A DNA stretch of 64,000 bases from Cenococcum geophilum. Lineage: Eukaryota. Numbering within the stretch: the first letter of the stretch is position 1; each line of letters starts with the position of its first letter. Both the position numbers and the translations under genes were made by a program. Location of the stretch: the NCBI GenBank assembly GCA_050273025.1, contig CP158635.1, positions 6,138,001-6,202,000 of the forward strand, written 5' to 3'. The notes under the pieces are model-generated. The model was not told the DNA's origin. It worked only from the letters and a program-made list of their open reading frames with translations, and searched no databases. This document shows positions 1 through 64,000 of this stretch, in pieces.

Positions 1-3000
1 ACTTAGTTACTTTGTCTTAAGAAGGTTTATAAGAAGGTCTGTTTTAAAAAGTAAAAACTTATAAAATAAGGTTTATAGGAACTTAGCGATAAAAAAGTAG
101 ATTCTCTTTTAGCTAAGAAGGAAATAGATCTAAGTAGTTTGGTAACTACTCTTCTTAGGTCCCCCTTAGGTAACTTATTTTTTAGTAATCCTTTTTTATT
201 AATATTATCTTACCTAATCTCTTCTAATACTCCTATACCTTTCTTATAGTATTCTTTAAATTCTATAGTAGTTCCTAGGTAGTCTTAGTATAGCCTATCC
301 ACTTAACCTTGTACTATATTTTATTGTTAATATCCTTATAACTAACGATCTTTAAAACTTACTATTTATCTTCTTCCTATCCTCTATATATGTCTACTTT
401 ATAAACCAGTAGCTTAATATTCCTGTATACTAGCTCTAGCATTACAATATACTATATAGGGTAGATCTTTATTTTAGCTGGTAGGTTTAACTTAAACGTA
501 ACCAGTAAAATTCTTTAGATAATTTTAAAAGGTCCTAGTCTAACATAGTCTAACTTCTTACTTAGTTATTAACTCTTAAAATTTTTGTATAGTAGCCACA
601 CTTTATCTCCCTCTTTAATATCTGGTCCCTTAGATCTCTTAGCATTATAGTACTTTTTTATCCTCTCTTATACTTTCTTTATTAATTCTATAAGGTCTAT
701 ATAAAGATTTATTAACGTCTTTATTCTTTCTTTAGCTATACTACTTATTTTCTTTACTTATTATAGTAATAATGATATTCTTAGCTTATATCCATAATTT
801 GCCTTAAATAGTAATATACCTATTCCTTCTTATGGTGTTATATTATATATAAACTATATAACTAGTAATAGCGATACCCAATTATTCTATACATAATTGA
901 TATAATGCCTTAAATACTGTTTTAGTGTCTAATTTAATCTTTTTATTTAACCGTCTATCTACGGATAATATGCGGTGGAAGTTACTGCCTAAACTCCTTA
1001 CTCTGCTAAAAATACTTTTTAAAATGCTGCTATAAATCTTAGATCTCTATCCGATATAATTTTACTTAGTGCTCTATATCTTATAAACACCTCCTTAATA
1101 TAGATTCTAGCGATATCCTCCGCTAAGATTTCTTTTATGCATGCTATAAAGTATCCCCACTTTATAAGCTTATCTACTATTACTAAAATTACGTTATAAT
1201 CTTATTTGGTAATAGGATCTCTTAACTTTAATAACTTAATAATAAAGTCCTATAATATGACCTTCTATAGTCTTTCTAGTATTTTAATAGGTTATAGCCC
1301 TCTATATAGCTTATGCCTTATTAATTTATTCCTTTAGTAATTTAGACACTCTTTTATTACTTTTCTTATAATATTTTAAATTTTGTTAATAATGTATTCT
1401 TTCTAAAGTCTTAATACTAAGCCTATCGCTCTATTATGTCCTTATATTATTCCCTTATAGAAATCTTCTATAAAATGCTCTACTATGCTTTTTAGGATAT
1501 ACTTTACTTCTTAATTTTCGTATATATCCATTTATAGATCTTCTAGCTATACCTTTAGAATTCTTTATACCTAAAAGCTCTTTAGTGTCTTATAGACTTT
1601 TTCTAGTTCGTTATCCTCTTAAGTTGCTATTAGCTTGGGGTGATTATATCTAATCTATCCGTCCTTATCTCTGCGTAGCATTACTCCTAATAGCTTTTTA
1701 TTATTCTATAGTTTAGCCTTTCTACTAAGTGCATCTACTCTTATGTTTTTAGTTCCCTTAGTATACTAAATCTTAAAATAGTATTTTATAAGCATCTCCA
1801 CCTATCTAACTTGTCTTTAATTAAGTTCTTTTATTATTAGGAACCCTATTAGGTTCTTATAATCTATCTTAACTATAAATAGTTTCTCTACGCCTTATAA
1901 GAATGCTCTCTATTTCTTAAGTGCTGTAATTATACCTAATAACTCCTTATTATAGACGTCATAGTTTAACTCTAGTGGTGTTATCTTCTGGCTATAGTAT
2001 AATACTAGGTGTTATGCGTCCTTATACTTTTATAGCAAATATACTCCTAGTATATAGTCTAATATATCTGTTTCTACAACTATATTTAGTCCTAGTTAAT
2101 AAATCTTAAGGATTAGCTCTTAGGTAAATAACTCCTTAAGTTCTTTAAATAACTTCTTCTATTCGTCTCCCTATACCTATAGTTTTTCTTTCTTTATAAG
2201 CCTAGTAAATGGTTTAATATTCTTTAACTATTATACTATAAACCTTCTGTAGTAGTTGCAAAACCTTAAAAATAACCTTAACTGCGTTATATTCTCTAGT
2301 TCTTACCAACTTACTATAGCTTTAATCTTCTTTAGGTCTATACTAATATAACCTAGTTTAATAATAAATTTAACGAAATTGTTCTTCCTTATAAAGAACT
2401 CGTATTTCTTAATTACTACTAGCATCTATTCTTCTTATAGTCTCTTTAAAACCTATTTAATATATTCCCCGTGTTCTTCCTTAGTTATTAAGTAGATAAT
2501 AATATTATTAAGGTATGCCATAATAAACTCATTAAGGTATTCTCCTAATACGCTATTAATTCGTTTTTAAAATATTACCAGTGTATTCGTTAATCCGAAT
2601 TATATAACTAATAGTTTATATAGTCCTTTCCTTAACCTAAAGGCTACCTTCTATTCATCTCCTTCCTTAATTTTAATTTAATGGTACACCTATCTTAGAT
2701 CTATCTTTATAAAGATTTACGCATTACCTATCTAATCCTAGATTTTGCTAATTAAGGGTAAAGGGTACCTATCCTTTTAAGTAATGCTATTTAACTGCCT
2801 GTAGTTAATACATAACCTAAGTTTTCCATTCTTCTTTAGTACGAATAGTACTAAATAACCCGCTAATAATTGCGATGGTCTAATATATCCCTTTTATAGG
2901 GGTTTTTTTAGATAAACTCTTTAAGTGCTCTTAGCTCTTCTTTAGTAAGCTTATAGGTTAGAAAGAACCTTAGACTTATTCCTAGTTCTAACTCTATCTT

Positions 3001-6000
3001 ATAGTCCTATACTATATAATCTGCTAGCTTTTCACCTTCTAGGCTCTATAGCCTTTTACTATACTTATAGTATCTCTTTAGTATATAACTTAAGCCTCGC
3101 TTAGTCTCTTTATATATTGCTCTAACTTAGTACTATACCAACTTGGTTTACTATCGCACTTTATAGCATTAAATATTTCTAATATTAACCTAACCTGTAA
3201 TCTAATTAATCTTTAGATTATATTTCTATAACTAAGGCATTCCTAATACTACCTTATCCCGTTCTAATAGTAGGATATTAAAAGATATCTTAATTTATCT
3301 TCCTTTAATAATTATCTAAATAGGTCCTATTTTAAGGTTAATAATCCCTCCTCTGTAGGCTATTAGATCTCCTAAAATTATAACTAATAGGTAAAGTTAT
3401 TCCTTCTATCTGTGAGGTAATCCTATTCTCTTAACTACTACTAGTAAGATATGGTTCCGCGTTACTCTACTATTTATTAGCACTTTAAACTGCTAATCTT
3501 ACTATTTAACTTATAAATTTAGGTGTTGTTCTTAAATTCCTTTAAGGGTCTAAGGCTCTACTATTAGGTCCCTCTGGTCCTATAGGCCTCTACTTTTCCT
3601 AACTATTAGCTATTTAATCCTATTATACTTAGCTTATTCTTTAGCTAATACCTAGTTCGCTTTTTATCCTCTATATACTATAGATACGTATTCTCTAAGT
3701 ATTTCTACTACTATTATCTATCTAAGCATTCTTCCGTAAGGAATCTTTTTAGTTAAAGTATTAAGTCCCCTAGCTCTTAAACTTCTGCTAAATACCATCT
3801 ATATATATATTTAGTATTCCTATACTATCGCTCCTCTAGCGCCCAATATATCCTTATAGGGTATTTCCAATTCTTTTCCTTTGGATTTTTATATATCTTA
3901 TATATATCATCTATATATATAATTTATAATAGCGTATAGTGCGCTAGGTGCTTTAGGTTAACTCTTAACTTATCTTTATTTTTAAGTTTAAACCTCTATT
4001 ATGCTAATCTAAATATTATAACTTTGTTTGCAGGTACTAAAATACGCCTTTTACTTCTCTAGTCCTCTAATTATTCCTCTAGATCTTTTAACGTTATAAT
4101 TAAGGCTCCTTTAATATAAGTTATAGCCTTCTCTATAATAGGGTAGTCTTAGATAACTTATTCATCCAACTACATATAAAAATCTTCCTACTTATTATTA
4201 TGTCGCTGCCTATACTACTTTTAGTATAGCTATTAGAGTGTATACGGCTTGTCTGTAAGAAAGTATCTTCTTATTACTACGTTGTAATAGCCTTTAGTAT
4301 GTCGTCCTTTAAACCTAGTAGGGATCCCTAGATCCTCTTCGTTTTCTAGTTTAATAAGCCACTTAGCTCTTAGTATACCTACCCTAAACCTATTAGTGAT
4401 TTTTCGTACTAGTGCTCTGTCCCTTATACGACCTAATATACTAGATCTCTTATTTAGTTTCTGTTCTTACTATACGATAATCCTTTATCTAAATTCTTCT
4501 ATAGTTTCCTTTAGTTTGCGTCTTATAAATAGATCCTTAAAGTCTTCTTACTTCTTAATTTTAGTATTAACATTTTGATCCTATTGCTAAGTCTTACTCG
4601 CAATTTCTTTAATAGTCCTTATTCTATTACTAAAATCTTAGTCCTATAGGATTTTTAATCCTAAGCTTACTTCTATCTTAAGCTTAGCTCTAGCCTTAGT
4701 CTAACTAGGCTTTACTAGTGTTCTTATCTTATCTTAAGAGTCTTAAATCTTACTTATCTTGTCTTAAGAATCTTATACCTTAAGGAAACTTCGTCCTAAG
4801 CTTATTTGTATATTACTAAACTAAGCCGTTGCTCTGCTCTATTGGTTATTATCTATTATAGGTCTTTAAGCTTACCTTATCTTATTTTAAGAATCTTGGT
4901 TATCTCTTATCTTATCTTAAGAATCTTAAGCCTTTGGCCTTTTGCCTTTATTAAGTGCCGAAGTGGTTTACTGCCCTACTTCTCTTATATCTTATAAAGC
5001 GATAGATATTATATCTAGTAGGGCCTTAATCCCTACTAATATTCCCTGTTCTATAGTGGAATTATCCTCTACCTCTTATATAATATCTCTAAGGTCTATA
5101 TACTCCTAGTAAGCTGCCTTTATTACCTTATTGTCACAGAATATTTCGCCTATATTAAATTTATTATCTTTAATATCCGATCTGCGAACTAGTTCGTTGG
5201 TTCCTCTATATTCTGCTAAGTATAGCTCCTATAGCTAATAGCTTACGCCATACTTAGCGTCCTTATAAATTTGGCATACGTTATTATAATAAAACGCAAA
5301 ACTTTTAATTAAACACTCTTTTGTTCCTCGCAGTATATTATTATCCCTTTATACGTATATATCGTCTATTAGTCTTATTCCTTTTACTATATAGTAGCTC
5401 TAACCACTTCTATAGTCTTTAATATAATAACCCTATTTTCTACAATTTATATAAGCTCCCTCTTTAAACTATTTTTCTTACTATAGAGTCCGCCTAAACG
5501 TCTTCTACTGCTAAGATCTCTAGTTTAGCCTCTACTTCTTAGGTCTCTAATTACTTAATCCTTACCCTCTAGGTTTCCATAATTTCTTATTTTATCTTTT
5601 AAATTCTTTAGTACCACTTAGGTCTATTAGCTTTACGCTATACTATAATTTCTAACTTAGCTTTAGTTGTTATATACTTTACGCCTTATATAACTATAGA
5701 ACTCTATCCTAACCTTTCTTAGCCTATTCCCTTTAGTAGATCTAATTGTTAATCTTAATTACTTAATCTATTAGTTCCCGTAGGGTTTCTGTATCTTCTA
5801 TTAAAATAATTACGTCCTAGACTTTAGCCTTAAGTCCTTATTTATACTGTACCATAAGCGCCTTATTATTCTACTTAACTTACGTTACTAATGTCTGGAA
5901 CTATATTATATACTTAATCGCTAAGGTTTGTTACATAATATCTTAAAGTTTTCTTTCCGCTATAGTTACTACCTCTAGGTCTCTAAATATCTACATAAGT

Positions 6001-6913
6001 TACTCTATAAACCCTTCCTAGCTTATAAACATAAACTATACTTCTTAATTAGTGGTCGTCATTCTATTCGCTTATATTTCCGTAAGGTAAGGCTTAAACT
6101 ACTTAAGTGCCCTTTTTAATAGGAATAGTCCTGTATATACTATTCGATCTATAGGTATTAGCAGCTTTGCTTCTTTTTGCGTAACCTTAAAGTATATTTA
6201 TATAAGGAATTTTTTAAGTTTTAATCTTTCTTCCGAGTACCTTTTAATTAATAGTAATTTAATCTTTGCTACTCCTATCCCATTAATCCTATTTTCTAAT
6301 ATCGTATTATTTTCTATTAGCTAGTTAACTATCTCTTATAGTTGTCCGACCGTTATAGGTTGCTATAAGTTAGTATCTGCCATATTAGTATTACCTAACC
6401 TTAAAGTAGTTGCCGCCGTTAATGGCGTTATAGTGGCTGCTTTTAGTAGCATATTGTTTAACTTTATTAATGCCGTAACTTTGGTAGTAAATATATAATA
6501 AAGCCTTATAGTAGGAACTACAGTGGACTTATTAATAGGCTAGGTATATAGGTAAATAAGAAGTTGACAACGTAATAATAACTAGTAGAGTAGTTGCCTA
6601 ATAGATTAACTCTAATTGTATTCTAAGATTCACTATAAAGAAGAGAACTATCTAGGTAGGGACTGTAGTCCTTTAAATACACAACCGTACTCTTAAGAAA
6701 TCCCCTTTATACGTAAGGTACGTGTTATACGTATTATATATACGTTCCCTTTATACACTGCGTATACTGCGTACAACGTCATATAACCTTAGTTACCATT
6801 CCTCGTCACATAGCTCTATCGGCTCTATCCTAGACCGTGCCTAAATTAACCAACTAGCTTCTTCCGACTCTTCTCTAAGTAGTCGTAGCATTGTACTTAA
6901 AGCGTCTATAACA
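1..6913 (-). mobile_element. Ty3/Gypsy (chromovirus) LTR retrotransposon, copy 1, RIP-degraded, 3' end runs off the window
   Basis: Reverse-complement homolog of 17997-25922 across gag, PR, RT, RH, IN and chromodomain. 5' LTR is ~6494-6913 and starts TGTTATAGACGCT on the minus strand. Inserted into the LINE at 6914+. Confidence 0.93.
6494..6913 (-). repeat. 5' LTR of Gypsy copy 1
   Basis: Similar to LTRs 17997-18421 and 25498-25922 (GTACGGTTGTGT, CCTACCTAGATAGTTC, GGCAAC.ACTC blocks). Confidence 0.85.
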
Positions 6914-9600
6914 AAGGAGCGACTTAGGGGGGCCTTTCTTAGATTCTCTAATGGCCTAAATACTAGACCTATACGTTATAGTTAGCTAAACAACTGCTAT
7001 ATATAATAGGCGCGACCTCTAAAAGTATAGACCCTATATAGAATTAACGATCCTAGATAATATAATATACTATACTTAGCCCTTATAGGCCGCTTGCGTT
7101 ATATATACGCTCTACTAGAGCTTACTATCTACCTATACTCCTAATACCCTTAGGCCCTAAACTAGTTAACCCCTAAAGCCTTAGATGCGAATTATATACT
7201 AGAGATCTATAGATTAGTTGCGTTTTCTTATAAAATAGATTAGCTAGTATTTCTCTAGTAAGAATTAGACTCTATATTATCTTGCCTATTCTATATAGGT
7301 GTTATAAGCTTTCTCTAGTATTCTACAATTCTCTACGGCTGTTAGCCTATATATAATTAGGTTTATATTATTAATAAAGCCTATCCCCTAGGTCGCCCCT
7401 TCCTTAAAGAAGTTAAGCAGGTTGCCTATAAAGAAAAGGAAGAGTATAGGCAAAAGGGGTAATCCTTATAGTATTCCTATTATAACTGCAATAGGGAGGC
7501 TCTGGTATCCGCTAAAGACCAGTAATGTTTCTTTCTAACCTATAAACCCTTAAACAAATTATATAATCCACTTTAGGAAGCCTTTTGCCCTAAGAATATA
7601 TAGGAGACGCTTATAGGGTACGTTATTATAGGCGCCACTAATATCTAGGCTAAGCATTAATACTATAAAGTCCCTTCGCATCGCCTATATAGATTTAATA
7701 GTGGTAGCGAGTAGCGTAAGAGCTAATAGTATTAAGCGGTTCTTTCTTGCCCCTATTTAGCTTTATAGTAGTAGGGCGTATTCCTTAGCCGTGTTTACTA
7801 TATAGTCCGCTATTACCCTTTCTAAGATCTTACTAAGGGTATTTTCTAAGGCAATAGGGCGGTAGCTTCCTGGGATTAAGTAATCTACTTTACCTTTTTT
7901 TTAATAGGATAACCGTTGTTATAGATCTTCTAAGTCGCGGGTAGTAGCCTATAGCAAAGTATACTCTAGCTACATCTATAAGCTAGGGTGCTATAAGTAG
8001 TCTATAGGTCTTTAAGGCCTTATTTAGAATCCTATTTAGTCCTAGTACTATATTATTTAAAAGGCGGCTAATAGTTCTAGCTATTTCCTCTGTTATTATA
8101 TCACTATTAACCTATAGGCGAGTTACTGGTATTTTACCTATAATATTACTAAGGTCTGCTGGAGCTAGTTAAGGGAAAACCCTTTTTATAAGGATCTTTG
8201 CCTTCTTATCGTTGTTATTAGTGGCCTATAATTCCCCTACTCTTTATAGGGGCGGTAGATATAAGTCTTCTACTAGGCGCCCTACCTTTTTCTTTACCTA
8301 TTTTACTATAGCCTAAAGGCCCTTATTATAGGGGAGGCTTAGGTTAAAAGTATACTTGTTTATAAACTGTCTCCAGTTATTTCTTACCTCTTTTTTTTAG
8401 GGTATTCTTTAACTGGTTTCTTATGTCTTTATATTGTCTCTCGTCTTTAGGGTTATAGCTACTTATATATTTTCTTTTTGCTTATTATTAGCTAGTAATA
8501 AAAACCGTGTATTATGCGGACTATACGTATTGCGTATAGGGGCCCGGTTTTAAGACCGGGCAGTACTCTTTTAGCCTATTTTTAATTACTACCTAGATCC
8601 TTTCTAGTCTTTAGTTAATTTCCTTAGGGGTAGCTAATAAGCCTCGCTTATTTAGTATCGGGTGAATTTCTTCTAGGTTATAAAGTTGTTGTTTAACTAT
8701 ATTAAGGAAGCTATTTATTTTAAGCTTTCTTATTACATATCTTTTACTATTTAGTTACGCCTTAATATCTAGATCTAGCTATATCTAAATAGGGATATGG
8801 TCTAAAGCGAGTACCTATTCTTCTTTAGGGTTATATTTTTTAAGTCTCTAGTATAGGCCTTCGTCTATAAATATAAGGTCAATTATACTTCTAGCAATAC
8901 CTTGTTGCCATATAATTGCTCCTAGGGGGGCAGCTAGCTTAAGGCCCCAGATATCTATAGCTCTTAGTAGGTACTCTACCTATCGTTTAGCAGCAATATA
9001 GATACCCCCTTACCGCGGGTGGTAGAGGTTTATATCTCCTAATAGGATAAACTCTATACCTTTGGTTTCTAATAAGCTTATTACTAATATAATATTCTCT
9101 ATTAATAGGACCCTTTTAACCCTAGGGTTATATACATTAATAATTTATACCGGTCCCCTATATGTCTAGATTGTTATAACTATAATATCTAGGTTAACTG
9201 CCTGCTATAACTATAAGGATAGGCTAATAGCCTTACTAATTATAAAGCATATGTGTATAGCTGCTTTTGGTTTATATAGGAGCTGGAATCCTTAGGGGCA
9301 GTATGTTAATTATATATAGGCATTATAATACGGCTCTTATATAGTAAGGATATAGTGTTTCTCTAGGTCTAGACTGTCTAGTAAGGGCCTTGCAAGACGG
9401 TAGTTTATATTGCCGCAGTTGTACTGTATAATGGATAGGTGGCGGACCCCCGGCGAGGGTCCTTCGCCTCTTCTTCGTTTCTCACTTCTTCTGTTTCTAC
9501 TTTCTCTAGGATATTCAGAACTTCTATCTCTTATGTCTGCACCCTAGTTACTACTCATTTTGTGTAGAGCTTTCCATTCCCGTATTTTGTCTATTTTAAT
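6914..9600 (-). mobile_element. Tad1-like LINE, copy 1 (end of ORF1, APE endonuclease, RT), RIP-degraded fragment
   Basis: Minus strand reads IIQYNC (endonuclease start, ~9432), SYRPIALENTL (~7865), and relics of GIPQGSP (~7470) and GF(I/V)DD. Homologous to 14628-17730. Confidence 0.9.
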
Positions 9601-12004
9601 AGTATATAGAGTTTAAAGGCGTAAACTCCTAGATTAAGATATATATAGATTATAAAGCCCTAGAGTACTTTATAACTATAAAGTGGCTTACTAAATAATA
9701 AGCTTATTAGGCTAAAATACTCTCCTAATTCTTCTTTATAATTATATATCATTCTAGTAAGTAAAACTTTAAGACTAATATATTAACCTAAAGGGAATAA
9801 AATATAGAACCCTAGGATAAACTAAAGGCCTAATACTAGACGCGCGCCCTCCTCTACCCTAAATAGCTTAACCCGCGGATTTTTAAGGAGCTAGACTCTA
9901 AGTAAAATAATTTAACACCTATAGAAGAAGTCTTAGATAAACTAATAGGACTAGTTAATTGCATTTTAATTACAAACTATATAGCTAACTCCCTAAAGGC
10001 CCTCCGCGACTAAGCTATAAAAGGTAACCCTAATTTAGAAATAGAAGAAGGACTACCTCTATACTAAGAATAACTTATAATTTTAGATATTAACAACCTA
10101 TAAATAGAGCTAATCCGTAAAGCCTACTAATAAGTCTTAATAGTATACCCTAGCTAAAATAAGACCTACTAACTACTAACGCCCCGTTACTACTGGCGAG
10201 GACTTCTATTAGATATAGATTAATTTATAAGAAACTACTACGCCTATAGGCGCGCAGATACCCCTAGGGATTATACCCCTAGGTGGCTATAACCACTACT
10301 AGTTCTAGAACGCCCTTAGCAATATATTATAATAGACTTTAAGTTATTTCTAAAGGACGCCTACGGCTATAATACGGCCTTTATAGTAATCGACCGACTA
10401 TATAAGTAATCCGTCTCCCTTTTTTATTTTAAGACTATACCATAAAGGATATAGCCCGCCTCTACGTTAATAATATCTATTAATTCTACGGCGCCCCTAA
10501 ATTAATTATCTCTAACTATAGTCTCTAGTTTATATTAGATTTCTAGAATACACTTTACTATATCCTTAGAATTAAGATTAAGCTCTCTATTATATTTTAC
10601 CCTTAAACTAACTGCTAAACTAAGATTATAAACTAGTACCTTAACTAGCAACTACGTCCCTTTATAGACTACTATTAGGATAACTAGTTAGAACTACTGC
10701 CTATAATAGACTACGCGTAACTTATACTCCCCTATAATAGTATAGAGATATTACTATTTAAACTACTCCACAGGTATACACTACAAACGTCCTTTAATTA
10801 GGATAGGCCTACTAAACCCACTATAGCCTATAAATACCTTAGTTAGAAAGAGACCTAGGTATTTACTAAGAGAATATATAGAGCCTAGAAGACTACTTAA
10901 ATAATTATAAAAAAGGCGTAAGAAAAAAAGGAGTTTAATATAAACTAATATTATTATAAAGTAGGCTTCTAAGTAGGAGATAAGGTATAGGTGTTAATAA
11001 AGAACTAAAAAACCTAGAGGCTAAGCTGTAAGCTAGACTACTAAATAGCTAGCCTATATAAGATTCTTTAAAGAGTAGGACACTTTTTTAAGGTTAAGCT
11101 ACTAGAGTTAATAAGAATCTACCCTATTTTCTCCCTAGACCGAATTTGGAAGGCTATAGATAATTTACTACCTAGGTAGTATAATAACCCCCTACTACTA
11201 ATCTAGATTGTAAAGGACGAGGAATAGAAAGTTAAAGAAATCCTAGTAGTTAAAAAGGACCGTAATATCTTAAAGTACTATATAAGCTAAGTAGGCCATA
11301 ATAAAGACCAAGAATAGTATCCCGTATCTAACTTTAAGTACTCCCCCTATAAGTTATAGGACTTCTACCTAGCCCACCTTAACCTCCCTAGACCCCTACG
11401 TAAATTAGATAACTGGATTAGGTGCTAGGAAGAGGGGTTAAATAACTATAACAATTTAGACAATAATAGGGAGCTTGGATAACGCCTAAGCCAAGCATAT
11501 GCTTAAGTATTAGGACGGTCGGGTTAGCTACGCCTCTTATTTCACTACTATGTGTTTAATTAGATTATAAGAGAGTAAGCCCTTAACGCTACCCACTTCC
11601 TTTACGGTCGATTAAATAAAAATAGTCTATCTTTAAATAAGCTTAATACTCTGATAAATAGTAGTGGAGGCAACTAGGTTCTAAATAAGATTATACGGCA
11701 TATATGGAAGCTTAAGGGTACTAGGCTATAATGGTGCTGGGGCGCGTTACCTACCAAGTTCTGCCAAGTTCTGCTATGATTCTGCTATATTCTAGCGAGC
11801 CTGACTTCTACTAACTAATTAGGATTTTCTATCCCCGGGATAGAAAATCGCTATTGGCCCGCTTATTACTAGCGCCTTAGCGACCCCTTTATATTTGCGT
11901 CGACCCCTAGGGGCCCTTATCTTCTTCTTCCCTTTAGCTTAGTATCTTTGTATAGTAGTAATCTACAAGCTTTATCTTAGAGGCATTTATACGAGCCCAT
12001 TATA
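9601..12004 (+). mobile_element. Gypsy fragment of a second family (RNase H end, integrase, chromodomain, 3' LTR)
   Basis: Relics of TDHKALEYFM (~9645), HPQTDGQTE (~10600), GPY/F (~11050) and chromodomain EWEVEEIL...WVG (~11220-11330). LTR 11727-12004 has RIP-altered inverted ends TATAATGG...CCATTATA. Confidence 0.85.
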
Positions 12005-12159
12005 TAGGCCCTACTAAAAGTAAAAGAGAAATAAGCTTATGGCTTATGCTAAAAATATTAAAAGCAGGTCTCTATTCTTTACACTTAGCGCTAATAATCT
12101 ATATTAATATAATCTATAATCTTATATACCTCTATTTAATAAATATAAGGCTGCTAATA

Positions 12160-12596
12160 ACGTATTAGCCACCCCAACGAGCTAGCCACCCAAGCGAGCC
12201 ACCCAAAATTACACCAAAATCAGCTGTCTTTATATATTAATAACTCCACTACCACTTAATAAATAATTATAAAATTTTAAAAATAAATACTTATATATCT
12301 ATACTACTAATATAATAAACCTTTTAAATATAATTATTATTATTTCTCTTAAAGTTATACTTTTGCTATTAAAAAATTGAAAAATAAAAAAATTAATAGA
12401 TATTTTAAACTAAAAGTTAAATAATTAAGTTTTAAATATTAAAAACCTATAACCCATTAACTTAAATACTCAAATACTTAATTTTATAATTATTTATTAA
12501 GTGGTGGTGGAGTTATTAATATATAAAGACAGCTGATTTTGGTGTAATTTTGGGTGGCTCGCTTAGGTGGCTGGCTCGTTGGGGTGGCTAATACGT
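12160..12596. mobile_element. MITE, pogo/Fot1-type, ~120-bp TIRs, TA TSD
   Basis: TA|ACGTATTAGCCACCCCAACGAG... and ...CTCGTTGGGGTGGCTAATACGT|TA flank an AT-rich core. Confidence 0.93.
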
Positions 12597-15500
12597 TAAG
12601 GCTTAACGCTACCAGATTACTTCTTATAATCTTAATAATAATCTGTATATTACTACTTACTAGCTATATTGTTGCTTCGATCTGTTTAGGAAGCACGTAC
12701 TTATAGGTCTATTTAATAGCACTAGCTTTTAGTCCTAATATAAGTGGTAGGTATAAGGTGGCGGCTATATATATAGCTTCTTATAGAGTTTAATAGCCCT
12801 AAAGCTAGATCTGTTAACTAGTAAATTAAGGGCGGCTTTTGCTAAGCACTGGGCTGCTTTTATATTTATAATAAATCTCAATTAATCTAGGCCTCTTAAT
12901 CTTTAATATTCTTCTACTCTTAGCTATAAAGGATAGCTTAATGCTAGTAAGCTTTTTACTGCCTACCTTAATTAATTTTAACGGTACTGTAATTATACTA
13001 AATCTTACTACTTAAGATTAAAGAAAGGCTCTATTAGAGTAAAGGAGTGCCGCTTTTACTTTCTATGCTCTTTCCGCGATAAGGCCGCTATATTAAAGGA
13101 TTAAAATTAATATTCCTAGACGTTCTGTCTATAGCGTAATAATAAGCTTTTTAATGGCTATAATACAGCTATAATACTAGCGTAGATAGTAAATATTAAT
13201 ACGTCGCCCGCTATAAGCATATTAGTAATAGTTAACTATATAGGCAAATATTACAGTAAGGAAGAGAAGGAGTTAACTTCCTACTAGGAGTTACTCTAAT
13301 TAGTATAGCCGCATGCTAATAGTCTTTATGCCTTTAGTTTAGTAGTAGCCAAGTATAAAAATAAGCCTATTGCTAAACGCGATTAGTTAGTATAGGAGGT
13401 ATACTATCTACTTCTTAATATTTCCCTTTCCGAAGACTTAAGGAATATAGTAACTTTAGACTACTACTAAGAAGGTAATTAAAGCGCTATATATAAGCTT
13501 ATGGATGGGTAATTAAGAGGGTATAAATTGTTTAACTATAAGAAATATAAGCGTTGCCCAAATAGGGTAGAGGACGTTACTTTCCTTAAGTTTTAACTCT
13601 ATTTTAATTACTCTATTTATAAGCGTCGACTAAGAGTAAGGCACTAAGTTATATTATACTTTCCGCGATATAAAGGCGATCCTTCTTATCCGTAGTATTC
13701 TATGTTCTGCTATATAGAGCTTATTCTTTATTATCCATAAAAAGAGTATAAGAAAGTGGCTACTTATACTAATAGATTTGGGGCCCCTAATTATATAGCT
13801 TTTTATTAGGCTTATGTTAAGCTCGGACCCTTAGAACTCGGCTAACCCCGAACTCGGCCACCTAACTAAAACCGAACCAATAATTTGTAGACCTATTTTC
13901 TTCACAACGAATCGATTAATATGGACCAAAATATGCAGAACTTATAAATGGCTATTGTAGATTTTAAATCTGGTATTTATAAGTCTGCGCGAAAAGCTAT
14001 GCTTATATATAATGTCCCTTTGTCAATTTTAAGCGATTAATTAAGTAGTACGCTACTAGGGCAATTTATACACTAATATAAATAGCAATTAACTCCTATA
14101 TAGGAAACCTTGCTTATTAATTAGGTACTTAAATAGGACTTATAAAGTTTTACTTGCTTATATATATAGTTATAGAAAAATAGTAACCTAACCCTTTAAT
14201 TAAAATAGTAATACTAGACCCCCTTGTAAAATATAGGCAATTAGCTATTTTATATAAAAATTTTATATAAAAATTTTATTTACCAAGTTAATAGAAAGTA
14301 TGTAAATTAATATAGCACAACTAAAATAAATTTAAAAATTCTATAACCTTTATAAAAAGGTATAAAGGAAGGTTAATATATAAGTAAAAAGTACCTAAAT
14401 TTTAAATAAATTTAAAGCTATATTAAGTGCATATATAAACTAAATTACTATAAGAGATACCTTTAAAATAAGGACTTTTATGTAGCTACTAAATAATTAT
14501 AAATAGGTATTTATTATAGAGATAATATCTACCCTTAATTAATTAAACTTCTTATAATTTTTAAAGTAAAACACTTTCAATTAATATAATTCTGCTAAGG
14601 AAAAACACTCTATTAAGTATATATAATTCGACAGGTAGAGTGCTTACTAAGAGCTATAAACACCTAGGGCCTTAAGTTGGCCACCCCCCTAGGAGCAACT
14701 ATATGGCAATAAGGAACCTCTAAAAGCATAATTGACCTCATATTTATAGACGAAGGCCTATACCAGAGACTTAAAAGGTGCAACCCTAAAGAAGAATAGG
14801 CACTCGCCTTAGACCATATCCCCATCTAGATATAGCTAGATTTGGATATTAAGGCGTAACTAAGTAGTAAAAGATATGCAATAAGGAAGCTTAAGATAGA
14901 CAGTTTCTTTAATATAGTTAAATAATAACTCTAAGACCTAGAAGAAATCCACCTAATTCTAAATAAGCGAGGCTTATTAGCCACCCCTAAGGAAATTAAC
15001 TAAAGACTAAAAAGGATCTAGGCAGTAATTAAAAACGGGCTAAAAGAGTACTGCCTGGTCTTAAAACCGGGCCCCTATACGCGACACGTATAGTCCGTAT
15101 AATACGCGGTTCTTATTACCAGCTAATAATAAGTAAAAAGGAAATATATAAGTAGCTATAACCTTAAAGATAAGAGATAATATAAAGACATAAGAAACTA
15201 GTTAAAGAATACCCTAAAGAAAGAAGTAAGGAATAACTGGAGACGGTTTATAAACAAGTATACTTTTAACTTAAGCCTCCCCTATAATAAGGGCCTTTAG
15301 GCTATAGCAAAATAGGTAAAGAAAAAGGCAGGGCGCCTAGTAAAAGACCTATACCTACTACCCCTATGAAGAGTAGGGGAATTATAGGCTACTAATAACA
15401 ATAATAAGAAGGCAAAGATCCTTATAGAAAGGTTCTTCCCTTAACCGGCCCTAGCAGACCTTAGTAATATTATAGGTAAAACACCGGTGACTTACCTAAG

Positions 15501-16015
15501 GGTTAACAGTAATATAATAACAGAGGAAATAGCTAGAACTATTAGCCGCCTTTTAAATAATATAGTACTAGGACTAAATAGGATTCTAAATAAGGCCTTA
15601 AAAACCTATGGACTACTTATAGCACCCTAGCTTATAAATATAGCTAGGGTATACTTTATTATAGGCTACTACCCGCGACTTAGAAGATCTATAATAACGG
15701 TTATTCTACGGAAAAAAGGTAAAGTAAATTACTTAATCCTAGGAAGCTACCGCCCTATTGCCTTAGAAAATACCCTTAGCAAGATCTTAAGAAAGGTAAT
15801 AGCGGACCGTATAGTAGATATAGCTAAGGAATATAACCTACTACCACAAAGCTAAATAGGGGCAAGAAAGAACCGCTTAATACTATTAGTACTTACGCTA
15901 CTCGCTACTACCATTAAATCCGTATAGGCGATGCGAAGGGACTTTATAGTATTAATGCTTAGCCTAGATATTAGCGGCGCCTATAATAATATACCCTATA
16001 AGCGTCTCTTATATA

Positions 16016-17033
16016 GTAGTAGTAACTCTTTAATTAACGTCTGATATGGATCCTACTGGCCTACGTAGACTACTCTGTTATAGGGGGAAAACTTATAATT
16101 TATATGAAGAAAACCCTGCAGTTAGGGGAAGGAAAAACCCTATAAGCCACCTCAGTTGGATAAAAAACCCCAAATTGCTATATTTGCACATAGTGCGGCC
16201 CTACAGGCCTACAGCTACGTCCTCCTCCTTAGATGTTTTGAACTCCTTAGGAACTACTACTTCCTTCTCTAGCTTATCCTAGCTAGGGTTCACTACGTCC
16301 CAGCTAGGCCTTGCCAATTAATTACTATATTTATTATTTTCTATATCTTGGCTATCCCTTATATGCTATCTCTTGTCTAACTATTGCTATATACGCTATA
16401 CCTCCCCCCCCCTAGGGCCTATTAAAGGCGTAAGGGGGATTTATCTATAAACTACTACTATACTAAAAGGCGAGCGGGACGTATGTATATATACCTAGGT
16501 ATCTTTTATACCTAGGCCCTAGTTGCTAGGCCCTCGCTAAGGGTTACCACTCCTTAAGAGGAGACAGGAAAACCGTACGGTATTGTTTAAGCTGCTAGGT
16601 AGTATTTAATAGTTAATAGTAAGTGACCGTATGCTCCGCGGGCGATCGCCCTAGGGGTTAAAAGGGGCCGTATATTTGCTTATTTTTGTCTATTTACGTT
16701 TGCTTATACGTTAATATAAGAGGTTATTAATGCTTTCTATTAGGGGTCAGGGGATGCTATTAAATACTGTGCATCCATATTGGATCGTACAGGTGCCTTA
16801 ATAGGAGGATAGTGTAGTAGCTATTATCGTAAGGGGTACCAACGGTGGTGGTTTTTAAGATCTCACCATCCCATATAAAAACTTTTCACCACCGCCTATA
16901 ATACTCGCAACCACCTCCACCACGTCGTATCGCACGCTGTGCGACGTCTCTGCATTAGCTCTAAGTCTGAACTTCGAAGACTTAGGTTCGTAGCCGTCAC
17001 CACGTACAGGTGCAGAGTCCGTTTTCGACGACC
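16016..17033 (-). mobile_element. Non-autonomous non-LTR retroposon (SINE/SIDE-like), 1018 bp, with 5' HDV-like ribozyme, LINE-like 3' end and (TAC)3 tail
   Basis: 14-bp TSD GCGTCTCTTATATA at 16002-16015 and 17034-17047. Empty site present in LINE copy 1 (7597-7610). Minus strand ends ...GAGTTACTACTAC. No recognisable coding relic. Confidence 0.9.
16948..17033 (-). ncRNA. HDV-like self-cleaving ribozyme (predicted fold)
   Basis: P1 GGUCGUC/GACGGCU with G1-U wobble; P2 CUCUGC/GCAGAG; P3 ACC/GGU; L3 UGUACGU; P1.1 GU/AC; P4 CUAAGUCU/AGACUUAG; J4/2 CUAAU with the catalytic-position C at 16958. G1 is the first base of the element. Confidence 0.85.
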
Positions 17034-17996
17034 GCGTCTCTTATATATCCTTAGGGCAAAAGGCTTCCTAGAATAGATTATATAATTTATTTAAGGGTTT
17101 ATAGGTTAGAGAGAAATATTACTAATCTTTAGTAGATACTAGAGCCCCCCTATTGCAGTTATAACAGGAATACTATAAGGATTACCCTTCTCGCCTATAC
17201 TCTTCCTTTTCTTTATAAGTAACCTACTTAACTCCTTTAAGAAAGGGGCGACCTAGGGGATAGGCTTTGTTAATAATATAAACCTAATTATATACGGGCT
17301 AATAGCTATAGAGAATTGCAGAACACTAGAGAAAGCTTATAATACCTATATAAAATAGACAAGACAATATAGAGTCCAATTCTTACTAGAGAAATACCAG
17401 CTAATCTACTTTATAAGAAAACGCAACCAATCTATAGATCTTTAGCACATAATTTACGTTTAAGGCTTTAGGGGTTAACTAGTTTAGGGCCTAAGGGTAT
17501 TAGGAGTATAGGTAGATAGTAAGCTTTAGTGGAGTGTATATGCGGCGCAAGTAGCCCGTAAGGGCTAAGTATAATATATTATATTATTTAGGATCGTTAA
17601 TTCTATATAGGGTCTATGCTTTTAGAGGTTACGCCTACTATATACAGCAGTTGTCCGGCTAACTATAACGTATAGGTCTAGTATTTGGGCTATTAGAGAA
17701 TCTAAGAAAGGCCCCCCTAAATTGCTCCTTAAACCACTCTAAAAGGTCTAAATAGCCTGCCTTTAGAGTATAATAGGCGAATATAAGCAAACGGCTATAG
17801 CACTGCTTAAAAAGGAAGCCAATATTTCCCCCCTATAACTATATATTAAAGCCGCTATAATATAAAGGGCGTAAAATAAACGCAACTCTAATATTATAAA
17901 GTATATTAAAACACGCCTAAATAAACTATAGAGGGACCCTAGGGCGCCCTATAGGAGAATAAACTAATAACCCTAAAGTAGGGAAGATATATTAGA

Positions 17997-20900
17997 TGTT
18001 ACGGACGCTTTAAGTACAATGTTACGACTACTTGGAGAGGAGTTGGAAGAAGCTAGTTGGTTAATACAAGCACGGTCTAAGATGGAACCCGTGGAACCAT
18101 GTGACGAGGAATAGTAAGCAGAGTCACGTGATGTGATCTATATAATCTGTATAATCTGTGAGATCTATTATAGAGCGAATAGAGTAGATAGAGTAGATAG
18201 AGTAATAACTTTCTTAGAAGTACGGTTGTGTATTTAAGGACCCTTAGTCCCTACCTAGATAGTTCCTTCCTTGTAGTAATTCTTAGAATATAATTAGAGT
18301 TAATCTATTAGGCAACCACTCCACTAGTTATTATTACGTTGTTAACTTTTATACTTGCATTTCCTATATACCTAGCCTATTAACAAACCTATTGTAGTTC
18401 TTACTATAAGGTTCCGTTACATAATTACTACCTAGTTACGGTATTAATATAAGAAGTCGAATAATATGCCACTAAAAGCAGCTACTACGACGCCATTGAC
18501 GGTAGCAACTACTTTAAGGATAGGAGGTGACACTAGTATGGCGGATACTAACTTATAGTAACCTATAACGGTTGGACAGCTATAGGAAATAGTTAACTAG
18601 CTAATAGCTAATAATATAGTGTTGGAAGAAAGACTTAATAGGATAGGAGCAGTAAAGATTAAGCTACTATTAATTAAGAGATTTATAGGAGAGAGGTTAA
18701 AGCTTAAAGGATTCCTTATATAGATGCATTTTAAGGTCTTATAGGAGGGAGTAAAGTTACCTATACCTGTGGATCGGATAGCCTATACAGGACTATTCTT
18801 ATTAGGAAAAGCACTTAAGTGGTTTAAACCTTACCTTACGGAGATATAGGTAAACGGAATGATGACTACTAACTAAGACGTGCGATTTATATTCTTAAGT
18901 TAGGAAGGATTTATAGAATGACTAATGTAGATATTTGGAGACCTAGAAGAAATAACTATAGCGGAAAGAAAACTCCAGAACCTTATGTAATGAACTTTAG
19001 TAATTAAGTATATAATATAGTTCTAGACACTAGTAATATAAGTAGAGTAGAATAATAGGGCGCTTATGGCATAGTATAAATAGGGACTTAAGGCTAAAGT
19101 CTAGGACGTAATTATCCTAATAGAAGATGCGGATACCCTAAGGGAACTAATAGATTAGGCGATTAAGATTAATAATTGGATCTACTAAAGGGAATAGGCT
19201 AAGAGAGGCTAGGATAGAGTTCTATAGTTGTATAAGGCGCAAAGTACATAATAATAAAAGCTAAGTTAGAAACTATGGTATGGCGTAGAGCTAATGGACC
19301 TAAGTGGTACTAAAGAAGCCTATAAGAGATGGAGTAAACTATAGAAACCTAGAGGATAAGGATTAAGTGATTAAAGGTCTAAGGAGCAGAGGCTGAATTA
19401 GGGATTTTAATAGTAGAAGACATTTAGGTGGACTCTATAATAAGAGAAATGGTTTAAAGAAGGAGCTTATATAAATTATGGAAAACAGGGTTATTACGTT
19501 AGAGACTGTAGAAGTAGGTAGAGTTACTATATAGTAAAAGGTATGAGATTAGTAGACGATATATATGTATAAAGGGACGATAATATACTACGAGGAACAA
19601 AAGAGTATTTAATTAGAAGTTTTGCGTTTTGTTATAATAACGCATATTAAATTTATAAGGACGCTAAGTATGGCGTAAGCTATTAGCTATAAGAGCTAGC
19701 ACTTATAGGATGTAAAGGAACTAACGAACTAGTTTATAGATTGGATATTAAGGACGATAAATTCAACCTAGGCGAAATATTCCGTAATAATAAGGTAATA
19801 AGGGCCGCTTACTAGGAGCGAGTAGATCTTAGAGATGTTATACTAGAGGTAGAGGATGATTCTATTATAGAATAAGGAACATTAATAGGGATTGAAACCC
19901 TACTAGATATAATATCTATCGCTTTATAAGACGTAAGAGAAGTAAGATAGCGAACTACTTCGGCACTTAATAAAGGCAAAAGGCCAAAGGCTTAAGATTC
20001 TTAAGATGAGATAAGAGACGACTAAGATTCTTAAGATGAGATGAGGTAAGCTTAAGAACCTATAACGGATAGAAATTGATAGAGTAGAGTAGTGGCTTAG
20101 TTTAAAGATATACGAATGAGCTTGGGATAAGAATTCCTAACGGTATAAGATTTTTAAGATAAGATAAGTAAGATTTAGGACTCTTAAGATGAGACAAGGA
20201 CACTAGTTAAGCCTAGTTAAACTAAGGTAGGGGCTAAGCTTAGGTTAGAAGTAAGCTCGGGATTAAAGAACCTAAGGGGTTAAGAATTTGGGGTATAAAT
20301 TAGGATACCTATAAATAAGAGGCCGGGAGCTTCTTTATAGATTAGAGAATCTGCGGCATAAATAGTAATTAAACTGGGAGACGAATATATGGACCTAGAG
20401 GATTTACTAGTTAAACGAAGTGTTTAGACTAAAGATTGAAAAGCCAATATTAGGATTAAGAAGTAAGATAACTTTAAGAATTAGAGCGTAAGGCGCAAAC
20501 TAAAAGAATTATCGCGTGGTAAGAATAGAAACTAGATAAAAGATCTAGTATATTAGGACGTATAAAGGACAGAGCACTAGTATAAAGAATTACTAATAGG
20601 CCGAGAGTAGGTATACTAAGAGCTAAGTGGCTTACTGAACTAGAATAAGAAGAGGATTTAGGGATTCCTATTAGGTTTAAGGAATGATATACTAAAGGCT
20701 GTTATAACGTAGTAATAAAGAGATATTTTCTTACGGATAGACCGTATATACTCTAGCAGCTATACTAAAAGTAGTATAGGTAACGACGCAATAATAAGTA
20801 GGAAGATTTCTATATATAGTTGGATGAAAAAGTTATCTAGGACTACCTAATTATAGAGAAGGCTATAACGTATATTAAAGGAGCCTTAATTATAATATTA

Positions 20901-23900
20901 AAGGATCTAGAGGAACGTTTAGAGGACTAGAGAAGCGAGAGGCGCATCTTAGTACCTGCGAATAAAATTGTAACGTTTAGATTAGTATAATAAAGGTTTA
21001 AACTTAAGGGTAAGAATAAGCTAAGAGTTAACCTAAAGCACCTAGTATACTATATAATATTATAGATTGCGTATATAGACGATATATGCGAAATATATAA
21101 GAATCTAAAAGAAAAGAATTAGAAATACCCTATAAGGATATACTGGATAACGGATAAGTAATAGTATAGGAATGCTAAATATATATATAGATGGCATCTA
21201 ATAAAAATCTAAGAGGAAGGAAGTTTAGTACTTTAACTAGGAAGATTCTTTACGGAAGAATGCTTAGATGGACAATAGTGGTGGGAATGCCTAGAAAATA
21301 TGTGTCTATAGTATATTAAAGATAAAAAGCGAACTAGGCATTAGCTAAAAAATAAGCTAAGTATACTAGGATTAAGTGGCTAATAGTTAGGAAAAGTAGA
21401 GGCCTATAGGACTAAAGGGAGCTAGTGGTAGAGCCTTAAACCCTTAAAGGAATTTAAGGACAATACCTAAATTTATGGATTAATTGGTAAGATTAGCAGT
21501 TTAAAGCGCTAATAAATAGTGGAGTAACGCGAAACTATATCTTACTAGTAGTAGTTAAGAGAATAGGGCTACCTTATAGATAAAAGGAGTAACCTTACCT
21601 ATTAGTTATAATTTTAGGAGATTTAATAACCTATAGAGGAGGGATTATTAATCTTAAAACAGGACCTATTTAGATAACTATTAAAGGAAGATAAATTAAG
21701 ATGTCTTTTAATATCCTACTATTAGGACGGGACGAGGCAGTATTAGGTATGCCTTAGTTATAGGAATATAATTTAAGAATTGATTGGATTATAGGTTAGG
21801 TTAATATTAGAGATACTTAACGCTATAAGATGCGATAATAAGCTAAGTTAGTATAGTACTAAGTAGGAGCAACCTATAAAGAAATAGAAAAAGGACTAAG
21901 CTATGTACTAAAGAGATACTATAAGTATAGTAAGAAACTATAGTTACTAGAAAGTAAAAAGCTGTTAGAATATATAGCATGGGACTATAAAATAGAGTTA
22001 GAACTAGAAATAAGTCTAAAGTTTTTTCTAATCTATAAGCTTACTGAAGAAGAGAATAGAGTGTTAAAAGAGTTTGTCTAGGAAAATCTACGAAAGGGAT
22101 ATATTAGACTATTGCAGTTATTAGCGAGTTATCTAGTACTATTTGTACTAAAGAAGAATAGCAAACTAAGGCTGTGTATTAACTATAGATAGTTAAACAG
22201 CATTACTAGAAAGGATAGGTATCCTTTACCCTTAATTAGCGAAATCTAAGACAGGATAGGTAATGCGTAAATCTTTACAAAGATAGATCTAAGATGGGCG
22301 TACCATTAAATTAGGATTAAAGAAGGCAACGAATAAAAGGCAGCCTTTAGGTTAAAGGAAAAACTATATAAACTATTAGTTATGTAATTTAGGCTTATAA
22401 ACGCACTAGCAACGTTCTAGAAGCGTATTAATAATATATTAGAAGAATACTTAGATGAATTTGTTATGGTATATTTTAATAATATTATTATCTACTTAAT
22501 AACTAAGGAAGAATATAGGGAACACGTTAAATGGGTTCTAAAGAGACTATAAGAAGAATAGATGCTAGTAGTAATTGAGAAATACGAGTTCTTTACTAGG
22601 AAGACTGATTTTATTGGATTTATTATTAAACTAGGCTAACTTAGTATAGATCTAAAAAAGATCGAGGCTATAGTGAATTAGTAGGAACTAGAGAACGTTA
22701 TATAGTTAAGATTGTTCTTAGGGTTTTGTAATTACTATAGAAGGTTTATAGCGTAGTGGTTAAAGGATATTAAGCCATTTACGCGGTTAATAAAGAAAGA
22801 AGAACTATAGGTATAGGGGGAAGAGTAAAGAGAACTCTTTAAGAAAGTTAAAGAGTTGTTTACCTAGGAGCTAGTTCTTAAGATCTATTAACTAGGACTA
22901 GAGACGGTTGTAAAAATAGATGCATTAGACTATATACTAGGGGCGTGCTTTATATAAAGGCATTAAGATAGATAGCACTTAGTGGTATACTATAGTCGGA
23001 AAATAATACTACTGGAGTTAAACTATAATATCTATAACAAAGAGTTATTAGGTATAGTTACAGTATTAAAGGAATAGAGAGCATTTTTATAAGGTATAGA
23101 GAAACTATTTATAGTTAAAACGGATTATAAGAACCTAATAGGATTCCTAATAATAAAGGAACTTAACTAAAGATAGGTTAAATGGGCAGAGATGCTTATA
23201 GAATACTATTTTAAGATTTAGTATACCAAAGGTATAGATAATACGCAGGCAGATACTCTAAGCCGTAAAGCTAAACTATAAAATAAGGAAAAGCTATTAG
23301 GGGCTTTATTACGAAAAGATATAGACGGATTAATTAGGTATAATTATCCGAAAATTACAGTAACTTAAGAAGATAATAAACTAGAGAAAGTCTACGAGAT
23401 ACCAGAAAGCTTTTGGGCATAAAGAATTCTAAAAATATAGCTAGAAGATTTATAAACGGATATATACAAAAATCGAGAAGTAAAGTATATTCTAAAAAGC
23501 ATAGTAGAGTAATTTATAGAGGACTTCTATAAGGGACTAACCTAAGGATATAATGGAGCTATGGGCTTAGTATTAAGACTCTAGAAGGAGTACGTTATTA
23601 ATAGAATCTAGAGGATAGCCAAAAGGGTTATAAAGGAATATTTAGATTACTAAAGGAATAAACCGACAAGGCATAAGCCATATAGAGGGCTATAACCTAT
23701 TAAAATACTAGAGAGACTATAGGAGGTCATATTATAGGACTTTATTATTAAGTTACTAAAATTAAAAGACCCTATTACCGGACAAGATTATAACGCGATC
23801 TTAGTAATAGTAGATAAGCTTACAAAGTGGGGATACTTTATAGCATACACAGAAGAAATCTTAGCAGAAGATATCGCTAGAATCTACATTAAAGAAGTGT

Positions 23901-25922
23901 TTATAAGATATGGAGCACTAAGCAAAATCATATTAGATAGAGATTTAAGATTTATAGTAGCATTCTAGGAAGTGTTTTTAGCGGAGCAAGGAGTTTAAGT
24001 AGTAACTTTTACCGTATATTATCTATAGACAGACGGTTAAACGGAAAGGTTAAATTAAACGCTAGAGTAGTACCTAAGACATTATATTAATTATATATAA
24101 AATAATTGGGTATCGCTATTACTAGTTATATAATTCGCATATAATACAACACCTTAAGAAGGAATAGGTATATTACTATTTAAGGCAAATTATAGATACG
24201 AGCTAAGAACATCGTTATTACTACGGTAAGTAAAGAAAACGAGTAGTACAGCTAAAGAGAGAATAAAGATATTAATGAATCTTTATGCAGACCTTATAGA
24301 ATTAGCAAAGAAAGTATAAGAGAGAATAAAAAAGTACTATAATGCTAAGAGATCTAAGGGACCAGATTTTAAGGAGGGAGATAAAGTATAGCTACTATAC
24401 AAAAATTTTAAGAGTTAATGACTAAGCAAGAAATTGGACTACGTTAGACTAGGACCTTTTAAAATTACATAAAGGATTTTACCGGTCACGTTTAAGTTAA
24501 ACCTACTAGCTAAAATAAAGATCTACCCTATATAGTACATCGTAATGCTAGAGCTAGCATATAGGAATGTTAAGCCACCGGTTTATAAAGTAGACACGTA
24601 TAGAGGATAAGAAGAAGATAAATGGCAAGTATTAAAGATCGTTAATTATAAGAACATCGATAACGAGATATGGTATAAGGTTAAGTGGATAGGCTATACT
24701 AAGACTACTTGGGAGCTACTAGAGAATTTAAAAAACGCTATAGAAAAGGTATAGGAGTATTAGAAGAGATTAGGTTAGGTAGTATTAATAAAGAAGAATT
24801 ACTAAAGAATAAGTTACCTAAGGGGGACCTAAGAAGAGCAGTTGCCGAACTACTTAGATCTGTTTCCTTCTCTATTAGAAGAGAATCTATTTTTTTATTA
24901 CCTAGTTCCTATAGACCTTATTCTATAAGTTTTTACTCCTTAAAGTAAACCTTCTTATAAACGCGTTAAAGACGCTAAACTTTTATAAAGGTAGACTGCT
25001 AAGCCTTAAGGGCATAAGCAAATTCTTTGGATTAATGATAGGCTTTTACTAGCGCTGCGGTAAAATTACCCTTAAGTTTTTCTGCCTTAGATTAAACACG
25101 AGACCCTAAAATAAATTAATTAGGGAACTAGATGACTATTAAGAGTAATAGCTTACGTATATTTAATATTAGAGATAGAGCGAATATTATAGGATAACCG
25201 AATATTTGCTTTAGTGCACTCTAAATAAGAGGAAGGTTGCCAGGATAAAGGACTTGCTAACGTAACATAAACTAGCCCCTCTTTTATATAATAAGAACAC
25301 GGAGATAGTATTATCTCACTAAGAGACAATATTATAGCAACGGTACGAGACTAATAGGCTGTAGAGGAAGAAGAAGGTGCTTTAGGTATTATAAGTAACA
25401 ATATTAACTAAATTAATTAGACGGATATTATACCTCTAGTAAACGACCTAGAGATATTAGGTATCTTTAAGGACGAAGATAAAGAGGAGGAAGATGGTGT
25501 TACGGACGCTTTAAGTATAATATTACGACTACTTGGAGAGGAGTTAGAAGAAGCTAGTTGGTTAATATAAGTACGGTCTAGGATGGAACCCGTGGAACTA
25601 TGTAACGAGGAATAGTAAGTAAAGTCATATAATGTAATCTATATAATCTATATAATCTATAAGATTTATTATAAAGCGAATAGAGTAGATAGAGCAAATA
25701 GAGTAATAACTTTCTTAGGAGTACGGTTGTGTATTTAAGGACCCTTAATCCCTACCTAGATAGTTCCTTCCTCGTAGTAATTCTTAGAATATAATTAGAG
25801 TTAATCTGTTAGGCAACCACTCTACCAGTTATTATTACGTTGTTGACTTTTGTACTTGCATTTCCTATATACCTAGCCCATTGACGAACCTATTGTAGTT
25901 CTTGCTACAAGGTTCCGTTACA
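17997..25922 (+). mobile_element. Full-length Gypsy (chromovirus), copy 2, RIP-degraded
   Basis: 425-bp LTRs 17997-18421 and 25498-25922 (TG...CA), TSD TTAGA, PPT AAAGAGGAGGAAGATGG (25481-25497). Relics of gag CCHC (~19465), PR LIDSG (~21510), RT KIDLRWAYHQIRI (~22280), IN HPQTDGQTE (~24020) and chromodomain WYEVKW (~24670). Confidence 0.96.
24790..25389 (-). pseudogene. Antisense accessory gene inside the Gypsy: Zn2Cys6-like motif, intron, coiled-coil (RIP-mutated)
   Basis: Frame from 25389 reads PCSYYIKEGLVYVTLASPLSWQPSSYLECTKANIRLSY. Reverting four TAT codons to TGT gives C-x2-C-x6-C-x13-C-x2-C-x8-C. Intron-like (G)TACGT...CTAAT...TTTTAG at ~25160-25106. 3' limit is approximate. Confidence 0.65.
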
Positions 25923-27873
25923 TTAGAGAAATAAATAAAGAAAGTAAAAGAAGAATAGTGCTGCTTTAGGGCCCAGGCCTATATAAAGGAGGAAGGGAAA
26001 CGTATAAGAGGCCAGTAAAGATAATAGTAAGAGAGAGAAAGGAGCTAAAGTAAAGTATAAAAAAATGCTAGGAAACTATCTACCGTAATATAATACTGGC
26101 TAGACTAATACTAAAAAGGTATATAGGAGTTAAAGGTATAGAGGCTAACTAAGGCAAAAGAAACCTAAGCCGTAGCATAGTTAACGCTATAGGGGGTAAA
26201 TACTCTAGGGCTCTAAGAAGGCCTAATAAAGGTAGAAAATATAATAGCAACACTTTTAAGAACAGGAATAATAGGACTAAAAGACTGGCTCTACTGGGTA
26301 GGTATCCTAGTAGGTAGCCTAAGATGCGAATATAGCTGGCTAAGATAGACACCAAAACACGTAATACTATTATGCCCCTTACGCACTAACTAAGAAGTAA
26401 TGCTCTTAGTAGCTAGTATAGAGAACTATAATACACTACTCTTAATATAAAAAGGCCTTAAGGCGGTTACCTAGTAGCTTATTAGCTAAAATATACTAAA
26501 CCAGTTCCGGGTTACAAAGGAAATAGTAATAAAGGGCGGGGGGGGCGAGTAACGGGCGCCCCCTGATAACTCTATAGTGGTAAAGTAAAGTTTATAATAC
26601 TAGCGCGTCCGTAAGCTTATTACGGCAGCAGTAGTTTCTAAGAAGGTTAAAAAGTAAGGTAGTAAAGCACTATAGGTAACTCGTAGGCGCCTTACAGGCG
26701 CCTTATAGGCGAGTCCTAAAAGGCAAGGAGATAGATTATAGGGTTTTCTTAAATAGAGTTTTCTCCCTATATATATATAAGGAGTAGTCCGCGTGGGCCT
26801 AATAGGGATCCAAATCGGACGTTAAGCAATGAATAATAATAATAAGTATATATAATATTATAAAATAGTTATAAAAGAATTATATTATATTTAACTAATT
26901 TACTAATATTTTCTTACCTAAAACTAAATTATTTAGTAATAAAGCTTAATTATTATTTTTAAATAGCTATATAAGCCACTCTATAATTAAGTTTTTATTA
27001 AAATATGTATAATATAATATATAACTTATTTTTCTACTACTTTAATTAATATAATAACCCTTAAATCTATTCTATTTTTCCTTTATAAAATTAAACTATT
27101 AGGACTAAATTATAGAGCTTATACTTCTTAATAATATAACTTAAATTAAAGGGTACTATTTTACTAAGTACAACTATAAAGCCTTAAAAGAAGGCCTCTT
27201 AGCAAAAATAGTTAAATTTAGGTAGTATACCTTTAGTATTTATCTATAGAATCCGTATAAGGGCTTTAAGTCTTTATAGGTTAAAAATAAGGCTTTAATA
27301 GAGGCTTTAAGCTTTAAATAAGCTAATGGTAATTGGTTTAATATTATAGACACTCTAAAAAAGCCTTATAATATATATTAGGTAATTTATAGCCTTTATA
27401 ACGAGTATATACTTAATTAAAAGACTTAGTTACTTTTATAAAGAGGAAGTCAACAACTTAAGCAACTTACTGTAGAGGCTATATATAAAGACGCTTAAAT
27501 ATATAGCTTGGGATCACAGCTTAAAGGCCTTAAAGGCCTAAAATTTTATAGGTAGGCAGCTATAGATCTAAATATATAATTTATAAATATATAATTGATT
27601 AAATAAGATATAAAGGAAGTAGAGGAGAAAGAGGATAAAATAAGGGCAAAGGAGTTAAGAGTAAAGCCTTAAAAGGCGTCAGATAGAAAGGCCAGGGCTA
27701 GTTTACTAAATAGCACATAGGGGTAGAATATTAGATTGATTTGGTTAAGAATAGATAGCTTTAAAAGTGGTAGGGTTTGATTTGCTTAAGTGGCCGAGTT
27801 CTAGGGGTCCGAGCTTAACTCTTATTAGCACCTACTTAATTACTTCTGTAATCGGAAACTAGAGAAAGGTTAT

Positions 27874-30800
27874 TGTTGGTCACATAGGGTGACTCACTAA
27901 TAACGACTACTCGAGTAGGTTACAGTGATGTTGGTTAATAAAGCTTCTTAATTAGAATGAGGAAGGGCGAGGAGCCTAAGACTCCTCGCCACGCTAGTGC
28001 CGCGGCGTCACGTAACAACCGCTTGCCTCATTCCCGACACTAGCAACTCTTCTTTTATAGTTGCCATCTATATACAAATACTGCTTAACTAGCGTAACAA
28101 ATATAAATCCTCCTTACTTACTATTGCTATTATAATATAAGTCTTGCTGTCCTAAAATTTGCCTCTTAGCACGTGGTACTCTCTTACTGAGGGGTCATAG
28201 GTAGATATTGTGTTAGGGCCGCTAAGGCGCTAGTCGTAAGCGAGCTAATAGCGATTTTCCATCCCGGGGATGGAAAATCCTAATTGGCTGGGTTAAGTTA
28301 GGGTCTGTAAAATGTTATACCCCCCCCTTTAAAAAAGTTTTAGCAAGAGAATCTAACTAATTAGATAACTTTAACCGCTGGTTGAAGTTCCTAAATATCT
28401 TAAGACCTTACGTGACTAAGAAATTTCTAGGGACTCCCTTTTAACCCAACCTTTAACTTATATACGTAGAGTATTCGTATTAATAAACGTCTCTAGTGCC
28501 TTATTTGGGTTCGCCTTTATTATAGCATCTACCGGGTTATCTTAGCTATTAATCTATTAAATCTTAAAGAGTTCTTAATGTTTATAGGATTGCTAAAGTA
28601 CTATAATATTAATTATAAGGCGCTTCTTCTTTATAGTACCGAGCTTGACTAAACATTTATAGAGGGAATATAAGTTAGTGTATACGATTATAGGGATAAC
28701 AGAAAGTTTAAGTCGATCTATAATTATCTTTAGGGTAGTTCCAATTATAATTGCTATATTAACTCCGCTAACTATTCTATATATCTCTAACGCTAAAATA
28801 CTTTAGGTAATGCGCTTGCTCTTAGTTAAGCTCTAATAGATAAGATTACTATAGATTATAAAGTCATTCTCTTTAGTAAATTTGTTTGTAATAATAATCT
28901 TATATCCTAACTAGGAGCTAAAATCTTTATTATTTATAAACGATCTATTAATAAATATAAAGAGCTTAGCGGTAGGAAGATTAATAGGTACGTAGAGTAG
29001 TCCCCGATTGAGATGGTTTATTTACCAGAAAAGACGTTTATTTAGGGCAAGAACATTGTCCTTAGTTAGTTTCTGGTATTAGGCAGTAATAGAGAGATTA
29101 AATAAAGCCTTAGGTTAATAAATAGAAGCAATATAAGCTCCGTAAGCACGTTGCTCTATATATCCTTACTTTAGAGAATTAACGTTAATAACGTTAATCT
29201 TCTTACCTTAACCCTTCTAGCGCAAAGCAATAGAATCCTCGTTTAGGGAGAGGATACATTTATTAAAGAGTAATAGTATTATTAAATTAAGCTTTTCTTT
29301 TAGCTTTGCTATAAGATTTGCCTTTACTAGCTTATCTTCTTTAAGAGCTAAGAATTGGTCATCTCCTAAGATAATTGTATTATTAGTCTATATGCTAACG
29401 ATTCCAAACAAAGTTCCTGTGGTTATAATAAGGAAGTAGGGATTAAATATAGATGTAGTTATTAAAAGCTTCTCTTTATAGTGCTTGCTATAAGTAGCCC
29501 ACCAGTGAGTTCCTACCTCTGCGATTCCGTATAATGGCTTAAGCATAACTATAATCGTATCTTTGGGATATTGGTGGCGAATTTGCTCTAGAAGGTGCGC
29601 TAATATTAAGCGCTAAAGGTGCGTCTCTAATTGGGTGTAGGCCTAAGTAATATCTCGTAGATAGACCGCCATTCTATTCTTTATTAAGGAGGGAGCTAGC
29701 GTAACAATGACTTACTAACTAGCTCGTTAAATTATAGGAGATTACGTAAGAATTACCTCCTTACTATTATTGTTATAACCTTAGATAATAAGCCTTAATT
29801 TCTTAAATAGGGCGTTAGTAGCTTTGCCTTTAATCTTATTAACTATTCTTAACTTAAAGATACAAACTTCGTCGAACTTAGTAGGGTTATACTTCTTAAA
29901 TTTAAAGACTCCTCTTATAATAAGACCATCGATCTCCTACTTGTCGGATACTTAGAAAGAAGCTCTAGGAGTTATAATACGACCTTCCTTTCGGAGCTGT
30001 TTTGCGAGCTTAAAGTTAGCCTTCTCCTTAGCTGTTATAAAGGCTATTAATAACTTAACTCCATTCTTAATGGCGGCAATAAATTGCTCTTTAAAATTAA
30101 TAAGATGTTGGCGATTTTGTAATCCCTTTAGGCGACCTCTACCGCGTCGTGGTTACGGCGTATCTACTACAATTATATTAGAATTGTGGTCGCCTTCTAG
30201 AGCATATTAATCGTGGCTCTCCTTTAGGGCATTTTCTATAGTATCCTACAAAGGCTTAAAGCTATTATCTTTGTAGTAAGGCTTAATAACAGTTAAATGG
30301 AATTAAGTGGGTCTGTAAGGTATCTAAATAGTATAAGTCTAACTATTAATTGTAATAAGTTAATATGGGCCTAACTATCCTCCCTTTTTACGCTATACGC
30401 GTACCTTAGACTAGAGTGGTAGATTAAGCATAGTTAAGGTATTTGGGCCATTTCTTATTCCTAGTGCATTGTTAACCTAGCGTGTAGCGTAGAGACGTTA
30501 TACCTCCTTTATTACCTTGCGAATAGCCTTAGCTTATTATATAACAGAGGGAGATAGTAGAGAATTATTAGTTATTTAAGGGTAGGCGCTAAAGACTAGT
30601 AACATGGGTATAAGTCTATCTAGGCCAGCAGAATTATTAACGGCTTTAATGGCCATTTACAAGGTAAGTTCTTCACTAGCGTCCTTTAGTTCTAAAGAGA
30701 TAATCTTATATACACGGCGTAATGGCGCGTAATATCGCTCTACTTTTCTAATACTATTATATGCCTTAACGGGGACTTCCTTAACCTTAATTGCTATTGC

Positions 30801-33800
30801 CTTTATCTATTATCAAAACTCTATAAATAAGAAGTTCTTTCCTATATTATGGACGATTTAATTAGGGGGTCCTAGGTAGACATTAATCTAGCATAATTAA
30901 AGGGTATCCCATGCGTTCCTAGCTGATATATCCTTTAAGAAACGTGCGGCTTAGAAGGAGGTTAAGAAGTTAATAACTTGGAGTACTGGCTTGCCGCTAA
31001 GATATATAACGTTAACGATAATATAGAAGTTAAAGTCGTAGTTATCTTTAAGGGTGAACTTAAATTGGCTAGGGGACTTCTGGTTTATTTGGCAGTAATA
31101 GCAGTACTTTATAAGATGCTTAATTGCCTTAACCTTAACTTTATAGCCTGCTCGCTAAAGAACCCTAAGCAATTAATAGACGGATAGGTGGCCAAAATAA
31201 TAGTATAGTTGACGTAACTCTAACTTAGTTAGGTGGCTCTAAGTAATACTCTTTTCTAGTTAATAAAGGAGCAACTAAGGGTGACCCTACTTGCGTATAA
31301 CAGGTACCCGACTATCTCCCTATACGAGCATATTCTTAAGGTTATTAAGCTTAACACCTAATTTATTTATATCTCCAATGCAAAATAGAAATAGAGTATT
31401 TATAGAAACAACGTAGAAAGTAATATACCCTAAGGGGGTTTGGACCCTAATTGTGCCAAGAGAGATTATAGTACCCTTACTAAAATGAATCGTATATTGG
31501 CCTGCCGTTAAATAGTTAATCTAAATAGAGTTATTAAGCTGCTAAAGGGCTCGAACTTGAGGTTCTCCTGCTATAGATACTCCTACGGCTCTAGTATCTG
31601 GTATAATACCATAAAAGACATTCGCCGAGTATCTATCGTCGAAGGAGAACGCGAAGCTCTCCTTTGGCTTATTAAAGATATCTAACTTCGTAATAGAATG
31701 GAGCGTAGATTAGTTATTAAGAACAGCGACGATTTATATACCATCTACCTTACTATACTTAGTGAAGTATTAGTCGGGTAAGTAGTCCTCAATTTCTATA
31801 TCCATAAGGAGCTGTTCGGCCTTATTAACCTCACCCTTAAGATCTTCTACGCCTTTATATTAAACCAAGAAGCTTTAAAAGTAGGCCGCAGTAACCTCAC
31901 AATTTCTAATATTTCTTATACTCTGGCAAAACTTATTATATGCCTCCTTTTGTTTATTAAGAGAATGCCTAGTTAACCAGCAATTCGGTTTCTTATAAAC
32001 GTAGCACTTCTTTTAGCAATTACTTTGAAATAAACCTCTATAAGGACCTCTACCTTTGCCTTATAGTTGTTAATTATACCCTCTACCATATTGCCTACCA
32101 CGGCTACTATATATTCGATCAGTCCAGTTATAGTTATATTAGTTAGGCGGGTTAATTAAAGTAGGTTAAAGTTAGGCGTTAAATTACTATACTTCTTAAG
32201 AGCATAGAGCGGTGCTAATAAAAGATCTTAATTAAGCACACACTCCTTTATAAGTATTTACAGAATTAAAGAGAGTAAGATTGTATTCTTTAACGCCTTA
32301 GCATGCGCTAATAACTTAATCACGTAGGCTAAAATCCTCTTAATATAATTTGGATAAACTACGCTAAATTATCTAAAGTTAATTAAAGAGCTTTTAAAGA
32401 TAATTAAGCTAAGGGATACCTGGGTTTATAGCAATAATCCTTAAAAAGGTAGTCTCTCTCCATTCTAACATATACTGCTACTTATTCTCTTCTATTTTAA
32501 AGTGGCATCTTAATATATATATCATGCGGTTAAAATTATATCCTTTTCCTACCAAACGATCGTAATAGAAGGTACTAGCTCGGCCCTTAAGCATAACGAA
32601 ATAGGCGTTGTAGTATTAATTAGACTCTATTCCTACCTTCTAGCAATAGTTGTAGAAGATACGTAGTTTCGAATTAAGAACATTATATAATTCCCCGCTA
32701 AACTTCTTCTCCTAATCTAAGTAGAGCTTTGCAAGCTCTGTAAGCAATTTTAAACTACCTCTAATTTAAGATTAAGATAGAGGAGGTGGGAGTTGCATTA
32801 TAGGCTGTAGTAGGGACGTAGGTCTAGTCGGTAGAGTCTAAAGGTCATTAAATTGCAAAGCAATAAGATCCTACGCCTGCTCTCGTTGGGGTATAGTATC
32901 CGACGTTGAGGTTACGGGTTAAATTGGATACAGAGGAGTTAAAGGCAGAGGTAGGTTCGTCTCTAAAGGTGTATTACTTAGGTTCCATCATAAGTTAAGC
33001 TTCCTTATAGTGCGTAGTTAGTGCTTAATTTCTTATAGAGTCCATTTATGCTCTTCTTTTACGTTAATAACCTGCTCCTAAATATTGTCTCTAATAGTAC
33101 CCCCGTCCATAGGTACAAATACTCCATACTCCCGCAAGAAGTTACGGAAGTCTTGTATAATATCCTTCTTTACAGGAGCCTATGTTTCCTTTATCCATCT
33201 AATAAAGTCCTCCCTTATACAGTACCATAGCATAATATTGTTGTATTCGCTGTCTTTATAGTATACTATACGGTATAATAAGAATCTATTTAGGTCCTGT
33301 TGCTTAGCGTTTACAAAGTCGATTATATTGGTATTCCATATTTCCGGGTTAATGTCCTTCTCGTACTTCTTTAGATAGGTTAACGCCATAATAGCGGACG
33401 TGCGTAGGTGGAATTGGGTATTAATCGTGATCCTAAAATCTGCGAAGGTACACGGAGGGTGTTAAGGTAGTTGTTTAACGCGTTTCAGACATTAACTTAG
33501 GACCCTAGGTTCAGTAACACTTTTAACCTAAAGTACTTAACCAAATCTTCGTAAACGCGGTTGTTCTACATAATAGACGCAACTTGGTATCTCCTACTAC
33601 TTAGTAACACTTCTATTACTAGTTTTCCGCAAGTCTAAGGTAGCACAGTATTGCCGGAATCCATTCTATATAAGCGCATATAGCACCCCTACATAAGACT
33701 GTCTCTTCTGTTCGAAAACCTAGCTGCTCTATAGTTAACTGTGTATTTAACTACTGATTAGTGTTAGTCACATAGGGTAACTCACCAATAACGACTACTC

Positions 33801-33927
33801 GAGTAGGTTATAGTGATGTTGGTTAATAAAGCTTCTTAATTAGAATAAGGAAGGGCGAGGAGCCTAAGACTCCTCGCCACGCTAGTGCCGCGGCGTCACG
33901 TGACGACCGCTTGCCTCATTCCCGACA
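27874..33927 (-). mobile_element. Ty1/Copia LTR retrotransposon, GalEa-like, full length, RIP-degraded
   Basis: 166-bp LTRs 27874-28039 and 33762-33927, TSD GTTAT. CTAATCAGT directly after the 5' LTR matches the hairpin site CTGATCAGT reported for Pezizomycotina GalEa. Domain order: gag (ATG 33389), PR DTGA relic (~31600), IN HRxFGH (~31200), RT QTDD relic (~29385), RH NP(A)DA(M)TK (~28535). Confidence 0.93.
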
Positions 33928-35648
33928 GTTATAAAACTGCTAATAATATTAATAAGTTTAAGGGCGGTTTTATAGATAACTTGGAGCTATACTAGTCCTT
34001 TAAGGCCCTATATACCCGCGTTAAAAATACTAATAGAGTTAAAATTAAGGATTTTAACAGGCTTAGTAATAGGGAGCTTAATTATAACTACGACTGGAGT
34101 ACGTATTAGGGTATATACCTACAGCTTAATAAGAGGACTTATTAGCAGGAAGTACGGCTATAGCCTCTACCGTAGAGCTACCTATATCTATAACGTTATA
34201 GTTAATTACTATAGGTAGATCTAAGTGGGCCTTAATAGAGAGATAGGAACTAGTAAATTATATCTTATTACTATCCTCTCTACTACGCTCTATAATATGG
34301 CAAGGGTTAATAATAAGCTAATATTATTAGCTTAAGCGGCCCCTACTAGGGTAGCTGCCTTTAGTATTAACGGCAGAACTATATATAATCTATTAAGGTT
34401 ACTAGTAAATTGCCCGTTTAAAGAATTACCTATTATTAGTCTTACACCTCTATAGTAAGCTTTTAAGGATATTTACTATCTTATCCTTAATGAGAAATCT
34501 ATAATTAGGTAAGTATATTTAGCCTAGATTAATTGCCGCCTTTATTAAATCTACCCTATACGTAACTATAACTACTTTAAAGGCTTAAACATCTTATTAA
34601 TAGGCGATTTCAATTAGCTTCCCCTTATAAATTAGGCGGCCTTATATAGAAATCTACTCGCTAAGCTATTAGAGCTCGCTAGCTATAAAAAAGAAGCCTA
34701 TAAGGTAATTAACCAAACTACTATTCTAGATTAAGTTATATAGTAGGGCGGTAATAACGCTAAGAGCTCTATATTTAGGACCGCCCTTATAGAGTTATAT
34801 AGTAATTCTATAAGTAATTTAACTTAGAAACTTCTTTTAACTAGGTATAAGTAGGGGCTATCCACCAATAAGGTTACAGGCTTTAATAATGTAATTTAGC
34901 TATATAGTATACGCGCTACTATAAGTAAGTATAACACTACTTAGCTTCGCGACCTTTTATAGCCAGTAGTGGCTATTAAGTTAATTAATACTAGTAGAGG
35001 TATGCGGAAAGTTACTTTTAATTAGTGCGATACTATAGAGAGGCTAGTCCTATATATTAGCGCAAAAGTAATACTAATATAAAATATCTGGATTAAACTA
35101 GGCTTAGTAAATGGTACTACTAGTATAGTTAAAAATGTCGTATAGAATGGATACGTGGATATTAAAAAGGATTAGCCTTAATTACTACTAATTATAGTAA
35201 ATAGGTATAACGGACCTGCCCTATTTACTTAGCAGAACGGTAAGAAAGTTATCCCTATATTTTCCGTATTTTATAAGTAGGAGGGTATAAAAGGCTCTTG
35301 CTTACAGCGTTAATTTTTAATTACTTTAGCTTTTACTTTTACTATATATAAAAGCTAGGGCCTAATACTTAACTAGGTAGTTCTAGATATTAAGAAAAAG
35401 GATAAAATAGCCGGATTAACCTATATAGCAATCTTACGAGTTAAGAAGCTTTTAGGGCTTATATTTAAACATAGGTTTAATATAAAACGATTTTAGTTAT
35501 CTATAAGACTAAAGAGGTATAATAAGAAGATTTTATACGGAGGTAGTAATAGCTACTTATAAACGACTTTTCCTAAATAGGAAATTATATGCTAGTTTAG
35601 AGGTAAGCGGAGAATATAATATTCGTTTTAGTTTTTTATTTTTAAATA

Positions 35649-35862
35649 CGGAGGTACGTTTTAAAAGTCTTCGCCGCCTCTTATTAGGCGGTCTTATAGG
35701 TAGTAGCTACCTTAAGGTTAGTAGGGCAACGGGCTAGAAGCCGCCTAATGGCGCCTAAGGCCCCTTAGAACCGGCTTAGAATGCGCCTAATTTTCGGCTA
35801 TATATAGGCTTTTTAGGCTTAATCTAGGTAGGGCCGGTAAAGACTTTTAAAACGTACCTCTG
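35649..35862. mobile_element. MITE, ~28-bp TIRs, TA TSD (Tc1/mariner-type)
   Basis: TA|CGGAGGTACGTTTTAAAAGTCTT ... AAGACTTTTAAAACGTACCTCTG|TA. Confidence 0.85.
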
Positions 35863-36088
35863 TAGCTTAACCGCGAAATCTAATTTTTATTTTTATTTTT
35901 AACCCCCCTATCTATTCTACCTTTTTACCGCTTCTGAAGCTATTAGATATACATATAATGGTATATAAAGAGAATTAGCAGTATTGCCAGATTAATATTA
36001 CTACTGTCTATAGCGTTAATTAATTTTTAGAAAATTTTAAGCTTTTTTTTAAATGGCGAGAAATATTGCTTATATAAAGAGTTACGTA

Positions 36089-38556
36089 ACGTATATGATG
36101 GGGTTATAAAGGTGACCCTAGTTATAACTGATTTGAAAATTAAAATTCGCCAAAATGCTGATTTGGTGGTAAATAATTAGCAAAAGCCATTATAAGTCAT
36201 TGCATCGTTAGTAAGAAGTCTTAAAGCCATAAATATATATAATAGAGTCTATATAAAGTCGATATTTGGTGTTTTAGAGTTTAATTAACCACTGAGTTGG
36301 GCCCTAGATATTGCTAATTAACTTAGGCTCCTTATCTAAGGACTCTTCGTCGCTTAAATTGCTTATATTATCGTCCTCCTGCCCTTTCTACGAGTCCTCT
36401 AATAAAGCAGCTTCTTCTACTGCCTTCTTAGCGGTCTCCTAAAGTTACTTAATAAGAGCTGTAGCCGTAGCGGCGGCAGTAAAGGACTCTTCCGCCCGCT
36501 TCTAGAGCTTATCCACGGTTAATTGTTTCAACGTTATATAATAAACTACTATACTAGCCGCCAATTAAGCTTCTCTAGTATGCTTTTTACGAGCTATATT
36601 AGCGGCAGTAAGGGAGTCCTTCTGCGCCTTCTTAGCTACCTTTCCTGCCTCTACTGCCTCTCTACGGTAAACCTTGGCTAGCTCCTTTACATCAGCAACC
36701 CTTTTCTAGGCTACCTTTTAGACCTTAACTTGCTCCTTAGCAAGCTCTACTACCACCTAATAATCTTTCTTAAGCTATTTCCTAGTAAGCGTGGCTTGCT
36801 CTTTAGCCTTCTAAGCGGCCTCTTTAGTAGCAGTAAACTCCTTTATTACTTCTAAAGTAAGAACTGATTTAGTAGAGAGTACATTCCGTTTACGCTTCTT
36901 CTTAGCCTTCCTCTCCTTAGTATATTGCCGAAGATTATTATTTTCAACTTATATAAGCTTAAAGCCTTCCTCTAAGGACTATAAGTGTTGCATTAACTTT
37001 AAGACAACTACCTCCGTTACCTCCGGCGTAGTTTCTAGATAAAGGATTGTATGCGTATACCAAGCTTAAGCGTGCTTGCTATCTGGCAGGGGAGGATATA
37101 TAGGGGAGGATAGGATCGTTACCTCTACGTAGCGAGGTGGAGGCGTAGATGGCTTAATAGGCTGTCTAGAGCAGCGCGCGAGGGCTCAATTTGGGTTAAA
37201 GGGACGGAGGCCTATAGCCTCGAAGGCGCTTCTAATTAACTCTCTAGTATATACCTGCGGTTAAATCTCGCCTAGTATCCGTAGAAAATAGTCTCTATTA
37301 ATACTAGTAATGCCACGCGCTATATATTTATTAACTTTTAATAAATAGAGTTGTTTAAGAACTAAAAAGATAACCAGATCTAAGGGCTAAAGAAGGTATA
37401 TTAAATACGGCGGTAAACAAATTGGTATAATCTTCTTTGACCAGTAAAACTTAACGAACTTAATATTAACGTGGCTACTATGGCCATCTATAATTAATAG
37501 TTAATAGCTATTGTATTAATTTCTATCTTCTATTATCCTCTCCTATGCCTCAGTTTATTGGGTATAGCGCTTAAAGTACTTCAGCCACCGTACCCCAAGC
37601 TCTTAATTTAACTATCCATTTTCACTTATTGCAATTATACACTCACCTATAGCTTCCTCTGCTTCTTGCTATAGCGATTCTATATATTAACGTCCTTTAA
37701 AAATAATAAACGGTGGAATTATCCCCCCTTATATACTAATTGAATTAGTCTGTAAAACCCACTCCCTAGAGCCGTTAATCGTCTTAAAGTTAATAATATT
37801 GCCTCTTAATACGACCACTTTGGCGCTATATGCAAAGCCTATAGCATAGCTAGTCTCATCTATATTCTATACATTAGCGCTATTAATATTATACTAAGTC
37901 TTTACTTTTAAGTAGTCGGTAAAAAACCTCTTAACTAGAGTAGGATTATTACCAGCAATAGCGCGCTCTAGGGAGATTAATCGCACATAGCAAGTATAAA
38001 GCTCCTCCTGCCGTTTTAAGAAGCCGTATATCCATTTTATACCAAGTAGTATAACTTGGGTATAAGGAAGGTTAGAGGCTTTGCGCTAGAGGACAAGTGT
38101 CGCAATTATCTAAACTATATAGTATTAATATAGAAACCTGGCTTTAGCAAGATAAATATAATATTAAACAATAGCTGCCACGCCAGCTGGAGTAATACGA
38201 TATTAATTGACGTGGGCAACTCGAGAGGACTGTGTTTTGCCTTGGAGCCGCCGGCGGAAAGTAACTGGACTAACGTCATGGGCTTTCGCATAAGCTTCGG
38301 GGCTTTTATAGAGACTTACTGTTCGCTAGGCTGTTAAAGCTGCTTATAGACGATCTTCTGCATCTAGAGCACGCGGCTAGTAAGGCATGGCTTTAGTAAT
38401 ATAGGGGGTTCTGTGCAAGGAAGTAAGGGGAAAAGTCAATATGTTAATGTTCAAAGCGGTAGTATATTTATTTAGGCAATAAACTAGCCTAAATTGGAAG
38501 GCGGTAATGTAGATCGCTTATAACTAGGGTCACCTTTATAACCCTATTACATACAT
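36089..38556 (-). mobile_element. pogo/Fot1 DDE DNA transposon, full length, RIP-inactivated
   Basis: ~38-bp TIRs sharing GGGTTATAAAGGTGACCCTAGTTATAA, TA flanks. Transposase starts at ATG 38388 with relic WNMDETG (~37865), LIIDGHSSH (~37490) and relic LPPHSTHLLQPLD (~37410). Confidence 0.93.
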
Positions 38557-39067
38557 TAACCTCTAAGAATGTATAGACAATTATAATAATTCCTAACTAA
38601 GAACTATTTTTTTAGCCTTATAGCCTTACTTAGTTACCCTAGCGGCTATATAAGACGTTTTATATATATTTAGTAAAGCCCTCTATAAGTAAGCTTGGCT
38701 ATATCTCTAATATTAATAAGATTAGTAAGGGGTGGTTTGTTTTTTTTGTTTTTTTTTTCTAATTAATTTCTAATTTTCTTTTTACGCGATTATACTGACT
38801 AATTCTATTATATAATGCTACTTAGGACCGTATATTAGCAGCCACGGCTTCTCTATACTATAGCTAAGATTTTATATATACTGCACTTAGAGCTAATTAT
38901 AATAACTATTGCCTATAAATCTGCTAATTTATAAATTAAAAAATAGATATAGTTAGAGCTATTAATATAGGTTATTAATTGCGCTCTCTATGATAAAATT
39001 TTGGATTTTAGTAGTCCGAAGTTTAGATTATTAATTATTTAAGGCGTCTCTACTACTATAGTGACAG

Positions 39068-39537
39068 TATACTTATAGGGCCTCCTCCTATCTATAAATA
39101 CTTCCTCCTCTATATCTTCTTTTCTTCTTTTCTTCTTCCTTATAAAAGCTAAAGGTGTTCTAATACTCCTTCTTAGTCCCTATTAAGGAATTTATTAGTT
39201 AATATAGTAATATAAATAGTATTAGATAAGGAGATAGGTAAAAGAGAAGATAAAAAAGACGGAGGAGCCTTTAGTATATATTAGTCGAGCAACGTTAATA
39301 GCTATATTATAGCTGTCCAATCTCCTATACTTATAGGCTTCCTCCTATCTATAAATACTCCCTCTATACTTTCTTATAAGAGCTAGAGGTGCTCTTATAC
39401 TCCTCCTTAGTCCCTATTAAGGGATCTATTAGTTAACGTGGCGATATAGATAGCATTAGATAAGGAGATAGGTAAAAGAAAAAGTAGAAAGGACGGAGGA
39501 ACCTTTAGTAGGTGTTAGTTAAGGAACATTAACAGCT
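39068..39537. repeat. Tandem direct duplication, two ~210-240-bp units
   Basis: TATACTTATAGG...CCTCCTATCTATAAATACT...TTAGTCCCTATTAAGG...GATAAGGAGATAGGTAAAAG...GACGGAGGA occurs at ~39068-39303 and ~39327-39537. Confidence 0.8.
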
Positions 39538-40611
39538 GGTTTTTATTACCTAAAAATTACGTTATATAATAATATTTAGGAACGCAAATATATACCCCGT
39601 CTTATACTTACACCACTACTAAATATTCTATATTTAGTACTTAGAGCTATTTATAATATATATTTCTAAAAAATCTGCTAGTTTAAAGCTCTATAATTAA
39701 ACGTTGTTAACGTTTTATATAGGGGTCGTTAATTAAGCTCCTAGAATACGAATTTTAAAGTTTAATAATATGCTAATATTACGACCTTTTTATAGTGGCT
39801 AAGCTACCCCCTAAGCTCCTCCCCCTCCTCCCCTTCCTCTTATTACTTAACGCTAAGCTATTGCGTTGTTATACGTCCGAACTAAGTAGGCAACGACATA
39901 GCTAATTAATTATATTAGACGTTGCTACTATAGCTATACCGCCTCCGCCCGTTAGGTAGAGGGGTCTTAGTATATAGTTATGTCTCTTCTTATACGTGTA
40001 TTTAATTGAGTTAGGGTAATGGACTTACTTTACTTCCAGCTATACGGCGATTTAGTTATTAGGTATTAAAAATATTTAGTATATAAAGCTTTAAATTAGA
40101 ATTATAATCTACTATATTAGATCCTATATAGAGGGCTCTATATTAAAGCTCTGTAGTCTAAATATATACTAGATCTGTAACTACTATAATCTTTAAACCT
40201 GGCTTAAGTAGGGCGTTTTAGTTACTACAGCAGATCCTTACCTAGCGGTAACTAAGGCGCCTTAATCTTACTACTACTTCTAAATTAAGTAAAAGCTCTA
40301 TATAGGGGGGTCCTAGGGGGTCTCTCCCTAGAAAACCTTATCTCTATATATATTAATTAAAGTCCATATAATAAAGCTCTAGTTTAAAGCTTTGGGTTAA
40401 TTAATTGGCTTATTACTTATAAACTTAGGTTAAAATTTTCATTAGGGGGTACTAACGATCCGTATATTATAATTAGAATTATAGCGGGCCTTTCTAGATA
40501 AAAGTAGAAGCCCTATACGAAGCCAACGTAGGCACAAAAATAAAAGGGTTAGAAAATGGATTGTTAAGGCGATAATGAGGTCGAAGGCGCGCTAAGGCCC
40601 TCTATACTAGA

Positions 40612-41533
40612 AGGCCCGGCCGGCTCGTACACGCGACCTGCTCGTGTACGGTTTTCCTCACCAAAATCTACCCAAATACACCTTTTTATACCACTTATAA
40701 CTTAATAACCTTCTAATAGAATTCTATAAAAATTTAAATATAGCTTATTAAGCACTAAAACTATAGTTTCACAATAAAAAATATAATAAAAAACTTAATT
40801 AGCTTATATACACAACTGGTGTATTTATAGTACCAAAATACACCAAAATACAGTGTTTTTTAAATACTTATAACTAAATAACTATATGAGCTATTAATAT
40901 AAAAATTAAAATATAGTTTATTATATGGTAATTTAAGCTTTTTATAATATAAAAATATAAAAATATAGAATATTATTATATAAACTAAAAAGCTCTATTT
41001 TTACCTATAGTAAAAATTTGAAAATATTGTATTAGATATAATAATAGGCTATATTATATTTTTAATTACTAATTTTAGTTATAGTAAAATATATTATAAG
41101 TTTAGACTACAATATTAAAAACTTATTTATAATATAAATATATAAATTAAAAAATTAAAAAAAATTAAATATTAATATAAGTGATTAAAAAATATAATTA
41201 ATAAACTTAATAAATATTAAAAAGACTTATTTATATACTATAGCTATATAGTAACTTTATTATTATTATTGTTATTATTAACTTTCTTTTATATTAAAAA
41301 AGTACTTTTTTAACTTTATTTTTAACATAAATATTTTATAATATTTAATATTTTTATTATATAAAATTACGGTTCTAGTATTTAATAAGCCATATTAAAA
41401 AATTTATAGACTTTTACCGGAAGGTTATTAAGTTATAGGTGGTATAAAAAGGTGTATTTGGGCATATTTTAATAGATTTTGGTAAGGAAAACCGTGCATG
41501 AGGTGGGTCTGTGCACGAGCTGGTCAAGACGCT
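40612..41533. mobile_element. MITE-like foldback element, ~120-bp imperfect TIRs, very AT-rich core
   Basis: GCTCGTACAC...CGGTTTTCCTCACCAAAATCTA..CCAAATACACCTTTTTATACCAC at the left is mirrored at 41400-41521. Exact ends uncertain. Confidence 0.8.
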
Positions 41534-42318
41534 TAACCTGGTACTAACCTAGGCCTTAAAAACGCGTCTGAAAAGTAGGGGCCACTACCTAAGGGGGGGG
41601 TGATATTTGGACGATATGTCGCGGACCTTGGGGGGTCGTGCGTAACCCGAGGTTATGCCAAGCCTAACCCGGACCTCCGATACCTTGGCACACTTAACAC
41701 GCCGTATGCATGTGACGAAGCGGGACAAATGCATCCTCAGTCGGCGCCCAAAGGACGGAAGGGAGCTGAGCTTGTCAGATTGACGACTTGAAATCATGGG
41801 CCTAGAACGTCCCATCAGCTCTGCGGCCTCAGCCGCGGCAACAATCTTACAAAGCTGGCGATGTAAAAGCGTGCTGATGTGAACGCGTGCTATTTCAGCC
41901 ACTTACAGCCAAATGTCGCGGCTGAACGATACAATACAGCATCTCATGCAGAACTCGGATCGAAGAGTCCGAAGCCACCCGATGAATGATCAATGTCAAT
42001 TGGACCATCGGGAGCCCAGCTAGCCACACTATGTGAAATGTGCTGCGGTTTCGGCGCGCGCAGCATGCCGGACACAGTTTTGTGCACGACCAGCTCCAAC
42101 CCGATCTTTAGCGAGCGCGCCGAGATCCAAATCCGGCACATAGCAACCCTTGCATGCAGCCACAGCAATTTACCACAATTACAGCGTCTCTTCAATTCCG
42201 GTGGTTAGCGCAGCCACGTCTGCACGGCCTTTTTGTAGGGGAACTTTTGGTATTTTTGCTGTTTAAGGGAAAGTTAATAAAACACGCTAACCACCGGATG
42301 TGCCAGGAGGCTGTACTA

Positions 42319-42477
42319 CACCACCTTGGCGCATCCCGTTGAAAGCGCGTGTTGATCGCGTAGATCAAACCACGCGGATTTATACCCAACAATACGCTAA
42401 AATATGTTAAAATAGTCGTGCTTATTACTTTCAAGGTATAAAAATTGTGGCGTTTGACCGGATGCGCTAAGGTGGTG
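42319..42477. mobile_element. Small TA-flanked MITE-like element
   Basis: TA|CACCACCTTGGCGCATCC ... GGATGCGCTAAGGTGGTG|TA. Confidence 0.75.
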
Positions 42478-42479
42478 TA

Positions 42480-43037
42480 CCCCTTCGTGTGGCAAAATGC
42501 GATTTTTGATTGGGGCGTATTTAGCCTTCCTGCTCAGCCTCGGTTGGGTTGGTTGGTGGCGTTTTGGTGGACCCCACCACCAAAAACACGAAAATCGACC
42601 TAATGGAAGGATGCTTTGAAAGGTCACCATAAAAAGGTCATCAAATATGTATTTTTTGAGAAAGCTGGGCAGAAAGTCGTAATATATAACGTCATAGTTA
42701 TACGTTCCTGGCCCTTCTCTATTAACTACCTGCTAGTTATATAGGAAAATCCTCCCTTAGAGCCTCAAATCCTTACCACCTGTAGACTTTATACGCGTTC
42801 TTGACGTTAATAAGGATAAGCTAGTAGAGGACGTGTTGTATACGTCAAATGGGGTAGATTAAGTACTGCAGGTGATGGAACGGTTTAAGTGTGAAGAAGG
42901 CGCCAGTACCCCTGCCGCCGAGCAATTGCATTGACCAGAGGCTTCAACACCAAGTCATATACGGTATAGAGCCTCTAGATTGGCTTGAGAGGCTTGCATA
43001 TACGAAAAGTGCAAGAAATCGTTGCCACACGAAGGGA
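42480..43037. mobile_element. TA-flanked MITE-like element upstream of the laccase
   Basis: Perfect 15-bp inverted repeat CCCTTCGTGTGGCAA (42481-42495) / TTGCCACACGAAGGG (43022-43036), extending imperfectly to ~55 bp, with TA on both sides. Confidence 0.65.
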
Positions 43038-43377
43038 TAGAAGTAGTGGATGGCGTACCGAATTCGAATCTCGCCAGAGGGGAGGTGGAAGCTAGTCATG
43101 CCCAAAGCTTTAGCCCTTCCATTAGCTTTAGGTTATAATATTGACACAATGACAGCTAAGCTTCAACTCAGCCCAAAGCTGTCCGCGTTGTGTCTTCCGG
43201 ACAATTCATCTCTTTGGCTTGACGATAGATATTCTTTATCGACAAAGCGGAAGTCAGTCTCGCCTCGTCTTCTCCTACTTCCTTATACTTCCTAGAGCTA
43301 CACTATTGGCCAAGCTCTGTCCTTAGAGACTCTCTCCATCAACTGCGCCAGCAAGAATCTTGCGAAGCAATATCAGG

Positions 43378-45871
43378 ATGCATCTCTTCGGGCGTTTTTG
43401 GACGACTGTCACCTATTTTGCGAACTTGTTGACGCTTTCGCCCATCAATCCGCCCGGACCTCAACAACACCCAATCCCTGGTATATTGGACGTCGGGCTT
43501 AACGTCCTCCCACATTATCCAATCTTCAAGCCTCCCGGTGGCCGTCCTCAAGGCCCCGGCTCGGATTTCAAATGTGATTACAGGAGGATGCCGGGCTGGT
43601 ATGAATGCTCAACTCCCGAGAACCGAGGATGCTGGCTTCGCCATCCTAATGGACGAGAGTACAATATACTCACGGACTACGAGAACGATGCACCGATTGG
43701 CGTCGATCGTAACTACACTTTAGTGGTGAATGATGGCTGGGTCAATGCGGATGGTGTGAACTTCACAGTCGCAAAACTGTTCAATAATACCTTTCCGGGA
43801 CCATGGATTCAAGCCTGCTGGGGTGATGTAAGTACTGAACTTGGTGATCGTTACTGCATAATGATTCCGACGGTCTAAAGCTTATTTATCTTGCAGAGAC
43901 TCAACATCAAGGTTATAAATAATCTCGGTCACAACGGCACAAGTGTCCATTGGCACGGAATACGGCAGAAGAATACCATGCACATGGACGGTGTCAACGG
44001 CATCACCCAATGTCCTATCGCGCCTGGCGATCACTTCATCTATACCTGGAACACAACGCAATATGGAAGCTCCTGGTACCACAGCCACTACTCTGTGCAG
44101 TACGCTGACGGCCTGCAAGGCCCAATTGTGAGTTGCTCATGTTCTCGTTACCACGTCCCAAGTTAGAGCCTGATCGAACGTCTACGCTCGTACACCAATC
44201 TGTCAATACGATGCCAGGATACGGGAGAACTGAGCATGAGAGTAGAGGCTAACCCATCTAGACTATCCATGGTCCTTCGTCCGCGTCCTTCGACGAACCA
44301 AAACTTCCATTATTGATGACAGACTGGGGTAAGTGGACTTGCATCCGAAGGATAGGATCTGCGTTGCGGTCTCGAGACTGCATTCTGGGAGCTGGTATCT
44401 CGTTTACCGAAGTAAAGGCTGCATATGCTGACATGCGAACAAGGCCACAATAGTGCGTTTGAGGCAATTTACAATCGCAACCTTCAAAAGCCAAGTATTT
44501 TACTGAACGGCCGTGGGAATGTGACTAATTTCTATGGAAACAAGAACACCTCTGCCATCCCGCCAATTTATCAGTTGCACTTTGAGAAAACAAATATTAG
44601 ATTACCTGGCAGAGCAAAGCGGTACTTGCTGCGCCTCATCAATACTTCATTCGATTCGACATTCATCTTCTCGGTTGACAACCATTGGCTTAAGATTATT
44701 GGCGCAGACTTTGTCCCGATTGTGCCTTACTACAATACATCTGTGCTAATTGGCATTGGTCAGCGGTACCATGTAATTATTGAGGCAGATCCCGTTGGTG
44801 GTGTCGCGAACCCGCTGCCCAAGGACGGGAATTTTTGGATACGAACCTGGGTCGCAGATAGTTGTGGGACACCGGGTGGTTCAACTGGCTACGAACAGAC
44901 TGGTATTCTGCGGTATGGCAATACTAGCACATCTGATCCAACCTCGAAGCCATGGACCAACATTTCTAAGCGGTGTTCGGACGAGACCTATTCCTCCCTG
45001 AAGCCCAAGCACCCGTGGTTCGTAGGTCAAGCGGTAAATGGCAACGATGGCGAAGAATTTGACGTAACTTTTAATGGAACAGCCAAACCTTTTCTGCTGG
45101 CAAAATTTTCACTGGAACCACCGTCAGCTTCTGGCTTCACTCCTCTTCAAATTAATTACAGTGATCCGATATTCTTTCATCTTGACAATTTCGCGGGCAC
45201 ATGGCCTAAAGAATGGGTCGTCGTACCCGAGAACTATACCAGTACCGATTGGGTGAGTCGTACCACAGCTTCTATACTAACACGTTATTTTGTCATCAAC
45301 TTGGAGGACCTGATACTGACTAAGACCGTGCAGGTATATCTAGTTCTTACCGGCGCCGGGAGGAATAACACGTCCGGCGCACACCCTGTAGGCAATGTCT
45401 CGAAAGCAATGCACTAGCAGGGGAACTAACATATTTCAGATCCACTTACACGGTCATGACTTCGCAATACTCCAGCAAGTCGAAGGCACACCTTATTCCC
45501 CAGAGAAACTCGATCTCACCCTCATTAATCCTCCGAGGCGTGATGTGGTTCTTCTGCCTAGAAACGGCTTCGTTGTCATCGCCTTCAAAACCGACAACCC
45601 AGGAAACTGGCTGATGCATTGTCATATTGCGTACCACGCTTCGTTTGGTCTGGCCCTGCAAATACTCGAGCGACAGGCTGATGCGAACAAAATTTGGCCA
45701 CACGGAAAGTCAAATGCACTCAAGGAAGCAGGACGAGTGTGCCAAAATTGGAACACTTGGTACGGTGACTGTAACAACTGGTGGCCGGGCGTAAATCAGA
45801 CAACCGGGGTGAACCCATCCTGCAACGGGACTGAACCGCTGCATATATTCCAAGATGATTCCGGTATTTAA
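43378..45871 (+). CDS. Laccase / multicopper oxidase (AA1), ~680 aa. Exons 43378-43827, 43897-44127, 44262-44328, 44444-45252, 45334-45387, 45440-45871
   Basis: All four copper motifs: HWHG, WYHSH, HP|IHLHGH and [12 protein letters not shown] (Leu at the axial position). Ascomycete C-terminal DSGI. Five GT-AG introns keep the frame, with no premature stops. Confidence 0.96.
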
Positions 45872-46433
45872 AAGAACGCAAGTACTTTTAGAGCGGTATT
45901 AGACGGGACGATCCCAAAGTATTAGCAGTATCCTCCAGCACATTATTACTGCTATCTGGTAGTGCTGTGGGTCTTTTGGCCACTCTCTAAACGCTTAATC
46001 TTGGTCAGGCAAGGTACGTCTATTAAGTCTTTATCAATGCTACTTTTTAGGTCTATTTGCGGATAAAAAGGTGTCTAAAGGTAACTTTTAGATATTAATT
46101 ATCTTCTTTTATTTGCTCTTAGCCAAATTCTAGTTCTATATCTAAATAAAAGTTATAAGTAAAATAAATCCAAGTCTTGATTTATTAACTACCTTTATAT
46201 TTATGCCACTGCTAGTCATACACCCCCCACCAAACAGGCTTAGATCGTTCCTCTTCAGGTTAGAACATCACGTGTGTTTGACTTATGCATCTACGTCGCG
46301 AAAATCAAACTTTTGTGACTGCACGTGTATTACCCCCTATTAAAACAATACACCTACTATAACTCTACTAACACGGCTTTATATTTTATAAATTGGGGCT
46401 AGTTTTATAGCTTTAGTAAAGGGCTATAAAATA

Positions 46434-47114
46434 GGGCAGTGCTATTTGGACACCCCCTAATTGCTAGGTGTACACCCCCCCAAATCGGGTTTGGCGCCTG
46501 CCTCAATAAGTTAGAATATCACGTGCGTTTGACTTATTTGCATCTGCATCGCGAAAATCAAAGTGCGCGCCTGTCCAAATTAACACCGCATTTGCCTTAA
46601 CTTTGCATCCAAAAGCCTGCAACTATAGAGCGTTGCCACGGTTGGCCAATTGGCTCTACAACTAGCTCTACAATTGCCAATCGCGTCGATAGATTTACTT
46701 GTAGAGAGCCCTGAGCATTTGAGCGAAATACTGGCTAGAGTCCTACCGGGCGCATGCGTCGGCGCGGCGCGGGTGTGGGCGCGGAGGCAGCTTACAGATA
46801 TTAAGTAGAGGTGGCAGCACCTAAATTAGTTCGCGCGATACTTTGCAAAGTACTACGCAATCTAATTAATCGCTCCTTTAGCGCGTTCTAGATTTGGACT
46901 TTACTACTTATACTATAACTAAAATTAAGACTTAATCGTGGTGTTGCAGTCATGGCGCGCACTTTGATTTTCGTGATGCGGGCGCAAACAAGTCAAACGC
47001 ACGTGATATTCTAACCTATTGAGGCAGGCGCTGAACCAAATTCGGGGGGGGTGTCTACCTAGCAATTGGGGGGTGTCCACCTAGCAATTAGGGGGTGTCC
47101 AAATAGCACTGCCC
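46434..47114. mobile_element. Non-autonomous TIR element, ~140-bp TIRs, 8-bp TSD (Mutator- or hAT-like)
   Basis: GGGCAGTGCTATTTGGACACCCCCTAATTGCTAGGT... is mirrored at 46954-47114. TSD ATAAAATA at 46426-46433 and 47115-47122. A diverged partial TIR copy lies at ~46218-46315. Confidence 0.9.
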
Positions 47115-47267
47115 ATAAAATAAGGCCCTATTTATAAAATATAAAGCTGTATTGGTAAAGTTATAGTAGGGTAATACACGACATTTGGCTTTGGGCGAGC
47201 TTCTAATTTTTTGCGACCAATAGTAAAAAAAAGGACTTTATAGGCCTTTACGCAGGCTTCTAGGCTA

Positions 47268-47609
47268 TCCCTTGCATTGATAGTGTACTTAGAGATGTGG
47301 CCCGTGCACGCGATCAAAGAACATCAACTTCCTCGCGTAGATAACTTCATCAATTAATTACACTACCATAATGGTTCGTAACTACATTTCTAATGATATA
47401 GATCTTGTACAGCCTACTCAATATCCTCTTTCCAAAAGTCGGGTCGCGAAAAAGCCACCGCCAGCCCCCGGACCACTACCTTCCTTCAAGCCTCTCCCCA
47501 TCTACAAGGCCTTGATTTTCTGGCAGAACGATTGACCGCCTGCGTATGCAACTTCCTAATTGGTGCGCACGGAGCACAGCTCTAAGGACGCGTTTATCAA
47601 TGCAAGGGA
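47268..47609. mobile_element. TA-flanked MITE-like element
   Basis: TA|TCCCTTGCATTGATA ... TATCAATGCAAGGGA|TA, with imperfect extension to ~55 bp. Confidence 0.75.
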
Positions 47610-47800
47610 TAATAAAAGCCGCCAGTTTACTAGGCTATTTAAGCAGCTTATAAGTAGTCTTTTATATTTAATATATAAGGTTTAAATGGCATAGCTGTTG
47701 TTTAATAATAAATTTAAAAGTTAATGTTTAATGTTCAATGTTCAGATTCGGCAATATTCTACTTTAGGAAACCCATTAGCTTAAAAAGGGAAGCGGTCTA

Positions 47801-49716
47801 CTAGTTTGTGCAAAACTTAGGCTCGTGCAAAACCCCGGGAGCCACGTTAAAGCTGGAATCAGGTATCGCCGAGAACAGCCAGAAAGTCGCAAGGTCAATA
47901 TCAACTTGAGGTGGAGCAATTAGAGCGTTGGCGTTACAGTTAACAAAAAATAGGGCCAAATACGCAGCATAGTTATCCAGGACCCTAAGGGTACTAGACC
48001 TCAAACCCTCTATAATTCCTGTTAGCTATCGCAAACTTGAATCTTTCTTAGGCATGCCTTACTATATTCCGAAGCCATTTTCTAACTCTCAATGGCCTGA
48101 CAGCTTATCAAGGAATAGGAATTGTCCAGCCACCGCTCTAGCGGCGACGAGTACAATAGTAACCCATTTATTGGTGAACCTGTATAAGACTGCCAACGCA
48201 ACCGTGAAAAGTACTGCTGCAATTCCTGATTGCGCTGCCTTGGCGATGGCTACTTCCACTAGCTTTATTTGGAAATCCTACTCCGTCCCTTTAATACTTG
48301 ACTTAAGGATTTAAAAGCTGATGACAGCAATAACGCCAATAACTGCTCCGTAAAGCCTATTAAAAAAGCTGGAGAGGAACTTGTGGCGTGTAAGTTATTA
48401 CAGTTTAAGGTTAATAGGTAAAGGGTATGGGACTAATGCGTACCTTGTTGTGAACTAGCTTTTTAAGCAAAGAATAACCAGCAATAGTAAACAAAAAGCA
48501 GGGGAAAAATATCCCTAATGTTATAACAACCGCTCTGGTAAACGCCTTACTTAACCCACCATTTATATTACCGCCCTGAAACCTAATAAACGTAGTGAAG
48601 ATAACAAGTGGCGCTGGTAGGACGTTCCTAATGGTAATATAGTTAATGAAGACTCGCTAAGGCAGCCATCTACCTTTTAAAACTGCTTTAACCTGTATAA
48701 AGGGAATAGCGGTGTAGGCGCCGCCGAATAATAATGTACCCGTAATGAGGCCGAGAACAAAGAGGTTGATTAGTGAAGGGGTCTTCGCAATTCTAAGGGC
48801 CAGGGATACCGGTAATGGGACGCCTTAAAAGATGGCATAAATGGCATATCCGATATATTAAAGGATGAATAGTATGCTAGCTGGTACCTATAGCCGGCGA
48901 GCGATAAATATGTAGATGATGCCGTATAGGCTAAGAGAGATGAAGCTATGCAAAGTTAGTCCAGTTTGCCTATATATCTTTAATTTATAAGAACACCAAC
49001 ATATTTAGGCGCAGAGTTGAATTAATTGCTGTGCAGATTGCTGCGATAATAAGGAACGGATCCACCTTCTTCGTGCCATGCTTAATAACGGAGTGGTCTG
49101 CTATCTTGTGCGTAGCTTTGAACATCTAATTTATGTTAGCGACGGCTTGCAGTTCTCAAATTCGGCATACTATAGCGGCAATGATAGGTTGCAATGCTCG
49201 GAAACTGGCATTAAAGTACTTATTTTTGAGACCGGCCAAAGTATATAAGTAGCTTGCTGCCAATATTAGTATAAAACCAGGTAAAATAAAGGCTAAGCCT
49301 GCAACAATTCCTCTAACTCTACTAGCACTTAAGCAACTAAAGAATATGCAAAGCTTAGCTGCTTTTAGTCTAGGAAGGATCTGGTAAACAGCAAAAACGC
49401 GTTAAAACCGTGTAAGGGTGATCCATTTTTCTTTGATTACGATCTGCTCTTTAATTAGAGCGATCTAAGCGACCGGGCCACCTTATGCGAAAAAACCGAA
49501 GTTGTAGAAGAAGTACCAGAAAAGGCGGAGCAGAGAGAGCTTTGGCGCGTTTAAGTAGGTCAGTTCGTCGTCTTCGGTATTGGGCGAGCTAGTGGATTAG
49601 TCGACTTCGGACACTCCCTTCGTTTCAGTGGGATGGGGATGGTTTAACTAATATAAAGCCTCGACGTCTTAGCCATCGGATTTAGTTAAAGTCTAAGGCG
49701 AGGTAGGATGTACTAT
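47801..49716 (-). pseudogene. chrA: Chromate ion transporter (CHR family), RIP-inactivated
   Basis: Reads FGFFA*GGPVA*IALIKEQIVIKEKWITLTRF*RVFAVYQILP...AGLAFILPGF, plus a second-repeat GGAYTAIPFIQ (~48725). Probable start codon is ATG changed to ATA (49716). Stops fit CAA/CAG/TGG transitions. About three introns are visible. Confidence 0.9.
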
Positions 49717-50191
49717 GGATAGATCGAAGAGCAAGCGATTAGAAAACTTGGGAAATATAGAAAAATGCAATAGCGATAGGAAGATAATGTTAATAGATTA
49801 AATCCTATTATTAAGGCCATGATGGGCATATATATATGTAGGAGGTAAATTATTGGAGCAGAATATCGGCTTGAAAGACGGACTGCTGGATGCTGATTGG
49901 TTATTCACAACTGCTTACAAGATCGTCAGGACAACGGCTCTCTCCGGTTTTCCAAAGGTCTGCCGTCGGGTTGTCCAATCAGAGATTCCCAGTCCGTCGC
50001 CGGATCCGCACACCACTGCAGCCACGCTTGGCATGGGCTGGCATCTAGACTCAAATCGGCCATGCGATTTCGCCCGTTGCTCATAACGCAAAAAGTAGCG
50101 CCTGTGCTGCAAACGTTTCCTTATCCCACAACAATAGGTATCCTAAGTTGCTTGCATCCCGCCACCTCAGACATCAATTGCCTCTTTCATC

Positions 50192-51058
50192 ATGGGCAGA
50201 AAACCGGTATCTCGCCAGAAGACGAACACTGAACGTGCTTCCCGAGTGAGAGACAACAAACGCCGACATCGTGCTCGCCAGAAAGAGTATATTTTAGACC
50301 TTAAGCGCAGAGTGGCGGAGACACGCGAGCAGGGAGTTTATGCGATGAAAGAAGTGCAGCTTGCCGCCCAGAGAGTCACGCGAGAGAATGCAAAGCTGAG
50401 AGACTTGCTCAGAAGGACAGGATATACTGACGACACCATTAATGCTTGGGTAAGGGAGGATAGATGCTTATATGGCGCGGAGCGCCATCAGCTCGTGTTA
50501 GAATTAACGTCGGAGAAGAGTGTGCAGAAAGTGGTATCAGCCTATAAGTCACAGAGAGAAAGGAAGCTTAAAGCTCGGAATATCAGCGTTAAGGAGGGAA
50601 AACCAGTTCTGATGAAGATGTCTGAGAGCGGAGAGTGCTTAACTAAGGTTTTTCCCCTGGTGGAATTGCGCAATAAGAAGTCGGAAGTGTTACCTACCCA
50701 AGTGTCCGCGGCTATATGCACAAAATCCTCCTCCCTACCTTAATATCCTAACAGTGCGGGAGCTCCTTGCAAACTCCTTACCTTGCTTGCGAAGAATCCA
50801 GCTACCAATATTATGTAAGTGCCGCTTTCGACAGAATCGGACAACCAACCATATAAAATTAGCAAACCCGAAGACTGCAGCTCTGATAGTATAGAGTGCT
50901 CTACTGCGTACAAGATACTTATGCAGTATGCCACTTCTGACGAAAAGATGGATAAAATTGCGGCGGCGTTAGAGAGCGGATGTACGCTATCTGCGGCAGG
51001 TGGATGCAAGGTGAAGAAAAGCGTGGTGTGGACGGTATTAGATGAAGAATACACTTAA
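50192..51058 (+). pseudogene. bZIP-like transcription factor with two in-frame TAA stops (50741, 50816)
   Basis: Basic region RVRDNKRRHRARQKEYILDLKRRV plus zipper ENAKLRDLL. ORFs 50192-50743 and 50819-51058 are in one frame, bridged by PCKLLTLLAKNP. C-terminus CSTAYKILMQYATS...LESGC...GCKV. Confidence 0.82.
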
Positions 51059-52238
51059 CTTTATTCCATAAATGCTGTCAGGGTTGGGCCTTGTATAAAT
51101 AGCAACAATTATATAGATGATTTAATTGTTAAGAGCGTTAAGAGCTTTAAAGAATATATCCTCTGTATTATTTATTGCGGTACAAGTCCCTTGGGCTGAC
51201 TCAATCAGTGCTTAGTATAATTTACAGCGTCCGCTGGATCCTAGGCCTCTGGCATATATTCATCTATGTGTTGTATATACTCGCCTCCAGCGGTAGCCTA
51301 TCCCAGAATGCCTTCAAAAAGAACAAGACTTTGGATCTCTAAGTCATTTTGCTGCTTTAGGTAGTCGCCAAACCACGCGGCCGCTCGATTTCCATAGCTA
51401 TGAGATGTAGCTATCAATGCAATTAGTTTAGCTCCAACAAGTGATTGCCAAGCGTATAATGTTTGGTGATGTGCAGAAAACTGACTGCAATACCATATTA
51501 CAGTTTTGATGCTAACGTTTCTGAAAAGCATGTGTAGAGCCGGGAGTGCTGCGTGTAAGCTCTCTATAGGAAGATTGATGGATCCACGGATGAAGCCACC
51601 CTTGTCCTGTCAGATGAAACCAAGCCGTAAAATCGGAAGAGGGCGGTTCAAAAGTACCGTGTGATCTAATCGCCTCAAGTCAACCACAACAAAGTCTCTG
51701 CCCGGGGTTTTCCCCTAAGTGATCCATGCTAGCAGCTCTTGTCTTGATATGGTCGGGGGTGTTTTGGTTGATGGCTCAGGATACACATCATACTAACTGG
51801 TTCGCAATGCTGATCGAGGTTCTTCGGCGCTCATGGCGTATATGGGAAAGATCTATACTGAAGAAGAGAAATTGGTAAATGAGATGGTAACACACGGCTC
51901 AGCAGAGGAATGAACCGTATTTAAGTTGGACGTCCTGCAAGCTCGTAGCGTGTAGGGGAAGGTACGATTCTGTGATCAGTCACTGAAGATGCGCCATTGG
52001 TTCTTGGCCATGCACATAAGACGACATCGGCCGCAAAACCCAAACACCAAGATGCGGCAAGAATCGATAAAGATCTCATGCCTCTAGTTACTGGATCGGG
52101 CCCGCATCGGGTGGCTACCACGCTGGGCACAACGGAGAATGGAATTGCAAAATTGTATTCAACAGAAGCGGCCGACTTCAAATGAGGAATAGTTCAGCAT
52201 CGCTCTTTCGACAGAAGTTTACGAAAGTGCTAGCGCCG

Positions 52239-52454
52239 ATGGACCCTCTTAGTGCGACTAAGGGAGCGACCGCTAAAGCTGTTTCGACTCTAGACTGCAC
52301 ATTGATGGATCTGCTTGATGCCACAGCTAGCATTATTGCCATTCTTCAGCTCTCGAGCAAGGTCCTCGTTTGTTTGAACGACGTTAAGGATACTTCAAAG
52401 CATCGCGCAGAGTGTGCTATTGAGGGCTCGCCTGCTGTCTCCTTCTCAATATGA
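52239..52454 (+). pseudogene. Fragment of a fungal NACHT/STAND N-terminal (HeLo-like) domain
   Basis: MDPLSAT... followed in frame by MDLLDATASIIAILQLSSKVLVCLNDVKDTSKHRAECAIE, a typical start of NACHT-ankyrin proteins. Nothing recognisable follows. Confidence 0.6.
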
Positions 52455-53038
52455 GACAAGTTGAACCACGTGTACTGGGAGCTCGCGACGATGATTAACG
52501 TTGGAGTTTGCTGAAGAACGTATAGTAGACCACTGAGATATTAGCAGCTGCTCGGTGCTGAAGAACGACTGACTTGGCGACTTAGCTGCCGAGGTCGGCC
52601 CGAGAAACCAAAGGCTGCTCGTCGTTCGGCTTGACGCGGTTACTAAGTCAACTAAACTATGCCGAAACCCCCAAACCCCAAACAGTCCACGAGATGGCCA
52701 CCATTTAACTTCGGGATGCAGCTGTCAGATAATCTGTATTCTCGGTGGCGTAGGACATGCACTGGTCACGTGCACGGGTCACGTGTATTGTAAATATCTT
52801 CGTCTAAGCCCAGGGGCCCTATATTAAGACACCATTAAGATTATTAATCAATCAACCCATTTTATTAATGAATAGCTCTATATGAACTATCTGATAGTTA
52901 TAAGCCTGGTTCGCCGACATAAGAAGCTATTCAGCTATTACTTAATTATTTGAAGAAATTCTACCTTATTGTTAGACTCTGACACCTCATTGTTATAAGA
53001 CGACCCTAATTGAAATCCTACCTTAATTGTTACAGGAC

Positions 53039-53172
53039 GAGATTCCATGAGATTCCATGAGATTCCATGAGATTCTATGAGATTCCACCTTAATCGTCAA
53101 AGGACGATTCTGACGATAAGGACGATCCTGATAATAAGGACGATCCTAATGACAAGGACGATTCTGTCGACA
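53039..53172 (+). repeat. Minisatellites in the Copia leader: (GAGATTCCAT)x~5 and an 18-bp unit (AAGGACGATYCTRAYRAY)x~4
   Basis: Read directly from the sequence. Confidence 0.85.
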
Positions 53173-56100
53173 AAATACTATCTTAATTCCTTCTTTGCCT
53201 ATTAGTTAAATGACTCTACTGAGGTTAAGTTCGTCTACCATAATTATCCTTAATAAGCTAGAAGACTGGGAGTAATGGATCTGGCAACTATAAGCCCTTA
53301 TAGATAAATGAATTTGGGCCCACGTTAACCTAGACAAGGAAGTACCTTAACGAGGTTTACTATAAGAACTAGTTTATCTAGAAGTTATAGATTTTAACGA
53401 GAATGCAACCTTATATGTATAGCTCTTAACGAATTAATAAAGGGTGTATGAGAATAGTAGACGATACTACGACAAGGATATAAAGTATTTCCTAAAATAA
53501 GAAGAGTACCTTTAACAGATCCGCACCTAAATTACGTCTATAGTATTGATTTAGAAGAAGCTACTACTTAACCCTTCCTTAATAGTTAAAGAATGGCTAT
53601 CTTAACTAAAGGAGAATATAGAACCTACGTTATTATTTATTAGGAAGAAGTTATAACACTAATATACGGAAGCCCTTAAGGGGTTTAAATACTTATTAAA
53701 ATTAAATTAGTGGTTAGATTAATGGGAATATATAATAGTACTAGGAGAGAACTATAAGATTCCTTAAATATCCGATAGAATCTAGCTATAAGAATTAGTA
53801 GAAGTTATTTAACCTTTTAGCGACGCCTATTATATAAAGTATACTATTAAGTTAAATAACCCTTAGAAGTTAAGATCTTCTAAATACTATAGAGTAGTAA
53901 AGGAGCTGTAAAAAGGACTTAGAATACCCTTAAAGAAAGCTAATACTACTATAAGAGGGAGTACCTTTAATGTAGACTTTATAGAGTAAGCTATAATGGA
54001 TTACTCTAATACTACTAAAAGTCTAGGGAAAAGAACCTTAGTATGTACTAGACGCTTAAAGAGAGCCAAGTCACTAGTAGATAAGGAGATATTTTATAAG
54101 AAGCTACTACTAATGTGCTTAGCGTATAAGAAACGAGGATATTCCCTTTAAGACTATTAGTATTTATTTAAAGACAAGAGACCCGAAGGAGTTATAATTA
54201 AAAATGCTCGCATTAAAAGGGTACTAAAGAAGGTAGAAAAGAATAAGGATCTCACTAACTAAGTTATAAAGATTAGACTTAAAGAATAAAAAGATAAGGC
54301 TTAATAACGATAGGATAAGAGCTAGGAGATAGTTAAGATTAAGAAAGAAGCTAATGCGATATTTCTAGAATCGTTTTATACCGGTTAACCTTATCTACTA
54401 AAGCTATTAACTATTCTTAATTCTAGAACCACTCTTTATATCTTTAATAACCTCTCTTGTTTTTATAACTTTAGGAAAGCTTTAAAATATAAATACGTTA
54501 TTACCGGCAGCTTAGAAGCGCCTATACTAGGTTATAGTAACGATACTATCTAAGTTATAAAACTAGATAAGAGTAAGGGAATACTATATCTTAAGGACGT
54601 TGCCTTTTATATAGACTTTAATATAAATCTAGTATCGTTTCGTCTACTTTAAAATTAAGGGTACTATTAGGATAATAAAGAAGATAATAATCTTCTAGTT
54701 TGGAAGGATAATACAATCCTATATTAAATGGAAGAACGTTACGGATAATAGACTATTAAGTATATACAACTAGAAAGCCTATTAGCGTTTAATATAAGCT
54801 AACTACTACGCCGTTAATAGAAGCGTAGAGTATTATTAAGAGATATTCGTCTAAATGCGAAAGGTAATATATAACTATAGCATCTATATCTAAGTTATCT
54901 AGGACCTATAAGCCTTTATTATTTAGGTGTTAACGCCCTAAGAGTTAAGCTTTAAGGCCCTAAGATAATAGAATATTAATACTATAGCCTCGCTAAAATT
55001 AAGCGTTAGGTCTTATAAAGGTTCTTAAAATAAAAAATTAATAAACCCTATTTTAACCTCTATATTAACTAAACTAACCTTAAGGAAGCGTATGCCGGAT
55101 TTATATAAGTTATACTTATCTACAATACTTTCTTAGGAAGATCCTTTCCGTATTTTATAACAACATATAATAAGGAGAAGAAGATACTATAAGTGCTTAA
55201 AGATTTCATCTAGTGAATTTGTCTAAGGTATAACCTTAAAGTTAATACTATTAGATTAGACAATAAGCTAGGGAAAAGGAGAACCCTTAAATAGCTACGG
55301 ACTTAAGGGATTATATTTAAGCCTTTAGCGCCATATACCTAAGCTTAGAACAGTACCGCCAAACGCTTAGGGGTTATAATTATTAACAGAGCATAAGTAA
55401 TAAGAATTGCTACTAATCTACTACATAATTTATGGAACGAGATAGTTAACTATATAGTTTACCTTTGAGATTAAACGCCACGGGAAAGTAATAGATGGAA
55501 ATTGCTATATAAGAGGTTCTATATCTTCCTAGCTAATAGGAGATTAAAAAAACTATAACTGGCGTACCTAAAAGCCTATAGCTATAGGGCGTACGCGATA
55601 ACGTCGAACGCCTAGCTAAAGAAGAAAAGGCTAAGTAAATTAGATTTATAAGCCTATATTAGCTACCTTATTAGCTATAACTTTACTAATATCTATAGGA
55701 TCTAGATCCCATATAAGGGTATCATTATCTCTACTAGGGACGTTATCTTTAATAAAAAGACGTTCTTTAATGGCAAGTAAATAGATATCTTAAAGGACCT
55801 ATACGCTGAATTAAACACGCTAATTAAGAAGGTTTAACTCCCCAATAACCAGACTAAGAATAAGGTCCTTCTAGAAAACAATAAAGAAGTATTTAAACTA
55901 TTAATTTAAGAGGAAGATAATAACGTTAATAAGCTAGTATAAACCTTTAATAAGTTAGCAGACCTTAAGCTTGTAAGAGCTCTTAAAGATATATATTATA
56001 CGCCACCTCTAACAGAAGAAGACAAAGAATCTCTATATACCTTTTATGTTAAGTATCTAATAAAGTTAAATATATAAGATTAAGACGTCGCTTAACGAGC

Positions 56101-57241
56101 TAGAGACGGGTTTAATACTTAGGGGGTGTTTAACAACTTAGTTAAAGACTTGTTTAAGAAAGCTAGCGATAATAGGTTTAAAGACTTTATTAAAGAAAAG
56201 ATTACCTTAACCTATTAAGGCGCCTTCTTAGTAGGAAGGAAGTTTAACCTTAATAGTTAACTTAAGGATAGTTGGCTGAAATTAGGTAGAATACGTAATA
56301 TTAGATTATAAAGGAAAAACTTACCTCCCCTACCTTAGTTAATCCGCGACCTTAATATACATCCTCTTTAAGATTATTTCTAAGAGGCTTAACGAGCTTA
56401 CCTCTAATCTTATTATTAAATAAGGTTATTTTAAGAAATAAATAGGAAGCACGTAAAGGGATAGTAGATCCTTAGCTTAATATAGGTGTTTGTCTATAAG
56501 ATAGACAAGCACAGATTCCTCTAGAAATGTAAGGTACGCTTAATAGTATATAGAAATTAATAGGCCCTAGGAGACCTACCTATAAGAGCTACTATATTAG
56601 TAAGTACGACCTTTTAGACCCTAATGGCGATTACCGTAAAATTTAACTTAGAGACGATATAGATAGATATAGTTAACGCGTTTATCTATTGCGATCTTAA
56701 TGAGGTTATCTATATAAAGCTACTTCTAGGGTTTAATAAAGGAAAGACAGATAAAGTACTGTGCTTAAAAAAAGCCCTTTATGGACTACGACGATCCCCT
56801 CTATTATAGTAAAAGAATCTCACAAGCTTATTAAACGAATTAGGTTTTAAAGAGGTTCCTTAAAAGCCGTACGTTATGCTAAAAGGTAAAATAGTTATCT
56901 TCTTCTACGCTAATGATATTGTCTTTTGCTACTAAAAGACAGACGAGAAGAAAGCTTAAGAAGTAATTAAGGAGCTAAGTAGGGAATACTAGATAAGTAC
57001 CCTTAGCGAGCTAAAATAGTTCCTAAAAATCTATATACTATATAATTATAGCTAGAGGCTCCTATAGCTATCCTAGGAAGCCTATATTAAGAAGATAGCT
57101 AATTAGTATAAGATAGATCTTAAAGGGCGTCTTCTAGATACTTCTATGGTAGAATTAAAACTCCTCCCTACTGCTTACTAATTAATCCGTTTAATATGTC
57201 CGTCCCTTAATATAGACCATTAGTTCGTCCTATATCCCTAC

Positions 57242-59486
57242 TGTTAGGAATGAGGTAAGCGGTCGTTACGTGACGCCGCGGCACTAGCGTGGCGAGGAGT
57301 CTTAAGCTCCTTGCCCTTCCTTATTCCAATCAATAAGCTTTATTAACTAACATTACTATAACCTACTTGAGTAGTTGTTATTGGTGAGTTACCCTATATA
57401 ACTAATACTGATTAGTGGTTGAATATACAGTTAACTATAGAGCAGCTAGGTTTTTAAATAGAAGAGATAGTCTTATATAGGGGTGCCATATGCGCTTATA
57501 TGGAATGGATTCCGGCGATACTATGCTACCTTAGACTTGTGGAAAACTAGTAATAGAAGTGTTACTGAGTACTAGGAGATACCAAGTTACATCTATTACG
57601 TAGAACAACCGCGTTTACGAAGATTTGGTTGAGTACTTTAGGTTAGAAGTATTACTAAACCTATGGTCCCAAGTTAACGTCCAAAACGCGTTGACTACAT
57701 CTTAAATTGCCTACCTTTTGATAGCGAACCTATGAGATTCTACAAAACCGAAATTCTACCTACCTTTGACGTACGACACCCCGTTGATTCTATACCTACT
57801 ATGGCATTAACCTACCCTAAGAAGTACGAGAACGATATTAACCTAGAGATATAGAACAGAGACATTAACCCTATAACCGCTAAGCAACAGGACCTAAACG
57901 GATTCCTATTATACCGCATGGTATACTATAAAGACAGCGAATACGAGGATACTATGCTATGGTATTGCATAAAGGAGGACTTCGTTAGATGGACAAAGGA
58001 AACATAGGCTCTCGCGAAGAAGGTTATCGTATAAGACTTCCGTAACTTCCTTTAGGAGAATAGAGTATTTGTCCCTATAGATGGGGGCATTATTAGAGAT
58101 AATATTTAGGAGCATGTTATTAACGCAGAAGAAAAGCACGAATGGACTCTATAAGAGATTAAGCACTAGAAAAAGCTTAGCTTACGCTGGAATCTAAGCA
58201 ATACACCACTAGAGACGCTTTAGCCTCCGTAAGAATCTCTATAAGAATCTTTGTAGTAATGTCCGCAATAATATCCGCAGTAATATCCGCAGTAATATCC
58301 GCAGCAATATCCGCAGCAATATTAGCAGCAATATTAGCAGCAATCTCCGCAGCAACTACTATAGACAACCTTAGGCTATTAAACACCTTAAGTTCCTTAG
58401 GCTGCCGCATCCTAACCCGTGCCTTAAGCTGCCGTATCTTAACCCGTGCCTTAAGCTGCCGTATCTTAACCTATGCCTTAAGCTCCGTCCCGCCAGCAAG
58501 CTCGACAAGAACCTCCGCAAAAACCTCCGTAACAGCCTCCGTAGTAACCTCCGTAATAACCTCCGTAATAACCTCCGGAATAACCCAGATCTGTAAATAG
58601 CATCTTTAATCGGCAGCAATAGTTATCTATTCCTCCACAAATATTTAACAAGCTTTAGAAGATTTAGTGTAGAGGGGAATTCTAAAACACCTGTGGTTCC
58701 TAAGGTAGCTATAGAGGTGGCTACTAGCGTGATTTAGATAGGAAGTTCTCGTGGAGGGTACTGTAAAAAGAGAATAATATAAGGGGGAAGCGGTTGGAAC
58801 GGCATAGTTACGCTAGCAACGCCATAAGCATAAAGAAAGAACTGCTAGTATCTGCGGTAGTTACGAACCCGATAACTATTGTAACTAATATACCTGCGAA
58901 CCAACCCTATGATAAAACTCCGTGCCGATTTACCTACGGAACCGACCCTGTGCTGATACCGTACTGCCACCCAAACGACCTGTCGCTGGCACCGTACTGC
59001 TATTATAATAGACCCTTACTGCCCTGCCTGTAGTTAACTAACCCTTGCTACTTTATTAGTAGCTAACCGACCGATAGACAAGCTCTATAATTTTCTACTA
59101 TTTCTATCTATTACGTAACGAGCTAAGGCTATCTATAAGGCAATTTAAGGTTATAACAGTTTAAGATTTACTACTTGGTTAACCACCATTTCTTTAGGCA
59201 AATTTTAGGGCAGCGAGACTTATATTATAATGGCAATAGTAAGTAAAGAGGATTTATATTTGCTACGCTAGTTAAGCAGTATTTATATATAGATAGTAAC
59301 CATAAAAGAAGAGTTGCCAGTGTTAGGAATAAGGCAAGCGGTCGTCACGTGACGCCGCGGCACTAGCGTGGCGAGGAGTCTTAAGCTCCTCGCCCTTCCT
59401 CATTCCAATTAATAAGCTTTATTAACCAACATCACTGTAACCTACTCGAGTAGTCGTTATTGGTGAGTCACCCTGTGTGACCAACA
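57242..59486 (+). mobile_element. Non-autonomous gag-only LTR element (2245 bp) sharing LTRs with the Copia at 27874-33927
   Basis: 166-bp LTRs 57242-57407 and 59321-59486, TSD CCTAC, CTGATTAGT after the 5' LTR. gag start MALTYPKKYE at 57801 is homologous to 33389. No pol sequence. Confidence 0.93.
58259..58585 (+). repeat. Tandem repeats (12-, 27- and 12-bp units) in frame with gag
   Basis: (CCGCAGYAATAT)n, (TAACCCGTGCCTTAAGCTGCCGTATCT)n and (CCTCCGTAATAA)n. Confidence 0.9.
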
Positions 59487-60594
59487 CCTACTAGCTTTTA
59501 CGATGCTATATTAGAGAAAAATGGGTTTAGTACTTTATATAGCCACTATAACACGTCTAGATATTGCTTTTGCAGTATTATAGCTAGTAAGGTTTAATTA
59601 GAACCTAAGCTATAAGTACTATTAAGCGGCAGATAGAGTAATCTAGTACCTATATAGTATAAGGAGTAGAGTAATCTACTATAGCGGAGATAAGAAAGGA
59701 ATAAACGGTAGAGGAAGAGATAAAAGAATACGTGACAAAGGACGAGATAATAGAGGAGACGGTAGAAGTAAAGCGCAATTATTTATCTATGCTAGCGACG
59801 TATTATTTACAGACAACTTTATTAATAGAAAGAGCTTATAAGGATATATTATAAAGCTATTTAGGGGACTAATCGCCTAGAGAGTAAATAAGTAGGGTAT
59901 TATTATAACGTTAAGTATAAAAGCTAAGTTATTAGCCCTATTACAGATAGTAAAGAAAGCTATCTTTATTAGTAGGCTATTTAAAGTAATAACGTTATAC
60001 CTAAACGAGCCCTTAATTATTAACTGTAATAACGTCTAGATACTCTAACTAATTATAAAAGATATAGTAAAGCTAATTATAAAGCTCCAATACGTTAATA
60101 TTTATTAATACTGGTTGCGTTAAGAATACGTAATAAGACGAGTGCTATTATAGTAGAAAGTAATAAAGGAGATAATTGCTAATGGATTTATAAAGGCCCT
60201 GCCTAAGTAGAGGTTTAAAAGCTTTATTAATATAATTGGAATAGTGGATATTAAGGAGTGGCTAAATAAGGAGAAGCAACTAGAGGACCTAAGGGAGAAG
60301 GTTAGGGCGAGAAGGAAGGATTTAGATAAGATTACGGTTTAATTAACGTATAAACGGACACGAGAAGGTGGCTAGCTTTGTTCTTAACTAGGTCAAAGCT
60401 AAGGGGGTATGTTAGATAATCTGTATTCTTAGTAGCGTAGGATATGTACTAGTTACGTGTACGGGTTATATATATTATAAATATCTTCGTCTAAGCCCAG
60501 GGGCCCTATATTAAGACACTATTAAGATTATTAATTAATTAACCCATTTTATTAATGAATAGCTCTATATAAACTATCTAATAGTAGCCTATCT

Positions 60595-62400
60595 CATACT
60601 ATAATATATAGCTATGTTTATATCGCAGCCTCCTCTAAAAAAAATCTTAGTATATTATACCGCCTTTAACGCCTCCGCCAACTAACGAGAAAGCCTTTAC
60701 CTAAGCTCCCTAAGTTATCGCTCTTCTTAGAGACACAACAATTAAAATCCATAGATATCCTTTTAGCTTGCATAATAAGATAAAGCGTCGGCTTAGGTAA
60801 GATAAGTCGCTATTTAGGTTTATTAAGGACAAGATATAGTATATAGCCTCTAGCGGGGAAGAGGTACTAGCTAATAATGCTAGTTAGATAAATATAACTA
60901 TAATAGTAGGAGGAATTAACTTGTTATTTATATGCCTACTTAGCTGCACTAAAGTAGAGCGCTTTTAAACTTCTGTATAAATAAAGGCTTTATAGCAATA
61001 GGTAGAAGAGCTAGATAAAGGGCGGTATCTAGAGCGTATATATTTATTATCTCGCTGCTAAATTGGTAGTTTATACTATACGAGCTTACTTAAAGTCATA
61101 TTTTAGGCGCTATTCTCTTAGTAAAGGTATCTACAGCGAAAATATCCTCTTAGGATGCCCCACTAAGCCTATAGTAGAATATCCCCTACTTTATTTTATT
61201 TATAGAATACTATTACTTTTACTACATTTTGGATATTAACTTATAGGTAGCATTACTAAATATTAATATCTAAGATATAAAAGAATTTATATTTACCGGT
61301 TAGTAATACCTATAAGGCTACTACTTAATATTTTAAAGCCTTACCGTAGGCACCTTAAAATAAAATAGTTTAAATATCTAAGTACATTTTCTTACTATAT
61401 ATAGCTGTTTTTATGCATCTTTACTACTAATATATTTACATTAATATATATAAATCTAGCCTTATTTAAGTAGAAATAAGTATTAATATTTTATATACCT
61501 ACTAAAGTCTACTTTCCTTAGCTCTGTTCTATACTAACAGCTTTAAAAAATATTACTCTATAAAAGGCTATAAAACTATAAATTCCTATAAAAGAAGATC
61601 TGGCATTCTACCTTAAATTTATAAGATTATTTCTTACTATCTATAAAAAGTAGCCAACTCGTCTCTAAAGGTATACTATATATATTTAGGAAATACTCTT
61701 ATATAGTTACGGCTACTTTTACTCTAATAAGTGCACGTATAAGTATAATATAGCTAGATAAAACAGTATATAGTATATAAAAAATAATTTAAATAATATC
61801 TAGAATATAAGGATATTATAAAGTATATATGACTATAACCTAGAGTATAGGACGCCGGAATTAATAGAATAAGCCTTTTAAAGTTGGAAATACCTAATAT
61901 AATACTCTTTATTTATAGTTATAAATATAGCTAAGTTAAATAAAAACTTAGTCTCTTCCTAAATTCCTCTAGCCTTAGATAGAAAAACTTAAAAAATATT
62001 ATTTCTTAACTCTATCTCTTAAATTACTATATATCTGTAATTAACGCTTTATTATATTATTCTAGCTAATATCTTCTGCCTCTAATAGATATTTCCCTTT
62101 CTTAGGCTTTAAACGGTTTTTTTAACTTAGTATTATTAGCCGAATGTCTATTAAAGAAGCCGTTAATTAAGAGTACTTATAGTAGCTTTAAATTCTTACT
62201 AGATATCCTAGGAGGTACTAGCGTTTACTATTTATATATAAATTAGGTAATTTCTAGGTCTATATCCGCACTAGTCTTTAATATATCTAAAAGAAACCTC
62301 TACCTTTGGTTAGTATTTATAGATTACTTTTAGTTGGTTATTAATACGCCCTAAGAGTTTCGTATCTTTAAGAGTATATACTATAAGTATGCCACTTTAG
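60595..62400 (-). pseudogene. RIP-degraded host-like gene of unknown function
   Basis: Long protein-like frame broken mainly by TAA/TAG (GIFYYRLSGAS*EDIFAVDTF...GYLWILIVVSLREER*LRELR*RLSR*LAEAL). Intron-like GTAAG...TTTTAAG at ~61395-61355. No TE motifs seen. Limits approximate. Confidence 0.45.
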
Positions 62401-63319
62401 AGGCGCAATTATAGAAGTTAGAGATATATATCCTCGTTGGGCTTAAAGAAATTAAGTAGTATTATAATATTTACAAGACTATACATTATAGCAAAATAGC
62501 AAGGCTTATTCCCTTTCTTATTAAGTATAGTAGTTAGACTAAAAATAAGGCTGTTAAGCGCTGTATTAAGATTAGGGCTAATATAAATAAGAGTAACTAG
62601 AGTAAGCGTAAAGATAAGACGAGAATGCCTATTAAGAAGACATTCTAGATTTATTTCGACTTAAGATACTATAAAAGCAATTAGGCGAAGCAGAGAGTTA
62701 TTAGTAGAATTTCCTATCGCTTAAATAATTAGCATTGCTGCTTAACTTAGGGCTAAGCGCTAGAGAGGAGGCGATAAATAGACCTTGAAAATTGAGTACC
62801 TAATTTTAGGCGTTAAATAAAAGACCTTTTTTGGATTAGTTGGATGCTCCCTTAGTTATTGCTTTTTTTAAGAAGCGAGGTGCATTTTTTATCATCCCGG
62901 CCCTATACGCGGCGTAGCGTAGTATAGGCACCTAGCTTGGCATTGCCTTAGGTATATAAAGCCTCACTTTACCATATCTCTAATCTTTTATTCTTTTACT
63001 ACTATCTATACTATTTATAGGTTTTCTATAGTACTAGAAAATAAAGATAAAGATAGGTAATTAAGATTAGTTCTTTTAGGATTAAGAGCCTAGGTTATAC
63101 AACTTCTTTAACTCCTTTAATAGTGGCGGCAGGTTCTTACTTTTAGAAAGATAGAAATGTACGGAATTATTACTAGTATTAGTGGCATTAAAATTGTAGT
63201 AGAGTCTGGCTAGTACAAAATCTAGCTATTAGAGCTTTTAGAGATATTTTATAGCCTTCCTAATTATTGATTATATAAGGTAATATTATATAGCTACGGT
63301 TCGTAGATAGTATAATAAT

Positions 63320-64000
63320 TGTTATTCTATATATCTTAATAAGGGAGGGCGAGGAGCTTAAGGCTCCTCGCTACGCTAATGCCGCGGCGATACGTAACGG
63401 CAATTTGCTGTATATAACGGCAACTTGCTATACGTAACGGCAATATACCTTATATAGTAAGCGCTTGCCTTTATTCCTAATACTAGTAACTCTTTTTTTG
63501 TAGTTGCTATCTATATATATATACTGCTTAATTAGCAGAATAAATATTAATCCTTTTTACTTACTATTGCCATTATAATATAAGTCTCGCTGTCCCAAAA
63601 TTTGCCTTTTACTACGTGGTGCTTTCTTGCTTATAAGTTATAGGTAGGTATTTTATTAGTAGGGCCGCTAAGGCGCTAGCGGTAAGTAAGCTAATAGCGA
63701 TTTTTTATCCTAGGGATAGAAAATCGTAATTAGCTAGTTTAAGTTAGGGTTTATAGAATATTATACTCCTACTCCCTTTTAACCTAACCTTTAACTTATA
63801 CTCGTAGAGTATTTATATTAATAAACGTCTCTAGTGCCTTATTTGGGTTCGCCTTTATTATTACATTTACTAGGTTATTTTAGCTATTAATTTATTAAAT
63901 CTTAAAGAGTTTTTAACGCTTATAGGATTACTAAAGTGCCATAATATTAATTATAAGGCGCTTTTCCTTTGTGGTACTAAGCTTAATTAAATACTTATAG
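63320..64000 (-). mobile_element. 3' end of a Copia related to 27874-33927, runs off the window
   Basis: 63770-64000 aligns with 28432-28665 (RNase H end). 63338-63766 aligns with ~27955-28319, with extra (TACGTAACGGCAA)-like repeats and a different terminus. Confidence 0.88.

What the first reader, a model, noticed from the sequence alone, without database searches (positions are those of the whole stretch)
16016..17033. Ribozyme-headed non-coding retroposon: an HDV-like fold starts exactly at the element's first base
Seen: a 1018-bp insertion with a perfect 14-bp TSD and a (TAC)3 tail; the paralogous LINE (7597-7610) shows the empty site. Its first 86 nt (minus strand, 17033-16948) fold into a full nested double pseudoknot: P1 7 bp with G1-U wobble, P2 6 bp, P3 3 bp, L3 U-GU-ACGU, P4 8 bp and J4/2 C-U-A-A. 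G1 abuts the TSD. Known: HDV-like ribozymes cleave 5' of G1 and define the 5' ends of R2, RTE and L1Tc elements and of R2-derived SIDEs. Inference: this is a fungal SINE-like family with no tRNA- or 5S-derived head that I could recognise. It would cut itself out of read-through transcripts and borrow Tad1-like LINE machinery. I do not know of a described family with this combination, but could not search.
Basis: partly seen in the sequence, partly recalled or inferred. Interest (0 to 1): 0.92.

Follow-up and report, generated by a model that had tools for sequence, protein, structure and literature searches.

The report
Ribozyme-headed fungal non-coding retroposon family
The 1-kb insertion is one mutated copy of an abundant, transcribed, non-coding jumping element of a fungus whose RNA starts exactly at a hepatitis-delta-type self-cutting fold and whose tail copies that of a neighbouring LINE, a layout so far described only in animals and trypanosomes.

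Summary
The element 16016-17033 (minus strand) has a perfect 14-bp target-site duplication, a (TAC)3 tail and an empty paralogous site. Its first 86 nt fit every element of an HDV-like nested double pseudoknot.

It is not a one-off. Of 118 copies with upstream DNA, 103 start GGCCGTC at G1, and their upstream flanks are unrelated. 47 full copies are 900-1100 bp. 40 of 51 testable copies have direct repeats, mostly 13-15 bp. The window copy is the most RIP-mutated of the 47.

P4 covaries and changes length while staying paired. A second, diverged family swaps both P1.1 pairs.

The last 110-250 nt match the 3' end of the 5.5-kb LINE that the element sits in. That LINE's own 5' end shows no HDV fold. 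RNA-seq reads cover only the element and are strongly strand-biased.

Weak points: Rfam sees it only weakly (16.4 bits against a cut-off of 44), and cleavage itself was not tested.

Verdict: a real HDV-like-ribozyme-headed, LINE-dependent, SINE-like family in a fungus. It is a new variant of a kind known from R2 SIDEs, NARTc and RTE.

The parts
16016..17033 (-). One copy (1018 bp) of a ~1.0-kb non-coding, non-autonomous non-LTR retroposon. It is heavily RIP-mutated: GC 0.427 against 0.53 in the best copies.
   Evidence: TSD and empty site. 47 full copies of 900-1100 bp in other loci, with the window copy the most mutated. No conserved sense ORF longer than 69 aa.
16948..17033 (-). HDV-like ribozyme head, 86 nt. 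The predicted cleavage is 5' of G1 (17033).
   Evidence: Descriptor hit unique in the window. RF02682 aligns whole-model at exactly these coordinates, 16.4 bits. Own covariance model R1 scores 111.6 bits. 98.5% of cells are paired over 80 distinct heads.
17027..17033 (-). P1 5' strand (positions 1-7). It pairs with 16992-16998 (positions 36-42). G1-U42 is a wobble.
   Evidence: G-U in 77 of 80 heads, and 99.1% of P1 cells paired.
17012..17017 (-). P2 5' strand (positions 17-22). It pairs with 16948-16953 (positions 81-86) to form the outer pseudoknot.
   Evidence: 99.0% paired. Positions 81-86 were not part of the search pattern.
16999..17011 (-). P3 (positions 23-25 with 33-35) enclosing L3 (26-32, U-GU-ACGU). 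GU at 17006-17007 forms P1.1 with AC at 16990-16991.
   Evidence: The second family, L057, has CC in L3 and GG after P1', so both P1.1 pairs change on both sides.
16961..16985 (-). P4 hairpin (positions 49-56 with 66-73), variable in sequence and length across copies.
   Evidence: 3 pairs change on both sides (34 cells). One search shows short forms of 5-6 bp that stay paired.
16954..16960 (-). J4/2. The candidate catalytic C76 is at 16958, followed by N-A-A.
   Evidence: C76 is nearly invariant and A78, A79 are invariant. Most copies read C-C-A-A-C.
17034..17047 (.). Target-site duplication, upstream copy.
16002..16015 (.). Target-site duplication, downstream copy.
16016..16024 (-). (TAC)3 microsatellite tail.
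   Evidence: Other copies end in (TAC)n, (TAT)n, (TAA)n or (TC)n.
16034..16264 (-). 3' region with collinear blocks homologous to the 3' UTR of the partner LINE.
   Evidence: element 770-798, 881-900 and 959-1000 match the last 250 nt of the LINE, E down to 1e-14 for other copies. One search shows the alignment by eye.
7597..7610 (.). Empty (uninserted) site in the inverted paralogous copy.
14629..16015 (+). Host and partner LINE, 5'-truncated copy, part 1. Its RT domain is cut by the insertion.
   Evidence: RVT_1 at aa 361-462 of the frame starting at 14629; copies in other loci.
17048..17996 (+). Host and partner LINE, part 2 (the RT continues here).
25924..26845 (+). Host and partner LINE, part 3, with the 3' UTR and (AAT)n tail that the element's tail resembles.

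Best explanation
The insertion is a RIP-degraded copy of an abundant, ~1.0-kb, non-coding, non-autonomous non-LTR retroposon of a filamentous fungus. It has three parts: a 75-90-nt HDV-like self-cleaving ribozyme as its head, a unique body, and a 3' region with a microsatellite tail copied from the 3' UTR of a co-resident 5.5-kb LINE.

Proposed cycle:
1. The element is transcribed, probably by Pol II and often as part of a longer read-through transcript. This is inferred.
2. The ribozyme cuts 5' of G1, so the RNA starts exactly at the element's first base. This is inferred from the fold and from the shared 5' ends.
3. The LINE's reverse transcriptase recognises the shared 3' end. This is inferred from the homology.
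4. Target-primed reverse transcription at TA-rich sites makes 13-15-bp duplications, and full-length copies begin at G1. The duplications and the G1 start are shown by the copies; the mechanism is inferred from them.

As far as tested, the partner LINE's own 5' end has no such ribozyme. The head therefore acts as a module in the place where classical SINEs carry a Pol III gene.
For: Fold: all HDV elements are present and begin at base 1. Chance is about 6e-7 per position. There were 0 false hits in 1.3 Mb of fungal DNA. Two Rfam HDV-family models align whole-length at the exact coordinates, though weakly: RF02682 at 16.4 and 14.6 bits, and RF01787 at 12.6 bits.

Column identity jumps from 0.6 or less upstream to 0.96 or more at +1 in 118 copies, and 103 of 118 start GGCCGTC. 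47 full copies are 900-1100 bp. 40 of 51 have direct repeats, 34 of them 13-15 bp.

Structure conservation: 98.5% of cells are paired, against 27-46% when partners are slid by 1-3 columns. P4 has 3 pairs that change on both sides, plus length variants. The second family, L057, swaps both P1.1 pairs.

Partner: there is 3' homology to the LINE. The LINE 5' end is shared by 5 copies and shows no HDV fold.

RNA: 3514 RNA-seq reads fall only on the element, with zero depth in all 7 flank bins. The first mate lies on the plus strand about 10 times more often than on the minus strand. 136 molecules end at 17024, where the depth beside is 446. Metatranscriptome contigs also cover only the element.

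Conserved T4-T5 runs in unmutated copies argue against Pol III.
Against: No cleavage assay was done.

Rfam finds nothing at gathering scores, and no HDV model appears at E<=10 when a whole 1.1-kb copy is searched.

Nested minimum-energy folds prefer alternative hairpins to P1 and P3. Their z-scores are modest: -2.15, -1.29, +0.17 and -1.81.

There are no two-sided changes in P1, P2 or P3 within the family. Positions 21-41 were fixed by my search pattern, so their invariance says nothing. G-C to A-U changes in P4 could come from two RIP hits.

I wrote the descriptor after seeing the candidate.

The RNA ends pile up at position 10, not 1. This may reflect library chemistry, alignment clipping or a different 5' end, and the data cannot tell 5'-OH from a cap.

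Uniform 5' ends alone would also fit an internal promoter.

All LINE copies seen are RIP-broken, so no active partner was shown.
Confidence: 0.78

Rival explanations
1. Same retroposon family, but the head is not an active ribozyme. The uniform 5' end would be a transcription start from an internal promoter. The HDV-like fold would then be a relic, a structural signal (for stability or RT binding), or a dual promoter-and-fold as proposed for Pr77 of L1Tc.
For: Uniform 5' ends are expected for any element with an internal promoter; the partner LINE itself has a uniform 5' end without a ribozyme. Rfam scores are far below the gathering cut-offs. RNA ends pile up at position 10, not 1. There are no compensatory changes in P1, P2 or P3.
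Against: A complete double pseudoknot starting exactly at +1 is very unlikely by chance. Core letters outside my search pattern are kept in over 90% of 80 heads: G1-U42, C76 and A78-A79. P4 keeps pairing through length changes. The diverged family keeps the fold and compensates in P1.1.
Confidence: 0.12
2. The element is a 'bipartite non-autonomous LINE': an internal-deletion derivative (5' end plus 3' end) of an autonomous LINE that itself starts with this ribozyme and was simply not sampled. On this reading the head is not an independent module.
For: This is how R2 SIDEs and NARTc arose, and how RTE, Ingi and R2 derivatives are described (passages of PMC5786205; abstract of PMC3414825). I saw only about 0.72 Mb of this genome. 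A second ribozyme-headed family exists.
Against: None of 121 ribozyme-bearing loci continues into coding sequence. The five copies not collinear over the full ~1 kb are a 2.9-kb nested insertion in L054, homology that stops early in L021 and L074, and internal deletions in L046 and L008. The LINE that shares the 3' end has a different, well-defined 5' end with no HDV fold. About 750 nt of the body match neither end of that LINE.
Confidence: 0.08
3. Chance resemblance, or an assembly or alignment artefact.
For: Only the weak Rfam scores.
Confidence: 0.02

Closest known systems
R2 SIDEs of Drosophila (Eickbush & Eickbush 2012, PMC3414825; abstract seen in the listing)
   Same: A non-coding, non-autonomous non-LTR element. 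An HDV-like ribozyme at the 5' end makes the precise 5' end from a co-transcript. The 3' end is the one recognised by the autonomous element's protein.
   Different: SIDEs are internal deletions of R2 and share both ends with it. They insert site-specifically in 28S rDNA using a restriction-like endonuclease. Here insertion is dispersed at TA-rich sites with 13-15-bp duplications, the host is a fungus, and the partner LINE's 5' end lacks the ribozyme as far as tested.
L1Tc and NARTc (and the RIME/SIDER relatives) of trypanosomatids, with the Pr77/L1TcRz HDV-like ribozyme (PMC3185411, PMC3383444, PMC4035085; abstracts seen)
   Same: An HDV-like ribozyme occupies the first ~77 nt of dispersed LINEs and of their non-autonomous partners. 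It frees the RNA from longer transcripts.
   Different: There the same 77 nt head is shared by the LINE and its non-autonomous partner, and it doubles as an internal promoter. The host is a kinetoplastid with polycistronic transcription.
HDV-like ribozymes of RTE, Baggins, R4, R6, SART and LOA elements (Ruminski et al. 2011). That paper is not held; I know it through passages of PMC5786205 and PMC6765202.
   Same: Ribozyme-terminated 5' ends of non-LTR retrotransposons that lack promoters. The passages describe hundreds of copies with a conserved downstream sequence and differing upstream sequence.
   Different: All are in metazoans and on coding LINEs or their deletion derivatives. PMC5786205 lists six ribozyme-bearing clades (R1, R2, R4, RTE, Ingi, LOA), with no fungal element and no Tad1.
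Canonical SINEs with LINE-derived tails, for example Mg-SINE/MGL of Magnaporthe (passages of PMC2104539)
   Same: A composite of head, body and a LINE-mimicking 3' tail. Microsatellite-type ends and duplications of 10-20 bp.
   Different: Canonical SINE heads are Pol III genes (tRNA, 5S, 7SL, snRNA) with internal promoters, and the elements are shorter than 600 bp. Here the head is a ribozyme, the element is 1 kb and it carries internal T-runs.
MINE (WEIRD-MGL chimeras) of Magnaporthe (PMC2104539; passages read)
   Same: A fungal, 1.1-kb, non-coding, highly expressed 5' part that is always full-length, joined to a LINE 3' part. One chimera has a 14-bp direct repeat, and the authors state that no solo gene for the 5' part was found.
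   Different: The authors interpret MINE as template-switch chimeras carrying long MGL parts. No ribozyme is reported for it. I could not obtain the WEIRD sequence, so any relation is only a lead.
Rfam RF02682 (HDV-F-prausnitzii) and RF01787 (drz-agam-1)
   Same: Whole-model alignments at the exact coordinates. The core stretch from P3 through L3 to the start of P1' is nearly the same as the RF02682 consensus.
   Different: The scores are 12.6-16.4 bits against cut-offs of 37-44. The hosts are a bacterium and a mosquito. The element is not a member of either Rfam family by score.

Membership tests
HDV-like self-cleaving ribozymes | Nested double pseudoknot: P1, P1.1 and P4 form one stack, P2 and P3 the other (definition from passages of PMC4908430). 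| tested here: met
   All five helices can be drawn. 98.5% of cells are paired in 80 distinct heads, against 27-46% for slid partners.
HDV-like self-cleaving ribozymes | The cleavage site is at the first nucleotide of P1 (here, the first base of the element). | tested here: inconclusive
   P1 starts at the element's base 1 in 118 copies. The RNA 5' ends were not mapped precisely: the pile-up is at position 10. No cleavage assay was done.
HDV-like self-cleaving ribozymes | Core single strands: L3 beginning with U, and J4/2 with a catalytic C followed by N-A-A. G1-U wobble at the base of P1. (These motif details are recalled.) | tested here: met
   L3 is U-GU-ACGU, but it lies inside my search pattern. 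C76 is at least 90% conserved, A78 and A79 are invariant, and G1-U42 occurs in 77 of 80 heads; all of these lie outside the pattern.
HDV-like self-cleaving ribozymes | Covariation that supports the helices. | tested here: inconclusive
   P4 has 3 pairs that change on both sides, plus length variants. P1.1 has both pairs swapped in the single L057 relative. P1, P2 and P3 show none, because the family is young and was ascertained by pattern.
HDV-like self-cleaving ribozymes | Reaches the curated Rfam score of an HDV-family model. | tested here: not met
   0 hits at gathering scores. The best is 16.4 bits against a cut-off of 44. The models omit the pseudoknots and come from distant hosts.
HDV-like self-cleaving ribozymes | Mg-dependent self-scission giving 2',3'-cyclic phosphate and 5'-OH ends. 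| not testable with these tools
   This needs in vitro transcription and 5'-OH mapping.
Non-autonomous non-LTR retroposon (SINE-like) | Many dispersed copies with a defined 5' end, a simple-repeat tail and variable target-site duplications. | tested here: met
Non-autonomous non-LTR retroposon (SINE-like) | No coding capacity. | tested here: met
   In the unmutated copies L047 and L013, sense ORFs are at most 47 and 69 aa and are not shared.
Non-autonomous non-LTR retroposon (SINE-like) | The 3' end is shared with an autonomous LINE in the same genome. | tested here: met
   The LINE has an RVT_1 domain.
Canonical SINE | A head derived from a Pol III-transcribed small RNA gene with an internal promoter. 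| tested here: not met
   No tRNA and no 5S, 7SL or snRNA match. Conserved T4-T5 runs lie inside the element.
Bipartite non-autonomous LINE (SIDE or NARTc type) | The 5' end is identical to the 5' end of the parent LINE. | tested here: not met
   The LINE that shares the 3' end starts with a different sequence and has no HDV fold. An unsampled parent cannot be excluded.
Tad1-clade LINE as partner | Placement of the RT (and APE) within the Tad1 clade by phylogeny. | not tested
   Only RVT_1 hits on RIP-broken frames read with X at stops, and by eye a decayed APE-type motif. No reference set was available for a tree.

The most novel reading that the evidence does not exclude
Fungi hold a class of 'ribozyme-headed SINEs'. 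In these, an HDV-like ribozyme, not a Pol III gene and not the partner LINE's own 5' end, serves as a portable head. The head lets any read-through Pol II transcript yield a precise, retrotransposition-competent RNA.

The two diverged families seen here would be members of an older, wider group. That group might also include puzzling fungal elements such as the always-full-length, highly expressed non-coding WEIRD part of Magnaporthe MINE elements.
Probability: 0.3. Interest if true: 0.8.

Novelty: new variant of a known kind. Interest (0 to 1): 0.66.

Why it matters
HDV-like ribozymes at retrotransposon 5' ends are known from animals and trypanosomatids. A passage of PMC5786205 lists six LINE clades, none of them fungal. 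My four literature searches turned up no fungal case.

This family would extend the mechanism to fungi. It would also show a ribozyme used as a free-standing SINE head joined to a borrowed LINE tail. That bears on two questions: how non-Pol III SINE-like elements get their precise ends, and how such modules are assembled.

The family is abundant and transcribed, and it includes copies without RIP damage. It is therefore experimentally tractable, and it is a likely unannotated contributor to repeat-rich fungal genomes.

It also gives Rfam-blind sequences for building better HDV-family models.

Tried and rejected
- The whole genome of the window is not held, so there is no genome-wide census.
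- Earlier findings of this scan held nothing on this genome or sequence. The 8 rows shown for 'HDV ribozyme' concern six phages, an archaeal virus and a DNA transposon.
- Single deleted LINE present once: rejected.
- A coding version with the same head: none among 121 loci. Five copies are not collinear over the full ~1 kb. L054 carries a 2.9-kb nested insertion; in L021 and L074 homology stops at positions 189 and 691; L046 and L008 have internal deletions.
- tRNA, 5S or 7SL head: none.
- HDV fold at the LINE's 5' end: none. This held with my descriptor when each of four requirements (G1, the J4/2 motif, P1.1, the leading U of L3) was dropped in turn and then all four together, with Rfam at E<=10, and with model R1 with filters off.
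- Long ORFs in the loci are ordinary fungal genes (PKS, Arg5,6-like, ribonucleotide reductase, kinase), not intact LINE ORFs. All LINE copies seen lack ORFs of 90 aa or more.
- The 5' part of the second family (L057) could not be fetched.
- Nested MFE folding does not recover P1 and P3. I treated this as uninformative for a pseudoknot.
- Ruminski 2011 is not held. No supplementary files were consulted.
- The LINE's clade (Tad1) was not pursued with the large protein searches, because source names would not settle a clade.
Full report
**1. The observation**

Reading 15900-17150 on the minus strand shows a 1018-bp block, 17033->16016. It lies between two identical 14-mers, at 17034-17047 and 16002-16015, checked by script. 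It ends in TACTACTAC.

A self-BLAST of the window aligns 6914-7610 to 17730-17034 and 7597-8985 to 16015-14629, at about 90% identity. The two alignments overlap by exactly the 14 bp at 7597-7610. The paralogue therefore has the empty site, with one transition in it.

The block occurs once in the window.

**2. The fold**

- P1: positions 1-7 with 36-42, with a G1-U42 wobble.
- J1/2: positions 8-16.
- P2: positions 17-22 with 81-86.
- P3: positions 23-25 with 33-35.
- L3: U-GU-ACGU.
- P1.1: GU (27-28) with AC (43-44), directly after P1'.
- P4: positions 49-56 with 66-73.
- J4/2: includes C76-N-A-A.

This is the architecture that defines HDV-like ribozymes. They are a nested double pseudoknot, they cleave at the first nucleotide of P1, and their core is formed by L3 and J4/2 (passages of PMC4908430).

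Rfam gives no hit in the window at gathering scores. In E-value mode on 351 nt, RF02682 (HDV-F-prausnitzii) aligns its whole model to exactly 16948-17033 on the minus strand, but at only 16.4 bits against a cut-off of 44 (E = 1). On an unmutated head, RF02682 gives 14.6 bits and RF01787 (drz-agam-1) gives 12.6 bits, again at the exact ends. On a whole 1.1-kb copy, nothing from the HDV families appears at E<=10. Rfam therefore points to the right place but does not recognise the family.

I wrote a descriptor from recalled family features, after seeing the candidate. It requires:
- G1;
- P1 of 7 bp;
- J1/2 of 0-12 nt;
- P2 of 5-7 bp;
- P3 of 3 bp;
- L3 of 7-8 nt starting with U;
- a two-pair P1.1;
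- P4 of at least 4 bp;
- J4/2 reading C-N-R-A.

Results of the descriptor:
- It hits only this site on both strands of the window.
- It gives 6 start sites in 80 dinucleotide shuffles of the window, and 1 hit in 3000 shuffles of the element, which is 6.1 Mb.
- In the related loci, 1.3 Mb counting both strands, it hits 85 sites. All are heads of this element and none lies elsewhere.

Nested MFE folding does not recover P1 and P3 and gives modest z-scores, from -2.15 to +0.17. That is expected for a pseudoknot, but it is no support.

**3. It is a large family whose 5' end is G1**

No whole genome is held.

The run index found the element in DNA runs of two coded organisms (0.56-0.69 of the sampled words). 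It also found it in seven soil or root metagenomes (0.35-0.49) and in six fungal metatranscriptomes (0.11-0.14).

Laying four runs on 15850-17200 gave 7819 and 4277 contig pieces from the two DNA runs at 90% identity or better. Their differences from the window are dominated by A>G and T>C, so the window copy has suffered G-to-A and C-to-T changes. Contig alignments stop at 17030 and run on into heterogeneous sequence (agreement 0.53 and 0.56). This is explained by the window's T3 where the family has C3.

Many lie on contigs of 20-145 kb that also carry ordinary fungal genes.

In 118 copies with at least 30 nt upstream, column identity is 0.31-0.60 at positions -30 to -1 and 0.96-1.00 at +1 to +7. 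103 of 118 start GGCCGTC. The other 15 differ by one or two letters, almost all C-to-T or G-to-A transitions.

48 copies align from position 9 or earlier to position 1000 or later of the window element, and 47 of them are 900-1100 bp.

The copies that are not collinear over the full ~1 kb are these:
- L054 has a 2.9-kb nested insertion.
- In L021 and L074 homology stops at positions 189 and 691.
- L046 and L008 have internal deletions.

None of the copies runs into coding sequence.

Of 51 copies whose 3' region is held, 40 repeat their upstream flank exactly over 8 nt or more at 936-1032 nt from G1. The repeat lengths are 15 nt (16 copies), 14 (14), 13 (4), 12 (2), 11 (1), 19 (1) and 8 (2). 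Eleven copies show none.

Tails are (TAC)n, (TAT)n, (TAA)n or (TC)n. The upstream ends of the duplications are TA-rich.

The window copy is the most mutated of the 47, with GC 0.427 and TpA/ApT 1.72. The best copies have GC 0.53 and RIP indices near 1.

**4. Support for the structure from the copies**

Eighty distinct heads (alignment A1) keep 98.5% of cells paired in the 26 pairs of the pseudoknotted structure. With 3' partners slid by 1-3 columns, only 27-46% are paired.

P1, P2, P3 and P1.1 vary only on one side, giving G-U, or not at all. Positions 21-41 were fixed by my pattern, so their invariance is uninformative. The following letters lie outside the pattern and are conserved:
- the P1 5' strand;
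- the P2 3' strand;
- G1-U42 (77 of 80 heads);
- C76 (at least 90%);
- A78 and A79 (invariant).

P4 has three pairs that change on both sides (34 cells). It also exists in shortened 5-6-bp forms and a bulged form that all stay paired. Two RIP hits could mimic some G-C to A-U changes, so the length variants weigh more.

A covariance model built from A1 found further copies that lack the exact pattern. It also found, at the very edge of L057, a diverged relative at 31.2 bits in truncated mode and 19.9 bits with filters off. This relative has the same P2, P3 and GAACC spacer. Its P1' is different, its L3 is U-CC-ACGC, and GG follows P1', so both P1.1 pairs change on both sides. Its P4 is long and its J4/2 reads C-A-A-A.

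The body of this relative matches nothing else I hold. It ends after about 1 kb in a LINE-like 3' motif with (AAT)n. Its P1 5' strand lies beyond the locus edge and could not be fetched.

**5. The partner LINE**

The element sits, antisense, in the RT domain of a non-LTR element on the plus strand. RVT_1 stops at 16015, and the frame resumes after 17047 because insertion plus duplication add 1032 bp. That LINE is itself split by a Ty3/Gypsy element at 17997-25923, and it resumes at 25924.

Copies in the loci show a full length of about 5.56 kb. Five copies share a common 5' end with unrelated upstream flanks. The LINE ends in a conserved 3' UTR with (AAT)n, which lies near 26845 in the window.

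The element's last ~110 nt are plainly homologous to that 3' UTR. One element subfamily is almost identical to it over the last ~40 nt. Collinear blocks extend over ~250 nt, with E values of 1e-8 to 1e-14.

By eye, the full LINE copy in L022 has a duplication of about 13-15 nt.

The LINE's 5' end shows no HDV fold. I tested this with my descriptor when each of four requirements (G1, the J4/2 motif, P1.1, the leading U of L3) was dropped in turn and then all four together, with Rfam, and with model R1.

All LINE copies seen are RIP-broken, with no ORF of 90 aa or more. Only RVT_1 was detected. I did not test whether the LINE belongs to the Tad1 clade.

**6. RNA**

3514 reads from an RNA-seq run of coded organism B lie on the element, and none lies in the seven flank bins.
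- The first mate lies on the plus strand about ten times more often than on the minus strand. In most stranded libraries that means a minus-strand RNA, which is the ribozyme-sense strand.
- 136 molecules end at 17024 (position 10), where the depth beside is 446.
- 3008 of the 3514 reads are only 90-95% like the window copy. The expressed copies are therefore other, less mutated ones.

A pile-up nine bases inside G1 fits a discrete 5' end near G1, given the usual loss of terminal bases. It could also be alignment clipping. It does not show a 5'-OH.

The unmutated copies have no sense ORF longer than 47-69 aa, and none is shared. They have no tRNA. They carry conserved T4-T5 runs in the sense strand, which speaks against Pol III.

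**7. Reading**

Shown:
- a high-copy, ~1-kb, non-coding retroposon with TPRT-type duplications;
- a LINE-derived tail;
- transcription;
- a 5' end that coincides to the base with G1 of a complete, conserved HDV-type fold.

Inferred:
- self-cleavage;
- read-through transcription;
- mobilisation by the LINE.

**8. Comparison with what is known**

Ribozyme-terminated non-LTR elements and their non-autonomous derivatives are established in animals and trypanosomatids. The cases are:
- R2 and its SIDEs;
- RTE, Baggins, R4, R6, SART and LOA;
- L1Tc with NARTc.

I saw the abstracts of PMC3414825, PMC3185411, PMC3383444 and PMC4035085, and passages of PMC5786205 and PMC6765202. Ruminski 2011 itself is not held.

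The passage of PMC5786205 names six ribozyme-bearing LINE clades. None is fungal and none is Tad1. [quoted passage not shown]

The full-text searches, judged from their listings, found no fungal HDV-like retroposon. The 2026 preprint on ab initio ribozyme discovery screened two fungi, but the passages I read report no such element.

What differs here is the host kingdom and the architecture. The head is not the partner LINE's own 5' end, so the element looks like a SINE whose Pol III head has been replaced by a ribozyme.

Magnaporthe MINE elements are a suggestive fungal parallel that I could not test. Their 5' part is an always-full-length, 1.1-kb, non-coding, highly expressed sequence (WEIRD), joined to MGL LINE sequence. 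One chimera has a 14-bp repeat (passages of PMC2104539).

**9. Verdict**

Catalysis and the LINE's clade remain untested. It is a new variant of a known kind, and I score its interest at 0.66.

Noticed in passing
L057:1-998: A second, diverged ~1-kb family with the same layout. It has an HDV-like head (L3 U-CC-ACGC, P1.1 CC/GG, long P4), an unrelated body, and a LINE-like 3' motif with (AAT)n. Its first ~15 nt lie beyond the locus edge.
   Followed up: partly
window 17997-25923 (+): A RIP-degraded Ty3/Gypsy LTR retrotransposon nested in the host LINE. Its LTRs are at 17997-18422 and 25498-25923 (92% alike). It has RVT_1, RNase H and an integrase SH3 domain.
   Followed up: partly
window 25-8985 versus 14629-24962: An inverted duplication of 9 kb or more (81-90% identity) that carries the same LINE-plus-Gypsy junction. 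It is a segmental duplication, not two independent LINE insertions. The 1-kb element entered one arm afterwards.
   Followed up: partly
L022 (minus strand, about 5611 down to 55); also L028, L040, L060, L030: The partner LINE is about 5.56 kb with a well-defined 5' end. The L022 copy has, by eye, a ~13-15-nt duplication and a run of extra A before its first base. All copies seen are RIP-broken.
   Followed up: partly
window 16948-17033 and RF02682 consensus: The core stretch (P3, L3, P3' and the start of P1') of this fungal retroposon ribozyme is nearly letter-identical to the consensus of the bacterial F. prausnitzii HDV-like ribozyme. The one P1.1 difference is compensated (C-G there, G-C here).
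   Followed up: no
heads of all copies, positions 3-6 with 12-15: MFE folds pair part of the P1 5' strand with J1/2 (CCG.../...CGG), and pair L3/P3' with P1'. These alternative hairpins compete with P1 and P3 and might gate cleavage.
   Followed up: no
window 42000-52000: GC rises to 0.42-0.48 in an otherwise 0.27-0.39 window. This is probably a gene island between RIP-degraded repeats. I did not examine it.
   Followed up: no
literature (PMC2104539): Magnaporthe MINE/WEIRD: a 1.1-kb non-coding, highly expressed 5' part, always full-length, fused to MGL LINE sequence. It may be an analogue whose 5' end has not been checked for a ribozyme.
   Followed up: no

Follow-up and report, generated by a model that had tools for sequence, protein, structure and literature searches.

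A very probable spliced antisense gene with a six-cysteine motif between pol and the 3′ LTR of a RIP-degraded Ty3/gypsy chromovirus

LTR retrotransposons are commonly assumed to carry gag and pol only. In HTLV-1, HBZ is an antisense bZIP gene with a spliced mRNA, encoding a small protein in which a nucleic-acid-binding-type module lies beside a dimerising helix. The brtn gene of Boty-like elements was reportedly described by Zhao et al. (2011, Virology 417:248). In the available text of four sources, brtn is an additional antisense gene of the Boty-like (BcGypsy1) Ty3/gypsy elements of Botrytis cinerea (PMC8365987, PMC7264820, PMC4227169, PMC5987419); the available part of one of them gives brtn as missing from the standard genome annotation (PMC8365987), and that of another describes a Monilinia transcript with likeness to BRTN as well as to a truncated Pol that bears a chromodomain (PMC5987419). 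Among plant LTR retrotransposons, Grande (gene23), RIRE2, Retand and PvRetro13 likewise carry extra antisense ORFs, which lie after pol and before the 3′ LTR. According to the available sections of a review, these ORFs are conserved within families, some of their products are nuclear and their function is unassigned; the review urges a look at spliced antisense transcripts, and it places the antisense promoter of HBZ in the 3′ LTR (PMC7264820). Our literature search found no paper joining an LTR retrotransposon, an antisense gene and Zn2Cys6, and brtn (2011) was the only published fungal case found.

We compared with these systems a locus within a 64,000-nt stretch of Cenococcum geophilum DNA (the window), for which a first reading made from the letters alone (the sequence-only reading) had proposed an antisense spliced gene with Zn(II)2Cys6-type cysteine spacing in a Gypsy element. 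The element is a RIP-degraded Ty3/gypsy chromovirus with both LTRs and a 5-bp target duplication. The features discussed below are as follows.

17992..17996, no strand: target-site duplication TTAGA, left copy (right copy at 25923-25927)
17997..18421, plus: 5′ LTR (TG...CA), 92% identical to 25498-25923 over 426 nt
25498..25922, plus: 3′ LTR, second of the LTR pair; candidate site of an antisense promoter
18423..24941, plus: RIP-degraded gag-pol frame (frame of 18401), from Pfam matches to a stop-as-X translation
25468..25497, plus: polypurine tract, a purine run abutting the TG of the 3′ LTR
25161..25389, minus: exon 1 of the antisense gene; ATA in place of the start codon, interrupted by a single stop at 25353
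25106..25160, minus: intron of 55 nt, with AT as the donor in the window and AG as the acceptor
24738..25105, minus: exon 2 of the antisense gene; interrupted by eight stops before the terminal TAG at 24740-24738, 3′ end overlapping the pol end
25189..25299, minus: six-cysteine motif C-x2-C-x6-C-x13-C-x2-C-x8-C; window residues C, Y, Y, Y, C, Y
25-6913, inverted: copy 1, an element relic truncated by the window start
16..246, plus: exon 2 relic in copy 1, from tblastn of P0222 aa 51-128 and P0214 aa 160-238

In the stop-as-X translation of gag-pol, Pfam detected RVT_1 (~22148-22627), RT_RNaseH (~22901-23206) and SH3_Tf2-1 (~24377-24550); the chromodomain (~24620-24760) was assigned by eye, the Pfam match being absent there. 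Each stop in the pol frame up to 24941 has CAA, CAG, TGG or CGG variants among other copies, and the true pol stop is uncertain, since the codon-phase pattern past ~24850 does not appear to fit pol. The ~700 bp that the sequence-only reading had noticed between the chromodomain and the polypurine tract are present, and the antisense gene sits here, inside the complete LTR element. Copy 1 matches the element by blastn (20503-24962 against 4486-25, 84% identity), and the claim that exon 2 also occurs in copy 1 was borne out by the tblastn alignments listed above. JGI metagenome contigs were then scanned, and 614 of 625 candidate stretches encode a relative. From the best 80 of these 614, which were retained, 64 copies are colinear with the window over the full 1001 nt from LTR to chromodomain, in agreement with the earlier view that the gene belongs to the element family. 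Across the 65 aligned copies, the inner 100 nt of the 3′ LTR show zero indels and few transversions.

The gene model consists of two minus-strand exons in different frames. By tblastn, P0196 (aa 5-81) and P0214 (aa 39-102) align to exon 1, while P0214 (aa 102-238, at 25103-24744) and P0222 (aa 7-128, at 25103-24741) align to exon 2; the two halves of P0214 thus fall in two frames, with their meeting point at 25156/25103. Of the interval originally given (24790-25389), the start end was retained, but the 3′ end proved 52 nt short of the stop codon. The start codon is ATG in 10 of the 65 copies and ATA in 54. A protein start further upstream, in the LTR, was considered and rejected: many database ORFs run through the polypurine tract, but P0214 uses another frame there and P0196 begins MPPK, and the upstream run was taken as a stop-poor leader. 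The window copy is dead, with its start changed to ATA, its donor to AT, four Cys changed to Tyr and nine internal stops, and all genomic copies examined are likewise dead, with 3-12 internal stops apiece.

The intron-like segment of the sequence-only reading proved to be real. Excision of 25160-25106 joins T25161 to GG25105-25104 to give TGG (Trp), and this T|GG junction is exact in six distinct database proteins (...SDAE-W-SRVQ...), P0196, P0214, P0216, P0219, P0220 and P0222, which are 46-78% identical to one another and share ...[ES]-[EK]-W-S-[RQ]-V.... All six intron-less proteins come from source contigs of 921-1423 nt; from this contig size, together with the intron-blind gene calling of the source, we infer that these contigs represent transcripts. 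The genomic relatives P0215 and P0223 continue into the intron instead of crossing the junction. The intron measures 55 nt in 65/65 copies, with the acceptor AG in 62/65 and the donor GT in 5/65. The accepted donor, G25160 T25159, reads GTACGC once de-RIPped. Another donor, GTAAGC at 25156-25151, was discarded as private to the window copy (the family has GCGTCC), and a 49-nt intron with its donor at 25154 was ruled out by the Trp junction of the spliced relatives. An apparent seventh Cys (profile column 77, Y106/C30) was also rejected, as it consists of the last exon-1 base T plus the intron GT and is absent from the mature protein.

For transcription of the locus itself, we compared four sequencing runs in all, and reads or joints in its support were absent from each of them. 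In the raw RNA run X21 there were 61 reads, of which none exceeded 95% likeness, none fell within 24860-25139 and none carried the 25160/25106 joint, and the metatranscriptome run X18 likewise gave no supporting reads. Viewed in antisense, the polypurine tract lies within the 5′ leader of the accessory gene, and residues 8-22 of P0214, an upstream read-through, align to 25507-25463. This alignment is the sole hint toward a 3′ LTR promoter, and an antisense promoter may lie within the 3′ LTR.

The six-cysteine motif was first seen in the minus-strand frame from 25500, in which C(25299)-x2-Y-x6-Y-x13-Y-x2-C-x8-Y, with two Cys and four TAT codons, was found as described. The proposal that RIP had turned TGT into TAT is supported by the other copies, which vary only between TAY and TGY at all four Tyr sites; in the 64 other copies, the TGY/TAY counts at the six sites are 38/26, 19/45, 7/57, 4/60, 60/4 and 23/41. 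No copy among the 64 has six Cys (the maximum is 5), RIP-prone sites being retained at 35-65% in all, and per-site G retention in these copies is too broad to decide Cys sites 3 and 4. The outcome named in the sequence-only reading as refuting it, Tyr kept at these positions or no open spliced frame, did not arise, as the undamaged relatives have Cys at the four sites and an open spliced frame: all six Cys, spaced 2/6/13/2/8, are present in P0196, P0214, P0120 and P0146, of which P0196 and P0214 are the two junction-spanning undamaged relatives that cover the Cys region. The third Cys, which is Tyr in 57/64 copies, is likewise Tyr in the nearly undamaged P0096 and P0215. The full [C/Y] spacing occurs in 163/224 retrieved proteins, and the sites switch almost exclusively between C and Y. 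In six frames of the 64-kb window, [C/Y] matches to the Zn2Cys6 spacing number two, the second being a low-complexity repeat at 58315, against a mean of 0.21 in shuffled windows; shuffling of 24760-25468 on the minus strand gave a match in 8/5000 cases.

RIP yields transitions only. A third-position excess of transversions is therefore a coding signature that does not come from RIP, and we counted transversion-polymorphic columns by codon position (1/2/3). The counts are 12/2/27 in exon 1 (p=9e-6) and 25/18/48 in exon 2 in its own frame (p=3e-4), compared with 3/5/6 in the intron, where codon-phase bias is absent, 4/3/8 in the LTR plus leader, and 22/12/36 in the pol control (23400-24600). Of the 18 distinct indel events that fall within coding sequence, 17 have lengths divisible by three (5/5 in exon 1, 12/13 in exon 2), as does the conceptual spliced coding sequence in 64/65 copies. 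These results indicate that the antisense gene, by its pattern of substitutions, evolves as a protein-coding sequence in two frames.

We weighed this against the possibility that there is no gene, and that the pattern arose by chance in AT-rich RIPped DNA or reflects conservation of the sense strand (a pol C-terminal extension or cis-acting 3′ sequences). RIP makes Tyr codons common, and the purine-rich element leaves few stops on its antisense strand; moreover, the liberal de-RIP consensus opens all six frames, so that open frames prove nothing for this gene. RIP can also explain every pol-frame stop up to 24941, and DNA depth over 24972-25363 is 3- to 100-fold below that of pol and the LTR, with single contigs skipping the region. 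However, the drop in depth falls on the middle of the helix, which is variable and rich in indels, and goes together with the 80% likeness cut-off, and the order of variability (position 3>1>2) fits the minus-strand frames, whereas the pol frame would make the second position the most variable. A chance pattern was rejected on the basis of the family copies, the existence of spliced relatives, the codon-phase transversions and the rarity in shuffles. The absence of a gene is thus refuted as far as sequence data allow, and we regard it as extremely improbable.

A further possibility is that the antisense RNA is itself the functional product, pairing with genomic RNA to give small RNAs or to damp pol, and that the ORF is incidental. 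The transcript would overlap the pol 3′ end; the available text of the review raises this possibility for the plant antisense extra ORFs (PMC7264820), and Botrytis LTR elements are strong small-RNA sources in the available part of another paper (PMC8365987). On the other hand, the transversion excess at third positions follows two frames that switch exactly at the intron, 17/18 indels keep the frame, and the six Cys and long motifs are kept among relatives of just 46-62% identity. A pure RNA function is very unlikely, because frame-phased transversions, frame-keeping indels and conserved Cys are not expected from RNA. We consider the protein-coding gene very likely to be real.

Next, we examined the predicted protein. 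AlphaFold gave one helix with pLDDT 95-99 (residues 77-151 of P0196, 98-200 of P0214), so that the helical stretch noted after the junction is part of a 75-100-residue helix; the earlier de-RIP of this stretch was right about the helix, but its residues were slightly under-corrected, the relatives showing ...EKVREKVRSKEWKLVEQGLQEL. Over the Cys region, AlphaFold confidence was low in both proteins (pLDDT 49-65). The Pfam profile Zn_clus (PF00172), proposed in the sequence-only reading as a test, stayed below threshold in every relative: in 225 scans the 21-bit cut-off was never reached, the best score being 14.5 bits (E=0.04, P0217). Weak matches numbered seven, mostly to half of the profile (positions 18-38 of 39), with sub-threshold E values of 0.04-0.08 in P0196, P0217 and P0218. 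The best single-sequence PDB match was the PPR1 zinc cluster (1pyi, E=0.56), and a PDB search with a profile of 22 relatives returned nothing at E<=10. The nearest ESM-Atlas cluster, at a score of 0.90, has 77 members from Ascomycota and a length of 204 aa, and bears the automatic name 'Zn(2)-C6 fungal-type domain-containing protein'; in a neighbouring cluster (score 0.76) 28% of members carry DUF3716. Nearby Atlas clusters have 52-646 ascomycete members. DUF3716 (PF12511) itself matched P0215 at E=0.018, the alignment spanning positions 3-59 of the 59 in the profile; its 15.4 bits are below the cut-off of 22, and the other 224 scans gave no such match.

The classical Zn2Cys6 spacing is C-x2-C-x6-C-x5-12-C-x2-C-x6-8-C, and clusters of the Gal4 type have several basic residues in the C2-C3 stretch. 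In the present family, the middle loop has 13 residues, one over the classical 5-12, and the C2-C3 stretch holds one Lys. The gene could be real and its six cysteines belong to some module other than a Gal4-type DNA-binding cluster, whether zinc-binding or disulphide-bonded (the DUF3716 type is one example), making protein or RNA contacts; the protein might then serve the life cycle of the element as an accessory factor, such as a chaperone or an adaptor for nuclear import or targeting, or it might draw off host silencing proteins as a decoy. The scarcity of basic residues in the C2-C3 segment speaks for such a module, as do the sub-threshold and mostly partial Zn_clus matches, the end-to-end DUF3716 match of P0215 and the neighbouring Atlas cluster, the empty PDB profile search and the lack of a confident AlphaFold fold over the Cys region. 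Against it, the spacing is that of Zn2Cys6 bar one extra loop residue, the cluster is followed by a long helix as in Gal4 and PPR1, PPR1 is the top single PDB match, the nearest Atlas cluster is named for Zn(2)-C6, and the DUF3716 match is sub-threshold as well, in 1/225 scans. We consider a module other than the Gal4 type possible, if somewhat doubtful. With Pfam and PDB below threshold and AlphaFold at low confidence, the six-cysteine protein is a candidate member of the Zn2Cys6 family only, and that it is a DNA-binding regulator is a tentative suggestion, which may quite possibly hold.

Taken together, these observations make it likely that the minus strand at 24738-25389 holds a genuine accessory gene of this Ty3/gypsy chromovirus family, in a copy killed by RIP, and the proposed mechanism is as follows. 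In active relatives, transcription antisense to gag-pol would begin at the 3′ LTR's inner edge or inside it, and the single 55-nt intron would be spliced out of the antisense mRNA. The intron would pass through retrotransposition because it is antisense to the genomic RNA. The mRNA would yield a product of ~195 residues, composed in order of a short N-terminal part, the six-Cys module, the helix and a tail; the predicted ~100-residue single helix probably forms a dimerising coiled coil, and the tail would be disordered and Ser/Asp-rich, its final codons overlapping the pol end. The Cys module may bind zinc in the Gal4 style, and the protein may dimerise, bind nucleic acid and regulate either the element or host silencing, comparable to antisense HBZ serving HTLV-1. 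The element family probably has a regulator of its own. It is a bolder and unlikely proposition that a widespread lineage of ascomycete chromoviruses is 'complex' in the manner of retroviruses, with each element using an antisense-oriented promoter of its 3′ LTR to express its own spliced dimeric zinc-cluster transcription factor, a counterpart of HBZ, which binds the LTR or host chromatin and activates the element or blunts genome defence; if true, such elements could be a source of host Zn2Cys6/DUF3716 genes or have captured theirs from them.

If a conserved spliced antisense gene encoding a Cys cluster and a coiled coil is indeed present, many fungal Gypsy elements would bring their own regulator, with a bearing on the means by which they evade or adjust silencing and on their influence over the AT-rich RIPped compartments of fungal genomes. 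Such genes are overlooked by standard annotation or filed as anonymous host 'hypothetical proteins'. Although the window copy itself is dead, the family gives the locus its interest, as does the demonstration that RIP-aware reading can recover such genes.

Compared with known systems, the plant antisense ORFs have the same position and orientation as the fungal gene but belong to other element lineages, the likeness being positional only; the fungal family has six Cys, whereas a Cys cluster is not mentioned for the plant ORFs in the available text of the review (PMC7264820). The likeness to HBZ is one of working mode, by analogy only, as HBZ belongs to a vertebrate retrovirus and is a basic leucine zipper with no Cys cluster. 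With the Zn(II)2Cys6 proteins Gal4 and PPR1, the fungal protein shares C-x2-C-x6-C ... C-x2-C-x8-C, a linker and a predicted long helix, and in the 1pyi match PSCSRCAKEGLVCV stands against PSCKRCAKLEVPCV; it differs in its 13-residue middle loop, its few basic residues and its length of ~195 residues without the regulatory middle domain. DUF3716 is a fungal cysteine-rich domain, and the resemblance to it comes from the sub-threshold whole-profile match of one nearly undamaged relative, P0215. The closest known case appears to be brtn of Botrytis Boty, by description only: both are antisense extra genes in the pol-to-3′ LTR interval of an ascomycete chromovirus, and the kinship suggested here is one of position and orientation. 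The Monilinia transcript that resembles both Pol and BRTN, as far as the available text describes it, fits the same overlap with the pol end as the gene in the window (PMC5987419).

The window is AT-rich, with a GC content of 0.26-0.38 over most of its length and a GC-normal island at 42-53 kb. The Ty3/gypsy chromovirus lies in the AT-rich part, and an inverted second copy of it is found at the window start.

Element copies in the window
17997-25922, plus strand: 7.9-kb unit bounded by a direct-repeat pair (LTRs) of 426 nt each, 92% identical, with the 5-bp target duplication TTAGA on both sides
25-6913, inverted: second element copy (copy 1), truncated by the window start

Translation of the plus strand with stops as X gave reverse transcriptase, RNase H and the Tf2-type SH3 domain of integrase, and the chromodomain, read by eye, ends at approximately 24760. 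The pol frame contains 225 stops, indicating that this copy is heavily RIPped.

Between the chromodomain and the polypurine tract, the minus-strand frame from 25500 translates as ...SPCSYYIKEGLVYVTLASPLSWQPSSYLECTKANIRLSY..., in which we found the pattern C-x2-Y-x6-Y-x13-Y-x2-C-x8-Y described in the sequence-only reading, four of the six Cys being replaced by Tyr. The Zn2Cys6 spacing, with C or Y at each site, occurred twice in the six frames of the whole window; shuffled windows gave a mean of 0.21 matches, and shuffling of the 700-nt interval gave the spacing in 8 of 5000 trials. As it stands, the window's cysteine stretch matched no Pfam family. At the start codon the window has ATA, where 10 of 65 copies have ATG; at the splice donor it has AT, where 5 of 65 have GT; the acceptor is AG. 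Nine internal stops are present here, and 3-12 in each genomic copy examined: the antisense gene is dead in the window and in all of these copies. The sequence GTAAGC at 25151-25156 (minus strand) was rejected as a donor: it is a look-alike private to the window's copy, and the real donor lies 4 nt upstream of it. The family has GCGTCC here, with transversions at two of the four differing positions, and position 25152 differs from the window in nearly all contigs of the sequencing runs compared.

Searching 1.84 billion representative proteins with a profile, we obtained 232 matches at E<=1e-3, and the full [C/Y] spacing was present in 163 of 224 retrieved proteins. Two more word searches, seeded with the least damaged match, yielded sequences of normal composition. 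The undamaged related proteins P0196 (152 aa) and P0214 (239 aa) read ...MPSCSRCA..LVC...(13)...C..C........C..VRSVSDAE-W-SRV..., followed by a long Glu/Arg/Ala-rich stretch, and the C-terminal end of P0214, ...SMLPDVISDNTPVPFP, corresponds to ...LILPNLISSNTPIPFL-stop in the window. Six distinct proteins with a mutual identity of 46-78% cross the junction with Trp, exactly at the T|GG predicted from the sequence; the contigs behind them are 921-1423 nt long, and one of the six, P0219, is labelled 'hypothetical protein' by JGI. We infer that the intron-less contigs would be transcripts starting in the LTR. The intron is kept in two genomic relatives, P0215 (...DAKCARR, reading into the donor) and P0223 (120-kb contig; ...VVG-SRVQ, reading out of the acceptor). 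By tblastn, P0214 matched the window in two frames, its aa 39-102 falling at 25350-25156 and its aa 102-238 at 25103-24744; its upstream read-through (aa 8-22) fell at 25507-25463, across the polypurine tract and onto the edge of the LTR. The gene model was correctly drawn in the sequence-only reading, down to the junction.

With the 64-codon open stretch as query, a word-based search of proteins detected 47 ORFs of 59-88% identity. A scan of JGI metagenome contigs gave 625 candidates, 614 of them relatives; the best 80 loci were retained, yielding 64 stretches colinear with window 25600-24600 from the LTR through the chromodomain. All 64 copies showed RIP, with 35-65% of RIP-prone sites retained. 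The six cysteine sites were TGY or TAY and nothing else; Cys was found at sites 1-6 in 38, 19, 7, 4, 60 and 23 of the 64 copies, all six together in none. Because per-site G retention was broad, sites 3 and 4 are not settled by these copies alone. A liberal de-RIP consensus was open in all six frames, and openness is therefore no evidence for a gene. Since RIP causes transitions only, we counted transversion-polymorphic columns by codon position.

Transversion-polymorphic columns at codon positions 1/2/3
25389-25162, minus strand, exon 1: 12/2/27 (p 9e-6)
25160-25106, minus strand, intron: 3/5/6 (n.s.)
25103-24741, minus strand, exon 2 in its own frame: 25/18/48 (p 3e-4)
LTR and leader: 4/3/8 (n.s.)
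Integrase control, pol frame, 46 copies: 22/12/36 (p 0.002)

RIP could account for each of the pol-frame stops up to 24941. Beyond approximately 24850, the pol frame would make codon position 2 the most variable, indicating that the constraint comes from the antisense gene and not from a pol tail. Within the coding sequence, 17 of 18 distinct indel events were multiples of three, and none of the 18 fell in the cysteine core. All 65 copies had an intron of 55 nt, and the conceptual spliced coding sequence was divisible by three in 64 of 65. In many copies the exon 1 frame is open for 80-100 codons further upstream (25390-25600, minus strand), crossing the polypurine tract in antisense and reaching the LTR, as in proteins P0215, P0198, P0062, P0105 and P0120; a stricter threshold gave a weak third-position excess (2/1/8) here. 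We took this stretch as leader because P0214 reads it in another frame; a longer isoform may exist.

AlphaFold predicted a single helix (pLDDT 95-99) at residues 77-151 of P0196 and 98-200 of P0214, with a disordered tail and a cysteine region of pLDDT 49-65. Pfam Zn_clus gave 7 weak matches in 225 scans, most of them confined to the second half of its profile, and all fell short of the cut-off (best 14.5 vs 21 bits). DUF3716 matched P0215 end to end at 15.4 bits, below its cut-off of 22. Against the PDB, the top match in a single-sequence search was the PPR1 zinc cluster (E=0.56), and a profile of 22 relatives gave no match. In the ESM Atlas, the nearest cluster (score 0.90) has a length of 204 aa and 77 members from Ascomycota, and bears the automatic name 'Zn(2)-C6 fungal-type domain-containing protein'; the other neighbours are unnamed clusters from ascomycetes, and in one of them 28% of the members carry DUF3716.

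Four runs were compared with the window at 80% likeness. The raw RNA run X21 yielded 61 reads, none more than 95% alike and none between 24860 and 25139; 85% continued into unlike sequence. A joint at the intron was not observed in X21 or in the metatranscriptome X18, and these results neither support nor exclude expression of active relatives. The first mate of X21 reads at 24692-24859 and 25420-25531 was always on the plus strand, and reads in the LTR (25756-25867) were mostly in the opposite orientation, with five starts clustered at 25820 (orientations as sequenced); these reads, all below 95% likeness and continuing into unlike sequence, derive from related elements that are expressed. 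DNA depth over 24972-25363 was down 3- to 100-fold, a dip that falls on the indel-rich central part of the helix. Single DNA contigs bypass the region: one from run X1 omits 596 nt, linking 24901 and 25498 through 6 other letters, and others leave out 25139-25496 or 24959-25382. The dip and the skipping contigs suggest that family variants lacking the antisense gene exist. One X18 contig (depth 4.4) lacks 54 nt at 25382-25437, the missing segment having GT..AG termini on the plus strand; this gap, which removes the antisense start codon, may reflect splicing on the sense strand, a variant with a deletion or a copy from another organism.

Further direct-repeat pairs (27870-28039/33758-33927, 52723-52898/60410-60585 and 28030-28662/63473-64000; 82-95% identity, spacings of 5.9, 7.7 and 35 kb) suggest the presence of other LTR elements or of repeat families; tblastn with P0196, P0214 and the related proteins P0222 and P0223 did not detect the antisense gene in them. 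In the GC-normal island (42000-53000), two adjoining open stretches at 44416-45868 (plus strand) matched Cu-oxidase (E=6e-17) and Cu-oxidase_2 (E=1e-26), identifying, by their multicopper oxidase domains, a predicted laccase-like host gene between RIPped repeat blocks.

In Cys spacing and in its cluster-plus-helix layout, the predicted antisense protein resembles Gal4/PPR1, and it is only a candidate member of the Zn2Cys6 family. The literature searched contained no link of LTR retrotransposon, antisense and Zn2Cys6, and no other fungal antisense gene at a brtn-like position; broader searches gave nothing further on fungi. The antisense gene is real, and its product is a candidate regulator with a putative zinc cluster. 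According to papers that cite its description (PMC8365987, PMC7264820, PMC4227169, PMC5987419), brtn of Boty-like elements is a fungal antisense gene in the same position, and the gene identified here is a new, dead example of these little-studied element-borne antisense genes.
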